Below are positions 1 to 64,000 of a stretch of 64,000 nt of DNA, piece after piece (the stretch's first letter is position 1; every line of letters begins with the position of its first letter). This stretch comes from Marsupella aquatica (taxonomy: Eukaryota > Plantae > Marchantiophyta): NCBI GenBank assembly GCA_973895155.1, contig OZ316891.1, positions 30,759,112 through 30,823,111 of the forward strand. The letters are read 5' to 3'. The notes under the pieces were generated by a model. The model saw nothing but the letters and a program-made list of their open reading frames with translations, was not told the origin of the DNA and made no database searches. The position numbers and the translations under genes are program-made.

Positions 1-753
1 GGCTTGAACCCGTAATTGGCCTCGAGTTTGTGAAACATTATCATTGTAGTTGACCTAACAAATTATTATGGGAAAGTGCAAAAATAATGTGTAATCGTTG
101 GTCGGCAACTCAATATCAACGCAATGACTCTTGAAAACAGAAATGAATTCTTTGCCGTGAAAGTGGAGACCTGCTTTGCGAGGAGATGATTCCATTTTTT
201 TGCTGGATTGAAAATGTGACAATCTGTGGCGATAATTTGTGCAGCTACGGTAAGATGTAGCGCTTGAGAGGAAGCAATTCCCTACTTAACGGAGTCACAG
301 AACCCACTTCAACCATTTGTTGTCTCCTGCACTCAGACTATTTAAAAAAAATTACAATTTACATCCCACTATCTTTGGTCAGTGATTTTTCGAGGAGCGT
401 CAGGTTACGTAAATGCTGATTACAAGCTTACATATTTCTGCAAGGCCTATCGTTACTCCTTGGAATGGAATGTACTGTCCGCCCCGCCTGTTGTCCAGAC
501 AGACAATGAGAAGGGCAGAAATACAAAAGTGTCGATGCTTCCTCCTAGGAAACTGGGTGTCTACAGCAAATTAGATTAAGCTTTACGTTGGAAACTTCTA
601 AGTATTCGTTGTACAATCCTTACTAATATGACCAACGGCGGACATGGGGGATCAATCAAAATTGATATGGTGGATGTGTAAAGCACAGAATGAGACAGAG
701 TAGACACAGGCTGTATTCAAACTCAAAAGCTAAATCTGAGGGCAACCTAGGGA

Positions 754-3700
754 TCACAATGATACCTTTGAGGGGTGATTGGTCAAAACTCGGAATTGAC
801 TTAGCTCAGGCTGATGCGAATGTATGTTCTCTCGAAGATTTGCTGGAAATGCTTTTTCCTTTCGGACAACCTTGCCAGTAACAGCAGCAGTTCCCTTCTT
901 TCTCAAAATCGTGCCAGACGCCTTCCGCAACTGGGACTCATCCTTCCCTACTTGTGGCCTCTTCTCATGTTGCAGAGATCCTCTCCTATCTCTTGGTTTC
1001 AACCAAGGCTTTCTCGGGGCCGAATGAGAATTGCTATGTGCGGTGGGTACTGAAGCAGATTGGCGGGGCAAAGCAGATCCTGATGGACGACTCATGTCAC
1101 TCTCATCAGACCAGCGACCAGCAAGTTCAGGAAGGCCGTGTGGATTGAATTTTCGTTGACACTTGAGGATAGAGCGGTGTGCTACTTCTTTCTCTTCACT
1201 GCCACTAGATGAGTTTACGCCACCATTTCTGAAATCCCGCCAATGCTTGGTGGGCTCATGCGTGCAGTGAGAGCGTTTGTTTTGCAACTTTGGTGATGGA
1301 TTGTTGGACATCTCAGGGGTTGAGTCAGGCAGAGTATTTTCATTCTCCTCATCTGTCATGTACCTCCGACAATGTGTGCACACAATGTCAGAGTGACTAC
1401 TTGCCACAGATGGAACCCTGACTTTCAATCTCTTGCTGCCATTTATTCGCAGTCTAGAAGTGCCGAGGGAATCTCTTGCTGATGGTCTCGTTGCCAGTTT
1501 CTCTTTTCTCATCCTTAAAGGATAGTCGCTGGCGGAACAAACTTCTCTAGGAATAGTCAATTGTTCTTGTTTAAGTATGGTTTTGGCCAGAAGAGCACCA
1601 CCCATATCTTCCCAATTGAGGCTTGGCTTCTGCCTCGAGTGCTGATTTTCCTGCCCCTTCGATGACTTTGCTGACGCCCTTTCTTGGTCACAAGATTCAT
1701 GGTAACGTGTAGAACTTGGGGTTCTACCCGCAAGATCTTCTGAACTAAATTTCTTGTTGAATGCTTTATAGCTGTCTGCTATTGGTTGATGAGGGCTTGG
1801 AGGGATGTCGAAATGCAATGATTTTGTTGGGTGGCGTGATTTTTCCATACTGCGAGGAGATGGAGATGGATCTGTCTGATCTGTTGAGCAGAGCGATGTT
1901 AGCTGTTGCCTTACTCTTGCAATCTGCTCATTAAGTTTCAACACTTCTGCTGAGACAGTCAAGGCACCATGGTTTTCACTGGGTATTCCCTTCGAGTTAA
2001 CTGCGGTTGGTCCATGGGAAAGACCAGCCTGATATGAGCTTGGGGTGTTGTGACGGTTGCCTGACATGTCGTTTGGGTCGTTCTCCTCTTCATGCAGACC
2101 ACCTTCACTGATAGCGACATTCTCCACAGGTTTGTGTTGTGACGTCTCTTCTTCGCCATTCATTGAGTCGACCTGATGAAGTCCATCCAACTATTAATTT
2201 GGAAAATTACTTGACTGCTAACAGTGGCTGTATTATCAAGGTCTTCATGTTTCTATTGGCTAAGACTCCTGCTGCGGTGGCTTTTACCCAGAGACTAGGT
2301 AAATGCAAAGTACAAATTACAATTCCACAAAGAGAGAAGACACTTACCATTATCATATGAGGGATGAAGGTTCATCACTAACCTGTCTATGGAACCGTTC
2401 ATTTCTGTCGTGTACATCCTTCATCATGGAACGCAACAATTGCAACTCATCCTTCTCTGCCAGGGAGATAGTTTGTTGTTCTGGTGGACAAAAAACAGTT
2501 TTTCCCTTTACTTGCTGAGGGCCTTCCCTCCACACTGAGTCTGGACGTCTGCTAGGTTGATGCAAGCTGCAAGCAACAATACATATCATGAACTTCTTCC
2601 CACAGTTGCAATCCAATCTATAGACTTCTATACTTAGCACCAAGAAGGTTTTAGGGGTGGTTTCCATGTGAGCAAAACTCTTTCCACGTTATCCTCTGGG
2701 ATTGGATTGGATTGGAGCTGAAGTTTGCTTGTTTCATACCACAATCCTTACTGCAGTGGGGCTTCCTTTGGTGGTTCAAATAATCAAATCAATATTAGGC
2801 CCTTTATGAACCTGAGAACTGTTATTGGTCATGGATTTTAACCTGAAATCAATTGCTTATTAGAAATGAGAGAATATATAGTTTGGAGCGACAGTTCCTT
2901 TCTCATACCCAGACGGGTCATTAGAGACAAACGCATTTTGGATTTTTATACTCCTATAATTTTTTATTCTTTCCTTTCTTTGGGATCATCCAAGGTTTTT
3001 GGTGACCTGTGTTGCACCCTTCCAGCCATACATGCAGGGAGGGGCGAACAGAGTTGTTGTGACCTTGCGAGATTGGATACTAGCGACATACTCAGTACCA
3101 TGTCTTCTCAAATTTTACCGGTCTTGAAAAATCGAGATTTGTTGCAATACTTCTGAGCAGAGACATAGACTATGAATAAAGCTCGCCATAACTGAGGCGC
3201 AACATTTGGTTTAGATCTAGGACACAATCACGCTTTGTGTGTTGAAAGACCCCTTGGGTGATTGACTTGCTGGAAAACCTTCACACTACGGGAAGCATAC
3301 GTGCGAACCAGTCGGTGCTGCAGATTCTCATTAAGTTGGTAACGAATGCAATGGAGCGAGAAGAAATTGTAAACTATGGAACAATTGATGTCCCATTGCT
3401 TGTTTTGGGAAAAGGAGGGCTGACCTTGAAAGCGAAGGTCCTTCCATAATGTGGTGCGTGATTTTGTCCTGCTCCAGATTTTCGTTATCCGCATTTGCTG
3501 AAAACCCTTTGAGGCGCTGCAACACTCCTGCAGTCTCCAATTCATGTCGCAGATCTGAAATGACTTGACCAACTTTGACGTTTTCTGCTTCCAACTCTTC
3601 CACCCTGGCCTTCAGAAACATGTTCTCCTTTTCCACAGCAAGCTGGGGTTCCACATCTCCCTCTTGCAGACCTAGACTGTTTTTCCCAGGGCCGAAGCAT

Positions 3701-6700
3701 ACCGCTCTTTGGTCCAAACCATTTCTAACAACCTGAGAATCTTTAGCTGACAACGCAGCCTGGCAATTGTTAATATGATCACCGCATGCAGATCCAGAGC
3801 TGCCGTCTGGAAATCGAGGTGGTGTCGAGTGTTCAATTGTTGTGCTGTCTTGTGCTAAATCAAATGCCTGTACATCCTGCACAGAAACTGAACTTCTCAT
3901 CTTCAATTGTAGATAAAAAATGGCAGGCAGGAAATATGATAGTAGCATGCTCATATGCATTTTCAAAGAAATGGACAAGTGAATTTTAGAGTCCATTTGA
4001 CAGAAACTAGCAAGGAATACATAACGCAGCAGTTTTCTGCCAGGATCATTTCAATATCAAAATAAGTATTGACTTTTTTTGGATTATATAGTTTGAGCTT
4101 ATCCTAGAAGACAATGAGGAGGTTGGGGATCTTGCCACCAAGGACCACCTGTGACCCAGTAATCAAACAGCTGACGCTCTCTTTGATTTCGACTCTCCTC
4201 CTAGACTCAACTTGCGTTACTTCCAAAATTGCGTCCTGCGAGGAGAAAAATCAGGATATTTACTTCAATGCGAGATGGACCGAAAGGAAATTTGCAACTG
4301 TATTTCGAGTTTTCCTATAACATCGGTGCAGAAATGGTACCAGATGCTTTGCATGCTTCCTAGCAGCTTCTGCTTGCTTCTGGGTTTCCACAAGGGATTT
4401 CCGTAGTACGCATATTTCCTCCGCATGCGACGCTTCTGCTTTTAGCAATCTGCAACGTGCCCCAGTCCTTGATAAGCTATTGATTGCACTGATACAGACG
4501 ACGTTTTTCTATCTTGCGGTTCCTAGCATCTTCAGAATTGAAGAGCTTTGTCAGCGTATGAACAAGAGCTTGATACTTACAGCTCTCCTTCTGTTTTGGC
4601 TGTTCGGAAGGATTCTTGTAATTCCGCAATCTCCCTGGCTTGACCTTCGAGCTTTTTCCGCATTCTGTCAGCAACATCGAATTACGTTTCAACTGCACGT
4701 GAGAGAAGGTTCTACTAGTACTAGCACAACAAATCTTGTCGTTTCTTTTAGGTAGTGTGAGAGGTTGTATGATAAAATTCTCTTTCGTGACCTTATAAGG
4801 TGGGAGACCAGCGACAACAAACCACATTATGATCATAAATTTTAACCAACAAGCCTGTCAGCTTACTATTCTGCGCATACGCCATATTTTAACATCAGAT
4901 AGGGTGGCCAGGACACACAACTACGAGGTGGTCACAAAATCCAACTGATGAACCTCTTTCTAAACTTACAAATTTTCTTGAGCCTTGGCCTCACTAATTT
5001 TCTGCTTTAAATCGGCTAGATTCTTGGTGTCATTGTCGTTCTTCTGTGACAACCTGCAGGTCGATTGCCATAGAAATGGTGTCAGTAGAAGAGAGATGAA
5101 GGTGATAACGGCCAGAGCTTTGAAAGGTTCAAGAGAAGTGGCAAGTCCAGAGATTGGTAAGGTTGGCTTTGATATGACCGAAAGTCCTCCTTTTTTGGGG
5201 TTTTGTTTTGCCGGCTTGCAGGAGGAGGTTGAATTCAACAAACTTCGTAAATGTTAGCGTTGGTACACGGAAACTAAAATTTAATGCATAATTAAAAATA
5301 AAAGGAGACTAACATTTCACTTTGGTTTCTTGCTTCAATGAGTGCCTGCTGCAAATTTGTATACTCCTCCACATACTCAGTATGTTTCTTCGAGAACCTG
5401 GCACACAGCATCATAATTTGAGGATACTAGAAGTCAGCATAGTTCTTTGCAGATGCACAATTTTGTTCAATAGCTACCAATTCGGAAACATTTCTAAAGA
5501 AAATAGACAAAGAAGAAGAAGGAACTAGGATGAGGGTTTTCTCACGTATCAACTTGATTCCGTGCTTCAAGCAATGACTTCTTGAGAGTTGCTATCTCTT
5601 TGACATGCTCGGCATTCTTCTTCAAGAACCTGCCATTATGCATCATCAGATGCCTTTCAGTCACTTCCAGCAACTATTGTACCATGAGAATGTTGCAGAA
5701 TACCTTGCACCAAACAATTGAGGTGTCAGGCAATTAGAAGGGAACGCTCTACAGGTTCCTTCAGAAACATACAGATCCTTTTGAACTTTTGCTTCTGTAA
5801 ATACGTCTTGCAAAGCGACAATCTCCTTAGACCGCTCGGATTCCGCCTTGGACAATCTGCACGAGCAGCAGAAGAATCAATTGCTGTTTGCAAGAATGTT
5901 GAATGTAAACTTTTAGCAATGATGAATAAACCGTTCGCTCGACATCGAGGAGGTGTATTTTACTCACTTTTCTACTTTGCTCTTGGCCTCCCCCAGAGAC
6001 TTCTCCAACATATTTATATGCCTAGTATGTTCTGCCTCCTTCTTTGATAATCTGCAATCATTTTACAAAGCCCAGCTCGTCAGGTAGATCGTACTATTTC
6101 TCGACCATCTGGCAAGGTTACTTAAAGTGGTTCTATATGCTACTTTTCTCAGAGAGCAGACACAATCAAGAGTAGAAACCAAATTAATGATTCATTACAA
6201 ATTTCTATTGTAAGCCCCAGGAACTTGAGTTCAAGTAGTATCTGCTTTGGAAATTTCTTCACTAGTCTCCTGTTTCAACTGAGTTATCCTTGAACCATCA
6301 ATTGAATCAAGGATTCAAAGTGCAAGCAAGCATAACTTACACATGCTCCTTTGCTCTAGCTTCACGGAGAAACTCATGCAGTAGAGATATCTCACGTGTT
6401 TTCTCCACTTCCGACTTCTCTAATCTGTAGGACTTAGTACAAATACACATGCATGGAAAGGTCAACTCTTCAGGGAAAGGTTGGTGTGCACGAAAATTAT
6501 AGGACGAAAATCACTTGTACTGATTCCTCATTTTCAGGCATAGGAGACGGCTGTGTTAATGTGATCACAGTTCGGCTACTTACAAGGTTTGAGCGTCCTG
6601 GAGAGCATCTTGTAGAGTGGTCACTTCTTCAGTGAGTGTGGCCTCGCGCTCAGATAGTCTGTTCAACATGGCTGATACTCTAGATCAGGATGAGACATTC

Positions 6701-9700
6701 AATATCTTTTAAAACAGACTTGGAGCACCGGGAATTGAGCATACTAAATCAAGAAGAAGGTACCCAATGGATTGACAATGGTAATCCAAGATGGCATGGA
6801 AGTTGATGACAAATGATTATTTGAGATAAGTCTCTCTTGCCTAGTTTCGTGAGTTCTCACTTGGGAGAGAGATCCTTTCAAAGAAAATATTTCTTTCTCC
6901 AGTTTTGCCACCTTCTCCAACAAGCTGTTTTCAGAAACAGCTCCGCTCATCAGGACGAGCAATGCAATGAGTAGGCACAGGAGCCATAGTCAACTTCTCG
7001 GACGAATAATGGACGAAAGAAAGGATTCTCCAATAACCCTCTGCATTGCTGAAAACAGCCTTTTGAAAATCGACATTCAATTCCGGAGCGAAGAGACGTG
7101 AGATAGATAAAGAATATACGTAACGCATCCCGCTCTCTCCTGAGATCTTGAACTGTCTGATGTAAAACTGATATTTGTTCAGCATGCTGTGCCTCCATTG
7201 TGATGAATCTAGCAAACAGGCACAACCAGAAATAAAAGAGTCATGTCACGACCAGGAATAATAAAGCAAAGAATTCCATATGGATACTGTAAGGTCGAAA
7301 CGGTGTACTCGTGCTGCTACATATCAAGTTACGAGGCTGAGTTTGCCTTTCATCTAAATCTGCGTTTCCATGATTTTAGGGGAGCCCTAATTTTCCAACT
7401 GTACAACGTACTGTGACATTGGAGCAAAGGGCATTGATGGATAAAGATTTCCTGCAGATAATGATAACACATAGGATGCAACAGAGGATTGTGACCTGGC
7501 ATGGAGACCATAGTATGGGAAGAGTGGGGAAATTTTTAAGAACAATGGTCGTTAAGGTCCATGCACATGACAGAAACTATTCCATCAACCTATCTCTGGT
7601 TTCCAAAACAGTCATAGACAATTTAATGTATTTTTCTGCCACGTCATCAATGTGAAGCACCTTGTATGGGCTTCCCTCCGTTCAAGGGACACTGCATACT
7701 CGATACTCTGCAATTGAGCAAGTAGTTCTGCTATCTTTCCGTCATACTCTTCGAGTATTCTCTTCCTCAAATTGCCTTCTAGGTCTTGCTTTGCTTGCTC
7801 CAATTCTCCTAGCCTGCCACTCATTCTCTCCTGTTCGAGAAAGCTTATTGCAGTAAGGGCTACTATTTAAATAAAGTTGTTGTTAAGTATTGAGGAATTG
7901 TAATTCATGGTTTCTTTTCCTTCCATTTGAGAACAGTCGTTAAAAAAATCGATTATACTCTATGGTCTGTAGAATATCTCAGTTTATCTGTCAACGCGTC
8001 TGTTGGAGCTGTGAAGTTCTTCACGTGCTCACCTGGACCGTCTCGAATTGGTGGGTTAGACTGACAATTTCTTTCTTCCGTGCATCAGCCACTTGAGTGA
8101 GCTCATCAATTGTTTTTTGGAGTTTACGAGCTCGCTCTTGCATTGTCTCAATTTCTTTGTCCTGCACGATAGAAGAGTTTCTAGCTAGCTCTTGAGACGA
8201 ACATACTTTGCCTGAATGGTCGCTATTGACTTTTGCATGGCAATAAGAAGGCAATAAGCAGGAGATGCGCTAAATCTTAATCTGTAAGCGGGTCTGTAAG
8301 TTACTCTTCATATCTGTAACAAGTAAGCTGCTTCAGTGTATGCTTGCTACCTTTTCTAGTTTCTCCTTAAGAAGGCCATCTTGCTCTGCAACTAGAGTCA
8401 TGACCGTTTTATGGCATTCGGAGTACCGTTGTGACCAAGTGCGCTCGCACGCCTTCATTGCATCACCCAAGCCTTTCTCCTGCACTTTAAGAGATTCGGT
8501 TTGCTGCTGTAGTTCTGGAAGGTGAAAAGGATTTCAAGGATATTGTCAGATACTGGAATTTGAAGCAAATGGCAAATCGATTCCCTAAACACCAGTTTAA
8601 GTTGCGAATCGGGTTGCTGTGAAGTCAGCTTAGTAGCTTTTCCGTTCAGTTTTATGAAATGATGGTCCAGAATAAGTTGAACTTTGTTGTTCTGTATTTC
8701 TGAAGTGAAATAGACACATCCTAAGGATACTTCAATTAGAAATTTTCAATAGCCCATATTAAGGAAGAGGCTTCTGAGGATTATTTAAAATTCTTTTTCA
8801 AGTTCTTTTCTGGATTGTTCTTCCATATGAAAGAAATTGACCTGCTCGAGAAAATTTGATAATTATTCATTTTTGTTGGACCTTAAAAGTGGTGAGGTTT
8901 ACGTCAGCTTGCTTCTATTTTTCCTTATACGCTTGAGGAGCATAGACTTGCATGCCTACTTGTCTGTAGAGCTTCAAGCTCGGATCGATGGCATGTAAGC
9001 TCTTGATCTCGAAGTTGCAAGGCTTCTTCCAGCCGCTCTCTCACACTCCTGACCTAGATGTTTGAAATAGTCATGCATGCTGCAACCATAAATTTGGTTT
9101 GCCTTGGCTACATGTCCTTTCGAAGAATAATCATCTAAGCTCGAGTCAACGTGTTACGATGGCCACCCTGGTAATGTAGGAGATATTGTATCCACCACCT
9201 CTCAAGGTTAACTGATTCATTTCAATCCATTCTTTCCTTGCAAACTCGAATATTCAACACAACACAATTCAATTCAATTAAATATTCGCACTCAAATACT
9301 CAACTCTTGAAATGGATTTGTTGAAATCTTCTGAAAATATTCATTCATAGTACAAGCATTTTTCAGCTAACCATGTTTGGAAATGAGTTTCTTACCGACT
9401 CTTTGTATTGACTCAATGTGGCCTCAAGCTCCTGAATTTGTGCAGAATCCTGATCTGCTATGCTTCTCAAGTTGGCTATTTCCAAGACCAAAAGATCAAT
9501 CTCCTTAACCTTTAGCGTCCGTTGCTTCTCACATTCAGCCTGCCAATCACTAGTTTAGTCGCACTGTGAAAGGAATTCTTAGTGCTACCATGCAAGGATT
9601 GATCCAACAGAGACACATCGAACTATTTTCCTAACGTCTGATAATGATAACAACCATTTGCAAAACGAGTCAGATTCCAGTCAAGCAAAGAAGAACAAAC

Positions 9701-9904
9701 CAATTGGGCTTCACATTGGTCGAGCTCAAAGTCTCGGTCTTCCAGGAGTTTGAGGTTGTACTTGAAGTCGCTGGTCAAGAGAGCCAAATGTTGCTTGAGT
9801 GTACTGATCTGCACATCTCGCCCGTGCACAAGTTCCCGCAGCTCCCTCAAGTCAACATCCATTGTGTGCTGGGCCTTACCATGCCCGCCGCTCTTTGCGC
9901 TCAT
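754..9904 (-). CDS. Multi-exon long coiled-coil protein, CCDC57-like; exon boundaries only approximately resolved
   Basis: N-terminal exon ORF 9623-9904 contains LTSDFKYNLKLLEDRDFELDQCEAQL, resembling the conserved DFxYNLxxLEERDxEL motif of CCDC57. Minus-strand heptad-rich exon fragments occur at 8021-8254, 7612-7824, 6744-6962, 5661-5855, 4260-4448, 3331-3996 and 2353-2667, then a long low-complexity terminal exon at 754-2190. Confidence 0.6.
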
Positions 9905-9964
9905 CTTGCTAAGTGCAACCTTTACCTTCCTCTAATCTCTTCACCCCGTCCCTAGCAAATCAAT

Positions 9965-10210
9965 GATACTGTTATCCTCATCCGCAAGAATCCATGCTAC
10001 ATAGCTGCTACTTGAAATTCCACACACAACTTCAAATTATGTTGTCATCCTCATCCCCAAGAATCCAAGCTGTATAGCTGCTACTTGAAATTTCCTCCAG
10101 AATCAACTGCAATTACGTTGTTATCCTCATCCCCAAGAATCAACTTCAATTATGTTGTTATCCTCATCCCCAAGAATCCATGGTGCATGGCTGCTACTTG
10201 AAATTACTCC
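9965..10210. repeat. Short imperfect tandem repeat (core TCCTCATCCCCAAGAATC, ~4 copies); second copy at ~27925-28170
   Basis: Core visible at ~9974, 10048, 10123 and 10162; reads as W/ILGDEDN repeats on the minus strand. Confidence 0.75.
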
Positions 10211-10559
10211 AGACACAATTTCCTACTAAGGTCACTAATCTCAACGTTCTCCTTGCAATTCTTTCGGGTTTTTGATGTAGTAGTCTTGCACTTTTCTGTC
10301 AGCTCCGGGTTCCTATGCTGTGAGTCGAAGCACTTGACTGTTGTGCCTTAGTCTCATCTGGACCGTGTATTTCAAAATTGACGGTGGAGATGCGTCCTCC
10401 AAACTGTGGGTGCTCGGTGAACCCGGGCACTGACGGTGCTTCAGGACCGTCGATGGGGTGACTTGCACAGTCGGCCGAGCATCGACGGCCTGTGAATGTG
10501 GGTCTAACATGAATAAACGAAATGAGACCTTCGTTTCCTTTGCCCGAAATTCTGTGGCA

Positions 10560-11200
10560 GTAATTGATCCCGACTTCTCGAAATGACGATGTTCTAGACA
10601 AATCCCCGAGCAAGAGGCCTTCGCTGATTTGATGGACCTCCTTCTCAACATGGGATATGTACCAGTTTCGGAACGGTGATCTTTCGAGTACAGGAGCCCA
10701 ATTCCTCGAAATGATGTTCTAGACAAATCCCGAGCAAGGTTTTGGATGATTTGATTGTCCTCCTTCTCAACATGGGATATGCATCAGCTTCGGAGCGCTG
10801 ATCTTTCGAGTAATTGAGCCCGATTTCTCGAAATGATGTTCTAGACGAATCCCCGAACAAGGTTTTGGATGATTTGATTGTCCTCCTTCTCAACATGGAA
10901 TACGTATCTGCTTGGTAACGGGGATCTTTCGAGTAATTGAGCCTGATTTCTCAAATTGATGTACTGGACAAATCCCAGAGCAATTCTTAGATGACAAATC
11001 CCCGAGCAAGGTTTTCGATGATTTGATTGTCGTCCTTCTCAACATGGAAAACGTGTCAGCTTCGTAACGGTGATCTTTCGAGTAATTTGAGCCTGATTTC
11101 TCGAAATGATGTTCTAGACGAATCCCCAAGCAAAAGGTTTTCGATGATTTGATTGTCCTCCTTCTCAACATGGAATACGTATCAGCTTCGTAACGGTGAT
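10560..11200. repeat. Minisatellite, ~122-bp unit, ~5 copies
   Basis: CTTCTCAACATGG recurs at ~10641, 10763, 10886, 11036 and 11161, each with shared GATCTTTCGAGTAATT and ATGATGTTCTAGAC blocks. Confidence 0.9.
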
Positions 11201-11473
11201 CATTACCTCCATCTTCTATGAGACATATCAGCACAGATTCTAAATGAGCCGGGATCAAACGCCTCGTCCTTTCCAGCATGATTGTATGAGAGAAGAAAAG
11301 GGTGACGAGAACACACATCATGCCCTCATGCTCCAAAAACACATCTTAGTGTAAACATACCCTGTGAAGTTTCACCGTTGAGCTATCGTCGGCGTTTTCC
11401 CCACAGCTTTTTCACATTGCTTGCTGCGTCCTTCTGTGTGACCCTGTAGTCTGACCTCAACTCTGACTTGATC

Positions 11474-13090
11474 CTAACCTGAAGAATCTGGGGTTCCTCT
11501 GTTGTTGTCAGCATCTGTTTGCTGTTGTGAGGGTGCTTTGCTCTCGCCTACTTGGAAATCTGAGACCTGTACGGACGGTATTTCTTGGCCTTTATTGCTG
11601 CTCGGCACTGGTACCCTGTTTCTCTCCAGCTTGCTCTCTTCAGATTGCATCGTGCTTTCACTTCTGCCCCATCTCACACAGAAATCAATCACTGAAAAGA
11701 TCCGCCGGAGACAGGAATGAACTAGATAGTATGCAAGTACATGTACTAAGTTTCACCCACCTACAGGTGAACGTCACAAAGAGGACGTGAATCAAGCGGA
11801 ACCTGAATTGAGAAGGAGCAGCCCACCTTGAAGACTCATCTAGCTGCTTCCCACGGTGCTTGCACCCTCTCGCCTCTGTACTGAAGCCTCAGCTAACGTG
11901 CTGCTGGTCCTTTGGATAGGCGATGTCAATTCTGAATGATTGATATTGTGCAGAGTGTCATCTTCTTCGTCGGAAGAGTGTGTTCCAGTTTCACTGTCCT
12001 GAGCTTCATCAGCTTCTTCCGCCTCACTGGAAGCGTCCAAGCGACCTTGTTCTCCTGGAGAGTGGTCGTTATTTTCACTGTCATCTACTTCATCACCTGG
12101 TTCAAAATCCCCTGAATAATCTGAATGATCTTTCACTTCCACTTTCTTCTATGTCGTCATGGTCTTCAGAATAGTTGGACCTATCTGTTATAGTCCAATT
12201 AGAGTGCCTGGCTACACTAAAATTCCCGCCCAATGAGACCATAATGACCATCAGATATGCAGAACCATCTCCACTGCCCAGTCCAGCAAACTGGATTATG
12301 GCAATCGAGATATGCCTAGCCTATTGTCCCACAATGTAGTTTAGCAAATTTGTATTCAAACACCCGAACTTCTGTTCAGCTCTCTAGTTGAGGATAAATA
12401 TAGACAGATGGTACCCTACTGATTACAAGCTTTCAACTTTTGCAGGTGCTGACTGCTTTGGTGAGCGCTCCAAAAGCCACACGAAATCTATGATCGGAGA
12501 TTACTAGTGAATCGGTTGGAGGGGTCTTGGTATCACTCTTGCTCACTTGAGCAACCAGTCCTAACAGCAGAATATTGGAAGATGCTAAGTGGCAATCCAT
12601 ATAGTCCAGGAGATCCAGGAAGTACCCACAGTATGTACAATATGTTGCTTAGTAACGAGCAAACACACAGCAAAGCACAGGCTGCCTCATACCTGACCAC
12701 TGCGCTTTCTTGCTCTTCACCTAGTGGCACTTCAATTCATGCTTCTCCTGCTCTTCAGCAGTTGCATGTGACAAAGAATCGTCACCAACGTTTAGAACCG
12801 TCTCGGAATCATCATCTGATGAAGTATCTCTTTTTAACTTTTTCTATGCTGTACAGTGCCTCTTTCTCTTGGCTTCAGCAATCGGCTCGGGAACAGATTC
12901 ATCCCCTAGATTCAGAATCATTTGTGATGCCCCCTCGATGAATCATGTGACTTCAGTGCTAATATGCTCTTTTGCACGTTCAGCTCTTGCTCTGGCAATT
13001 TCAAGGGGAATGGAATAATCAGTTACATTCCCAATCATGACTAAATAACCATCTGGCAAAAGATCCTTTTTCCTCTCGATCAACAGCACT
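11474..13090 (-). pseudogene. Fragments of an unidentified acidic (D/E/S-rich) protein gene; paralogous copy at ~29525-31110
   Basis: Minus-strand ORFs 11840-12142 and 11474-11692 are D/E-rich. The paralogue ORF 29736-30305 is longer, implying indels in this copy. No family recognised. Confidence 0.3.
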
Positions 13091-13121
13091 TTCTTCCTCA
13101 CCTTGCGGCCCAGAATGTATT

Positions 13122-13892
13122 GCTCTTTGCATTTGAGTCTTGGCGTTGGCACCGGGCAACGCCATTGAGCTGAGCGAGAGCAGCAGCAGGAATACTCACA
13201 GAATCGGAATTTGTGCGAGCAGTGAGGACTGGCGTTATGGAGGCCGTGGCCGCGGTTGGGATTGGTAGAAGTTGGGGTGTGATCCCTTCACGGGCGGCCA
13301 ATGCAGCAGGAGCAGCAGCAGGGAGTCGAGTCGCGGTGTATCCCCCGAGGGCCATAAGTGGTTTTGGCTTGCGTCGAGGAGAATCGAGCAAGGAATTCGC
13401 TGTCGTTAGGCTTTTAGGATTTAAGCAGGGTTTGGGGCTTTAGGGCAACATCAGCGGAGGGTGAAACAGAGCAGCAATGGAGAGGGGTCTCGGATGCAAT
13501 AGATTGCAGCAGCTACGAACAGTGGAAGGAACTTTTTGGGTAGTGAGGAGGAAGCGTTGAACCCTGAATCACGGCCTATCTCCCTGCCCATTATAGGTGA
13601 GATACCCTTGACTCACAAAGAGCTGAACATATTCTCTCCCATACTTTCCTATCTCCCTGCCCATTATAGGTGAGATACCCTTGACTCACAAAGAGCTGAA
13701 TATGTTCTCTCCCATACTTTCCTATGTCCCTCCCCATTATAGGTGAGCTACCCTTGACTCACAAAGAGCTGAATATGTTCTCTCCCATACTTTCCGTTCT
13801 GTACTCTGGGTTCTTCCTCATCAGTGCAGTGGTACGGTACCGTTTGTATGGAGATCTGGCAAGCAAAAGTGACAACAAGCAGTGGGAAACCT
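13122..13892 (+). pseudogene. Truncated, internally deleted copy of the ICMT-like gene at 25903-27153
   Basis: Near-identical to ~25790-26296, then joined to ~26598-26697. Has premature stops (13441-13443, ~13500) and a ~66-bp triplicated segment (~13576-13790). Confidence 0.9.
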
Positions 13893-14872
13893 ACGGTTGG
13901 TCCTTCTTGCAATGTACATTCAACAGAAATTGTCACCAAGACATAGTTTTGAAGTTTTGACTCCATCACTGTTATGCCAAGCCGACCCGATCTCAATAGC
14001 TTCTCCTTGACACTACGATTGACAAGAGTACAGTTGATGGACCCGTGATTGTAGATATGATGGCGGTGGAGCATAAATTTGAAAGCGAAACTGCAATAGC
14101 AATCAACTTCAATGCAAAACGACAATAGCAATACTTTGTCAAGCATCAACAAGAGTAGCAAGTGAAGAGCAAGTAATGAAGAACTTGGCTGGTTGGAAAT
14201 TTTCAGTCGGCTATGATGGGACATGGTTACAAAATTCAGGTCACTGAAAACGCATTTTCTATCGAGTTTTAACTTAGAAAACCTTTCAATCTATTGTAAT
14301 TGTGTTCACTGGACAGTGAATGCGAATTCAGCTTGATCGACTTCCTGATTAGCTTCCGTTCATACTGAAATCTTGAAGGATGAACGATTCTCTAGACCTC
14401 TTTGATAGGGATGGATTTGTGTATTGAATTGAGCGTCGTGGACACACACATGAAAGTTCAATGGAATGAGAACAAGTCTTGACATCAGGCCAAACACTTG
14501 AAATTGAAACAGTTGGGCAAGTTGATCTTCTGACGATAATATCGATGTATATCAAGATGTCGACTGGTATCTGGGCGCCACTATCCAGCATTCAGCGCTT
14601 CTATCTACGCCATCTTTTTAGGAGGGTTCACATTGTTACAAGAAATCAAGCCCTTACCCACCACTCAAAACGGGGCCTGCCACTGACAAGCTTGCCATAC
14701 TACCAAGCATTCGTAGTGAAACGACTGTTGTCGTCCTAGGACAAGAAGTGCCTTGTCTACTCGTTATCTTTAGTAGATTCTGGAAACAAAAAAAATGTCC
14801 TTGTGAGGGATAACCATCTGCTGAGGTGCAAACCTTGTTGTCATCCTGGTACCATACTCATCTATGCTTTCA

Positions 14873-16825
14873 GAAGGCGTGCGAGCGCACTTGGTCACAA
14901 CGGTACTCCGAATGCCATAAAATGGTCATGACTCTAGTTGCAGAGCATGATGGACTTCTTACGGAGAAACTAGAAAAGGTAGCAAGCATACACTGAAGCA
15001 GCTTACTTGTTACAGATATGAAGAGTAACTTACAGACCCGCTTACAGATTAAGATTTAGCGCATCTCCTGCTTATTGCCTTCTTATTGCCATGCAAAAGT
15101 CAATAGCAACCATTCAGGCAAAGTATGTTCGTCTCAAGAGCTAGCTAGAAACTCTTCTATCGTGCAGGACAAAGAAATTGAGACAATGCAAGAGCGAGCT
15201 CGTGAACTCCAAAACACAATTGATGAGCTCACTCAAGTGGCTGATGCACGGAAGAAAGAAATTGTCAGTCTAACCCACCAATTCGAGACGGTCCAGGTGA
15301 GCACGTGAAGTACTTCACAGCTCCAACAGACGAGTTGACAGATAAACTGAGATATTCTACAGAACAAAGAGTATAACGGATTTTTTTAACGACTGTCCTC
15401 AAATGGAAGGAAAAGAAACCATGAATTACAATTTCTCAATACTTCACAACAACTTTATTTAAATAGTAGCCCTTACTGCAATAAGCTTTCTCGAACAGGG
15501 GAGAATGAGTGGCAGGCTAGGGGAATTGGAGCAAGCGAAGCAAGACCTAGAAGGCAATTTGAGGAAGAGAATACTCGAAGAGTATGACGGAAAGATAGCA
15601 GAATTAATGGCTCAATTGCAGAGTATCGAGTATGCAGTGTCCCTTGAACAGAGGGAAGCCCATACAAGGTGCTTCACATTGATGATGTGGCAGAAAATAC
15701 ATTAAATTGTCTATGACTGTTTTGGAAACCAGAGATAGGTTGATGGAATAGTTTCTGTCATGTGCATGGACCTTAAGTAACATTTTTCTTAAAAATTTCC
15801 CCACTCTTCCCATACTATGGCTCCATGCCAGGTCACAATCCTCTGTTGCATCCTATGTGTTATCATCCTCTGCAGGAAACCTCTATCAATCAGAGCTCTT
15901 TACTCCAATGTCACAGTTCAAGATCTCAGGAGAGAGCGGGATGCGTTACGTATATTCTTTATCTATCTCACGTCTCTTCGCTCCGGAATTGAATGTCGAT
16001 TTTCAAAAGGCTGTTTTCAGCACTGCAGAGGGTTATTGGAGAATCCTTTCTTTCGTCCATTATTTGTCCGAGAAGTTGACTATGCCCGTGCCTACTCATT
16101 GCATTGCTCGTCCTGATGAGCGGAGCTGTTTCTGGAAACAGCTTGTTGGAGAAGGTGGCAAAACTGGAGAAAGAAATATTTTCTTTGAAAGGATCTCTCT
16201 CCCAAGTGAGAACTCACGAAACTAGGCAAGAGAGACTCATCTCAAACAATCATTTGTCATCAACTTCCATGCCATCTTGGATTACCATTGTCAATCCATT
16301 GGGTACCTTCTTCTTGATTTAGTATGCTCAATTCCCGGTGCTCCAAGTCTGTTTTAAAAGATATTGAATGTCTCATCCTGATCTAGAGTATCAGCCATGT
16401 TGAACAGACTATCTGAGCGCAAGGCCACACTCACTGAAGAAGTGACCACTCTACAAGATGCTCTCCAGGACGGTCAAACCTTGTAAGTAGCCGAACTGTG
16501 ATCACATTAACACAGCCGTCTCCTATGCCTGAAAATGAGGAATCGGTACAAGTGATTTTCGTCCTATAATTTTCGTGCACACCAACCTTTCCCTGAAGAG
16601 TTGACCTTTCCATGCATGTGTATTTGTACTAAGTCCTACAGATTAGAGAAGTCGGAAGTGGAGAAAACACGTGAGATATCTCTACTGCATGAGTTTCTCC
16701 GTGAAGCTAGAGCAAAGGAGCATGTGTAAGTTATGCTTGCTTGCACTTTGAATCCTTGATTCAATTGATGTTCAAGGATAACTCAGTTGAAACAGGAGAC
16801 TAGTGAAGAAATTTCCAAAGCAGAT
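14873..16825 (+). pseudogene. Inverted partial duplicate of CCDC57-like exons and introns (reverse complement of ~6240-8456) with an internal deletion
   Basis: ORFs 15075-15308, 15505-15705 and 16104-16322 are near-identical to minus-strand ORFs 8021-8254, 7612-7824 and 6744-6962. About 260 bp (~7156-7410) are missing at ~15915, at an ACAGT microhomology. Confidence 0.92.
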
Positions 16826-16865
16826 GGTTTGATGCTGACCTTGTGAATTTGCAGGAGACGAAGCA

Positions 16866-17948
16866 ATGAAGGGCCCTCATACTCAAAAACAAGTGCAAGT
16901 GCCTGTTCCGCTCAGTTCTAGCAGCAGGTCAACTAATTCAGGCACAAGTGAGGAATCTGAAGATGAAGTTCAGGTTCGACTACCAAGTGACCAGGACAGT
17001 GGCAGCATGGACGAGGGGGAGCATACAAAGTCAAGGGCAAGAGAAAGGTTACAAACAAGAAAACAAATGACCAGGCATTGGACCAGGGTGCAAGACTAGT
17101 TGTAGACAATGATCATGTTGCTACACTAGTTCGGGAATATAGGAAGCATTTTATGGATTTTAGCAAGGATAGGAAGAAGAAGCCCAAGCAATTAATTCCA
17201 AACAAGGTGTGGACAAAGGTTTATAGCAACTACAAAAAACAATTCCCTAGGTCTGGATTTAGACCAGAGAGCCTCAAGATTCATCTACGACAGGCATTGA
17301 CTGAAATGCAATCCAGAGTCAATAATCTAGAGGCTGATAACCAAGATGGTGCTGAACTCCAAGATTCTGAGGAGATGAGGGAACTATACAACACAAAAGG
17401 ATTTTTACGTCGAAATGTCTTGCAGGTCAGACAACGAAGCATGGAAGGGAGTGTTTCTAAGAAACGCAAGGAGCCTTTTGAGTCAGCTCCACCAGCTAGC
17501 GATGGCACACCTAAACGTTTAACTCCACATGCAAAGAAGAGCAACACATCAAGCAAGCCTTTCACCGAGAAGGAGGCTCTCAAGCAAGCTGGTGAAGATA
17601 TTGCCTCCGTGACTGTTGTTTGAGGTTAAGAGCATCAAAGAGAAAAAAACTGAAGGTGTTGCTTCAAAGGAGGTGGATGAGAAGAGGGCTTTGTTGATTG
17701 AGGCCAGATGTGTGGAGGCTACTGCTAGACATGAGGAGGCTGCTGCTAGGTGTGAAGAGGCTGCTGCCAGGCACAAGGAGTCCACTGCCAGATGTGAGGA
17801 GGCACATTCAAGAAAAGTGTTCCAGGACAAGCAGAACATTCTAGTTGAGATAGGCCTTCTAGAGAAACAGAGAGATGTAGGTATCATTACTGTAGCTGAA
17901 TTCAAGGAGAAGTGTAGAGTTGTTTTCGGGCTTAAAGCAACAATCTAA
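16866..17948 (+). pseudogene. Harbinger-associated Myb/SANT (trihelix)-like DNA-binding protein, frameshifted
   Basis: Three overlapping ORFs (16866-17099, 17078-17623, 17616-17948). Helical pattern LVREYRKHF...KVWTKVYSNYKKQFP...ESLKIHLRQAL plus a C-terminal coiled coil. Lies convergent to a Harbinger transposase, the usual two-gene PIF/Harbinger layout. Confidence 0.55.
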
Positions 17949-19159
17949 ATCAAGATAGAGATCCCAGTCCTTGCATAGACATTTTGTTTATGGCCGCAAC
18001 ATAGTTTTGAGAGTTTGTGACATTCAAGAATAACTTCAAGATAGTTTACAGCAAGACATCATTTTGTTTGGTACCTTTAAAGCAAAAATATAGGGGAGGG
18101 CCCAATCTTGTGATGGGCATTTTGAACCCAATTGTATTTTGAAGCGCATGCAAGACTATTTGGAGAACTCCAGTTCAATTCAATCTCGTTGCAACAGTCT
18201 CTGTTTTGAGTCATTGAGTCACTGCAATATTCCATTATTAGGTAAGTAGGCCTGGCATTGCCTAGTTTAGGGGTATTATCGTCACTGTGCCCTGTTCGGA
18301 TACATCAATCGTAGAACTGTGCTCATTGTGCCTTGCTTGAACACAACAATCATAGAAACCTGCTCAATAGTCCTAGTGGGCTAGTTCACCCACATTTAAT
18401 ATTGCTAGTAGAAGCTATGTCTGGCATCTACAATCCTCTTGGCCCTTGGGGTGGACTGGTTCACCCACATTTAATATTTCTAGCAGACGCTCTGTTTGTC
18501 TATCAATCAATACATCATGGGGTGGATTGTGAATAACAGCTCGGGGCCAATGCTACTACCGAGCACAAAGAGGACAAGATTGAGAAAGGAAATCTTTTGT
18601 TAGTCACCGCAATATTCATTATTATCCCTGGCCAGATAACGAGCCACACTGTTGTCTCTTACTAAGAATTATTATCCTTTGGGCAAACTAGTAATATCCT
18701 TTTGCAGCTTGCTATCTCCATGAGATTTTTGTGACAATATTCTTTTGGAGGGGGCTACAGTGTTGTTTAAACCTGCATGGCGTCAGAATGGATCTTCTCA
18801 ATTGCAGGGGAATATATGAGTATCCCAACATGTTCACACATTTGGCATGTACCTAGTACGAGCGGACTTGTGTTGTGTGGGACTTTCGACAATCATGAGC
18901 ACTTGAAGCCAGCCAGTAGAATCAATCCAGAGCATATTATAATAATAAGATAAGACAAGATGTTGCGAGCTAGCACATCAGAAGAACCAAACAGGCTGTC
19001 TAGAATTATATAATAGTTATACAAATCCAAAGTTGCAATGTCAATCATCCATTGATTTCATTCATTTGTCCACATATGAACAGTAAGTTCTCCCTCTCTA
19101 CTCTCTCTCTCTCTCTATTGCTTTTGGATCGTCTCTAGTAAGTCAGTTACTCCATCAAG

Positions 19160-20420
19160 TTACTCCATGTTATTATGGCACGGAAATGCATAATATTCCA
19201 TACTGTCCTCAAGTTTAGACTTAATAGTCCCCTGCCCAGCCTCTCTCTCTCTGGCATGGCCCCTAGGGCCTACCACCTGTTCATCCATGTTCCGTCTGCG
19301 TATGTGAATAAAGTTTGTAAGGAGGGTAGCAGATGTGAACATAACTTTGAATCTGGGTCTTCTGAGGTCCCACTGTTTATGGAGATGATGCCACTTCATC
19401 TTCAATCCACAGATTCCCCACTCCACTTGTACTCTATACCCTGCATGCATCTTATTGAAAGATCTGACTGCTCCACGAGGTAGTCGCATAGTGCAAATTT
19501 TGGTTTTGCTGTAGCCTCTCAAAATATAGTGCTCCATTCCCTTGTAACCTGAATCACCCATAAGAAACTCACAATATTCTCTAATGTTCACAAATAAATT
19601 CCTGAAGTTTGCTTCAACCCACGAATTCTATAGAATTGTGCAATCATGAAATGATCTTGGATATCCTGGATATATGAATATGAATAAACCGTTTTGGTCA
19701 ACTACCATGGTTGAATCCATACAATACATTTTCTTACTGCCCTGGTACCATCTCTTATGTCTAGGATCCTCAAAAGGTCTTCTGATTTTCACAAGAGTTC
19801 CATCCACAATCCCAATACAACCTACAAGCTGAGGAATGGTTTGCCCTAAGATCTTCGCTCCTCCTGAGATGGCCATCTAATCTCCTCAGCGATTGCCTGA
19901 TTGAATAGGTAGCCACAAACAAGGCATCGTCGCATACAGCAGCCCTACACCAATTCCAGCGACTCGCATCAAAGTTCATTGTGTTGTCGTGCTTCAAATA
20001 AAGCACAAAACTCATGAGACGCTGATCAGGGGACAATTTACATGGGCGGCCAGAAATAGTGTGATGTCTGCTTGAGGACCTTGCGTTCATTTGCAACAAT
20101 GGACATACCAGACGGGATAGTTCTTCAAATTCCTCAGGTGTGAAATTTGTCAGATCTTTAAACTATTGTGAGTGGCCAATGTGTCGTGTGAGTAAATCAT
20201 TCACTGGCAAATTGTGGATCACAGAACTCTGGTTCTCTCGGGAAAGCTCTATTGGCTCAAAGGACTCTATCATAGTCAAGTAAGCTCTCGTAGTTGTTGC
20301 CAAGATGAGATAGAGCTGCACATCCAGGTCAATAGCAGATTTGTCATCACTGCTACTATCACTACTAGCATCAATGTCCCTCTTGTCAACTTGGAACACC
20401 TCAAAGTCTTGAATGTCCAT
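19160..20420 (-). pseudogene. PIF/Harbinger DDE transposase (DDE_Tnp_4, HARBI1-like), disrupted
   Basis: Motifs CIGIVDGTLVKIRRP, GYPRSFHD, FLMGDSGY and FNKMHAGYRVQVEWGICGLKMKW. In-frame stops at 20163 and 19628 and a frameshift near 19900. Confidence 0.9.
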
Positions 20421-22049
20421 CGAGATATGTGCACACCAAAGAGAAGCTTTTGGATCGACGACCAATGCCAGTGGCCAATTGCCCATCAGCCCTACTCCTT
20501 CTGCTCCACTCACAGTGAAATCTCGAGAGCTCCAATCCTCTACTCTGATCGAATGATCCAGAATTCCAGATGGCTCGTAGGGAACAAAAAGCAAGTGAGT
20601 ACAATAACAAATGTTGCCCTCCCGGCACACTACGTCTTCTCCTCTTTTTCTCCATCCTATCCACAGAATCTATATTTGAGAAGTTGGGCTTGGCCTCGAG
20701 CGTTTATGACACCGTTGACACACCGAGAAGGCATACGGAGGACAGGAATTGATCCAAAACTCACAAGTCGCCAGCGTTGTGTGCTTTGAACTTCCCCGAC
20801 TGTTGTTTGGCAGTCTCACACACTCAAAAACCCACAAGGCAAGCCACAATTCGCCTTCCAAATAACCAAAACACTTCCAATTTGATTCAGTCTCTCCACC
20901 ACCACCTCTACTCCCACAGGTAGATGACAACTACATTACCATTCCCGACTTCACCTCCTCTAGTCCAGTCCAATCCAATGCAGTCCAATGCAAAGAACGA
21001 CTCTGAATGCTCCGAAGTAAATCTTAGTGGACAAAATGCTCCGCAAAAGGCGCAATTTCACATGGTGGGGACAACCAAAAGAAGGTGAAGAGACTCACAA
21101 CTTGGAATAACAGGGAGTCCAAGGGACTAAGGAGTCAGATTCACCAACATCGCCAGATTCAACGACAATTTTGAGTACAGATTTTGAATGTGAACTGATG
21201 AACTCACAACCCTAAAGAAACGAAGAAGGTTCAGCACATTCTTAGCATGTCAAGAGCCCAAAAGTCCCAATTCCCCTTTCCAGTTCAGCACTTAGCCCCC
21301 GCAACCAAATACGCACAATTTCGCAAGAACTTGCAGCAGCTTACTCGAAATTCCACCACTTCAACATTCCTCAATCGTCCTACCACCGAAATGCATCGAC
21401 CAAAATCAAAATCACCACTACTACGAATCGATCATCTCAGCAGAGACCGCAGTGTTTGATAGTTGGTATCTGCAATTGTGCGCGAGATACAAAGCATAAG
21501 GACATATGCTTCGTGTTGACATTGTTGCCATTTGTGGAGCATTAGTACCCCCCATGATAATTTCCTTCTCCTCTATCCGTTAACCCTATCGGGGGTTAAC
21601 TCAACCTTAAAGTTAACATTGGGCTGTAGGATGATGACGCCTGTATCTTTACATTTGACTCTAGTACAGTTATACTTAAACTTGGTCAAGTTGCTAAAGG
21701 TGAATGAATTTATGGATATCTGGACCTCAACCACAGTTTATAACTAACCATCCTTCAAACACAGTGGACTTTAAAGATATCTCTGTTATGTAAAAGTTTA
21801 TTTTGGTTTTTTTGTCACACACCAATCTCTACAATGCCGTATGGTAAAGGCATAATACCAGTCCTTATTGACTATAAATTGCATAGTCAATAATTTTTTG
21901 TGTCCATAATCTATAATAAGGAAGTTAAGGTACATCAAATTGTCAGTTTTGAGATGCTCTACCAAAGCAAAGAAACCTTAAAAATGAGGTCTATCAAATT
22001 GTCAGCTTTGAGACCCCCTATTAAAAACCAAGAAACCTTAAAAAATTTG

Positions 22050-22298
22050 GGCTTGCTCTGATGGCCTCGTTTGGTTTTCTTGTCCCCCACGAAGTAAAGG
22101 TAAAGGAGTGGGAAAGGAGACCACTAACAATTTAGGCCTGCTCTGTTGGGCTGGTTTGGTTTTCTTGTCCCCCACGGAGTAAAGGTAAAGGAGTGGGAAA
22201 GGAGACCATTAACAATTTAGGCCTGCTCTGTTGGGCTCGTTTGGTTTTCTTATCCCCCATGAAGTAGAGGTAAAAGGAGGAGTTGGAAAAGGAGGCCA
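22050..22298. repeat. Tandem repeat, ~84-bp unit x3
   Basis: TTTGGTTTTCTT(G/A)TCCCCCA at ~22071, 22156 and 22240, each followed by a GTAAAGG...GGAAAGGAG-like block. Confidence 0.85.
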
Positions 22299-23112
22299 TG
22301 AGGAGCAATATTATTGGCTGAGATTTCAATTCAGTTATGTGATGGGGGGGAGAAAATGCCTCCAAAGTATTTTCTCCGCATACAGTTTTCTCTGCATGAG
22401 TATAGAGTCACAAAAATATAATTTGGTCACAATATTCTCACTCACACCAACACTCTTTAGTTTGTATACAGTACTCAAGCATGGGGTATTGGAGTATACA
22501 TAGTATATTGTATTACACACAAATAAAAGTACATTAAATGCTCTCCCCTCAATGTACGTGTGTACTTGATTTTCTTTGTCTTTCACTTGTTAGAATTTAC
22601 TAATGCTTTTATATATTTCACTTTGGGTGTAATTGGTCAAAAGGCACGACACTTAAAGGGGCTTCCTATTTGTTTTTGTGTGAAATTGGTCACCTCAAAA
22701 ATATTTTTAAAGGGGCGTTTTTTTTAGAAGAAGCGATGAGTAAGGAGCATGCCCCATGGTTGATCTCATTATTTTATTTTCTTTGAGAGTTAAAAGGGAT
22801 AGATGATCAAGGGTATTTTAAAGAAGGGGAAAATCAAAAAGACAAAATTAGACATTTTTATTTTTTGGCCGTGATGGAGGATTACTTTAAGGGGAGCAAT
22901 AAAAAGGGTTTACAGAATCCTATTACACTCAACTAGCTAACCCCTATATTCGATCTCATTTTACACTCATTTGTTCCTCCCCTTTCAATACCCTTAAACC
23001 ATCCATAAAGAAGTGAGAGATTTCAGGTTTTATAAATCTTTCGTTTTTCTTGCAAGAAGGGGTCAACATCAAAACAAAAAAAATGCTTTTATTCCTTTCC
23101 TAGACATCCGCA

Positions 23113-24320
23113 TTGATCAGAATTGCACCCATAGGAGTTGTAGCTCATGCCATTAAAGGACAAACCTATCATTCAGCGTTATCGATAAGACCAATGCAAA
23201 AATTTGAGGCTTTGAAAAGACTTGCACTCTTACGATTGCAAAAGCGTTGGAAGCATATACAATATTTGATTATCGATGAAAAATCCATGCTAGGATTAAA
23301 ATCACTTGCAAAAATATATTTGCGCCTACGACAAGCATTTCCTAGCTCCTGAGATAAATTTTTTGGTGGGATTTCTGTTCTATTATTTGGAGATTTTGGG
23401 CAACTTCCTCCGGTGGGAGATACTCCTCTATTGGGGGACCTATCCAATTTAGGTGGAGATGCACTTGATCAAACATTGCAAGGAAAATTAACATATTTTT
23501 CATTTGAGGTTTCCACCATCTTATCAATAGTGATGCGCCAAGGAGGCAATGATCAAGAGGAAATCAAGTTTAGAGACTTATTACTAAGATTGTGCGATCG
23601 ATGTTGCATGCTTGAAGATTGGAAGTTGATGGCACATGATTTAAAGTGGATTGGAATGGATGCTTAAAATTAGTGCAACAAGAATTGGAGAAGATGAAAG
23701 ATGCTATTCGGATCTATCCAAGACAAAAAAAATGTTGTAACCTACAATGAATTTGATCTCAAAAATAGTGGTTTTCCTGTCAAGATTTTGGTTGCCGATC
23801 ATCCAACAGGAGCTGGCGATGCCTTGAAAGGTAGTGTAGATGATGTCGGAGGTCTTTTGACCAAAATATTCTTATCTAAAGGATCCAACGTCATGTTGAC
23901 CCAAATTCTTTGGGTACAAGAGGGTCTTGTGAATGAAAATACAGGGGTTGTGCATGATCTTGTATGGTTGGATCTTTTGGATGCCGCTAGCAATTTGCCC
24001 GATATCATTTTTATAGCTATGAAAAGTTATAAAGGCTCTACATGTTGGCATACTACAAACGGAATGACATTGGTTCCAATATCTCCATCTGTGGCCACAT
24101 GGGAGAAAGAGACATCACATAAACGAAAATCATTATCGAGGAAACAATTTCCTTTGGTTCTTGCAAATACTATAATAGTTCACAAGGCGCAAGGTGCAAC
24201 TGTTGAAAAAACAGTATTTGACTAGAGCAGTTCAGAATTTGCAATTGGACTCAACTATGTAGCGGTATCGCGCGTAAAAAAGTTATGCAATATAGTATTT
24301 GAGAAATATTTTGCCTACGA
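23113..24320 (+). pseudogene. Pif1-family SF1 helicase fragment (Helitron-like), with stops and frameshifts
   Basis: Motif Ia-like IAPIGVVAHAIKGQTYHSAL, II YLIIDEKSML, III FFGGISVLLFGDFGQLPPV (read past stop 23350), IV IVMRQ, V RKQFPLVLANTIIVHKAQG, VI GLNYVAVSRVK (past stop 24223). Walker A and a Rep domain are absent. Confidence 0.85.
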
Positions 24321-25902
24321 GCGTGTTCATCTTTAGATGCTGGTTTGTATATACGTCAACGAAAGGTTGACGATGAGAGGAGAAAAAACAAAATTCTTTA
24401 TGATTTATTTCAGATTAGCTAGTGGACGCTTTAGGGGTTAATTTAGGTTAGTCTTTTAGATACATTTTTTTCTCCATCAAATAAATAATTACATGTATTC
24501 TAGTTCAAACTTATATTATTTTGAGGTATCATATTATAATGAATTATCTTCTCCTTGTATTTATTGATTTTTCTCAAATTTAAATGCAACCCCAACTTAT
24601 CATGTTTTGTACTATTGCGAGTCCGGAATGGTTCATTCGGACCCCACTAGAGGTCCCTTCCAAAATTCCTGGCACCACAGTGTGTCATGTCAACAACAAC
24701 CGCAACAAACAAGACTCATAAGTTTTGTGAATCAAACTTATAGTTTTCATTCATGTTTGTATCAATTTGAGTGTAAATTTTGGGATGCCATGTTGTAAAA
24801 AGAAAAGTAAAAAAGTGGAAATGCAAAGAGCAAGACAATTAAAACTGTCACTGTGTAACCATTTAATTATTTCCAATTTAAAAATTTAAATTCAAAGATT
24901 TATAAAATATATTTTTCATATAATAAATAATGACTAATAATTAACTTGATAACTTCCTTGTTAAAGGGTAATTGACACCTGGAGTAAGATTTCCAATACT
25001 TTATAATTAAGGTAAACTACTAACCATGGTCTGAACTTGAACACTTGACTAATTCATACAATTCATTTGATCAGACATTCATCTAATTGCAAATGAACTT
25101 GTCACTGATTGAATTCTGATTTTCCTAGCTTGAGAATTTGGTAGCATATAACGAAAAGGCCTGATTTTGACAAATACTTGTGATAACCATACTGTCAATT
25201 AACCAAGGGTCCACGAACTAATTGGTATAGTGATAACTCTCGCGAGGCCGGAAAAGGCCGGAGAGGAGGAAGACCGAGACTCCGAGAGAGGGAGGGAGTG
25301 GGAGCTCGTGCATAGCTTTGTAACGTACGAACGAGACGTCGGGAGGGCCGAAGGATTTGCTTCGCACTGCAGTGAAGGGGTTTGTAAGGCGCTTCCTCTA
25401 GTAGTGAAAAGACAGACGAAGTGAAACGCGGGCAAGGACGGATACGGACACCCGACCAGCGCGTTTTGATCTTAGTTGATCCCTGATCCGCAGCACGAGC
25501 AGGAGGGAATTGGACACCGATTTTGCGTGTAGGTCGTTCTCATGAAGGTCCTTTGCGGAAGAGAAAAATTGTCCTCGATAGCAATTGTGATTCCCAGTAC
25601 CGATCCCGGACGCGTTGTGGTTCTTGCTCAACGAGCGGAGTTGTCTATCTGTTTCGTCCAGTGCGGAGGTGTTGGCGGAAATTAATGAAGTCCGGTGGAT
25701 CAGCTGCAGCTGCGGGGGGATGAAGCAGATTGAGTGAGCTGATGGTGAGGAAGAAAGATCAGTGCCGATGTAGATAGACAGAAGAAGACTCTTTGCATTT
25801 GAGTCTTGGCGTTGGCACCGGGCAACGCCATTGAGCTGAGCGAGAGCAGCAACAGGAATACTCACAGAATCGGAATTTGTGCGAGCAGTGAGGACTGGCG
25901 TT

Positions 25903-27153
25903 ATGGAGGCCGTGGCCGCGGTTGGGATTGGTAGAAGTTCGGGTGTGATCCCTTCACGGGCGGCCAATGCAGCAGGGAGTCGAGTCGCGGTGGATCCCCC
26001 GAGGGCCATAAGTGGTTTTGGGTTGCGTCGAGGAGAATCGAGCAAGGAATTCGCTGTCGTTAGGCTTTTAGGATTTAAGCAGGGTTTGGGGGCTTTAGGG
26101 CAACAGCAGCGGAGGTGGAAACAGAGCAGCAATGGAGAGGGGTCTCGGATGCAATGGATTGCAGCAGCTACGAACAGTGAAAGGAACTTTTTGGGTAGTG
26201 AGGAGGAAGCACTGGACCCTGAATCACGGCCTATCTCCCTGCCCATTATAGGTGAGATACCCTTGACTCACAAAGAGCTGAACATGTTCACTCCCATGAA
26301 ATTGGTGGTATGGGTTTTTCTTGGGACGCTGATTTACAGCATATGGAAGCTCATTGCGTCGATAACCATTTTTAATCCCGTGTTTTTAATGTACTCAACC
26401 TGGATATTCGTGAAGTGGCCATGGCCAGCAGCTGTTTCAGTGGGAATTGCGACACTCGTTACTGCATATCGAACGTCTCAGAGGCAGCCCAAGGAATGGG
26501 AGCAAGTGGTCCTGCTCCTGGGCTCGTTGACATGGTTGATTCTGGTGCCTCATGGTTTGTTTAATGGATTCGTGGATGGCTGGCCTCTGATACTTTACGT
26601 TCTGTACTCTGGGTTCTTCCTCATGAGTGCATTGGTCCGGTACCGTTTGTATGGAGATCTGGCAAGCAAAAGTGACGACAAGCAGTGGGAAACCTACCCC
26701 TCCAGGTTGTGGCAGATAGGGTTCGTCATCTGTGTTGTGTTGGGGCATTGGCTAGCAGCTTTAGAGGCACCATTTCTTCTTGAGACCTGGAATCTCCAGT
26801 GGACGAGCATAGTGGCCATATTTTCTCTGGCCTTGTCGGTGGTGACGCACTACACTGCTACCTATTTCTTGGGGAAGTATTTTGATAGGTTAGTAAGGCC
26901 TAAAGCGGTGGTGATGTTTGGACCTTATAGATTCGTCCGCCACCCCATTTACGCGAGCTATATGCTTCTCTTCGCAGGGTACTGCCTGGCGTTTAGATCC
27001 TATCTGAGCTTGGTGTTCTTGACCATGGCATGTATCTTGTACTACGAGCAACGAACAAAGCTGGAGGAGGGTATGTTGGCAGACTTTTTTGGGGAGCTTT
27101 ATGAATCTTACAGGGGAAAGGTCAAGCAAAAATACTTGCCTCTCGTATATTAA
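25903..27153 (+). CDS. Isoprenylcysteine carboxyl methyltransferase / PEMT-family integral membrane protein with likely N-terminal transit peptide; single exon
   Basis: Multiple transmembrane helices. C-terminal family signature VVMFGPYRFVRHPIYASY...EEGMLADFFGELYESY. First ATG at 25903; S/R/A-rich N-terminus. Confidence 0.85.
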   Translation: MEAVAAVGIGRSSGVIPSRAANAAGSRVAVDPPRAISGFGLRRGESSKEFAVVRLLGFKQGLGALGQQQRRWKQSSNGEGSRMQWIAAATNSERNFLGSEEEALDPESRPISLPIIGEIPLTHKELNMFTPMKLVVWVFLGTLIYSIWKLIASITIFNPVFLMYSTWIFVKWPWPAAVSVGIATLVTAYRTSQRQPKEWEQVVLLLGSLTWLILVPHGLFNGFVDGWPLILYVLYSGFFLMSALVRYRLYGDLASKSDDKQWETYPSRLWQIGFVICVVLGHWLAALEAPFLLETWNLQWTSIVAIFSLALSVVTHYTATYFLGKYFDRLVRPKAVVMFGPYRFVRHPIYASYMLLFAGYCLAFRSYLSLVFLTMACILYYEQRTKLEEGMLADFFGELYESYRGKVKQKYLPLVY

Positions 27154-27185
27154 TGTTGCACTGCAATTTCTATCATGCAATAAAT

Positions 27186-30100
27186 ATTGCATCACCCAAG
27201 CCTTTCGCCTGCACTTCAAGAGATTCGGTTTGCTGCTGTAGTTCTGGAAGGTGAAAAGGATTTCAAGGACATTGTCAGATACTGGGATTTGAAGCAAATG
27301 GCAAATCTATTCCCTAAACACCAGTTTAAGTTGCGAATCGGATTGCTGTGAAGTCAGCTTAGTAGCTTTTCCGTTCAGTTTATGAATTGATGGTCCAGAA
27401 TAAGTTGAACTTTGTTTGTCAGCTTGCTTCTATTTTTCCTTATACGCTTGAGGAGCATAGACTTGCATGCCTACTTGTCTGTAGAGCTCACATTCAGCCT
27501 GCCAATCACTTGTTTAGTCGCACTGTGAAAGGAATTCTTAGTGCTACCATGCAAGGATTGATCCAACAGGGACACATCGAACTATTTTCCTAACGCCTGA
27601 TAATGATAACAACCATTTGCAAAACGAGTCAGATTCCAGTCAAGCAAAGAAGAACAAACCAATTGGGCTTCACATTGGTCGAGCTCAAAGTCTCGGTCTT
27701 CCAGGAGTTTGAGGTTGTACTTGAAGTCACTGGTCAAGAGAGCCAAATGTTGCTTGAGTGTACTGATCTGCACATCTCGCCCGTGCACAAGTCCCGCAGC
27801 TCCCTCAAGTCAACATCCATTGTGTGCTGGGCCTTACCATGCCCGCCGCTCTTTGCGCTCATCTTGCTAAGTGCAACCTTTACCTCCCTCTAATCTCTTC
27901 ACCCCGTCTCTAGCAAATCAATGATGTTGTGATCCTCATCCGCAAGAATCGATGCTACATAGCTGTTACTTGAAATTTCCTCCACACACAACTTCAATTA
28001 TGTTGTCATCCTCATCCCCAAGAATCCAAGCTAACTGGCTGCTACTTGAAATTCCTCCAGACTCAACTTCCACTACGTTGTCATCCTCATCCCAAGAATC
28101 AACTTCAATTATGTTGTTATCCTCATCCCCAAGAATCCATGGTGCATGCCTGCCACTTGAAATGACTCCAGGCACAATTTCATACTAAGGTCACTAATCT
28201 CAACGTTCTCCTTGCAATGCTTTCAGGTTTTTAATGTAGAAGTCATGCACTTTTCTGTCAGCTCCGGTTTCCTATGCTGTGAGTCGAAGCACTTGACTGT
28301 TGTGCCTTAGTCTCATCTGGACCGTGTATTTCAAAATTGACGGTGGAGATGCGTCCTCCAAACTGTGGGTGCTCGGTGAACCCGGGCACTGACGGTGCTT
28401 CAGGACCGTCGATGGGGTGACTTGCACAGTCGGCCGAGCATCGACGGCCTGTGAATGTGGGTCTAACATGAATAAACGAAATGAGACCTTCGTTTCCTTT
28501 GCCCGAAATTCTGTCGCAGTAATTGATCCCGACTTCTCGAAATGACGATGTTCTAGACAAATCCCCGAGCAAGAGGCCTTCGCTGATTTCATGGACCTCC
28601 TTCTCAACATGGGATATGTACCAGCTTCGGAACGGTGATCTTTCGAGTAATTGGGCCCGATTTCTCGAAATGATGTTCTAGACGAATCCCGAGCAAGGTT
28701 TTCGATGATTTGATTGTCCTCCTTCTCAACATGGGATATGTATCAGCTTCGGAGCGCTGATCTTTCGAGTAATTGGGCCCGATTTCTCGAAATGATGTTC
28801 TAGACGAATCCCCGAGCAAGGTTTTGGATGATTTGATTGTCCTCCTTCTCAACATGGAATACGTATCTGCTTGGTAACAGTGATCGTTCGAGTAATTGAG
28901 CCTGATTTCTCAAATTGATGTTCTGGACAAATCCCAGAGCAAGTCTTAGATGATTGATTGTGCTCCTCAACATGGGATGTGTATCAGTTTCGCAAAGGTG
29001 ATCTTTCAAGTAATTGAGCCCGATTTCTCGGAATGATGTTCTAGACAAATCCCCGAGCAAGGTTTTCGATCATTTGATTGTCGTCCTTCTCAACATGGAA
29101 AACGTGTCAGCTTCGTAACGATGATCTTTCGAGTAATTGAGCCTGATTTCTCGAAATGATGTTCTAGACGAATCCCCAAGCAAAAGGTTTTCGATGATTT
29201 GATTGTCCTCCTTCTCAACATGGAATACGTATCAGCTTCGTAACGATGATCATTACCTCCATCTTCTATGAGGCCTATCAGCACAGATTCTAAATGAGCC
29301 GGGATCAAACGCCTCGTCCTTTCGAGCATGATTGTATGAGAGAATGAAAAGGGTGACGAAAACACACATCATGCCCTCATGCTCCAAAAACACATCTTAG
29401 TGTAAACATACCCTGTGAAGTTTCACCGTTGAGCTATCGTCGGCGTTTTCCCCACAGCTTTTTCACATTGCTTGCTGCGTCCTTTTGTGTGGCCCTGTAG
29501 TCTGACCTCAACTCTGACTTGATCCTAACCTGAAGAATCTGGGGTTCCTCTGTTGTTGTCAGCATCTGTTAACTGTTGTGAGGGTGCTTTGCTCTCGCCT
29601 ACTTGGAAATCTGAGACCTGTACGGACGGTATTTCTTGGCCTTTATTGCTGCTCGCCACCGGTACCCTGTTTCTCTCCAGCTTGCTCTCTTCAGATTGCA
29701 TCGTGCTTTCACTTCTGCCCCATCTCACACAGAAATCAATCAATGAAAAGATCCGCCGGAGACAGGAATGAACTAGATAGTATGCAAGTACATGTACTAA
29801 GTTTCACCCACCTACAGGTGAACGTTACAAAGAGGACGTGAATCAAGCGGAACCTGAATTGAGAAGGAGCAGCCCACTTTGAAGACTCATCTAGCTGCTT
29901 CCCCACGGTGCTTGCACCCTCTGGCCTCTGTACTGAAGCCTCAGCTAACGTGCTGCTGGTCCTTTGGATAGGCGATGTCAATTCTGAATGATTGATATTG
30001 TGCAGAGTGTCATCTTCTTCGTCGGAAGAGTGTGTTCCAGTTTCACTGTCCTGAGCTTCATCAGCTTCTTCCGCCTCACTGGAAGCCTCCAAGCGACCTT

Positions 30101-31110
30101 GTTCTCCTGGAGAGTGGTCGTTATTTTCACTGTCATCTACTTCATCACCTGGTTCAAAATCCCCTGAATAATCTGAATGATCTTCTTCATACCCACTTTC
30201 TTCTATGTCGTCATGGTCGTCAGAATAGTTGGACCTATCTGTTATAGTCCAATTAGAGTGCCTGGCTACACTAAAATTCCCGCCCAATGAGACCATAATG
30301 ACCATCAGATATGCAGAACCATCTCCACTGCCCAGTCCAGCAAACTGGATTATGGCAATCGAGATATGCCTAGCCTAATATCCCACAATGTAGTTTAGCA
30401 AATTTGTATTTAAACACCCGAACTCCTGTTCAGCTCTCTAGTTGAGGATAAATATAGACAGATGGTAACCCTACTGATTACAAGCTTTCAACTTTTGCAG
30501 GTGCTGACTGCTTTGATGAGCGCTCCAAAAGCCACAGGAAATCTATCGGAGATTACTACTGTAGTGAATCGGTTGGAGCGATCTTGGTATCACTCTTGCT
30601 GACTTGAGCAGCCAGTCCTAACAGCAGAATACTGGAAGATGCTAAGTGGCAATCCATATAGTCCAGGAGATCCAGGAAGTACCCACAGTATGTACAATAT
30701 GTTGCTTAGTAACGAGCAAACACACAGCAAAGCACAGGCTGCCTCATACCTGACCACTGCGCTTTCTTGTTCCTTCACCTAGTGGCACTTCAATTCATGC
30801 TTCTCCTGCTCTTCAGCAGTTGCATGTGACAAAGAATCGTCACCAACGTTTAGAACCATCTCGGAATCATCATCTGATGAAGTATCTCTTTTTAACTTTT
30901 TCTTTGCTGTACAGTGCCTCGTTCTCTTGGCTTCAGCAATCGGCTCGGGAACAGATTCATCCCCTAGATTCAGAATCATTTGTGATGCCCCCTCAATGAA
31001 TCATGTGACTTCAGTGCTGGTATGCTCTTTTGCACATTCAGCGCTCTGCCAATTTAAAGGGGAATGGAATAATCAGTTACATTCACAATCATGACTAAAT
31101 AACCATCTGG
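27186..31110 (+). repeat. Direct segmental duplicate of 8457-~13060 (CCDC57-like 5' exons, minisatellites, acidic-protein gene), with internal deletions
   Basis: Paired near-identical ORFs: 9623/27582, 10299/28258, 11474/29525, 12533/30590. Deletions correspond to ~8689-8902 and ~8974-9527. Confidence 0.93.
28520..29250. repeat. Minisatellite, ~122-bp unit, ~6 copies (paralogue of 10560-11200)
   Basis: CTCAACATGG block at ~28603, 28725, 28848, 28966, 29089 and 29214. Confidence 0.9.
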
Positions 31111-33519
31111 CGAACGATGCACCATCTCAGTAAACAATAGTTCGTCTTCTTTGTTCTTTCACGCGTCAGACTGAATCCTGCTGTGTCCACAGTGATATCT
31201 TTCTTGTTGGAAACTTTATTTGATGATGCCCTTTCTAGTGAGCTAAAGGAGGACTTGAGCCAATGTAAGTCTGACTTGAGGGATGCAACTGGAAAGACAA
31301 TGAACAGTCATCTACCATGTTTTGGTTTACACATCCTTTCCAACTTTCGTGGACAATGTGGCATTAGAGAAAACGTTAACATTTGAACACTGTCCATCCC
31401 GATTTGTGAAAGTCCATCTGAGCATATCAGCAAAATTTAGGTCCACCAGGCAATTTTTTGGAATGGTATAACCCATCAATAGGTGAACATGAGAGAGTTT
31501 CTAAAGAGGAACAACCTTCATTACAAATAAATAGATGTTGCTCACAAAATCTTACTATTTGTGATTAAAAACCTACTTTTATGGCTCAGGTGTAGAGTGA
31601 AGCCTCTAGACTGTAACTCGGGGTTTATCACTTAACTTTGGGGGTGCATAAAAGTGGGGGTGCAAGGAATGGAGAAAAATCATAAATGAGCATGAATAAC
31701 AAGGAATCTTTTTCTTGCAAGTTTTTTTTTGTACTCACCTATATTTATGTTCAAAAGAACAATTAGTCAGGCTAGTCAAAGTAGGAGACTGACAGGCAAG
31801 GAGAACAGATGATGTTAGTCCTCTTCAAAGCATGAACCCTAAACCTTTCTGATTGATTGGCCCTAGTATGTAACAATTTCCTGTTGCCCAGATCACCTCT
31901 AGAGAGGAGGCACCACAATCCTACTTCTAAAGGCTCAAGATCTCTTAGTTTACAATCTGAAGCAACTACCTCTTTGGTTGGGTTGCATTGGCCATTAATA
32001 GTACATAACAGCCAGGCCACCCTTACAGTATGGGGTGTCAGAAATTGGATTCTGACTCACTACAAACATTCCATTAAAGTGGTTTTGGTTTGACTAAACA
32101 CTATAAAAGCAATGATCACTAGCAACTATGTCCTCGGTCCATTGGTAAATGCTTGCACGTCCTGTGTTTACACAGAAAATTTGATCTGTCCCATGCAGTT
32201 CCATAGACTGGATAAAACTCGCTCATTCAGCCATTTATTTGTTCCATGAATTTAGCTGGAGATGGCTGGATTGACTTGGGTGTAGTCTGTAACTTTTGTT
32301 GCAGTGACCAATTTGGACACCCCTAATAGATCATTTCTACATTGCTATATCGAGGGGGTCAATGCATCAATGCTTCCCAATCATCTAGTGCTACCTAGAG
32401 GAGACCTTTAATGCTCTTTAAAATTACTGTAAGCTAAACAATCTTGCTAAATGATCATGCACAATAAAAGCTTTATCTGTAACCATGAACTCATGTGAAC
32501 CACACAAATGAAGGCCAAGAACTTGAAGACAGTTACAAACAGTGGCAGGGAAGGGCATAATGGCGACATCCAGTTAGTTAGTGAGTTGGAAAGGTGAGGC
32601 ATTGTTGGGTTGGGTGGTTGGTTTGGCTTGTCATTCTGTCAATTTGCATCAGCTCTCAAGTACAAGATGTGGACTATCACTGGCTAATCTACACAATGGT
32701 CCTCCATGGAAGCTCTACCGATATCCAACTGAAATGTCCCGGCACAGTTAGGTTCGGGGACAGACTAAGGACAAATTCACTTTCAAATATGCTAATGTGG
32801 AACTGAGAGATATGGATTTGCTGTAAACAAAACTTTCACACACAAGCAAAGAATTGCCTCCAAACTATTTGCATCATTGACTCACTGAGAATCTCTTACA
32901 TTGATATTCACTGATCAAGAAAACACCACTACACCAGGAATCCCGTAATCAAAAGACATTACCCTTCACTAAAGAAGTACAGAGTATTTTCAATCTCTGC
33001 CACTAGCTTGGCAGTAACAATCAGACTGACTTTTTTAGCTTACGCAATAAAGGGCAAAGGCAAAGGATCAAAACATGAATTGAGAAGTTCTTGACCAATT
33101 TTTCCTGGCTATGCCTTGTATGAGGTATAATGACCTCTACAGAGAAGAGTATTCAAGATTGGACGAAGAAACAATCCAAATATCCTAATCATAGTTTGTC
33201 CAAAGTAGTTACCAGTTTATTATGAAATAACAGAATGAAAATTTTTCACATAGATTGAAGAGCATATATGATTCTTGATAGGGTTGTCATCGTTTTCCAA
33301 CCTAGAAAAAGGGGGCTTCCAGATAGCCAGTGTGAGAGATTTGATTTGGGGTGTTTATTCATCCCATCTTCAATACTCCTCCGTTCAGAGGTCATTTCAA
33401 GCTATCATACAGAGGAATAAAAACAATGAAAGACAAAGATGACCAACAATGCTCGGGACAAACTTGATGCCTCTTGTGCCAATTCAAAGAATCTAAACAT
33501 TTGGGCCAGCTAAGAACAA

Positions 33520-35337
33520 ATGAGGGGTTCAACTGGTGGGTGTCCAAAAGTTGCACAAAGACATCTGGAAGAAGACAATAGTGCAAGAGAGTTGCACAAA
33601 GCTGAAGCTGGAGAGAGGCCTGATAATTACAACAAGACTAACAAACAGAAAGAGGGCTCTATCGTTACAACTAGAAGGTTGGCCATTGTGACTACTCACA
33701 AATGGATAGTAATGCTCAAAGCTTGGTTTCACGGGAATTCAACTACTCAGTCTCAGGAGCCCAACCCTCCTCAAAGGTGGCTCTGCTTTGTGATTTGGCT
33801 TCTCCTGGTGCTTATGCTCTTACTAATTTCTCTAGGCTCTACTTGGTTGAGCCATTTGTGGAGGCCCAGTGTGAATGAAGGTGATGAGATAGCAAGCTTG
33901 CTGCAGAAGTATGGCTTTTTGACCAACGAAACCGAATTTGAGGACACCCTAGTCCCAGCATCATGGACTGAAAATCATAGCCCGTTGAGTCCCAACATCT
34001 TCAAATTGGAGAGAGCTGTTCAAATACTCCGTGGGATACTCCACTGCTCCTCTGATCTCAAGGGGCCAAACAAAAGCAATGGTACTCCAGATGCATCATC
34101 TGCCAACAAGAACAACGAACAAATAAACATTGCAGACTTCAAGTATGAATATTTTGAAGAGTGTCCGCCTTACTTCAATTGGATTCGAGAGGATCTAGCT
34201 CCTTGGAAGGAATCAGGAATCTCACGAAGTAGTCTTGAGCTGGGTAGGAGATATGCATCATTCAGAGTTATCATTTTGAAGGGCACATTGTATATTGATA
34301 TATTTAATGCATGCTTTCAAACTCGTCTGTTGTTCACAGTATGGGGACTGTTGCTCCTCTTGGAGAAGTATAACACCAAAATTCCAGATGTGGAGTTTAT
34401 GTTCAACTGCGGGGATAGCCCTCATGCCAAAATAGACAACAATGTGGCAGTTCCTCTCTTCAGCTACAGCAGTAGTCGTTCATATTATGATATCCCTTGG
34501 CCAGATTGGTCATTTTGGGGCTGGTCTGAAATATATATGGAATCATGGGATCAAGAATTTGACAAGATTACCAAGGGTTCCAAAAAGAAACCCTGGAGGG
34601 ACAGGGACAAGAAGGCATATTGGAGGGGCAACCCTTTTGTTGGACTAGGAAAGGCAGTCTTTCGGGAGCAACTTCTTTTCTGTCACAACACAACAAACAA
34701 TACCAAAGTTGACGTAATAATCCAACATTGGTATGAGGAGCTTTTGAGTAGAAAACAGAATTCCAAATTGGAAGATCAATGTACACATAGGTATATGGTG
34801 TATGTTGAAGGGGTTTCTTGGTCGGCAAGTTTGAAGTACATTATGGCATGTGGATCTACAACAATGGTGGTGTCACCAAATTTTTATGACTTTTTTCAGA
34901 GGGGACTTCAGCCAGGGGTTCACTATGTCCGAGTGCAGCCCAAAGACAGCTGTAGTTCCAAGCTCTGTCCCAAACTTAATGAAGTGGTTGACAACCAAGA
35001 ATTAAATCCATCAATGAGGGGAGAAGCAATTGGCAAGAATGGACAAGAATTTGTAAGAACACAGGTTAGCATGGACAAGGTATATGACTACATGTATCAT
35101 GCTCTGGTCAAGTATGCTGAGCTACAGGAGTTTCAGCCGATGATTTCCAGCTCTGCGCACTTGGTGACACAAGATTACATTCTTTGCCTAGCCCAACCCC
35201 TTCAAAAGTTGTTGCTGAAACAAGCAAGGAAGCACATGCCATCAAATGTATTACCTTGCAGTATGTCAATTGATAGAGCAAGATTCTTCAAAGATTATGG
35301 GTGGGAGGCTTACAAACCTGCCAACAACACCTGCTAA
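33520..35337 (+). CDS. Glycosyltransferase family 90 (CAP10 / Rumi-KDELC-like), type II membrane protein; true start may be the second Met
   Basis: 605-aa uninterrupted ORF with an N-terminal TM segment. Motifs CPPYFNWIREDLAPW, FQTRLLFTVWG, PDVEFMFNCGD, DIPWPDWSFWGW, AYWRGNP, YVEGVSWSASLKYIMAC and VYDYMYH. Confidence 0.93.
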   Translation: MRGSTGGCPKVAQRHLEEDNSARELHKAEAGERPDNYNKTNKQKEGSIVTTRRLAIVTTHKWIVMLKAWFHGNSTTQSQEPNPPQRWLCFVIWLLLVLMLLLISLGSTWLSHLWRPSVNEGDEIASLLQKYGFLTNETEFEDTLVPASWTENHSPLSPNIFKLERAVQILRGILHCSSDLKGPNKSNGTPDASSANKNNEQINIADFKYEYFEECPPYFNWIREDLAPWKESGISRSSLELGRRYASFRVIILKGTLYIDIFNACFQTRLLFTVWGLLLLLEKYNTKIPDVEFMFNCGDSPHAKIDNNVAVPLFSYSSSRSYYDIPWPDWSFWGWSEIYMESWDQEFDKITKGSKKKPWRDRDKKAYWRGNPFVGLGKAVFREQLLFCHNTTNNTKVDVIIQHWYEELLSRKQNSKLEDQCTHRYMVYVEGVSWSASLKYIMACGSTTMVVSPNFYDFFQRGLQPGVHYVRVQPKDSCSSKLCPKLNEVVDNQELNPSMRGEAIGKNGQEFVRTQVSMDKVYDYMYHALVKYAELQEFQPMISSSAHLVTQDYILCLAQPLQKLLLKQARKHMPSNVLPCSMSIDRARFFKDYGWEAYKPANNTC

Positions 35338-37370
35338 GCACAAAATGCTTGGGAGAGGCTTTGAAATCATCAAGCTTGCAGCAGTATAATACATCAGATG
35401 ACTAGCTCTTGAGTCAGATAGTTTCAAGTAGATGACATTGGACTTATTAACTTGTTGTAACATACATAAAAAAGCATTTCTTGTTAAAACACCCAAAAAG
35501 AATGGTTTTCTGAAGGAAAACACTATTTAAAACATAGCTGATGAGGGCAAAGCATTTATTGTTCTCTGTAGATAAGGCTAATAATTTGTTTGCTTTGCAT
35601 TATTTTCTTTGCTTTGTTTTTGGTGTGTTTCCAGGGTTTTATTATATCTTTGTTCTTGTAGCACACTTTTTCTCATGTACGTTATCTGCTCATTTGTGGT
35701 ACTTTGAATGTCATCCCGAGGGACCATCTGGTCATTTTTCGTATAACAAATACTTAAATTACTCTAGAGGCATGGAGCTAAGGCGGACAATAGAATTTTT
35801 GACAGATCCCACTGAACAAAACAAATTCAAACCCTAATGTCATCACTGTAGTGAAGTGCAATCATCTTGGTGGGAAATGATTTGGCATGGTGGATTCCAT
35901 AGTTCTTTCACAACAACCTCCTAGTGTCCACATTCCCTCGCCTAGTAAGGGCTCTAGGACATTAAAGCATTGTCTGCCTGTCTGTTTATCCATCCATATA
36001 GAAAACCAAGGGCAATCAGAAGAAAGCTGGGTGACATCCACAGGGACAAACCATGGGCAATTGGATGCTTCCTTAGGATCTTTACTCGAGATGCATTAGC
36101 AAGAACTCAATTGAGAACTTTGTAATTGACATTGCATAAAAGTAAGATGAAATTTAGACTGTAAACTTCAACAGAGATATGAGATTGTTCATTTTAAAGT
36201 AGAGATCATAGCAAGTGCAGAATTTAAGTGGGATAGATCTCAACAGATGTAGGGGGGGTCTTTGCAGACAAGGCCAAAGTTTGGACGATCTTATTAGGTG
36301 CGACCAAAGATCAATGAAACCAAGAAATTGTTGTTACTAATACTGGAGTCATGTACAAAAAATTCAATAATCCATCCACATTCAGAGCATTCCCATAATC
36401 AAAATACACTACAATGTCAAATCCCCAGGGGAGTTTTTACAACAATATGGTGATGTCAATTCCACTTTCACGAGTATGCTTTCTAGATTGCTTGTGGGCT
36501 TGAGGCGTTCAATCTTTGGAACCTTCTTGTGCAATTTAACCAGACTTTGCCGAGAACCTAAGTTGTTTAATAGGAGGACCAGTTTCCAACCATTCTTCAT
36601 GAAAAGTAAAATTCTGTCACAATTCAACCCCTTTGATTTGCATGACATTTTTTGCTACTTTCGGTGTTCATCATGAAATCCCTCACCAAAGTCTAGCTTG
36701 CCAGCGCCAAGGTCAGCATTAGATTGCATCAATTGAGTCATCAGTGTTCAATACAACTGATATTGACGTGATTGAGTTTGGATTATTGTGATTCAATTGA
36801 CTTTAGTTTGATATATGAACCCATGAACATGCTTCAATGACTAATGACTAGATTGATTTGAGTCTTCCTGATTGAGGTGCAATAATGTTCTTTAGAAAAC
36901 TTCAACAATTTGTTGAAATGTGTCCAATCATTCTATCACAATTCCCAATTTCATATTTTTGCTATCATGGAAGGTCCATTGCATTGAAGGAATTTGTAAT
37001 CAACTGTGCTTGACAAAATTGCAGATTGAGTGTCAAAAGCTTTGCTCTTAATGTGCTCACACTGACTACTCCAAACTCTGAGCAAGAATAGCTCACTGAA
37101 GCAAATAAGTCTCAAATGAGTCCTTCAATTTCAAGACACTGAGAAGAAATTGGAGCCCTTTTCAGGCTTTATCTTCTTAGCTCGTGTCTTGATTTATTTT
37201 GTTCATGTCCTTTGTTGGTGTGCATCCATTGTATTTTTTGGATTTAGTTTTATTTTGGCACCATTTAGCCTCAAACTTTAGTGGATGATTCTTTTTTATA
37301 GAGTATTATTATTAACCATATAATTTTTTCTTGAAGAGGTCCATTCCTCCTTTTAGAATACGACAAAGTA

Positions 37371-37452
37371 GCTCCTCACTGAGATTTGAACCTAAGACGT
37401 CATGCGAGGGTTCAAGAGTGCCATTGTGAGTTCCTACTACTAGACTAGAAGG
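37371..37452 (-). other. Degenerate tRNA-like / SINE-head sequence
   Basis: Minus strand shows A-box-like TAGTCTAGTAGT and B-box GGTTCAAATC about 50 nt apart; no clean cloverleaf. Confidence 0.35.
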
Positions 37453-37511
37453 TGTATACATGGGTGAAATTGTATAATAAGGGAAAAAATATTGTGTAAG
37501 TACGTGGGTGA

Positions 37512-38861
37512 TGTGAAGACCTGGGCCACCAACCCTATTGGAAGGGCTGAAAATCCTAGGAGAATTGTTTTCGTTCAAATACATTTGGATAGGCTCAAAA
37601 CCCCAAGGTACTGTCCTTTGCTTTGGTTAAAATTACAACTGGAAGGAAGAGAAATCACAAGAGAAATTATAAGCTTAGATTAAAAACGTAATTTCTTTTG
37701 TCTGTTTAAGATAGTATATCATGTGAGAAAGATTATGGTTTAGCTTTAGTCTTAATAGGGTGGGCTTTGAGACTAGAGAGATCTCAACGAGAAAATCTTC
37801 AAAGTTGCTCTTCATCTTTCTTTTTATGGATGCCTGTATGGAGGTAATCTTTCTGAGGGGAGCAAAGTTGAGATTCAATTTTATCTGATGTGTGGGTCAA
37901 GTCTGACCAACGTGAATCCAAGGTGTTGCAGTGGTCTTGGTTTAGTTGGACAGTGGAAGTCAATCCGTGAGGCTTCAGATCCGATTGCCGGCTACTGTGA
38001 GGCTTCAGATCTGATTGTCGGCTACTGTGGGGCTTCTTCAGATCTGATTGTCGGCTATTGTTGGACGATGTTGGCAAGGCACAAGTGAAGCGACGGCTCT
38101 TTTCCTGAAGGAACGGAGCTGCCAATGCCCCGTGCGATGGTATCATCATTTCAGTGAAAGAAACGAGGGTCAAAGGTGTTGAATCAAGTTGCTGCCAGTT
38201 CTGTGGAAGGGCTGCATTTTTCATGAAGGAAATCGACAGTTTTCGAGAGCTTTTCGTGAAGGAAGTAGTCATTTTTGGGGTCAGGTGTGAGGTGCACGAG
38301 GTCACCCATCCCGAAAGTGCTTGCGCAAGGCGACGCGTGAGGTCACCCATCCCGAAAGTGCTCCCAACCGCGAGCGCGAAGTCACCCATCACGAGCGCAG
38401 GCAGGCGTGAGGTCGAGGTCACCCATCCCGGGGCTATTCCGGGCCGTGAGCGCGAGGGGAGGCACAAGGTCGAGCGCGAGGAGGTCACCCATCCCGGGGC
38501 TATTCCCAGCCGCAAGCACTTAACTGGCAAGTTCTCATCCCACCTTGTGTACACATAAGCTTTGACAACTTGTTGTTTAGATTCAAGCGCCAGGGGGCTT
38601 TATACACTTCCCAATTTGTTTAGAGGCCTATTCTAGGCCAAATCAGATGCTGTTTTAGGGTTTTTGATACTTCTGAGTCCATCTAGACTCACAGATTGAA
38701 CCAATTTTGCCTTGGTTCTCATCTACAACATTGGAGTGCCATTGTGAAGCCTATTATGAAGGCTCTTCCTTGAACCTTATGCACATTGTCATATTGATTT
38801 GCATTTGCTTTTGTGTGGAGAGTTGAATGGTATCCATTCTTGTTTCTGGATCCTCTTCACA
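37512..38861 (+). repeat. Putative 5' LTR of the methyltransferase-carrying retrotransposon
   Basis: Begins TGTGAAGA (37512) and ends TCTTCACA (38861), a perfect 8-bp TG..CA terminal inverted repeat. Internal subrepeats: GGCTTCAGATCTGATTGTCGGCTA-like x3 at ~37970-38057 and GTCACCCATC x5 at ~38320-38510. Lies directly upstream of gag. No matching second copy seen. Confidence 0.5.
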
Positions 38862-39065
38862 CATGTTTCCTGTTTATGCGCCATGTTAGTTTCATGTGGG
38901 CGCTTGATTCCATAGGAGTGATCCGGGTTTGCAACTAGACATTCTAGTGTGCTGTGTATTTCTCTCTTGGTGATGTTGGAGTGATGCCCAACACACCATG
39001 GTGAGTGCTTGTGGTGCTGACAGGGATAGATTGCCCTTAGGGTTAGCACATAGATTAGGTTAGGG

Positions 39066-41825
39066 TTGGTCACCACGGATTCTTCTGGTGCTGCTGGATT
39101 ACCCGATGGACGACGGACCGGTTTCACTCGGAGTGGGGCACAGTTTCGGCCAACGGCATTGGTAGCAGTTAGCAGTGCAGCTTCAGACAGTAATTCTGAT
39201 GAGGACTCAGTGACCAGTTCTCCTCATCATCAGGTGGTTGCACCTTTGTTGTGGGATATGGACGAGATGTACGGGGCTACAAAGGGCCCACGACGATACT
39301 CTGGTGCAGTTGGCACAATTGATCTGGATGACTTCATCCAGGAGTTTGATACGTGGTGCGATATGCAAACATTGCGTAACGTCACGTTGTTTACCCCTTT
39401 CATGGCATGGAAGGGATTATTCCAGCATTTGGAGGGGCCACCCATGGATGACTACCATGAGTTTCGGAAGGCTCATTTGGTTGAGATTGAGGCATGGAGG
39501 CAGCATTGGTCGCCTAATTACGTGTCCATCACCTATGGCACTAGTGCGGCTGCCCAACCCATTTCCACATCTACTGCTTCTTCTAGCAGCACTAGCCAGA
39601 GTGGCACACCATCCACCAGCAGCACTCCAGCAGCATCCACCACTACTCTTACCGGTGTGATTGTGACAGGAACTGGAGTTGCGCCAGCATTTAATCCTGT
39701 GGTGGAATTCTTTGAGGTACTGAAGCAGAACTATCAGGGTGTGAGAACTGATAAGTTGAAGGGTCTTCAAGAGTTCCAACGCAAGACTGGAGAGAGCCTA
39801 CGTGAGGCATACACACGTATGCGCAGATTGATCACTGTCACCAAGGGAGTGACATAGGCTCAGGCAGTCCAGTTTTGGTATGCAATTCTGGACAGAGAAT
39901 TGCGACGCAGAGTGAGAGATGTCACTCTGCTTAGGGATGCAGATCCCACATTAGTAGTTGTTTTCACCCTTTCTGAGCGCATTGAGCTCAATATGGTGAA
40001 TGAGAAGGTGGTGACTTTCGGATTTGCCAAGGAAGCACCAAAGGCTGCATCTACATCCACACCACAGCCTACTGCATAGAAGAGCCAGAGGGAGAAGCCT
40101 ACTGCACGAGAGTCTACCAGCCAGAGACCTGTGCCCTCTTATGCTGGACAGCAGTCAGGATGTTGGACCTGTGGTGGGGATCATGCACAGAGATATTGTC
40201 CAGATCATAGAGGATCAGGGGGAGCATCAGTGCTTGATCAGCGACAGTGTGATCATTGTGGAGCTCCTGGACACACCAAGGATAGGTGTTTCTCACTCCA
40301 CCCTGAGTTACGGAGAGGAGGATCCCGTACACATGATCAGGGAAGAGGAGGTAGAGGTGGTGGACGTGGTCGTGGCATGCCACATGCAGGGAGACAGGAA
40401 GGTGACGCTGCCCCTGCTATAACCATAGATCCAAAGGATGCTAAGATTGCTCAATTGGAGCAACAACTAGCTGCCATGGCTAGTTCCCAGGTGAGACCTA
40501 ATTCTGGTGATGGGGCATCTACATCCTATGGACCTTCCACATCCCATGGTCCTTCCACATCTTATGGAGCTGATGGAGACCTTGCCACCATGGGATTCAT
40601 GTGTGGCACTGCACATATTGATGCATCAGCAGCTTTGACACGTGGGGCAGCCAAAGCTCTTGAGCCTCGAGGAGCAGTAATGGAGTTAGATCCACAAAGG
40701 GGGGATGCACGTCGGCAGACAAAGCTTCCTCAGTCTTTTACATTGTCAGAGACAGTTCAGACTGCCTCTATGAACCCAGTTCGGACAAACCCTGATGTGG
40801 GTAAGTTGGCAGAATCAAGTAGTGATGCAGCAGGGATGACATGTACCTTGCTGGGGGCGGCTACTGCCATAATATGCACCCCATTATTTTTAGCGATAGA
40901 CATGCTGAACTTGGGATTTGGTCCTGCAGAAGTGTTCAGATTGGCAGCTACACTCTGTGAGGACACTCCAGTGGTTCTTTCTCATGCAAAAGCAACTTGC
41001 AGTGTTGATGCAGTGAAGACCATGCCACCTACTACTACTAGTGAGACATGGCATGCAGCAGCAGCGAGGTTGGTGGATTTACCAGCACGCCCTGCATTTG
41101 AGAGGACTAGGTTTAAACCTAGTGTTGTGTCATTGGATAATCGGAGTGGTATCTTCCGATTAGTTGGGCCTTCTGGAGCAGTATACCAGCCAGAGAGAGT
41201 GTTACTGGATACTGGTGCTCAGCCCTTGATGTTGGGGAAGTCTGCCATACGTGGATTGGGATTGCATCCAGAGGATTTGGAGGATTGTCCCTTTCCCATT
41301 CAGACTTCATTGGGGGGACCTACACCTACACAGCATATCACCAGGAGACCACTTGATTTGAGGATTCAGGAAGGTCATACCACAGATAGCTCACAGATAC
41401 AGGCGCGAGCTATTCTGACTAAGGCAGAGTCATATGATGTGTTGGTGGGATGTACAGTGCTCTACCCCATGGGATTTATTCTTGATTTTTGGGAGGAATC
41501 AGTGTCATATAGACCTGATTGGCAGTCAGGAGATGCTCGATTGAGCAAATTGCCAGTGAGATTTAGTGGACCTGTGGGAGGCCCTAAATCCACACCATTG
41601 TCTTTGGCAGCATTCAGTGGTGTAATTGCTAGACTTGATGATTTGATTGAGGGTAATGCGCATGCAGCCGATGTTCCACCATTGGAGGAGTCTCATGAGG
41701 AGCACATCATGCGAGGATTACCTGTTGGCAGTGTTGTGCCACCAGTGTGGGGCACTGCACAGGCCTTGCCACAGGCAGCAGCACGATTGGTACATGATGT
41801 ATGGCGTCATGCTTTTACACCATAG
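39066..41825 (+). pseudogene. Gag (capsid-like region, two zinc knuckles, RGG tract) and aspartic protease
   Basis: FQRKTGESLREAYTRMRRL (retrotransposon gag motif), CWTCGGDHAQRYC and CDHCGAPGHTKDRC knuckles, protease VLLDTGA (~41200) and YDVLVG. In-frame TAG at 39855, 40077 and 41823. Confidence 0.88.
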
Positions 41826-41858
41826 TCAGGAGCAGAGCAGTCTCTTGCAGATGGACCT

Positions 41859-43049
41859 GTGACTCTTTCACCATTGGATACCACTCCTATTGCTTGGCAG
41901 TATCCACCGGAGGGTATTTGTTTGTTGGATCTTTTTGGTGGGATTAGCACTGGATTGGCTGCTGTTCTTCAGGCAGGAATTCCTGTGCGTCATTATTTGT
42001 ATGTGGAGACAGATGAGACAACACGGAGGGTCTCATTGCGACATGTGGCTATGTTGGTGGATAGATATCCACAGTTGCTGCCAGTGGATGCTGTTCGTGG
42101 TTATCAGCATGCACTACCTGCTGATATTTCATTGTTGGGGGCGGATCATCTACATCGTGTTGGCCCCATTGATTTGGTGATTGCTGGTTGGCCATGTCAG
42201 GGCCAATCTAGAGCTGGCGTTGGGCATGGACTTCATGATCCACGCTCTGCATTGTTTTGGGAGATGTTACGGGTGCTACGTCATCTCCAGCTACATCAGA
42301 CACAGTCTCCAGCATACATTTTGGAGAATGTGCCATTGTTAGGTGATGATCGTAGTCAGATTGTTGCCAGTGTTCACCAGGTGAGGTCTTGGATTGGACT
42401 TGCTGTGTTATTGGATGCTGCACGTGTGGGTTCTCATGCACATCGTCCACGCTTGTGGTGGACTAATTTGATCCCATGCGAGGTGCTGAAGCGTGCATTT
42501 GACAACATTCCACGCTCACCAGCCTTAGTGGTGGATGATATTTTGGATCCAGGGCGTCGTGCGCAGGGTGTGACCCAACCTGATAGACCTCCATTGGCAA
42601 TGGTCAATGCAGTTGGGTGCCCACGTTGTGCATTACCCACTCTTATCAGCCACTCTGCTTCATATGCATTCAGAGCAGGTGGCCCTGGACTTGTATGGGA
42701 CACAGCTCTCCAGCAGTTAGTGGAGCCTACTGCTGATGAGAGAGAGCGTGCTATGGGATTTTTGACTGGCACCACTTCAGTTGCCTCTGTATCAGAGGGT
42801 TTGCGGCGCCAGGTTCTTGGTCAAGCAATGGATTTGAATTGTTTGACTTGGATTATCAGCTTGGGAGTAGCTGAACAGTTGCGGATGCGCTCTGCCAGAA
42901 TTACTGATTGTCCCTTGGTGAGCTTGCGGTCCACTGAGACAGTATTGACCACAACTGGGGGCGAGCAAACAGTCCATGGACCTATGACAGGATTGGCAGC
43001 TGGACAGATTGTTGAGCAGGAAGAGACTGCTCAATCTACTGCTAAATAG
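41859..43049 (+). CDS. C5-cytosine DNA methyltransferase catalytic domain, DNMT3-like, embedded in the retrotransposon polyprotein frame
   Basis: Motifs in canonical order: I LLDLFGGISTGL, II YLYVE, III ADI, IV DLVIAGWPCQGQS (catalytic PC), V R..LFWE, VI YILENV, VIII AHRPRLWWTNL, IX ERERAMGF, X RRQVLGQAMD. No internal stops. Confidence 0.92.
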   Translation: MTLSPLDTTPIAWQYPPEGICLLDLFGGISTGLAAVLQAGIPVRHYLYVETDETTRRVSLRHVAMLVDRYPQLLPVDAVRGYQHALPADISLLGADHLHRVGPIDLVIAGWPCQGQSRAGVGHGLHDPRSALFWEMLRVLRHLQLHQTQSPAYILENVPLLGDDRSQIVASVHQVRSWIGLAVLLDAARVGSHAHRPRLWWTNLIPCEVLKRAFDNIPRSPALVVDDILDPGRRAQGVTQPDRPPLAMVNAVGCPRCALPTLISHSASYAFRAGGPGLVWDTALQQLVEPTADERERAMGFLTGTTSVASVSEGLRRQVLGQAMDLNCLTWIISLGVAEQLRMRSARITDCPLVSLRSTETVLTTTGGEQTVHGPMTGLAAGQIVEQEETAQSTAK

Positions 43050-43154
43050 TAATCATCGGCTATCTCTTCTACCCTACAAAGAGATATTAGGGATTTGGTG
43101 GAGAGTTAGGAACCACAGCTTGGCCCTAAGTTAACAGGGGAGGAGAGACGTCGC

Positions 43155-44540
43155 ATGCATCGATTCCTGAAGAGTTATTGGAATTGTTTTGCATTCAGCA
43201 TGAAGGATTTGGGGACATTGAAGGGCCCTGGTATTCAGATTGAATTGGCTAGTGATGCGCCAATCTTTCGTAGACCATACCGTTATAGTGACATGGAGAG
43301 AGCTCTGATTCAAAGCAGAACTCAAGATTTGTTGGAGGCTGGATTGGTGGAGATTTCATATGGGGAGTATGCATCTGCCACAGTGATGCCAGCCAAGAAG
43401 GATGTGCATGGCAATTACACAGATAGGCGCATGTGTGGTGATTACAGACCTATTAATCGCCAGACAAAATCTGATCGATATGCCATGCCCACACCTGAGG
43501 AGATCTTTGATGCTGTGGGGCATGCAAAGGTTTTCAGTTCATTGGATCTGAGGGCAGGATACCATCAGCTTCCAATTAGGCATGCTGACAGGTCCAAGAC
43601 AGCATTCTGGGGGATTGATTCTTATGGCAAAGATCGTTTGTATGGTTATTCTTACCATTTGGGTTGAAGAATGCACCAGCTGAGTTCTAGAGAGTCATGG
43701 ATCGAATCCTTGCAGGTTTGGATTTTGTCAGATGTTATATTGATGAGATTTTGGTCTATTCTTCTACTGTGGAAGAACATCAGCAGCACTTGCAGACTGT
43801 GTTGGAGAGATTGAGAGCACATGGGTTGAAGCTCCATCCTAGCAAGTGTAAGTTCTTCCAAGACCAGATTGAGTATTTGGGCCACACCATATACCCAGGG
43901 GGATTGGGTGTACAGCAGACTAAAGTGGAGGCCATTACACAGATTCCTTGTCCTACTGATGTGAGTAGAGTTCGTGCATTCTTGGGATTGGCGAGCTACT
44001 ACAGGAGGTATGTTAAAGGATTTAGCCAGCTTGCTAAACCTTTGACCATACTCACTAAGTTGGATCAGGAATGGATTTGGGGTGATGACTAGGAGCATGC
44101 CTTTCAGGAGTTGAAGCAAAGGTTGGCATCATCCCCTATTTTGAGAAGACCCATTTCAGGCAGACCATTTCAGCTACACACTGATTGGAGTGGAGTAGGA
44201 CTTGGAGCAGTGCTGACTCAGAAGGATGATGAGGGGAATGAGTTTGTTGTGGCTTATGCCAGTAGATCAAACAATTCAGCAGAGGCTAAGTATAGCTCTT
44301 ATGAGGGAGAGTGTTTGGCAGCAGTGTGGGCTGTTGCACACTTTCGTTGCTACTTGTTTGGTAACCCCTTCACCTTGATCACTGATCATCAGCCTCTTAA
44401 GTGGTTAATGGAGTCTGACAAGCTTACAGGGAAGCTTGCACGATGGGCATTGTTGTTACAGGAGTATGATTTCCAGGTGGTGCATAGGCCTGGAAAAGTG
44501 AACTTGGATGCAGATGGATTAAGCCGCAATCCATGTACCA
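43155..44540 (+). pseudogene. Reverse transcriptase and RNase H
   Basis: RMCGDYRPIN, FSSLDLRAGYHQ, KTAF, LPFGLKNAPAEF*R (after the frameshift), CYIDEILV (YIDD changed to YIDE), LHTDWSGVGLGAVL and YSSYEGECLA. Confidence 0.93.
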
Positions 44541-44899
44541 GTCAGCAGGATGAGACTGGAGCCAGATGGCATGATGAGTCAGATAGGGAGATGGTGCCAG
44601 GATGGCATGCATCTGCCTTTCTTTGTTGGGTGCCAGCATACAGTGGATCTGTGGACTCTACCTCATTGGATGGAGTGGATGATGAGTCTTCAGATGTGGA
44701 TGTTGGTGAAGTAACTTCTGGACAGCAAGATATTCACAATGATGTGAGAGTGTTGGAATATCTGCGCAATAGTTCTATTGTTGGCAGTGTTGATGCCAAG
44801 GAACGTGACAGGGTTCTACAGAGAGCCAAGAGGTTTCGATGGGAGGGAAACCATCTTTTGAGAGTACTGCATGATGGTAGGATGTTGGTGGTACCAAAA

Positions 44900-46171
44900 C
44901 CATCACAACGAGTACATTTGGTGCGACATGCGCACGAGGAGTTGGGTCACTTTGGTGTGAAGCGCACTTACAGCTTGCTGCAGACGCAGTATTGGTGGCG
45001 TGGTATGCACACTCATGTCCAGCAGTTGATAGCTAAGTGTGTGGTATGTGACAGAGTGAGAGCATCATTTAATGCTCCCACTCCCCAGTTGCACCCATTA
45101 CCGATCATGGGTTTGGGATATCGTTGGAGTTTGGATTTTGCTGGTCCATTACCTCTTACCCAACGTCATAATCGGTATGTTTTGGTCATGGTGGAGCACT
45201 TCTCCAAGTGGATTGAGCTAGTGGCGTTGCCAGATAAAGCCAGTGGAGGAGTTGCTGCTACATTTTTGGATCGTGTACTTAGTCATTTTGGAGCACCAGC
45301 TGAGGTGTTGACTGATCAGGGAACTGAGTTCCGTGGAGAGTTTGAGAGTTTGTGTGAATAAGCTCTGATTGATCATCGCACTACCTCTCGTGATCATCCT
45401 GAGGCAGATGGATTAGCTGAGAGAGTTGTGCAAACTGTGAAGAGAGGATTGCGTAAGTATGGCTTGCAGGTTGGTCATCTGGGAGATTGGGATCTCCAGC
45501 TACCTTGGTTAGCTATGGGCTACCGTTTCAGTCGGCAAGCATCACTTGCATCCTTCTCACCCTACTTTTTGCTCTATGGTAGAGAGCCAGATTTGCCAGC
45601 AGCTATTCGTCGTCATGCTGCACCAGTTGTGAACTTGGATGATCCTGATGTTTGGGTCAAGGTGTGTTCAGAGAGAGCACGGGTATTTCAGAGAGTGATG
45701 CCCATGGCTTTTGACAACCTTGCCATTGCCCAACATTGTGATACTTTGAGGTATGCCACTATTCGTGGAGGAGGTTACCGTGCAAGCATTCGACGATTTC
45801 ATCCTGGTGATTATGTTTATTTGCAGCAGACAGCACCCACGACACTTGATGTGACCGCAGGCCGGACAATCTTACGTGTGCGTGAAGTGTTGCCTTCTGG
45901 TGTCCTGATGTTGGAGGGACGCGATGGTATGGTTTGGAAGGATCATGTGCGCAACTGTGCACCATGTCACCTTCCCAACATTGATGGTACAGTAGATCCA
46001 AGCTTGGCACATGTTCGTGCTGGCTTGAAATGTATGTTGTGTGGATCTGCTCAGGGAGCAGCTACTATGTTGATTTGTGATAAGTGTTCTAGAGGATGGC
46101 ACATGTCATGTTTGACACCACCATTGCAGGTGATTCCTAGTGGATCATGGTTGTGTCCTCAGTGTCGGTGA
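44900..46171 (+). pseudogene. Integrase (HHCC + DDE) with C-terminal PHD finger
   Basis: HAHEELGHFG...CVVC; WSLDFAGP, VLTDQGTEF and DGLAERVV (past TAA 45359). PHD C4HC3: CMLC...ICDKC...WHMSC...WLCPQC at ~46031-46168. Confidence 0.93.
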
Positions 46172-46346
46172 AGCCGACTAGTTATCATTTGTGTTCTCTT
46201 GGCAGATATGGATTGCAGGTAGGTGATCGATGGGGCTCACTTGCACCCGGCCTCCTGATCTTCACACCTAAAAAGGTGTATATCAACCTTGTAGAACTCA
46301 TGGCTAGCTAGAGTTAGGGGACCTTACTCCCAGCTAGGGGGGTGAT

Positions 46347-46951
46347 TGTGGGTTTTGGACATGTGTGGACATGAGTTCCACTTGTATTCCATTCTCTTGT
46401 ATTTGTGATGTGGCAGTGTGACTATGTCTGGATGTATGTGACAAGCGATGTATGTTGTGTAGCGATATGTATGCGCACGACAGCTGTCACACCATTCTGA
46501 GTAGTGTAGTAGTATATCGTGCTATTAGAGTATGTACGTTTGGTATGAGTGCTATTGGAGCCGATAAGGTTCTGTCAGGTTTGTGTGAGAGGGTACTTCT
46601 CACTTGTGAGGCATTGAAATGTCATCTTTCAATGTTGAGCCTTGGAGAGAGAGGAGCTTGAGTGTGGCTATGGTGGCTGTGAGCTCCGCTTGTGTAACGT
46701 GGATTCCTTGAGTAGTGCAAGGTGCGTTGGCTTGACATACGTGTGTGATCGGATCGGTGCGGGATCGATGGGGTATTGTTGACCGAGATCGTTGTGCCGA
46801 TTGTATGGAGATTATTGTGGGTTTTGGACATGTGTGGACATGAGTTCCACTTGTATTCCATTCTCTTGTATTTGTGATGTGGCAGTGTGACTATGTCTGG
46901 ATGTATGTGACAAGCGATGTATGTTGTGTAGCGATATGTATGCGCACGACA
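46347..46951. repeat. LTR-like unit (TG...CA) with identical 136-bp direct repeats at both ends (46347-46482 and 46816-46951)
   Basis: TGTGGGTTTTGGACATGTG...ATGCGCACGACA occurs twice. Polypurine tracts flank it on both sides in opposite orientation. Confidence 0.85.
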
Positions 46952-48560
46952 GACTCCTCCCCCCTATTGCAAGAACATGAAAACTTAAAGATGACAAAAA
47001 CTAACACAACTAAGAGAGATTTGAAAGAAACAAATACATTGAGACAAATGGCAGACGGGACAGGAGATGGGATAATAGACGAGCAAAACAAAAAAAGTCA
47101 AATGTGTAGAATTAATCACAAATTTGCAATGCTAGCTATTGGTTTTATATGCTCAAATGAGAAGCCAAAATTTAAGAGATATTGATAGAACTCTAGAAAG
47201 CAACAAATCAATGACAACAGACGCTTACTCCAAAATACTACAATGGATTCTTGTATTAATTTTGGGTGACATCTATAAGAGGATATGCACCAGTGTTGTG
47301 AGGTTCATACTTCAGAAGTGCACCATCTTCTGCACAAATCCTTGTCCCAAAGTGAGGTTTGGCAAAGTCCTATGCACACAGGAGGCTTGCCATTTGCAAA
47401 ATTTAAGGTCTCGCTCTTCCTGACCTAAGTAAAAACAGGGAGACTCGACACTTCTGTTCATCCCCTAAATGAAAACAGGTAGGCAGGTCGCGTCGAAGAC
47501 TTGGCATAATTTGGAAATAAATGAGGTCTCTCCCTTCATCACCTAAAAGAAAACTTGGGACTGTCTTAGAAGAATTGAGGTCTCTCACTTCATCACCTAA
47601 GTGAAAACGGGGAAACTTGACACTCAGGAAGATTTGAGGTCTCTCTCTTCATCACCTAAATGAAAAATGGGTCATCCAAAGGTGATCTTCGGTGGATAGT
47701 CTTTGTTTTAAGGTAAAAAGAAAATGGGTAGGTGGGTGGCATCTAAGAGTGGGACCCAAAATAGGGAGATTTGACCTTTTTTGGGGTTGGTGCCCACAAC
47801 ATACAGATGGGTGCCTCTGACATTGGAAGGTAAAAACCCTGGTCAATACGCACTGTAGAAACTTGAAACTTAGATATCTGTCTGATAGTTAAAAAAATTG
47901 AGGAATGCAAAGTGGTAAACTTTGACACTGGTAAAACTTAAAAGTAGGTAGAAACTTGACACTTAGAAAAACATGAGAAATGGAAACTGGTCAAGCACTT
48001 ACAAGTAGATAGATGCTTGCCGAAAAAAGGGGCTCCAAATCGGGAGACACAACCCCTCAGGGAAGAGACTGGACAAAGGGGAGAAGACAAGGGCAAAACC
48101 CTGGAAAGGCCAGAGAGCCAAAACACTGAAGATTCCCAGCGAGAGTAGTCTATGGCAGTAAACTAAAACCCAGAACCCTATTGAGTGGCAAACCGAAAAA
48201 CCTGGTAAAGCTCCAGAATGACACAGGAGGGTGAAAGACTATTTTGACTAGAGACCCCAAAAGTGGAGGGTGGGAGAGGAATTTGACCGAGAGGCACAAA
48301 ATCCAGAATAACCTACATAGGAGGGTGAGAGAATCAATTGACTCGAGTCACTAAATCCAACAACCCGGTCCGTACACAAAAGAGTAGTGAGTGCCCGAGC
48401 ACTTTATGATGAAAAGTACATTACTTAGCTCAACCCAGGCCCTAAAAAGAATACTAAATTTTGGATAAGTCAAAATAGGCACAGATTAGTATGAACTTGC
48501 TATACTATAAATGAAAATGACATTACTTTACCTCAGCCCGGGCCCCTATAAATAATGAAT
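46952..48560 (-). mobile_element. Probable non-coding 3' internal remnant of a second, minus-strand LTR element
   Basis: Minus-strand PPT TAGGGGGGAGGAG immediately precedes TGTCGTG at 46951. Repeated TCATCACCTAA blocks at ~47400-47670. No coding domain seen. Confidence 0.4.
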
Positions 48561-48669
48561 GCCTGGGACATTACTTTGAGAGAGATACTTGATGGACTCC
48601 CAAAATGCAAAGTGTTTTCTTGATGGACCCATATGTGGTCCAGACGTTGATAGATCTCAAATCAATGTA

Positions 48670-49030
48670 CCAAAAAGCGTCTCATGGGGTCTATCAACTG
48701 AGACATTTCAATTTAGGGGGACATCAAGTATATCTCTCCATTGCTTTATCTCTCAGCAACCAAAAAGCTCATGGGTCTCATGGGGTCTATCAAGTAAGAC
48801 ATTTCAAGTTAGGGGTCCATCAAGTATATATCTCCATTGCTTTATCTCTCAGCAACCAAAAGGCTCATGGGTCTCATGCGGTCTATCAAGTAAGACATTT
48901 CAATTTAGGGGTCCATCAAGTATATCTCTCCATTGCTTTATCTCTCAGCAACCAAAAAGCTCATGGGTCTCATGGGGTCTATCAAGTAAGACATTTCAAT
49001 TTAGGGGTCCATGAAGTATATCTTTCCATT
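48670..49030. repeat. Tandem repeat, 96-bp unit, ~3.7 copies; related dispersed copy at ~61425-61610
   Basis: CTCATG(G/C)GGTCTATCAA at 48681, 48777, 48873 and 48969. Confidence 0.92.
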
Positions 49031-49069
49031 ATTTTTAGTTATCTCTCAGAAAAAAATTGACCAAATGAG

Positions 49070-49562
49070 AATAAACTTTTTGACACTTGGAAATTTGACA
49101 CTAGAGAGATGAGGAATGGTACTTTAGCTGTCTCTCAGCAAAACTGACGGAACGAAAATAAACTTTTTGACACTTGGAAATTTGACACTAGAGAGATGAG
49201 GGAATGGTACTTTAGCTGTCTCTCAGCAAAACTGACCGAACGAAAATAAACTTGTTGACACTTGGAAATTTGACACTAGAGATATGGGGAATGGTACTTC
49301 GGCTGTCTCTCAGCAAAATAGACCGAATGAAAATGAACTTTTTGACACTTGGAAATTATTTTGACACTAGAGAGATGAGGAATGGTACTTTAGCTGTCTC
49401 TCAGCAAAACTGACCGAACTAAAATAAACTTTTTGACACTTGGAAATTTGACACTAGAGAGATGAGGAATAGTACTTTAGCTGTCTCTCAGCAAAACTGA
49501 CCGAACGAAAATAAACTTTTTGACACTTGGAAATTTGACACTAGAGAGATGAGGGAATGGTA
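49070..49562. repeat. Tandem repeat, ~88-bp unit, ~6 copies, directly upstream of mevalonate kinase
   Basis: TGACACTTGGAAATT at ~49081, 49168, 49256, 49343, 49434 and 49521. Confidence 0.92.
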
Positions 49563-49861
49563 GGCGAGCTGGAAGGGAAACGGGTAGGCCGGCAGAATGG
49601 AAGAGTGTGAATGCAAACTGGTAGGCGAGCAGGAACGAAACTGGTAGATGCACAGGATCTATGATTTCACTGCTCATTCTTGGCATTGCAAGAATTGGGA
49701 AATGTGTTGACTTGACTGGCTCATCATGGCGCTGAGCTTCAATCGGGTGTGCGTCTGAATCTACTTGATTCGCTCTTCCTGGCGATGAGCTTAATCGGCA
49801 AGCAAGTTCTCCAGGGAGAGGTGTACATTGTGATTTGTTAATTCAGAGCTTGATGGCCACC

Positions 49862-52800
49862 ATGGAGGTCGTCGAGGCCCGAGCTCCTGGCAAGGTGATA
49901 ATCAGCGGAGAGCATTCGGTGGTGCATGGAACTCCTGCCGTCGCGGCCGCTCTCGACCGTTACACGATCGTGCATATCGAAAGGCCGACTACAGTTGTTG
50001 GTACTTTCCCTTCCCCTTCACAGAGGAATCAATTGATCGCGTCTGCAAATTTCTTTTCCAGTCTAGATCAGAACGAGAGTGAGAATCATTGCGCTTGTGC
50101 GCTTTTGAATCGTGGCCTGTTTTCCGAGAGAACGGTTGGATAATTTTATGGCCATCCTTATTTTTGATGTCTTCAATCTGTAGACAGAAAGATCAGTTCT
50201 CCACCTATCGTTTCGCGGGCCCGATTTAATAGAAATGATTTCAAAAGCGCCAGATGAAGATTGGTACAGAGTATCGGGCCATGCGTCAATTGGCAGGATG
50301 TGATTTTAAGAGAGAAAAAGAGAGGAGGGTAAGGAGGGGGGGGGGAGTAAAAACGGAGAGATCGCCATGAAAGACAAAACATACTGCTATACACTAGAGG
50401 CGTCTCACATGGTCAAATCAGCATTCTCAAGTACCCATGCTTTCTCTGCAGGCGATAGTGGACTTCTATCCGTCGACCTTCCGGAGATCAACTTGCGGCT
50501 GAGCTGGCCCATGCAATACATCAAGCAATCTCTAAATTTCCCATTGATAGAAACAGACGCTCTGGAGACAGAGCAAATAGAGAGTATCAAGGCTGTTCTC
50601 GAAGATTTCGTCAAGAGAGAGATTTCGTCGAATGCAGACAAAGGCGCAAATGCGGGAGTGGCGGCTTTCCTCTTCCTCTATGTTTCTATCGTAGGGTGAG
50701 AACACTCTCCGCAGATTTCCATTTTACTTATGAATGACCTGCATAAATGTTTGCCAAAACAGGAGGACCCGAGTATCTGGGCTGTGATCATACTTTTGTC
50801 ACTCCGTATTTAAGGTGGTTCGCTGGCGTACATGTGCACAAAAACTCTTGAAATGAGCGTGTGTTTATAGTAGGCTTGCAGTAGGAAACTACCCTTTCCC
50901 AGGTCTTTCCGTAGATTTCATGACTGTTTCTGTCAACAATTGGGAGAGAATCCAGAACTGATTCCAGCACAGGGTGCACTTTATGGCCAGTAATACAGTA
51001 GTTCTTCGTTCTCTCTAAGCTCACCATTGGAAGCCTGTGGTCTTCTTTCCCCTAGACAATATAGAATGCCATAGCTTTTCAAACAACTTCACACTTTGGA
51101 GCAGCATGGATCTTGAGATTCTTAGAAGATGGAATCATACCCACGCCGAAATTTCTTTGATAGTTAATTGTACGAATAAATAACGTTTTAGAACACTCTC
51201 GGATCCGAATTCCTTTGTAGGGTAAGTTCCTCGTCATCAAGGAAGTGGAACTTTTTCGACGAAAGTAATTGTGGTCTTCTGAAAGTGGGGGGCGCTGATA
51301 TGGCTAATAGTTTCACAATTCAGGTTGCAGCCTCTGGAAGTGATTATCACATCTGAGCTCCCAGTGGGGTCAGGCCTCGGTTCCTCTGCAGCATTCTGTG
51401 TAGCTGCTGCTGGTGCGTTGCTTACATTGGCCGGTAAGGTGGAGCTTCAAGCCGATGGATTGAAACGCAAATGGATGGACTTAGAAGATACCGGACGGAA
51501 TCTGGTTAACACCTGGGCCTTTGAAGCTGAGAAGATCATTCATGGAAGGCCTTCAGGTGTTGACAATACTGTGAGTTGTTATGGTGAGTGTGAGCATCTT
51601 CACGTTCTCCTGGTTTTCATCAAACCATAGAATTATAGACCTTTATAACGAAACTGGAAATTGGCTGTCTGAAATAAAGACAATTTCTACAATGGACTGT
51701 CATGGAAACAAGTAACTAAAGCGTTATCAATTAACTGCTGACCATATAAATCAACGACAAACATGGATTGTCCAAGTTGCAGCCAATAACGGTAACAAAG
51801 TTGAGTGAGTCTGTTACGGGTCTCATTGCACCAGAGCTTTGGGAATCATTGTTATTTCATCTGAAGGGAGTCGTTGTTGACATTTCCACAGGTCATGTTG
51901 TGCGGTTCCAAAAAGGCCATTTGACACGTTTGCAAAACCCCATGCAACTCCGGATGTTGATAACAAATACGAATGTGAGCCGGAACACAAAAGCACTAGT
52001 TGCTGGTGTTGGAGAACGTGCAATTAGACATCCCACAGCCATGGCTGCAGTGTTCCAAGCTGTTGAAGCGATTTCCGAAGAGATTGTTTCCATTCTTGAG
52101 TCCCCGACTCCAGCTAAAAGTAAACAACCAGAGCAATATACTGCCGGGGCTGGACCAATTGCCCCAGTCCATGTCAATGGGATTGCTACAAATGGAAGCG
52201 AAGTTCATGGGAGCAAAGGTGCTGAACCAATTGCCCCAGTCCATGTCAATGGGATTGCTACAAATGGAAGCGAAGTTCATGGGAGCAAAGGTGCTGAACC
52301 AATTGCCCAAGTCCAAGTTAACGGGATTGTTACAAATGGAAGCGAAGTTCATGGGAGCAAAGGTCAAGATCCCATTCCTAGTAGTTTACAGGTATTGTCA
52401 CGGCTGGAGGAGCTGATGGTCATGAACCAGGGTCTTCTGCAATGTATGGGTGTCAGCCATCCCTCCATCGACGAAATATGTCAAACTACCTCGAGATTCC
52501 GTCTATGTTCCAAGTTGACTGGAGCAGGAGGCGGTGGCTGTGTACTCACGTTATTGCCCAGTGGTACTAACTCTAACTACCCTGTTATTGCTTTTGGCTT
52601 CTCTTTCTTTTTGGTTTTCGTACGTGAAAATCGGAACTGTTTTATTTGCACGAGTTTTCCAATCGAAGCCAGCATACACCAGTGTTGCATTAGAAGATAG
52701 CATTAAACACGTCTTTTCGATGGGGAAGTAGAAAAACAACAGCTTTAACTGGAATGAGGTTGAATTGAGGCCCTTTGCAAGACAAATGGATCAGGAAAGT

Positions 52801-53286
52801 TCATGTATATAGCAGAGAAACGGATAGTCCTTCACGACAAGTTATGGGAAGCTCTCCAGTTGGAATCTGTTGGACAAGAGATTGCAATGGTCCCTGACGA
52901 GGCTTACGTGTTCATCGGTCATTGCATTACGAATATAACCCGCAGTCGGTGATCTTGGGACTCCGATAAGTGTTTGACACAGGACTTAACCGCCCAGGAC
53001 GACTTGATAGATATCAGTTCAGATCAAAACACCAAAATGTGTTTAATAGGAAGATCTCGATGAAACGATGCAGGGTCCTTGTCCAACCCATATTTGGAAT
53101 AATCCGCACTTTGGACGAAACTCCTTCTAATTTTAGTTTTTTAATTGGCTCACAGGAACATCGCCCACAATCATTCAAAATGTAAAAACCCAGCTGGATG
53201 TTTTAGGCTACCACTGCTTTGAAGCAGGCATTGGTGGAACAGGTGTACAGGTTAATCACAGCAGTTCTTCCTTCCCAGATTTATGA
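49862..53286 (+). CDS. MVK: Mevalonate kinase; 5 exons: 49862 (or 49853)-50000, 50452-50695, 51324-51583, 51892-52563, 53156-53286
   Basis: GHMP motifs ARAPGKVIISGEHSVVHG, SELPVGSGLGSSAA, EKIIHGRPSGVDN, MNQGLLQCMGVSHPSI and SKLTGAGGGGC. GT-AG junctions keep the frame; last exon ends ...FEAGIGGTGVQVNHSSSSFPDL*. Confidence 0.95.
52154..52372 (+). repeat. In-frame 72-bp (24-aa) tandem repeat x3 inside MVK exon 4
   Basis: PIAPVHVNGIATNGSEVHGSKGAE repeated; ACCAATTGCCC at 52154, 52226 and 52298. Confidence 0.95.
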
Positions 53287-54461
53287 GGATTCTGTCCCTA
53301 GTCCGTGTCGTCACTTTAGGCTGCCAAGCTGAAGGTAGTAAGGAAGCTACGGCATGAATGAAGGGCGCTTTGTGCATGAACAACATTGGCTAACAGGTTC
53401 ATTCCTTGAAGTAGGAAGAGACACTCTTTGCATTGGCACATAATGGAAGCATATCCTCTGTTTTACCTCTGCCTGGTAGTCGCAGGGAAATTTCTGGGAA
53501 ATTCAAAAATTTACTGGAATACCCTTCGGCATAGCTCCTTCGTAAATAGGCTGGAATAAAGTTGGCTTACACATAATTCAACAGCGAACTTAAATTGTGG
53601 ACAGACTCTGAATAGCTGTCCGGAATGGACGCATCAAGTGCTAAGTTAACGACCAAAATTTGTTGTGCCAAAATCAGTGTAATAACCAGCCAACTTTCAA
53701 GCCTCTGGGAGTTCTTGGGGTGGTCTTCTCTGACTTCTACTCAATCTTGACCTTCGGTTGGCCAAATTCTCATCAAGTCCTTACCTGACCCTAACCGATA
53801 TGACCATGTTTTGCTTCTGCACACTGGTGACCTTCCCTTTCAATTTTTGGTTGGGCAAATTCTCACCAACTCCTTACCTGCCCGTGGGTCAGCGAAAACC
53901 TATAATGGTGTTTTGTTCTGAAACTAAGTGCCGTTGTCCAAAGTCAGCCTATGAGCAGGTGACTAAAAAGCTATCACTGTTGCTTTTGCTGTAATCATCC
54001 AGCATTGGGAGAAGTTGGTGCAATATATTACCTTTAACATCATCTGTCTGGGGGTCGCTAAGAGCTCCTCCTCAGCAATGGACTGAGGAGTAGATACCAG
54101 TGTATAATTTAATACCAATACAATTAGCTCAACCTATTTCTGCTCAATCACTACATGCTTGGAGAGTGCGTCCACCGACTGACGGTTTAGCACAGATCAC
54201 TATCAAACATGGATTACAGACGATTGAGGGCTAATGTACTAGGGGTTCAAAGGGGTACCATCGTACCGTGTAGGAAGATTCCTACCCATAGTTTCCTCGA
54301 GAGAAGGCAACCTTAGCACTTCTCTACAACAGGTATCCCGCTCACCATCTTTCTCTGTCTTGCAATCATGTGATCGTACTTATCTCCTAACTAGAGCGTA
54401 CAAACATCATGCCTGCATCTCGTACACATCGTATGCCAGTAAGGGGATTGGAAATTTATGA

Positions 54462-57050
54462 TTACTCCCCCGGCTTTGTCTGAGCATAGACATCAGGCTT
54501 TAGGATACCCACATAGGGAAGGTTCCTATAGTCTTCAGCATAGTCCATACCGTAGCCCACCACAAACTCATCTGGGCACTGAAACACGACAGCCGATTTC
54601 TCAATTTAGACCAGCCGAAGGACAATTGAAATTCAAAACACACTATGCGTGCATACATTTTAACCTCCAATGGATCCAGTCCAGTGCGAAGGTAGGAGAA
54701 CAGTTCTCATGGTCTATCGAAAATAATGATATCATTTTCTCATGGCATCAGGAAGAAACAAAAACTTCCAGAAATTGACGGGTAATATGCCTCTCCTGGA
54801 AGTACCAGATTTAAGTTCCAGGATAGGGGTTCCAGAATGCAAGGGAAAGGTAGCATGAATCAAATAAATATTGGTTCTTGCACGAGAGAGATTGCCAAAC
54901 CTCAAAGCCACGGTAGTATCTGCCGCCAGCTGTCAACTGGAGTGGGATTTTTCTTCGTGTAAGCTTGTCCAGTAGGGTGCAGACGGAGAGAGATTCAACC
55001 CCTCTACTCGCAAAGTGAGCTACTAGAGCCGAGAGCGTGATACCTGTATCAATTATATCTTCCACCTGGTTTACAACAGCAGAACCTGACTTTCTCAGGA
55101 ACGAATGTCTCTGGAAGATGAAAACATATTTACCATTCAATAGATCATGCGCAAAGGACTGCTTTGACATGTCCGCACGAAGTACACCAAGCTCACCAGT
55201 AGGACATGCCTGCCCTTGACGTCAATCCTTATGTCTGTGGCGATATTGGCGACGCCGCTTGATTCCGCCTTAGAACCATACGATTGTACGCGTATAAGAT
55301 CCACCGCGACTGGAACTTTGATTTTACGGACCAAATCCGCCAAGAATATGAAGGCTCCAGTTGCCACCTGCCCAGTAAGGAAACCCCCAGCAAGAAAGTA
55401 AATACATGCCTCAACTGTGACCGCTTTGCCGATTTTCTATTTACTCTCGTTAAAAGATCGTGCATATCGAAAGCCCATCTGCAGTCATTGGTAACTGAAG
55501 CATTAATGACTAACTGCCGAACCCATAAATCAACGACAAAACATGGATTGTTGAGGCTGAACAAATTGCCCAGTCCATGTGGATGGGATTGTGGCAACTG
55601 AAAACGACGTTCATCGGAGCACAGGTCAAGTTCCCATTCCTAGTAGTTTACACGCTGGAGGAGCTTATCCAGGGTCTTCTGCAATGTCTGGGTGTCAGCC
55701 ACCCCTCCATCGAAGAAATATGTCAAACTGCCTCGAGATTCCGTCTATGTCCCTAGTTGACTGGAGCACAGGCGGTGGCTGTGTACTCACGTTATCGCCC
55801 AAAGTACTAAATCTAACTACCCTGTCATCGCTTCTGGCTTCTCTTTCTTGTTGGTTTTCTAGATGGAAAACGAAACTGTTTTACTTACACGGGTTTTCCT
55901 ATCGAAGCCAGGATACACCATAGCACTAAACGCGTCGTTTAGATGTGAGAGAGAAGGGCATGAGGTTGAATTGGGGGCACTTGCAAGACACATGAATGGG
56001 GAAAATTCATGTATATAGAGAAACGGATAGCCCAGCACGACAAGTTATGGGAAGCTCTGCAGTTGGAATGTGTTAAAGACAAGATTTCAATACACTGCTC
56101 GAGAGCCTACATCGCTACCTCTTCACTCAGCTTCCAGAGTCTGCAAATAATTTCCTCTCTTGTGGGGATTAGGCTTGGGTTGCCAGAATCATCAGGAAAG
56201 TAAATAAAGAAGGAGAGCACGCTCGTCTTGGTTTGTCTTTCCCATTTCCAAGGTTGTTAATTCCCCACTTCTGGCACGTTAGCCATTATGTGCTTTTCCG
56301 AAGTGGAGATCTGTGCACCTCACGATAAACCCATTCATTCCTTCCTTCAGTCATTCATTCGATCATTACTCTACTCCCAGTGCTGGAGGGTCCCATAGGA
56401 TTGAGCCTCGCACGAAACCGGAAAGAGAGAAAGACCTCAAGAATGGATTCAACAAGAAAAAGCCAGTAGACTTGACAGAATGCACAGAACCCACCGATCC
56501 CAGCGGACCATGGGAGCATGAAATTTTGTGGAAAACGAAAATGAATTAACCCACATAAACTGGCAAAAAAGGGCAGTTGATTTCAAAAACACGACTGCAG
56601 AAGAAACTATGATACAAATACCAGAACGAGCAGATACCAGGCTAGCACGATACATTCATCAGACTAGAGACCGAACCACAATCATCAGAGAAAGCAATTT
56701 CCAAGCTCAACCACCAGTTACAGTGGAATGAAGAATTCTCAAGACACCGAATCTGAATTTACCAGTACGCACTTTATGGATAAATGCATTGGATTCTCCT
56801 CTGCATGAAAGCTATCTTCCATGACATCCACAGATACCGAGACAGAATTCAATTCCAAGTTTGCAAGAAAAAGCTGGGGACTCTTGCTTACCCCGACAAC
56901 GACAAGGGATTGACCGGAAAAGTCCTCAGAGATGGCATTTGCCAGCTCTCCTACGCGCTTGTCGAGATCCTCAGGCGACCACAACATACGTTCCATTGCT
57001 TTGTTCAACGACACAGCTGCAGTAACAGCACCGTTGCTACTCCCGTGCAT
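54462..57050 (-). CDS. HPT: Hypoxanthine(-guanine) phosphoribosyltransferase; 4 exons: 57050 (or 57218)-56892, 55367-55197, 55065-54901, 54578-54462
   Basis: VVVG|[23 protein letters not shown]|[11 protein letters not shown] (PRPP-binding loop), CTLLDK and GFE|[28 protein letters not shown]. Canonical GT-AG introns. Confidence 0.95.
55490..56100 (+). pseudogene. Diverged fragment of mevalonate kinase (intron 3 piece, exon 4 3' part, intron 4) inside HPRT intron 1
   Basis: ATAAATCAACGACAAA, CCCATTCCTAGTAGTTTACA, GGCGGTGGCTGTGTACTCACGTTAT and CACGACAAGTTATGGGAAGCTCT match ~51745, 52371, 52530 and 52833. Confidence 0.9.
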
Positions 57051-57555
57051 AATCCTCCTCCTCCTATCCTTGCGTTTGGCAGAAGAGTGAGAACGAGATG
57101 AGAGGTCTATGACTTTCACGATGGGGATCCCGAGATCCACATAATTGAAGGGAGATAGCCCAAATCCAAAAACTGGGAGGTGGGCTGTAATTTCAATGGT
57201 CAATCCTATCCTCAACATTGTCCCTGGAACAAGTCCTCTCCCAAATTCGAGGGGCCATTGGGGTCCGTCCAGCTGAAGCACATAATCTCAGGAAAACCTG
57301 TCCATTGTTCAGAATCAGAATTCACACCGGCATTTCTCATAATTGACAAAGCAGCCTGCAGAGGAAACTCTCGGTTTTGATGCACTGTCATCGAGTCGAG
57401 AATCACTTCGAATACATTGTGCACCGCACCGAGAGCAGGCCAATCGGCTCATATGAAATCACAACGGCTGTGCATTACATCTACTGAGGGAATTGGGTAT
57501 ATAAGTGTCACTGTTTCCGCACAAAGGAAAACTCCACGAGAATGAGCGAACCTTC

Positions 57556-57571
57556 CTAAACCCTAAACCCT
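57556..57571. promoter_or_regulatory. Telo-box-like motif (AAACCCTAAACCCT) upstream of HPRT
   Basis: Two plant telomeric units about 500 bp upstream of the HPRT start; telo-boxes are known in plant housekeeping promoters. Confidence 0.3.
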
Positions 57572-57736
57572 GTGCGCCCAGACAGAAATTGATGCTCCCA
57601 TGGAGCTTGAGACAATTTACACTTTACTAATTTATACCCGTTTCCAAAAAAGCGCCCAGACAGAAAATGATGCTCCCATGGACCGTGATACCTTGTATAA
57701 TTTACTCATTTACGCCTTGTCGTTTCCAAAAGGTTC

Positions 57737-57885
57737 TCAAGAGTAAACTTTGACCTTCAATATACCTCCCTTAAAATACAACTGAATTGTCTCTTCTTGG
57801 TCTAGTAAAAAGTTTTCAAGAGTAAACTTTGACCTTCAATATACCTCCCTTAAAATACAACTGAATTGTCTCTTCTTGGTCTAGT
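57737..57885. repeat. Tandem duplication, 79-bp period x2 (preceded by a ~78-bp imperfect pair at ~57574-57730)
   Basis: TCAAGAGTAAACTTTGACCTTCAATATACC...GGTCTAGT at 57737 and 57816. Confidence 0.85.
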
Positions 57886-59439
57886 TAGAAGTAGTTTTGA
57901 AAGATCTTTTCAAACCAGTAGAAACGCCTGGATGGACCTCCATGTTGGACACACTATTCCCTTGGACCACATTTTGGTGAGCTATGGGAGTTTTGGGTTT
58001 GTAATTTGATGATTATGAGTCTTAAGATGAGTTTTAGTTTTTCACCTGCAAGACAACTAGAGAAGGAGGAGTCATAAAAAAGCACAAGCCCTAATATTTC
58101 ATATTAAGGAAATAAATCTAGTAGATTTTACTCCTCGGCTTTCCATGATAATAACTCAACCAAAATGGTCAAAACTTCACTGTCACTTCAATGGAAGTGT
58201 AGCTTACCTACTCCTCTAGTGCATCCTCAAAACTAAAAAATATCAGAGTTAATGAACATCACTTTATAACAATTAAACTCAAATTTTGGAAAATGTGCTC
58301 TAGAGGGTTTCAAAAGATCAACCTTGTGGCCCATGGGAGTATCAAAATTGAGAAATTTATGAAAGCTTAAGACTATTCCATCATTTACTATCCACACTTC
58401 TAGTTTGTGAGCAAATGATATTGACATTGAGTAGTTCCCTCTGTATCCATTGGAATTTGATTTTTTGTGTTAGCCAAAAACTACCTGGAAGATCTTTCCA
58501 ATGAGCCCTAAATTGAGATTTTAGAAACCTACAAATTCCAAGATGGGGTTTCTTGTTACTTTTCACTGATCTGGACCTGGTGGGTATCAAGGTCTCCAAG
58601 CAAATGGCAGGTGCTGTGCTTGCCTTAGAAGGTTGTTGGTTAGAGCATTAATTGTCATGCATTTGTAATGGTACTACTGCCACTGTTGCGAATTAATTTA
58701 TGACCCCCTAATTTCTTTTTCAGTATGCCTTAACTTGAATTATCACTTGTATTATTTAAATCTTGAATAAAATTATGACCCCCTTATATTTTTGTTATCT
58801 TAGAGTATTTTGAGTTTATTTTGGCTCTTCTCATAAGTTTTCAATCTTTGCTATCCTTGCGATTCTAGATTATCAGCATTTGCTAATTTTAGATTTCAAT
58901 AGTATGAAATCAATCACTCCACTTAATTTCTACCACTTGTAGAAGTTCTATCTTTTCTCATGAGTGAGAGAAATGAGATGAACAATGTGCACACTGTGTG
59001 TTATTGCTTGTCTTCATTAAGTTTATGGTTTTAAATGAATTGACAGTCATTACCCAAGGCAACTGGGCAAGTGAAGATCTGTACCTTATATGCACTCGTT
59101 ATGAAGCTGCTATAATGGTGAATACACCTTTTAGTTTTTGTCTCATTCAAATTTTGTGTCCAGTATTTTGATTTTAATGTGACTTAACAAGGTGAATCAT
59201 TTGTATTAATTTAATTTTGAATTAACTTTTGGACCCCTTTTAATTTTAGTGAACTTAATGTATTTGGCTCCCCTCATAAATGTTTTATCTATCCTTCTCA
59301 ATGACTCTTTAGTGAATTCTCTTTTGTTTCATGAGAAATGAATTTGAACAATGTGCACATGTGGTGTACTAAGTTCCCCTAGTGATTTCCTTTACAAAAT
59401 TTATTGTTTTAATTGAGTTGAATGTCATTACCTAGAAGG

Positions 59440-59908
59440 CCCGGTTTTGGCCATGACGGGCATATTGGGGGGCTCGACCCCGTCAAACTGTCATCCCAAC
59501 ACCCTGTCGCCTGATCCCGACCCCAGGTCGGCCCTTCCCTGACCATGTTAGACCCGGCCCGGTCCAGACCCCGGCCCCACCAATTTCAACCCCGGTCCGT
59601 CTGAGCCCCAACCCCGCTCTGACTATGCTAGACCCTTTTTGACCCGGCGCCAACCCCGCCACCACCATTTTCAACTCTAGCCCGGCCCCAATCTCAACCG
59701 GTCCCCCCACCCATCCGGCCCGTCCCCGACCCCGGCCTGGGGAACGCTAGACCGGGGGAGTACGGGGGACCTTGGGACCGGGTCAGGACAAGGTTTGGGA
59801 ATGCCCGGGAAAAATGCAGAATATGTGTCAAATGGGTCATTTTTCCCCGTCATTTGACGCTTTGACGTGTCGGGCAAGGCATCAAGTTGCCCGTCAGATT
59901 AAACCGGG
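59440..59908. mobile_element. GC-rich MITE, 469 bp, imperfect TIRs and 8-bp target-site duplication
   Basis: TSD CTAGAAGG at 59432-59439 and 59909-59916. Termini CCCGGTTT...TGACGGGCA and TGCCCGTCA...AAACCGGG. Internal ACCCCG/CCCGG subrepeats in AT-rich surroundings. Confidence 0.85.
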
Positions 59909-62673
59909 CTAGAAGGGATGAAAATCTGTACTGTATGTATGTGCATAACTCTTTAGTACTTTTCTTTGCATGTGTATTTATGGCTTTTCATGTTATGTCA
60001 GTCAGTCTTAATTAACAGATATTAATTTATTGTCATATACTTTACATGTATTTATTTATTTATCATAAAATAAATTAAATGAATTACATATCACTACAAG
60101 ACAAAAAAAGAGTCATGTTCCTGGATTAACATGCCATATATATGCACAACTCATAGTTACTTTTGTACTTTGCTGGTAAGTGCTTTCCTTTGCATGTGCT
60201 CTACTCTCATTCACTCTTAACAGATATTATTTTCTTGGAATCAATGTATTGTATTTCTACTCTCCTCTTCTATCCTAAATAAACTAGACAATTTACATAT
60301 CACTATAAGACCAAAAAAAAATGAAGCATCTTCCAGGAAGAACATGCTATAATCCCTAACGGTGGACGTGAGTGCATGCTTAACCCACTCGTTGATGTTA
60401 AAGAGGAACTCACCCTAGACCTAAATAGAAATGCTGGTAGACTCATCTGGTTTCAGCCATTTTTTGCTTAACTCTAGTGTTTGATTGCCATAAAGTTGTT
60501 ACCTGTCAATCAAACGGAAACACTCTTCTGAATACCCCTGCATATTACACGTATAGTCTAAATATAAAAAAATTTGGTTACTGAGAAATTACAGCCTAAG
60601 GTTCTCTCTATGCATTTCGATGTACAAACACTGATGTATCAGTGTTTGCAGACTTAAAAAAATTGAGATAAAGTATGTATGGCACTTTGAAATGTAAAAA
60701 TCAAGATTTAGCAAACCTGACTCTCTCTAAGGTAGATGATTGAAGGGCTTAACAGATCAGCTGGAAGATTTTTGGAAAATTAGACCTACCTGTTTGTAAA
60801 GTTTCTGGAGTCTTTAACTTGGTGCAGCTTTTTCCAAGCAATTGTCTATGAGTCCCCAGTTACATTATAATTCAGGATTGAAGTCTTTTGTTCATGACCT
60901 CCATAATTAGAATTTCATAATGCGCGCATTAGAAAAGTTCTCCAAGTTTCACAATTTACCCTAAACTTTGTCTTGGGACCAAAATTTTTGATGGATGTAT
61001 TTCTCAGGAATCAATGGGCATGATGATGCGAAGCATTATGTGATTTACTTTGCGCCACTAAGAGACTGTATTCTCCCTACATTCCTGTGTGAGGCAGTGC
61101 AAGCTTCAGTCTGGAGCAAAGCCCAGAAGAGAATACAAAATTTGTTTATTTTTGCTTTTCCATGCCCCCCCCCACCCCCTGGATCATGACTTCACAAGTC
61201 ATACAGTTGTCACCCTTTTGCCCTCCCTGCCTCCACGCACATCCTCCATCTTGTCCTTGCTAATAGTGCAACAAACAGACATTGAACTGCTATAGTACTG
61301 ATTTACATGCAGATGTTTTTCCAGAAATCACAAAACCTTGACTACCAAAGTCTCCTATACCTTACAAATAGGCAAGTCAAGCCTGCCACAGAAGTTTTGT
61401 GCCCTTCAATCCCAGGTCTATGCTTGATGGACCCCAAAATAGAAAGTGTTACTTGAAAGAACCTCTAAGTGATCCAGAGTCACTCTTGATAGACCTTACA
61501 TCAATGTACCCAAAATCCTCAGGGTCCCATCAAGTAACAATTTTGATTTTGGGGATCTATCAAGCAAATAGGGAGTCTCAAAGCTTCCAATTTGATGGAC
61601 CTTAACTTAGTACTTAAGGTTATGGACTGCCAAATTCATAATACTCTGGACAGAAATGAAGGATGAAAGATTGGTCATATGCTATGACCATTAGTCGGTG
61701 TAGAGGCCAGTAAAAAAGACAAAAGGAACATATTTTACATATCTTGTGTAAAAACTTTGAAAATTTGTTTATGACCATCATCCACAACTTTGAAAACTTT
61801 GAAACTCCTTTGGTTTTCTGTCCACTAAGGGTTTACTTCTTTGTTTGCTTCTTCGGGGATGTTTTGTTGTTGTGGGGGACTCCTCGGTTTGTTGGGCCTT
61901 TTGGCATTCCGGTCCTTCCTTTTCCCCCCTTTTATTGTGGGGTTCATTTGCCTATCTCCCGATTTGGAGTTTTTGTCTGTTTGGCAGTGTGAGTCTGTGA
62001 TATATGGTATGAGGGCAGAATTGAAAGCACGATGGAGAATTCAAAGCGTGATGGGGGTTTCCTTCCCGCAACTAATAAGACTCCGTATTTCCCCTAAATT
62101 CTACGTGTGGGGCAGTACAAGTTTCCGGTCACCACTTCACGAGTCATAAAGCAGTTACCCCAGCCCGGGAAAATGATTTCCCTCCTTCCCGGTACGGTAG
62201 GGCACTGCCTTTCATCGCTGACCGAGACCCACCGCGAAGATCTGGGACGATGTGGACGGCGGAGATTCTCGGATGACGACGATCGGGGGGTTTGAAAGGG
62301 ACCAAAAGGGCCCCACCGAAACTGCCCCCTACTGTAGTAGTAGTCTAGTACTGCAGTAGTGGTCGCGAAGTGACCGTTGGGTTCGTCGTCCTTCGTTTTC
62401 CGTGGTTCTCCTCTGGAAAGCTTTGGAGAATTGAATTCGAGGAATGGCACGAGTGTTCTGACGTTGCCTCTCGTCTCCCCTGGAAGAATGGTTTCCGTTG
62501 AGCGGAGGGAGGGAATGTCGTGAATGATGAGCGTTCCAGTGCTGTGGGTTGATTCACAGCGGGGGAAATCGGAGCAATTTGGTCTGCTGAGAGAGAGAGG
62601 GGGGGAAATGCGAGATCAGGAAGAATTGTAGGAGAAAGAATTGTAGAAGAATTGCACAGATTGGGAGGCAAGG

Positions 62674-63469
62674 ATGACGGTGGCTGTGCTCAGGACTCCT
62701 GAGAAACTGAGGAGTGGTAGTACGAGGAGTGGCGGAGGAGGAGGGGGCGATGAGAGATCATTTAGCAGCACCGCGGAGAAACTGAAGAGCAGGGGAGGAT
62801 TGGAAGAGAAAGCAAGTAGCGCAGCAGAGAAGTTGAAGAAAAAATTCGATGGAGTAGAGGAGAAAGCATTGAGTAGTACCGTAGAGAAATTCAAGAGCAG
62901 GGCCGCGGTCGAAGAGCGACCATGTAACAGCATGGAGAGAGTGAAGAACAAGGTGTTCGGCGAACACGAGAAGGTGACGAGCTTCACTTCAACTACAACC
63001 CCAATGAAGAGCGGGGGAGGAGGGGGCGATGAGAGATCATTTAGCAGCACCGCGGAGAAACTGAAGAGCAGGGGAGGATTGGAAGAGAAAGCAAGTAGCG
63101 CAGCAGAGAAGTTGAAGAAAAAATTCGATGGAGTAGAGGAGAAAGCATTGAGTAGTACCGTAGAGAAATTCAAGAGCAGGGCCGCGGTCGAAGAGCGACC
63201 ATGTAACAGCATGGAGAGAGTGAAGAACAAGGTGTTCGGCGAACACGAGAAGGTGACGAGCTTCACTTCAACTACAACCCCAATGAAGAGCAGCAGCAAG
63301 GCGGGCGGGGGCGAAGAGAAAATTTTCGTCACGGTGCGAGTCAGGCCGTTGAGCAGCAAGGAATTGACGAAGGGAGATGTTGAGGACTGGGAGTGCCCGA
63401 ATGATCACACCGTCGCTTACAAGCATGCTCTACCTGATCGCTCGCCGTATCCTGCATTTTACTCTTTCG
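62674..63469 (+). CDS. Kinesin-7 (NACK1/HINKEL-like), exon 1; gene continues beyond the window
   Basis: EEKIFVTVRVRPLS...WECPNDHTV...YSF start of the motor domain, followed by donor G|GTAAG at 63470. N-terminal TP motifs as in NACK kinesins. Confidence 0.85.
62737..63291 (+). repeat. Exact in-frame tandem duplication (279-bp period, 93 aa) in the kinesin N-terminal extension
   Basis: 62737-63012 appears identical to 63016-63291; antisense ORFs 62758 and 63037 are identical and offset by 279. Confidence 0.95.
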
Positions 63470-64000
63470 GTAAGTCTCTTCTCCAAAGTTGCACTAAAGT
63501 TGCACTGCTGCGCAATGCTGTCAGTTTCACACCAGAGTGAGCTGAAGTCTTGTCCGGGCAATTATCCTAATGCTTGCTTCAAAACCATCTGTATGGTGCC
63601 CACCATGTGTATAACAATTAAATTATATCGAGGATCGTTACGGAGAGCTAAGAAGACAGATGTACCCCACCTAAATGGTGCACATCGATGCACAGTGCAT
63701 CCGCGTGCGGGGTGGAGTATCAGAGCATTGAGTAAGCGATTAAGGTTTCTGCTCGTGATGTTCTACCAGACAGAGTTTTTGGACCGGATTGCCCTACTCA
63801 GCGTGTGTACGAAGACGGTGCGAAGGACGTAGCGCTCTCTTCCCTCACCGGATTGAATTGTGAGTTTGACTTCCATCTCATGACCTCCGTGTTGGGTTTT
63901 TGCATCTTTCATTTACTTCAATAGCAACAGCTCTGCCATATAGAAGACATGCGTTTTTCTGGGGCAGCTTAGGCTTCGAATCGAATTGTAGACTCAGGTG

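Follow-up and report, generated by a model that had tools for sequence, protein, structure and literature searches.

A decayed Ty3/Gypsy retrotransposon copy in the liverwort Marsupella aquatica encodes a complete DNMT3-like C5 cytosine methyltransferase (MTase), which ends a Gag–protease–MTase frame at a conserved in-frame stop, directly before the reverse transcriptase (RT). The element is of a known kind, here extended to land plants. We judge it probable that in this type of element the MTase of the first frame is packaged in bulk by way of a leaky stop, and that it likely methylates new cDNA.

Architecture and decay of the element

The element lies in a 64,000-nucleotide stretch of contig OZ316891.1 (the window), and all of its features are on the forward strand (+). 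The window copy reads in two frames, 39054–43667 and then 43646–46171, along which Pfam matches and motifs give the order gag, two zinc knuckles, protease, C5-MTase, RT, RNase H, integrase and PHD finger. A probable 5′ leader (38030–39257, start approximate) is placed by contig depth, which exceeds that of the single-copy flank from bin 37834–38167; the leader of the related locus L028 measures about 1.1 kb. ORF1 (39258–43049), whose frame is open upstream to 39054, has the layout of unbroken Marchantia gene models of 1278–1281 aa. It begins with a capsid-like Gag and two CCHC-type zinc knuckles at 40161 and 40248 (39258–40316). A Pfam search with the Gag of the window copy gave no match, but Marchantia models named CCHC-type share 84% identity with it at their N-terminus. 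The aspartic protease that follows (41088–41570, DTG at 41208) matched PF13650 at E 0.0045, a score under the cut-off in the window and over it in the relative P0309. Beyond the MTase (41895–42878) come RT (43110–44089; PF00078), RNase H (44093–44560; PF17917, E 1.5e-37) and an integrase with an HHCC zinc finger and a DDE core (44735–45800; PF17921, PF00665). Protease, RT, RNase H and DDE integrase in that order, together with a polypurine tract, bear out the Gypsy identity proposed in an earlier, sequence-only reading of this DNA. A DIRS or other tyrosine-recombinase element was rejected, as eight element frames gave no Pfam match to a tyrosine recombinase and an rve integrase is present. The second frame closes with a C-terminal PHD finger and the final stop (46031–46171; PF00628, E 2.4e-11); the finger, like the split terminal repeats described below, had been overlooked by that reading.

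The window copy is dead: it lacks a 5′ repeat and has acquired a frameshift and eight extra stops. ORF1 is broken by stops at 39855, 40077 and 41823, a stop at 43107 lies just upstream of RT, a frameshift near 43642 and a stop at 43688 disrupt the RT region, and further stops precede RNase H (44090, just upstream) and interrupt the integrase (45359). The RT motif reads YIDE in the window and YIDD in relatives. All eight stops fall among the 1,979 codons outside the MTase domain, giving a chance expectation of 1.3 stops for the 328 MTase codons and a probability of about 0.27 of finding none; at that probability, we rejected the argument that an MTase free of stops proves selection on the window copy.

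The methyltransferase domain resembles DNMT3

The complete, stop-free MTase domain carries its motifs in non-permuted order (FGG 41934, PCQ 42192, ENV 42324, HRPR 42441, ERERAMGF 42738, GQAMD 42819) and matched PF00145 at E 1.3e-11 (44.9 bits, cut-off 22), confirming the earlier claim of an entire C5-MTase between protease and RT. Sequence and predicted structure both support a DNMT3-like assignment over MET1, CMT or DRM, as had been suggested from motif flavour. Among sequence matches to solved structures, 29 of 37 were DNMT3A, DNMT3B or DNMT3C, with DNMT3A best at E 2.7e-11, and HaeIII (E 1.2e-4) and DRM2 (E 4e-3) matched more weakly. The predicted structure (pLDDT 95.7; Foldseek E 4.6e-20) superposed on DNMT3A with a Z of 29.8 and an rmsd of 2.5 over 273 residues; the top 34 fold matches were all DNMT3, and a bacterial CpG MTase and HhaI reached Z 26.1 and 24.3, respectively. 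An Atlas search with the MTase returned generic PF00145 clusters only, and a viral collection contributed 21 distant MTases (27–43% identity over part of the domain), which served as outgroups only.

The methyltransferase is a trait of the family

The MTase belongs to the family; its presence in the window copy alone had been named by the sequence-only reading as a ground for refutation. Protein comparisons returned 77 relatives with E<=1e-10 and identities of up to 87%, with Marchantia, Calypogeia and Sphagnum as named genera; the first search covered proteins up to 2000 aa, full-length fusions being beyond its reach. Relatives with the MTase at the same position come from five named genera (Marchantia, Calypogeia, Sphagnum, Closterium and Klebsormidium). 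At least five ORF1 gene models with a full MTase are unbroken in Marchantia, and unbroken frames of Marchantia polymorpha are annotated as hypothetical (for example Mp4g09160, Mp5g06330, Mp5g06860, MpVg00370 and MpVg00540). The five host enzymes of the published DNMT inventory, in its available text, include none of these models. Some relatives are single open PR-MT-RT frames (P0128, P0411 and, from Closterium, P0481).

Rates of substitution support purifying selection on the MTase between families. Among the stop-free loci L019, L021 and L023, MTase dN/dS was 0.14, 0.13 and 0.11, and between the window and L002/L001 it was 0.14–0.16, far from the neutral evolution that would have counted against the earlier proposal; the same pairs gave 0.11–0.18 for protease and 0.05–0.10 for RT. 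Decayed peat-moss-type copies had median values of 0.58 (MTase), 0.53 (RT) and 0.68 (protease), which we set aside as support for selection because they reflect decay after insertion. CpG depletion was likewise rejected as a mark of self-methylation, host DNA being equally depleted (observed/expected 0.34 in the element, 0.24 in a host gene and 0.26 in the flank).

The closest known element is KnitGypsy-Dnmt3 of Klebsormidium nitens, described by de Mendoza et al. in 2018 (PMC5890265). It shares with the window element the Gypsy domain set, an intronless, non-permuted DNMT3-like domain with Ka/Ks < 0.2 and DIRS-like repeats in the arrangement A-coding-B-A-B (PMC5890265). Since that charophyte element is a Gypsy with the same repeat layout, the two probably represent one lineage and not a new capture, the elements described here likely forming its land-plant branch. 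In a tree, the K. nitens gene model P0371 and all 47 PR-MT type sequences fell into one clade (SH 0.84, weak support), a grouping that received a UFBoot of 62 (weak support) with 38 sequences. Apart from its land-plant host, the window element differs in carrying a PHD finger, which goes unmentioned in the available text of PMC5890265, and in its conserved stop, whereas the authors place the DNMT of KnitGypsy-Dnmt3 in one ORF with RT and RNase H (PMC5890265). P0371 has the gag-knuckle-protease-MTase order of the window and ends 12 aa past the MTase; as far as a gene model can indicate, the stop may therefore occur in some Klebsormidium copies too.

Other retroelements that encode C5-MTases are further removed. 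SymbioDIRS-Dnmt3, which methylates CG de novo in yeast, and SymbioLINE-Dnmt are described as tyrosine-recombinase and LINE elements (PMC5890265), and EpiLTRs carry DNMTs sister to DNMT4, with DAM and a chromodomain, that are stated to be distinct from Gypsy-DNMT3 (bioRxiv 10.64898/2026.05.21.726589). The host genes PpDNMT3b and MpDNMT3b likewise place a DNMT3-type catalytic domain in non-flowering plants, but host plant DNMT3 genes are reported outside retroelements and with DUF3444 (PMC6453930, bioRxiv 2021.02.12.428880), for which the window MTase gave no match. Chlamydomonas Gypsy-7a_cRei and REM1 have a PHD finger in a Gypsy polyprotein, with no methyltransferase among the domains listed in the available text (PMC9940879). 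Our literature search, with subscription papers, Repbase and some supplementary trees outside its scope, found no land-plant DNMT3 Gypsy family and no readthrough site of the kind described below; two papers use the wording 'streptophytes', and their supplementary trees may include bryophyte sequences (PMC12344493, bioRxiv 10.64898/2026.05.21.726589).

A conserved stop separates the methyltransferase from RT

The sequence-only reading had put the MTase in frame and stop-free within the polyprotein. It is in frame and free of stops, but a conserved stop divides it from RT. That reading had overlooked that the first frame terminates naturally with the stop at 43047: P0001, the sister protein, has its last residue at this point, and related loci have a stop followed by CAR. 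The window junction, TAG TAA TCA (43047–43055), matches CAR-YYA at 5 of 6 places after the stop and includes a second stop in the window copy, the one copy of its own family at which the junction was read.

Thirty-six peat-moss-type loci were collected, 28 of them spanning the junction. The stop was present in 26 of 28, with a sense codon at its site in the other two, and CAA came next in 27 of 28; the family context is CAA CCC (5 of 6 places). As these loci form one family from a small number of assemblies, independent junction lineages number about three. In a second clade the exact CAR-YYA followed the stop in 4 of 4 loci, as TAG CAG TTA in L019 and L021 and TAG CAA TCA in L023 and L046. 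For comparison, of 3,042 stop triplets counted across the window, 0.46% preceded CARYYA. Not every relative has the stop, since some are single open frames, and the folds compared 3′ of the stop had no shared structure. The context corresponds to the type I readthrough motif of tobamoviruses, UAG-CAR-YYA, for which a rate of 6–10% is given and in which a leaky UAG sets the ratio of upstream to downstream product, as we propose here (PMC3542737, PMC2754532). Unlike in type I systems, the stop here follows a protease and an accessory enzyme and directly precedes RT. Candidate readthrough has been mentioned for rice Gypsy elements (PMC2754532).

Split terminal repeats

The 3′ end of the window copy begins with a polypurine tract (46332–46342); its G-run recurs ahead of B in L009, L019, L023, L028 and L032. 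Terminal repeat B1 (46345–46482, ending GACA) is identical to B2 at 139 of 139 nt. Segment A (46485–46813) begins with TGTC two bases past B1, at the position of the 3′ A repeat of L028, L032 and L040, and the GACA-nn-TGTC junction recurs in L019 and L023. B2 (46814–46951) forms the 3′ end of the element, again GACA, and contig depth returns to flank level 3′ of it. The element thus has split repeats in place of two full identical LTRs and a tRNA primer site. The window retains B-A-B only, with tract and 3′ end present and the 5′ end missing; a search of the window for a 5′ A repeat or primer site found neither, and nothing upstream matches the 3′ A segment. The complete arrangement A-coding-B-A-B occurs in L028, L032 and L040, and all three complete relatives have TG..CA ends and 4-bp target duplications. 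Likely self-priming complements of 16, 9 and 10 nt were found in three related loci. We rejected a simple model in which a 2-LTR circle is opened at one or other B|A junction, since B stood upstream in 0 of 14 complete 5′ A copies. Split termini with self-priming pose a separate mechanistic puzzle for integrase biology.

Discussion

The position of the MTase before the stop bears on how much enzyme is made and on what it may do. Murine leukaemia virus produces gag-pol by readthrough of a leaky UAG, and avian leukosis viruses keep the protease inside the Gag frame, as in ORF1 of the window. By analogy with the tobamovirus motif, we expect with fair confidence that the stop is read through at roughly 5–10%; the MTase, being upstream of it, would be produced at the level of Gag, about ten times more abundant than RT or integrase. 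With slightly greater confidence still, we expect the protease to free the MTase inside the particle. Its substrate may then be the element's own double-stranded cDNA or the fresh insertion, methylated de novo so that the copy arrives pre-marked, a step that we favour by a small degree. The context of methylation is, as a best guess by analogy with DNMT3A and SymbioDIRS-Dnmt3, CG. The PHD finger would steer the integrase toward a chromatin state.

The alternative that survives best, although we think it unlikely, is that the excess MTase works in trans, either as copy control or by remodelling the host methylome, with host chromatin, other family copies or the whole genome as its target. A Gag-level supply would lie far above the need of the two genomes in each particle, and the unbroken Marchantia models keep the full domain, as a trans role might lead one to expect; yet in chlorophyte-type relatives (240 of 393 proteins) the domain sits within Pol, flanked by RNase H and integrase, a position better suited to a cis role, published work credits host MpDNMT3b and MpCMTa with the non-CG methylation of Marchantia sperm, and MTase frames decay after insertion, with stops in 16 of 16 peat-moss-type copies. 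Somewhat less likely again is a tight stop with Pol translated on its own, either by reinitiation at an AUG close by or from a spliced mRNA, which would leave the MTase at Gag level with no Gag-Pol fusion. An in-frame ATG two codons past the stop in 26 of 28 peat-moss-type junctions suits this scheme, but the stretch from the stop to RT has no in-frame ATG in the window, L019, L021 or L023, RT is in frame with ORF1 in all three lineages, and the exact CAR-YYA is preserved between L019 and L023 across a dS of 1.3, with differences at the junction confined to degenerate places of the motif.

We regard as improbable a role in nucleic-acid binding or RNA methylation in place of DNA methylation. 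The Klebsormidium domain was inactive in yeast, a result described as inconclusive by its authors (PMC5890265), and PC, which 36 of 47 PR-MT type sequences and 64 of 162 others retain, has another residue in place of its Pro in Closterium, among others; nevertheless, neither the catalytic Cys nor the ENV Glu varies across 59 aligned sequences, RxR is kept in 201 of 209, and the best match of the predicted fold is DNA-bound DNMT3A. Chance capture or nested insertion of a neutral host DNMT3 fragment, which the sequence-only reading had allowed for, has a negligible probability: we found no point in its favour, relatives from five genera hold the MTase at the same position with dN/dS < 0.2, the MTase region of the window has no intron, own ends or DUF3444 match, and contig depth is even across the element, MTase bins matching neighbouring domains in 4 of 4 runs (in X1, 261–288k against 223–322k, with the flank at about 100).

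Bulk packaging of an MTase that likely acts on new cDNA is the reading we retain as probable. A broader and more tentative picture, which we hold as possible but doubtful, is of an old green-plant Gypsy lineage, running from chlorophytes to bryophytes, that would have retained a functional DNMT3 through hundreds of millions of years, shifting it from one of two sites to the other. In land plants the enzyme, encoded ahead of a leaky stop, would reach capsid-level amounts and would supply Marchantia and peat moss with de novo 5mC of a so far unrecognised origin, on the element's own cDNA and possibly host chromatin, and the element would prime itself and integrate via the internal GACA-nn-TGTC; if true, the last would be an unusual route for a DDE integrase.

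The role of retrotransposon DNMTs has been unsettled since 2018 because their hosts are difficult to handle. The present family occurs in Marchantia polymorpha, a model for genetics in which methylome mutants exist, and the family's conserved stop yields a testable prediction on enzyme dose. If the enzyme is active, copies of the element could contribute de novo methylation in bryophytes and confound studies of such mutants.

The methyltransferase is a DNMT3-like domain shared by an element family

The Gypsy coding sequence in the window is split over two frames (39054–43667 and 43646–46171), in which Pfam matched a weak protease, a C5-methyltransferase (MTase; PF00145, E = 1.3e-11), a reverse transcriptase (RT), an RNase H and an integrase, with a PHD finger at the C-terminal end of the element. 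The MTase domain (41895–42878) contains every motif in linear order, bearing out the sequence-only reading of a complete, non-permuted enzyme. Its resemblance to DNMT3 rather than MET1, CMT or DRM also held: DNMT3 accounted for 29 of the 37 solved sequences matched (best E = 2.7e-11), HaeIII and DRM2 matched far more weakly, and no chain among the 37 was named DNMT1, MET1 or CMT. A structure model built from 59 sequences (pLDDT 95.7) matched DNA-bound DNMT3A with a Z-score of 29.8 (rmsd 2.5 over 273 residues), above HhaI at 24.3. EC replaces PC at the catalytic motif in Closterium and some other relatives (proteins P0309 and P0286), and among sequences of the chlorophyte type or without placement, just 64 of 162 retain PC.

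The window copy is dead. It carries eight stops, natural ones excluded, a frameshift near 43642 and YIDE in the RT, where 11 of 11 matched loci have YIDD; its 5′ repeat is absent. Nearly all other contigs have another letter at three of these stops. Judged from the stop counts, chance could account for the lack of stops in the MTase (P about 0.27). The copy retains the polypurine tract and, at 46345–46951, the terminal repeat segments B–A–B. Its two B repeats match at all 139 nt, so the insertion is not of great age.

Contig depth, which is no copy number, was compared over bins of the element in four runs. Depth over the MTase was on a par with that over the protease and RT in all four; in three, the element exceeded its flanks by a factor of hundreds to thousands. 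One contig skipping the MTase domain had a depth of 296 versus about 200,000. Protein searches returned relatives from Marchantia (73%), Calypogeia (72–74%), Sphagnum, Closterium and Klebsormidium, the protease preceding the MTase in all of them. With even depth and relatives in five genera, the MTase is part of the family and not confined to this copy. Neutral evolution, another possibility raised, does not apply either: pairwise MTase dN/dS was 0.11–0.14 among three stop-free loci and 0.14–0.16 between the window and loci of the peat-moss-type family, resembling the protease and slightly above the RT. In decayed copies the ratio rises to 0.58, and 16 of 16 carry stops, so selection operates during replication rather than after insertion.

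A second layout, RT–RNase H–MTase–integrase–PHD, whose named members come from the chlorophytes Scenedesmus and Hariotina, was found in 240 of 393 proteins. This large chlorophyte-type group (for example, proteins P0154 and P0183 and loci L039, L041, L043 and L045) had no description in the literature searched.

A stop in a putative readthrough context follows the methyltransferase

The RT lies in frame with ORF1 (Gag–protease–MTase), 17–24 codons 3′ of its stop. The MTase is thus in frame between protease and RT as first proposed, but the single open polyprotein is not borne out, given the in-frame stop between them. The sister protein P0001 (87% identical) and the window frame share the residue at which they end, and five Marchantia models (1278–1281 aa) and the Calypogeia models end 77 and 79 residues past the MTase, respectively. 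Junction DNA was covered in 28 of 36 peat-moss-type loci; the site was TAG in 16, TAA in 10 and sense in 2, and the next codon was CAA in 27 of 28, then CCC and ATG. In a second clade, four loci have TAG CAG TTA or TAG CAA TCA, which is the tobamovirus readthrough motif of type I, UAG-CAR-YYA (PMC3542737); it gives 6–10% readthrough in plants and requires C after the stop (PMC2754532). Within the window, 0.46% of stop triplets have the motif immediately 3′. Two second-clade loci, L019 and L023 (dS 1.3), differ in it only at degenerate places, though the amino acid changes. The window junction reads TAG TAA TCA, and a second stop also occurs in one decayed peat-moss copy, L040.

A conserved, leaky stop context would set the MTase at capsid level. 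Most ribosomes would halt after Gag–protease–MTase, and a minority would continue through the RT, RNase H and integrase into the PHD finger. Released by the protease inside the particle, the MTase would be present in roughly as many copies as Gag, and its most likely substrate would be new double-stranded cDNA or a fresh insertion. Either would then arrive methylated, and would be taken for host chromatin or bring about its own silencing. The main rival is that the MTase acts in trans on host DNA. Several points count against the leaky stop itself: the peat-moss context is imperfect and holds an ATG, the junction is known from about three independent lineages, the Closterium branch has single-frame relatives, and one of the protein searches covered relatives of at most 2000 aa, so longer fusions fell out of its range.

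At the other end of ORF1, the frame is open 5′ of the first ATG (39054–39257) and includes a TRSG stretch that recurs in a related locus, L028, there without an in-frame ATG; Gag may therefore initiate at a non-AUG codon. Short tandem repeats (37967–38059 and 38282–38517) mark the beginning of the leader.

Termini suggest self-priming

Three loci (L028, L032 and L040) have the layout A–coding–B–nn–A–B, with a TGTC start, a CA end and 4-bp target duplications, and in 14 of 14 cases a complete 5′ A has no B upstream of it. The functional LTR is inferred to be B–nn–A, with the integrase working on the internal GACA-nn-TGTC junction. In L028, the 16 bases that follow the 5′ A match A positions 164–179 in reverse complement, just below a TATA-like box, versus 9 and 10 nt of complement in L032 and L040. 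This complementarity suggests self-priming without a tRNA, as in Tf1 of fission yeast. At L028:1679–2033, and likewise in L032 and L040, the complement covers the likely start of the transcript within A.

Origin of the methyltransferase

In a FastTree phylogeny of 219 MTases, dereplicated from 358, the window MTase clusters (0.996) with P0001, Calypogeia, Marchantia and Sphagnum. The protease-first MTases, 47 in all and including that of Klebsormidium, form one clade (0.84), which the chlorophyte type (0.83) adjoins. With IQ-TREE on 38 of these sequences, support was 100 for the bryophyte grouping but no more than 62 for the wider clade. In an RT–RNase H tree of 90 sequences, the nine protease-first elements form one clade (1.0) inside the other type. 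One old MTase capture, with the domain moved later, is the simplest reading, not a proven one.

The element MTase is 70–74% identical across Marchantia, Calypogeia and peat-moss-type loci (window 41895–44560 versus P0394, P0083 and L002), and one host gene over the same groups drops from 76% through 60% to about 50%; from this difference, the element may have moved horizontally among bryophytes. One intronless window gene is 76% identical in Calypogeia fissa, 59–62% in Marchantia, 47% in Ceratodon and about 40% in seed plants, a gradient that points to a liverwort, probably a leafy one, as the likely host.

Surroundings of the element

The window also contains a large inverted repeat (6240–8456 and 14873–16825; arms about 2 kb, 96–99% alike) and a direct duplication of about 5 kb, in pieces (8457–13642 and 25789–31118; 94–99% alike), which includes a 123-nt tandem array. 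Host genes encode an isoprenylcysteine-methyltransferase-like protein (25903–27153), a glycosyltransferase 90 (33523–35337), a GHMP kinase with internal 72-nt repeats (49769–52700), by its motifs presumably mevalonate kinase, and an N-terminus with an exact 279-nt tandem duplication (62647–63540), which we take by motif to be kinesin-like.

Relation to known elements

The closest described element, KnitGypsy-Dnmt3 of Klebsormidium (De Mendoza et al. 2018, PMC5890265), has the same repeats, a Ka/Ks under 0.2 and an enzyme that showed no activity in yeast. Its DNMT lies in the ORF of RT and RNase H, whereas here an in-frame stop intervenes. Later papers, in their accessible text, speak of ‘streptophytes’ with land plants unnamed; the text of a plant LTR survey (PMC6317226) mentions neither methyltransferase nor PHD, and a Marchantia methylome paper gives five host enzymes. 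Neither a land-plant DNMT3 Gypsy family nor a report of the stop turned up in the literature searched; supplements and subscription papers may contain them. The element is a real feature, and what appears new relative to known Gypsy–DNMT3 elements is the land-plant range, the chlorophyte sister layout and the conserved, putatively leaky stop context. Whether such a stop would set MTase levels is directly testable in Marchantia.

Follow-up and report, generated by a model that had tools for sequence, protein, structure and literature searches.

A PHD finger and a DNMT3-like methyltransferase in a Ty3/Gypsy-type element of Marsupella aquatica

Introduction

A stretch of 64,000 nucleotides from Marsupella aquatica (contig OZ316891.1), which is called the window in the following, contains a retroelement that carries a DNA methyltransferase and ends in a PHD finger. 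This combination raises the question of what the two domains do and whether they act together. The role of retrotransposon-carried methyltransferases is treated as an open question (PMC5890265). An earlier note on this DNA proposed that the finger reads unmethylated H3K4 and that the element has reassembled the reader-writer logic of DNMT3, i.e. it would integrate into such chromatin and methylate it there.

Results

Anatomy of the element and its surroundings

The plus strand from about 38 kb to position 46,952 represents a Ty3/Gypsy-type element with Gag, protease (PR), C5 methyltransferase (MTase), reverse transcriptase (RT), RNase H (RH), integrase (IN) and PHD finger, in the order Gag-PR-MTase, a TAG codon, and RT-RH-IN-PHD; all features of the element described below lie on this strand. 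The probable 5' non-coding part (37950..39053) has an approximate boundary and the 5' terminal repeat A1 is missing; the summed contig depth, which gives rough element bounds only and not copy number, climbs from about 100 to thousands in the bin 37837-38173. The Gag-like region (39054..40300) includes two CCHC knuckles (40161, 40248) and two private stops (39855, 40077). The aspartic protease (41061..41516) has its DTG at 41202ff, with a Pfam match (E=0.0045) below the cut-off. RT and RNase H (43050..44494) form the start of ORF2, which is interrupted by private stops at 43107, 43688 and 44090 and by a frameshift near 43620-43650. The DDE integrase (44795..45988) consists of an HHCC zinc domain (44927-45049), the core with the catalytic residues D 45128ff, D 45308ff and E 45410ff, and a C-terminal domain; an in-frame stop at 45359, again private to the window copy, splits the core. 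The stops at 40077, 43107 and 44090 were checked in four runs and are absent from the other copies. With A1 missing and with Gag, RT and integrase core broken by private stops and the frameshift, the window copy is dead, and the locus as such is an ordinary one of this kind.

The nearest named relatives come from liverworts and Sphagnum, and no relative was found among viral contigs. Near-identical sequence occurs in the runs X1-X10, which cover at least three organisms (share of words 0.27-0.73) and may reflect kinship of the hosts or a transfer from one to another. Depletion of CpG/CHG was considered as a sign of self-methylation and discarded: the CpG o/e ratio is 0.34-0.35 in the element and 0.53-0.59 in its flanks, but depletion is uninformative here because a host gene has a value of 0.23, below that of the element.

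Two host-like ORFs surround the element, a glycosyltransferase family 90 ORF (33514-35337) approximately 2.6 kb upstream and a GHMP-kinase-like ORF (51750-52700) approximately 4.8 kb downstream. The window also contains inverted repeat arms (6240-8456 and 14873-16825) of about 2 kb with 96-99% identity and 6.4 kb between them, in which no Pfam-matched ORF was seen; they possibly represent an element with long terminal inverted repeats or a recent inverted duplication. A direct duplication (9528-13064 and 27487-31118; about 3.6 kb, 93-94% identity, 18 kb apart) includes a 123-nt tandem unit, and further duplicated pieces are found at 13123-13642 and 25789-26297, the latter overlapped by a PEMT/ICMT-like ORF (25840-27153). 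Tandem arrays at 48669-49562 and 62094-63832 are built of units of about 90 nt and come with a 279-nt exact duplication, which sits in overlapping long ORFs without credible Pfam match.

The PHD finger at the integrase C-terminus

The finger with its natural stop (46031..46171) forms the C-terminus of the integrase in ORF2, beyond the core and the beta-rich C-terminal domain. Its ligands (46031-46165) are spaced C-x2-C-x11-C-x2-C-x4-H-x2-C-x17-C-x2-C, and the last Cys is followed by a single Arg and the stop codon (46169-46171). The MLICD motif that the earlier note had pointed out is found in this translation, as is the core Trp of the PHD fold. The Pfam profile PHD (PF00628) matches with E=2.4e-11 and 43.9 bits (cut-off 24) and is covered at all 47 positions. 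A search of all six frames found the complete ligand pattern at a single place in the window and never in 200 shuffled six-frame sets. In the AlphaFold model the finger stands out as a block with pLDDT 77-87, the remainder of that model being weak (mean pLDDT 62), and the modelled finger superposes on the PHDs of DPF3, ATXR5 and BHC80 with 1.5-2.1 Å over 46-47 residues. Chromoviruses carry a chromodomain at the integrase C-terminus, and the earlier claim that an intact C4HC3 PHD finger occupies this place is borne out by ligands, Pfam and fold alike; the finger is genuine and lies exactly where it was reported. A chromodomain was not detected by Pfam, either in the ORFs of the window or in 15 relatives. 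The domain itself is intact, but the finger cannot be expressed from the broken window copy.

Just before the PHD linker lies a short His/Cys motif, H-x3-C-x2-CH (45944..45970), whose CH pair co-varies with the PHD: it is present in 77 of the 98 PHD-bearing proteins versus two of the 19 without detected PHD, and both of these break off within the finger. The anatomy of an ADD domain, i.e. a GATA-like finger, a PHD and a C-terminal helix joined to the methyltransferase (PMC6316889), was not found. The window finger is a single PHD that ends at the stop, 3.2 kb and one family-wide stop codon away from the MTase, and there is no ADD among the best 60 of 92 PDB matches to it.

The predicted H3-tail site

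Among the same best 60 of 92 matches, the nearest solved PHDs by sequence are those of DPF3/DPF2, ATXR5, CHD4, KDM5A/B (PHD1), PHF21A, UHRF1, AIRE and BAZ2, which we take, partly from the titles of the PDB entries, to be binders of unmodified H3. In the PHD of ATXR5, the amine of H3 A1 contacts Pro60/Gly62, R2 contacts Asp41/Asp44, and K4 is bound by main-chain atoms of Val23, Gly31 and Leu37; furthermore, the exchange L39W abolishes H3 binding (PMC5499861). Aligned to ATXR5, the window finger keeps Pro60, Gly62 and Asp41, visible as the A1 pocket P-x-G-x-W and the Asp after the third Cys, and it has the hydrophobic residues Leu, Met and Ile at positions 23, 37 and 39. The position of Asp44, the second R2-binding acid, is taken by Ser, and this Asp is the one sequence feature of an ATXR5-type site that is missing.

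These residues are conserved far beyond the window. From 297 fetched proteins, 196 match the PHD profile, and 149 of them fit the full pattern and enter the residue counts, which leave out 47 truncated, decayed or differently spaced fingers. Among the 149 complete fingers, Asp41 is found in 142, Met37 in 141, Pro60 in 132 and Gly62 in 118, and Asp44 in just ten. In readers of H3K4me3 (ING/BPTF type), the second residue ahead of the His ligand is a cage Trp. This position is Gly in the window finger and in 136 of the 149 fingers and Trp in a single one; by this feature the finger does not group with H3K4me3 readers of this type, and the absence of an obvious aromatic cage noticed earlier holds for the family. 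Fingers of the BHC80/AIRE type use an acidic residue before the first Cys for K4; in the window's subfamily there is none. ATXR5 likewise lacks this acid, yet it selects K4me0 via main-chain contacts (PMC5499861). Richer in acids before and within loop 1 (mean 3.4 versus 1.0-1.8) are the fingers of the group in which the MTase is placed between RNase H and integrase (RH-MT-IN, see below).

Judged from the aligned residues, the H3 groove is conserved and the K4me3 cage absent across the family. Because most of the ATXR5-type H3 site is kept and the cage Trp is lacking, the finger likely binds unmethylated H3K4, and its earlier assignment to the class of PHDs that bind unmodified H3 tails agrees with the nearest solved structures and with the conserved site residues.

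The methyltransferase

The presence of a DNA-methyl writer in the element, also claimed before, is supported by fold and catalytic motifs of a C5 cytosine methyltransferase with open reading frame (41910..42854). Its motifs are FxG (41925), PCQ (42186), ENV (42324), RxR (42441) and the motif X region (42819). The enzyme is unpermuted and DNMT3-type, a placement made by motifs and fold. In the PDB its sequence matches DNMT3A/B/C best, and DRM and bacterial enzymes rank behind these; the predicted structure (pLDDT 82) matches DNMT3A with E=2e-18 and a TM score (by target) of 0.75-0.8. An alignment of 29 MTase sequences shows no exchange at the catalytic Cys, at the Glu of ENV or at the second Arg of RxR. 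Neither ADD nor PWWP is attached to the domain. Activity of a Gypsy-DNMT3 enzyme has been assayed in a single published test, done in yeast, in which the Gypsy MTase of Klebsormidium nitens showed no activity, a result that the authors call inconclusive (PMC5890265). Members of the group P0170-P0240, whose MTase lies between RNase H and integrase, retain the catalytic Cys of this enzyme, frequently as WEC instead of WPC, and some also carry a G-patch.

A conserved stop codon between methyltransferase and reverse transcriptase

ORF1 is closed by an in-frame TAG (43047..43055), which in the window copy stands without the CAR-YYA context. In the intact locus L005, a single TAG between MTase and RT (5083-5091) separates two ORFs that share a frame and measure 1369 and 1047 codons; ORF2 contains no Met before residue 117, which lies within RT. 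Among 34 loci that span this junction, 21 show a TAG or TAA with CAR-YY behind it at the corresponding site, and five of these 21 have the full CAR-YYA; ten further loci, all of one family, have no stop between MTase and RT, and three are decayed or shifted. The TAG is kept across families (also in L060, L073 and L076) despite unrelated linker sequences around it, and the contigs of all four runs show it without an alternative letter, with all depth carrying the CAR-YYA context. The TAG at 43047 is a conserved feature of the family and not a sign of decay. The stop is absent between MTase and RT of 11 database proteins. In the largest stop-bearing family the codon is followed by CAA-CCC, an imperfect context, and then by ATG, because of which reinitiation is possible there. 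RNA structure 3' of the stop gave no consistent signal in six sequences compared with mononucleotide shuffles (z -2.3 to +0.3).

In TMV-type plant viruses, CAR-YYA by itself directs readthrough, at about 6-10% in stable plants (PMC2194720, PMC2754532). The stop of Tca2, however, gave no readthrough in a yeast reporter and shows that such stops can be bypassed in another way. Given context and conservation, the TAG of the window family is probably leaky, with readthrough placing protease and MTase on the Gag side. Since the stop splits Gag-PR-MTase from RT-RH-IN-PHD, the MTase would be produced in the same amount as Gag, and the PHD would arise solely by readthrough; if this proceeds as in TMV-type viruses, Gag-PR-MTase is predicted to exceed RT-RH-IN-PHD approximately tenfold or more.

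Co-occurrence and separate losses of the two domains

The earlier note had suggested a check of PHD/MTase co-occurrence across related families. We searched with the RNase H-integrase part, which is free of both domains, and analyzed the best 80 of 559 confirmed loci; these are not independent, as 75 fall into five clusters at 80% identity (about five families). Within these best 80, the PHD is present in 51 of 52 loci long enough to test and the MTase in 34 of 39; 22 loci could be tested for both domains and 20 of these have them together, so the expected co-occurrence was found. The five MTase-negative loci were considered as MTase-free families and rejected, all being truncated or internally deleted, as is likewise the sole PHD-negative locus.

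At the protein level, relatives were detected in bryophytes, charophytes and chlorophytes (Marchantia, Calypogeia, Sphagnum, Closterium, Klebsormidium nitens, Tetrabaena, Chromochloris). Among 117 long proteins with complete integrase tail, 98 have the PHD. The remaining 19 comprise 14 with a short unrelated tail, four that break off and one with a divergent finger. Eleven of the 14 short-tail proteins are named Closterium, 13 fall into one 99% clade, and three of these PHD-less proteins have the MTase in the same ORF. Conversely, P0186 and P0202 have the order PR-RT-RH-IN-PHD with no MTase from the protease to the end. On this sequence evidence, PHD and MTase have each been lost without the other.

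The MTase occupies two positions. It is found before RT in 11 single-ORF proteins and in the two-ORF families, and between RNase H and integrase in 43 proteins, 40 of them with PHD and including those of Tetrabaena and Chromochloris. This RH-MT-IN group makes up one side of a branch with 98-100% SH-aLRT support in the MTase and RH/IN trees, which are quick trees with SH-aLRT support only and no reliable root; on that side of the RH/IN tree, five of the 48 rows lack an MTase at that place. The 129 in-group rows, K. nitens included, are set apart from two outgroup elements, with a poorly resolved backbone and no reference lineages in the tree. In Marchantia, some pieces of the family have entered the annotation as host genes of PHD or DNA methyltransferase type (for example P0010, P0013, P0242 and P0244).

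Split repeats and integration

The 3' end of the element consists of split direct repeats B1-A2-B2 (46345..46952), identified by repeat comparison in the window and in relatives and preceded by a polypurine tract (46333..46344); four relatives have an equivalent G-rich tract before B1. B1 spans 46345-46483, A2 about 46486-46813, starting with TGTCA, and B2 46814-46952, ending with GACA. B1 and B2 show 100% identity, but their length of 139 nt is too short for dating the window copy. A second copy of repeat A (A1) was not found within the window. The full layout A1...B1-A2-B2 with TG...CA ends is present in the relatives L026, L043, L046 and L073, and these four complete relatives are flanked by 4-bp target-site duplications, exact in three and with a one-base difference in the fourth. 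DIRS/Ngaro elements use a tyrosine recombinase and make no target-site duplication. An identity as DIRS/Ngaro was ruled out by the DDE integrase and the 4-bp duplications in relatives, and the combination of these two features with split repeats implies an unusual route of reverse transcription. At the B1/A2 joint (46477-46492 in the window, and in relatives) the sequence reads GACA-NN-TGTC, i.e. right end, two bases, left end, which resembles a circle junction; the left terminus holds only A. Furthermore, the internally deleted L064:9393-12370 has A1 fused directly to the RNase H-integrase-PHD part.

Discussion

How PHD finger and methyltransferase may act

Taking these data together, we consider it the probable reading, held with considerable reserve, that the PHD tethers integration to H3K4-unmethylated chromatin and that the MTase is a separate, more abundant product. 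Ribosomes would mostly halt at the TAG and release Gag-PR-MTase, and a minority would read through and add RT-RH-IN-PHD; the protease would then free the domains inside the particle. The MTase may methylate the cDNA or the freshly inserted copy, independently of the PHD; such an action was proposed for cDNA-forming elements by de Mendoza et al. (PMC5890265). Integrase with its PHD would dock on H3 A1/R2/K4me0, insert the element at a distance from active promoters and produce a 4-bp duplication, in the manner in which chromodomains tether chromoviruses. The conserved H3-site residues, the conserved stop with its context and the independent domain losses argue for this reading; the missing Asp44, one of two R2-binding acids, argues against it, as do the junctions and database proteins without a stop, the imperfect context in the largest stop-bearing family and the negative yeast assay. 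A PHD-bearing Gypsy element of Chlamydomonas, whether or not it is akin to the window family, shows intergenic insertion 2.6 times above chance, with selection not excluded (PMC9940879).

The coupling suggested by the earlier note, in which the PHD would bring the MTase to H3K4me0 chromatin and perhaps switch it on, so that the landing site becomes methylated, appears unlikely to us. PHD and MTase could be coupled on one chain or together in the pre-integration complex, and such coupled function would also predict the very high, nearly universal co-occurrence of both domains. The DNMT3 fold of the MTase speaks for it as well, as does the readthrough product, a single precursor with MTase and PHD. 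Nevertheless, the finger lacks the ADD anatomy, the conserved stop and the whole of RT-RH separate MTase and PHD in the window's family, each domain has apparently been lost without the other, and Pol domains are normally parted by protease processing (PMC2194720). Because the finger is a plain C4HC3 PHD and not an ADD, the losses are independent and a conserved TAG stands in between, the data lend little support to a reassembled DNMT3 logic, and we do not uphold this part of the earlier note. Coupling is also favoured by the RH-MT-IN clade, where 40 proteins on one side of the well-supported branch have the order RH-MT-IN-PHD and the fingers are more acidic around loop 1. There the MTase adjoins the integrase, hence MTase and PHD could share one chain, and coupling is possible in this clade, as it is through co-delivery in the particle.

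In a wider form of this idea, a lineage spread across green plants would carry its own histone reader and de novo methyltransferase, land on H3K4-unmethylated chromatin and write its own silencing marks, as a convergent rebuild of DNMT3. In bryophyte families the leaky stop would raise the MTase to the abundance of Gag and bring it into the particle; the MTase of the algal RH-MT-IN clade would ride on integrase-PHD. We regard this picture as doubtful.

Rather improbable is a finger that recognizes the free N-terminus of H3 (A1/R2) whatever the state of K4, or a non-histone partner, and thereby acts as a general tether. According to the titles of PDB entries, the UHRF1 PHD was solved with an H3K4me3 peptide and with the non-histone proteins PAF15 and Stella, and the lack of an acid before the first Cys in the window's subfamily would fit such relaxed reading. 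However, ATXR5 without that acid is still K4me0-selective (PMC5499861), and Met37 is nearly invariant (141/149), as expected of a constrained K4 pocket. Finally, a purely structural role of the finger, as a zinc module in the integrase tail that does not act on histones, would agree with the co-variation of the upstream His/Cys motif and with the whole clade that transposes without PHD, but it is highly improbable in view of H3-groove surface residues that are conserved beyond the zinc ligands from bryophytes to chlorophytes.

Returning to the favoured tethering by the PHD, recognition of H3K4me0 would add to the chromodomain a second means of keeping LTR elements off active genes, and the stop between MTase and RT would set the dose of the MTase. 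The family offers natural contrasts for such questions: members that have or lack the PHD, that have or lack the MTase, that place the MTase before RT or next to the integrase, and that possess the stop or do without it. On the practical side, misannotated pieces of the family in Marchantia gene sets can inflate the counts of chromatin genes.

Comparison with known systems

Gypsy-DNMT3 elements, PHDs in retrotransposons and LTR elements with reader plus methyltransferase (EpiLTRs) are already known. A PHD and a DNMT3 joined in one Gypsy element were not found in the literature that we searched, nor were the spread over bryophytes and chlorophytes, the two MTase positions and the stop that precedes RT; this search did not extend to subscription papers, theses, Repbase or figures. 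The closest system is KnitGypsy-Dnmt3 of K. nitens, a name used together with streptophyte 'Gypsy-DNMT3' in bioRxiv 10.64898/2026.05.21.726589 for elements from de Mendoza 2018 (PMC5890265). Like the window element, it combines Gypsy domains with a DNMT3-type MTase in the polyprotein and has DIRS-like split repeats (PMC5890265). In KnitGypsy-Dnmt3 the MTase lies inside the Pol ORF, whereas the window family has, in the same frame, a stop between MTase and RT, and another clade places the MTase between RNase H and integrase. Moreover, KnitGypsy-Dnmt3 was described for K. nitens only and the relatives of the window element span bryophytes, charophytes and chlorophytes. Text and supplements of PMC5890265, figures aside, do not mention a PHD (0 matches). 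Our matches include two K. nitens proteins, P0156 (PR-MT-RT-RH-IN) and P0190 (RT-RH-IN-PHD), and since the Pol protein P0190 has a PHD, Fig. 4c of that paper may show one.

PHD fingers have been described as accessory domains of retrotransposons (PMC6673714, PMC9940879, PMC8557442, bioRxiv 2021.11.30.470311); the main texts of PMC2864245 and PMC6317226 do not contain the term and hence do not confirm a PHD clade in Selaginella. Gypsy-7a_cRei and REM1 of Chlamydomonas resemble the window element in having a PHD as accessory domain of the LTR polyprotein, and the PHD of such elements was proposed to steer insertion off genes (PMC9940879). Gypsy-7a_cRei differs by its LTRs, its length of 15.4 kb and the absence of an MTase from its listed domains (PMC9940879). 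EpiLTRs of Cymbomonas and Euglena are LTR elements that likewise carry a histone reader together with DNA methyltransferases (bioRxiv 10.64898/2026.05.21.726589); unlike the window element, they use a chromodomain, a DNMT4-related MTase and an adenine MTase.

The stop has its counterpart in TMV-type viruses, which have an in-frame UAG with CAR-YYA ahead of the polymerase region, and SIRE1, Tca2 and MuLV also possess in-frame stops (PMC2194720, PMC2754532); in the window family it comes behind protease and MTase, rather than behind gag or in front of env. The PHD of ATXR5 (PDB 5VAB) is 47% identical to the window finger (2.1 Å over 47 residues) and shares its H3 contact positions except Asp44, but it serves a SET domain in cis, unlike the window finger. 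DNMT3A has the same catalytic fold as the MTase; its ADD is joined directly to the methyltransferase and inhibits it, and nothing comparable flanks the MTase of the window. Chromoviruses, finally, also carry a chromatin reader on the integrase, with a role in targeting (PMC6317226, PMC6673714). The window element differs from them by a PHD predicted to read an unmethylated tail, by its MTase and by its split repeats.
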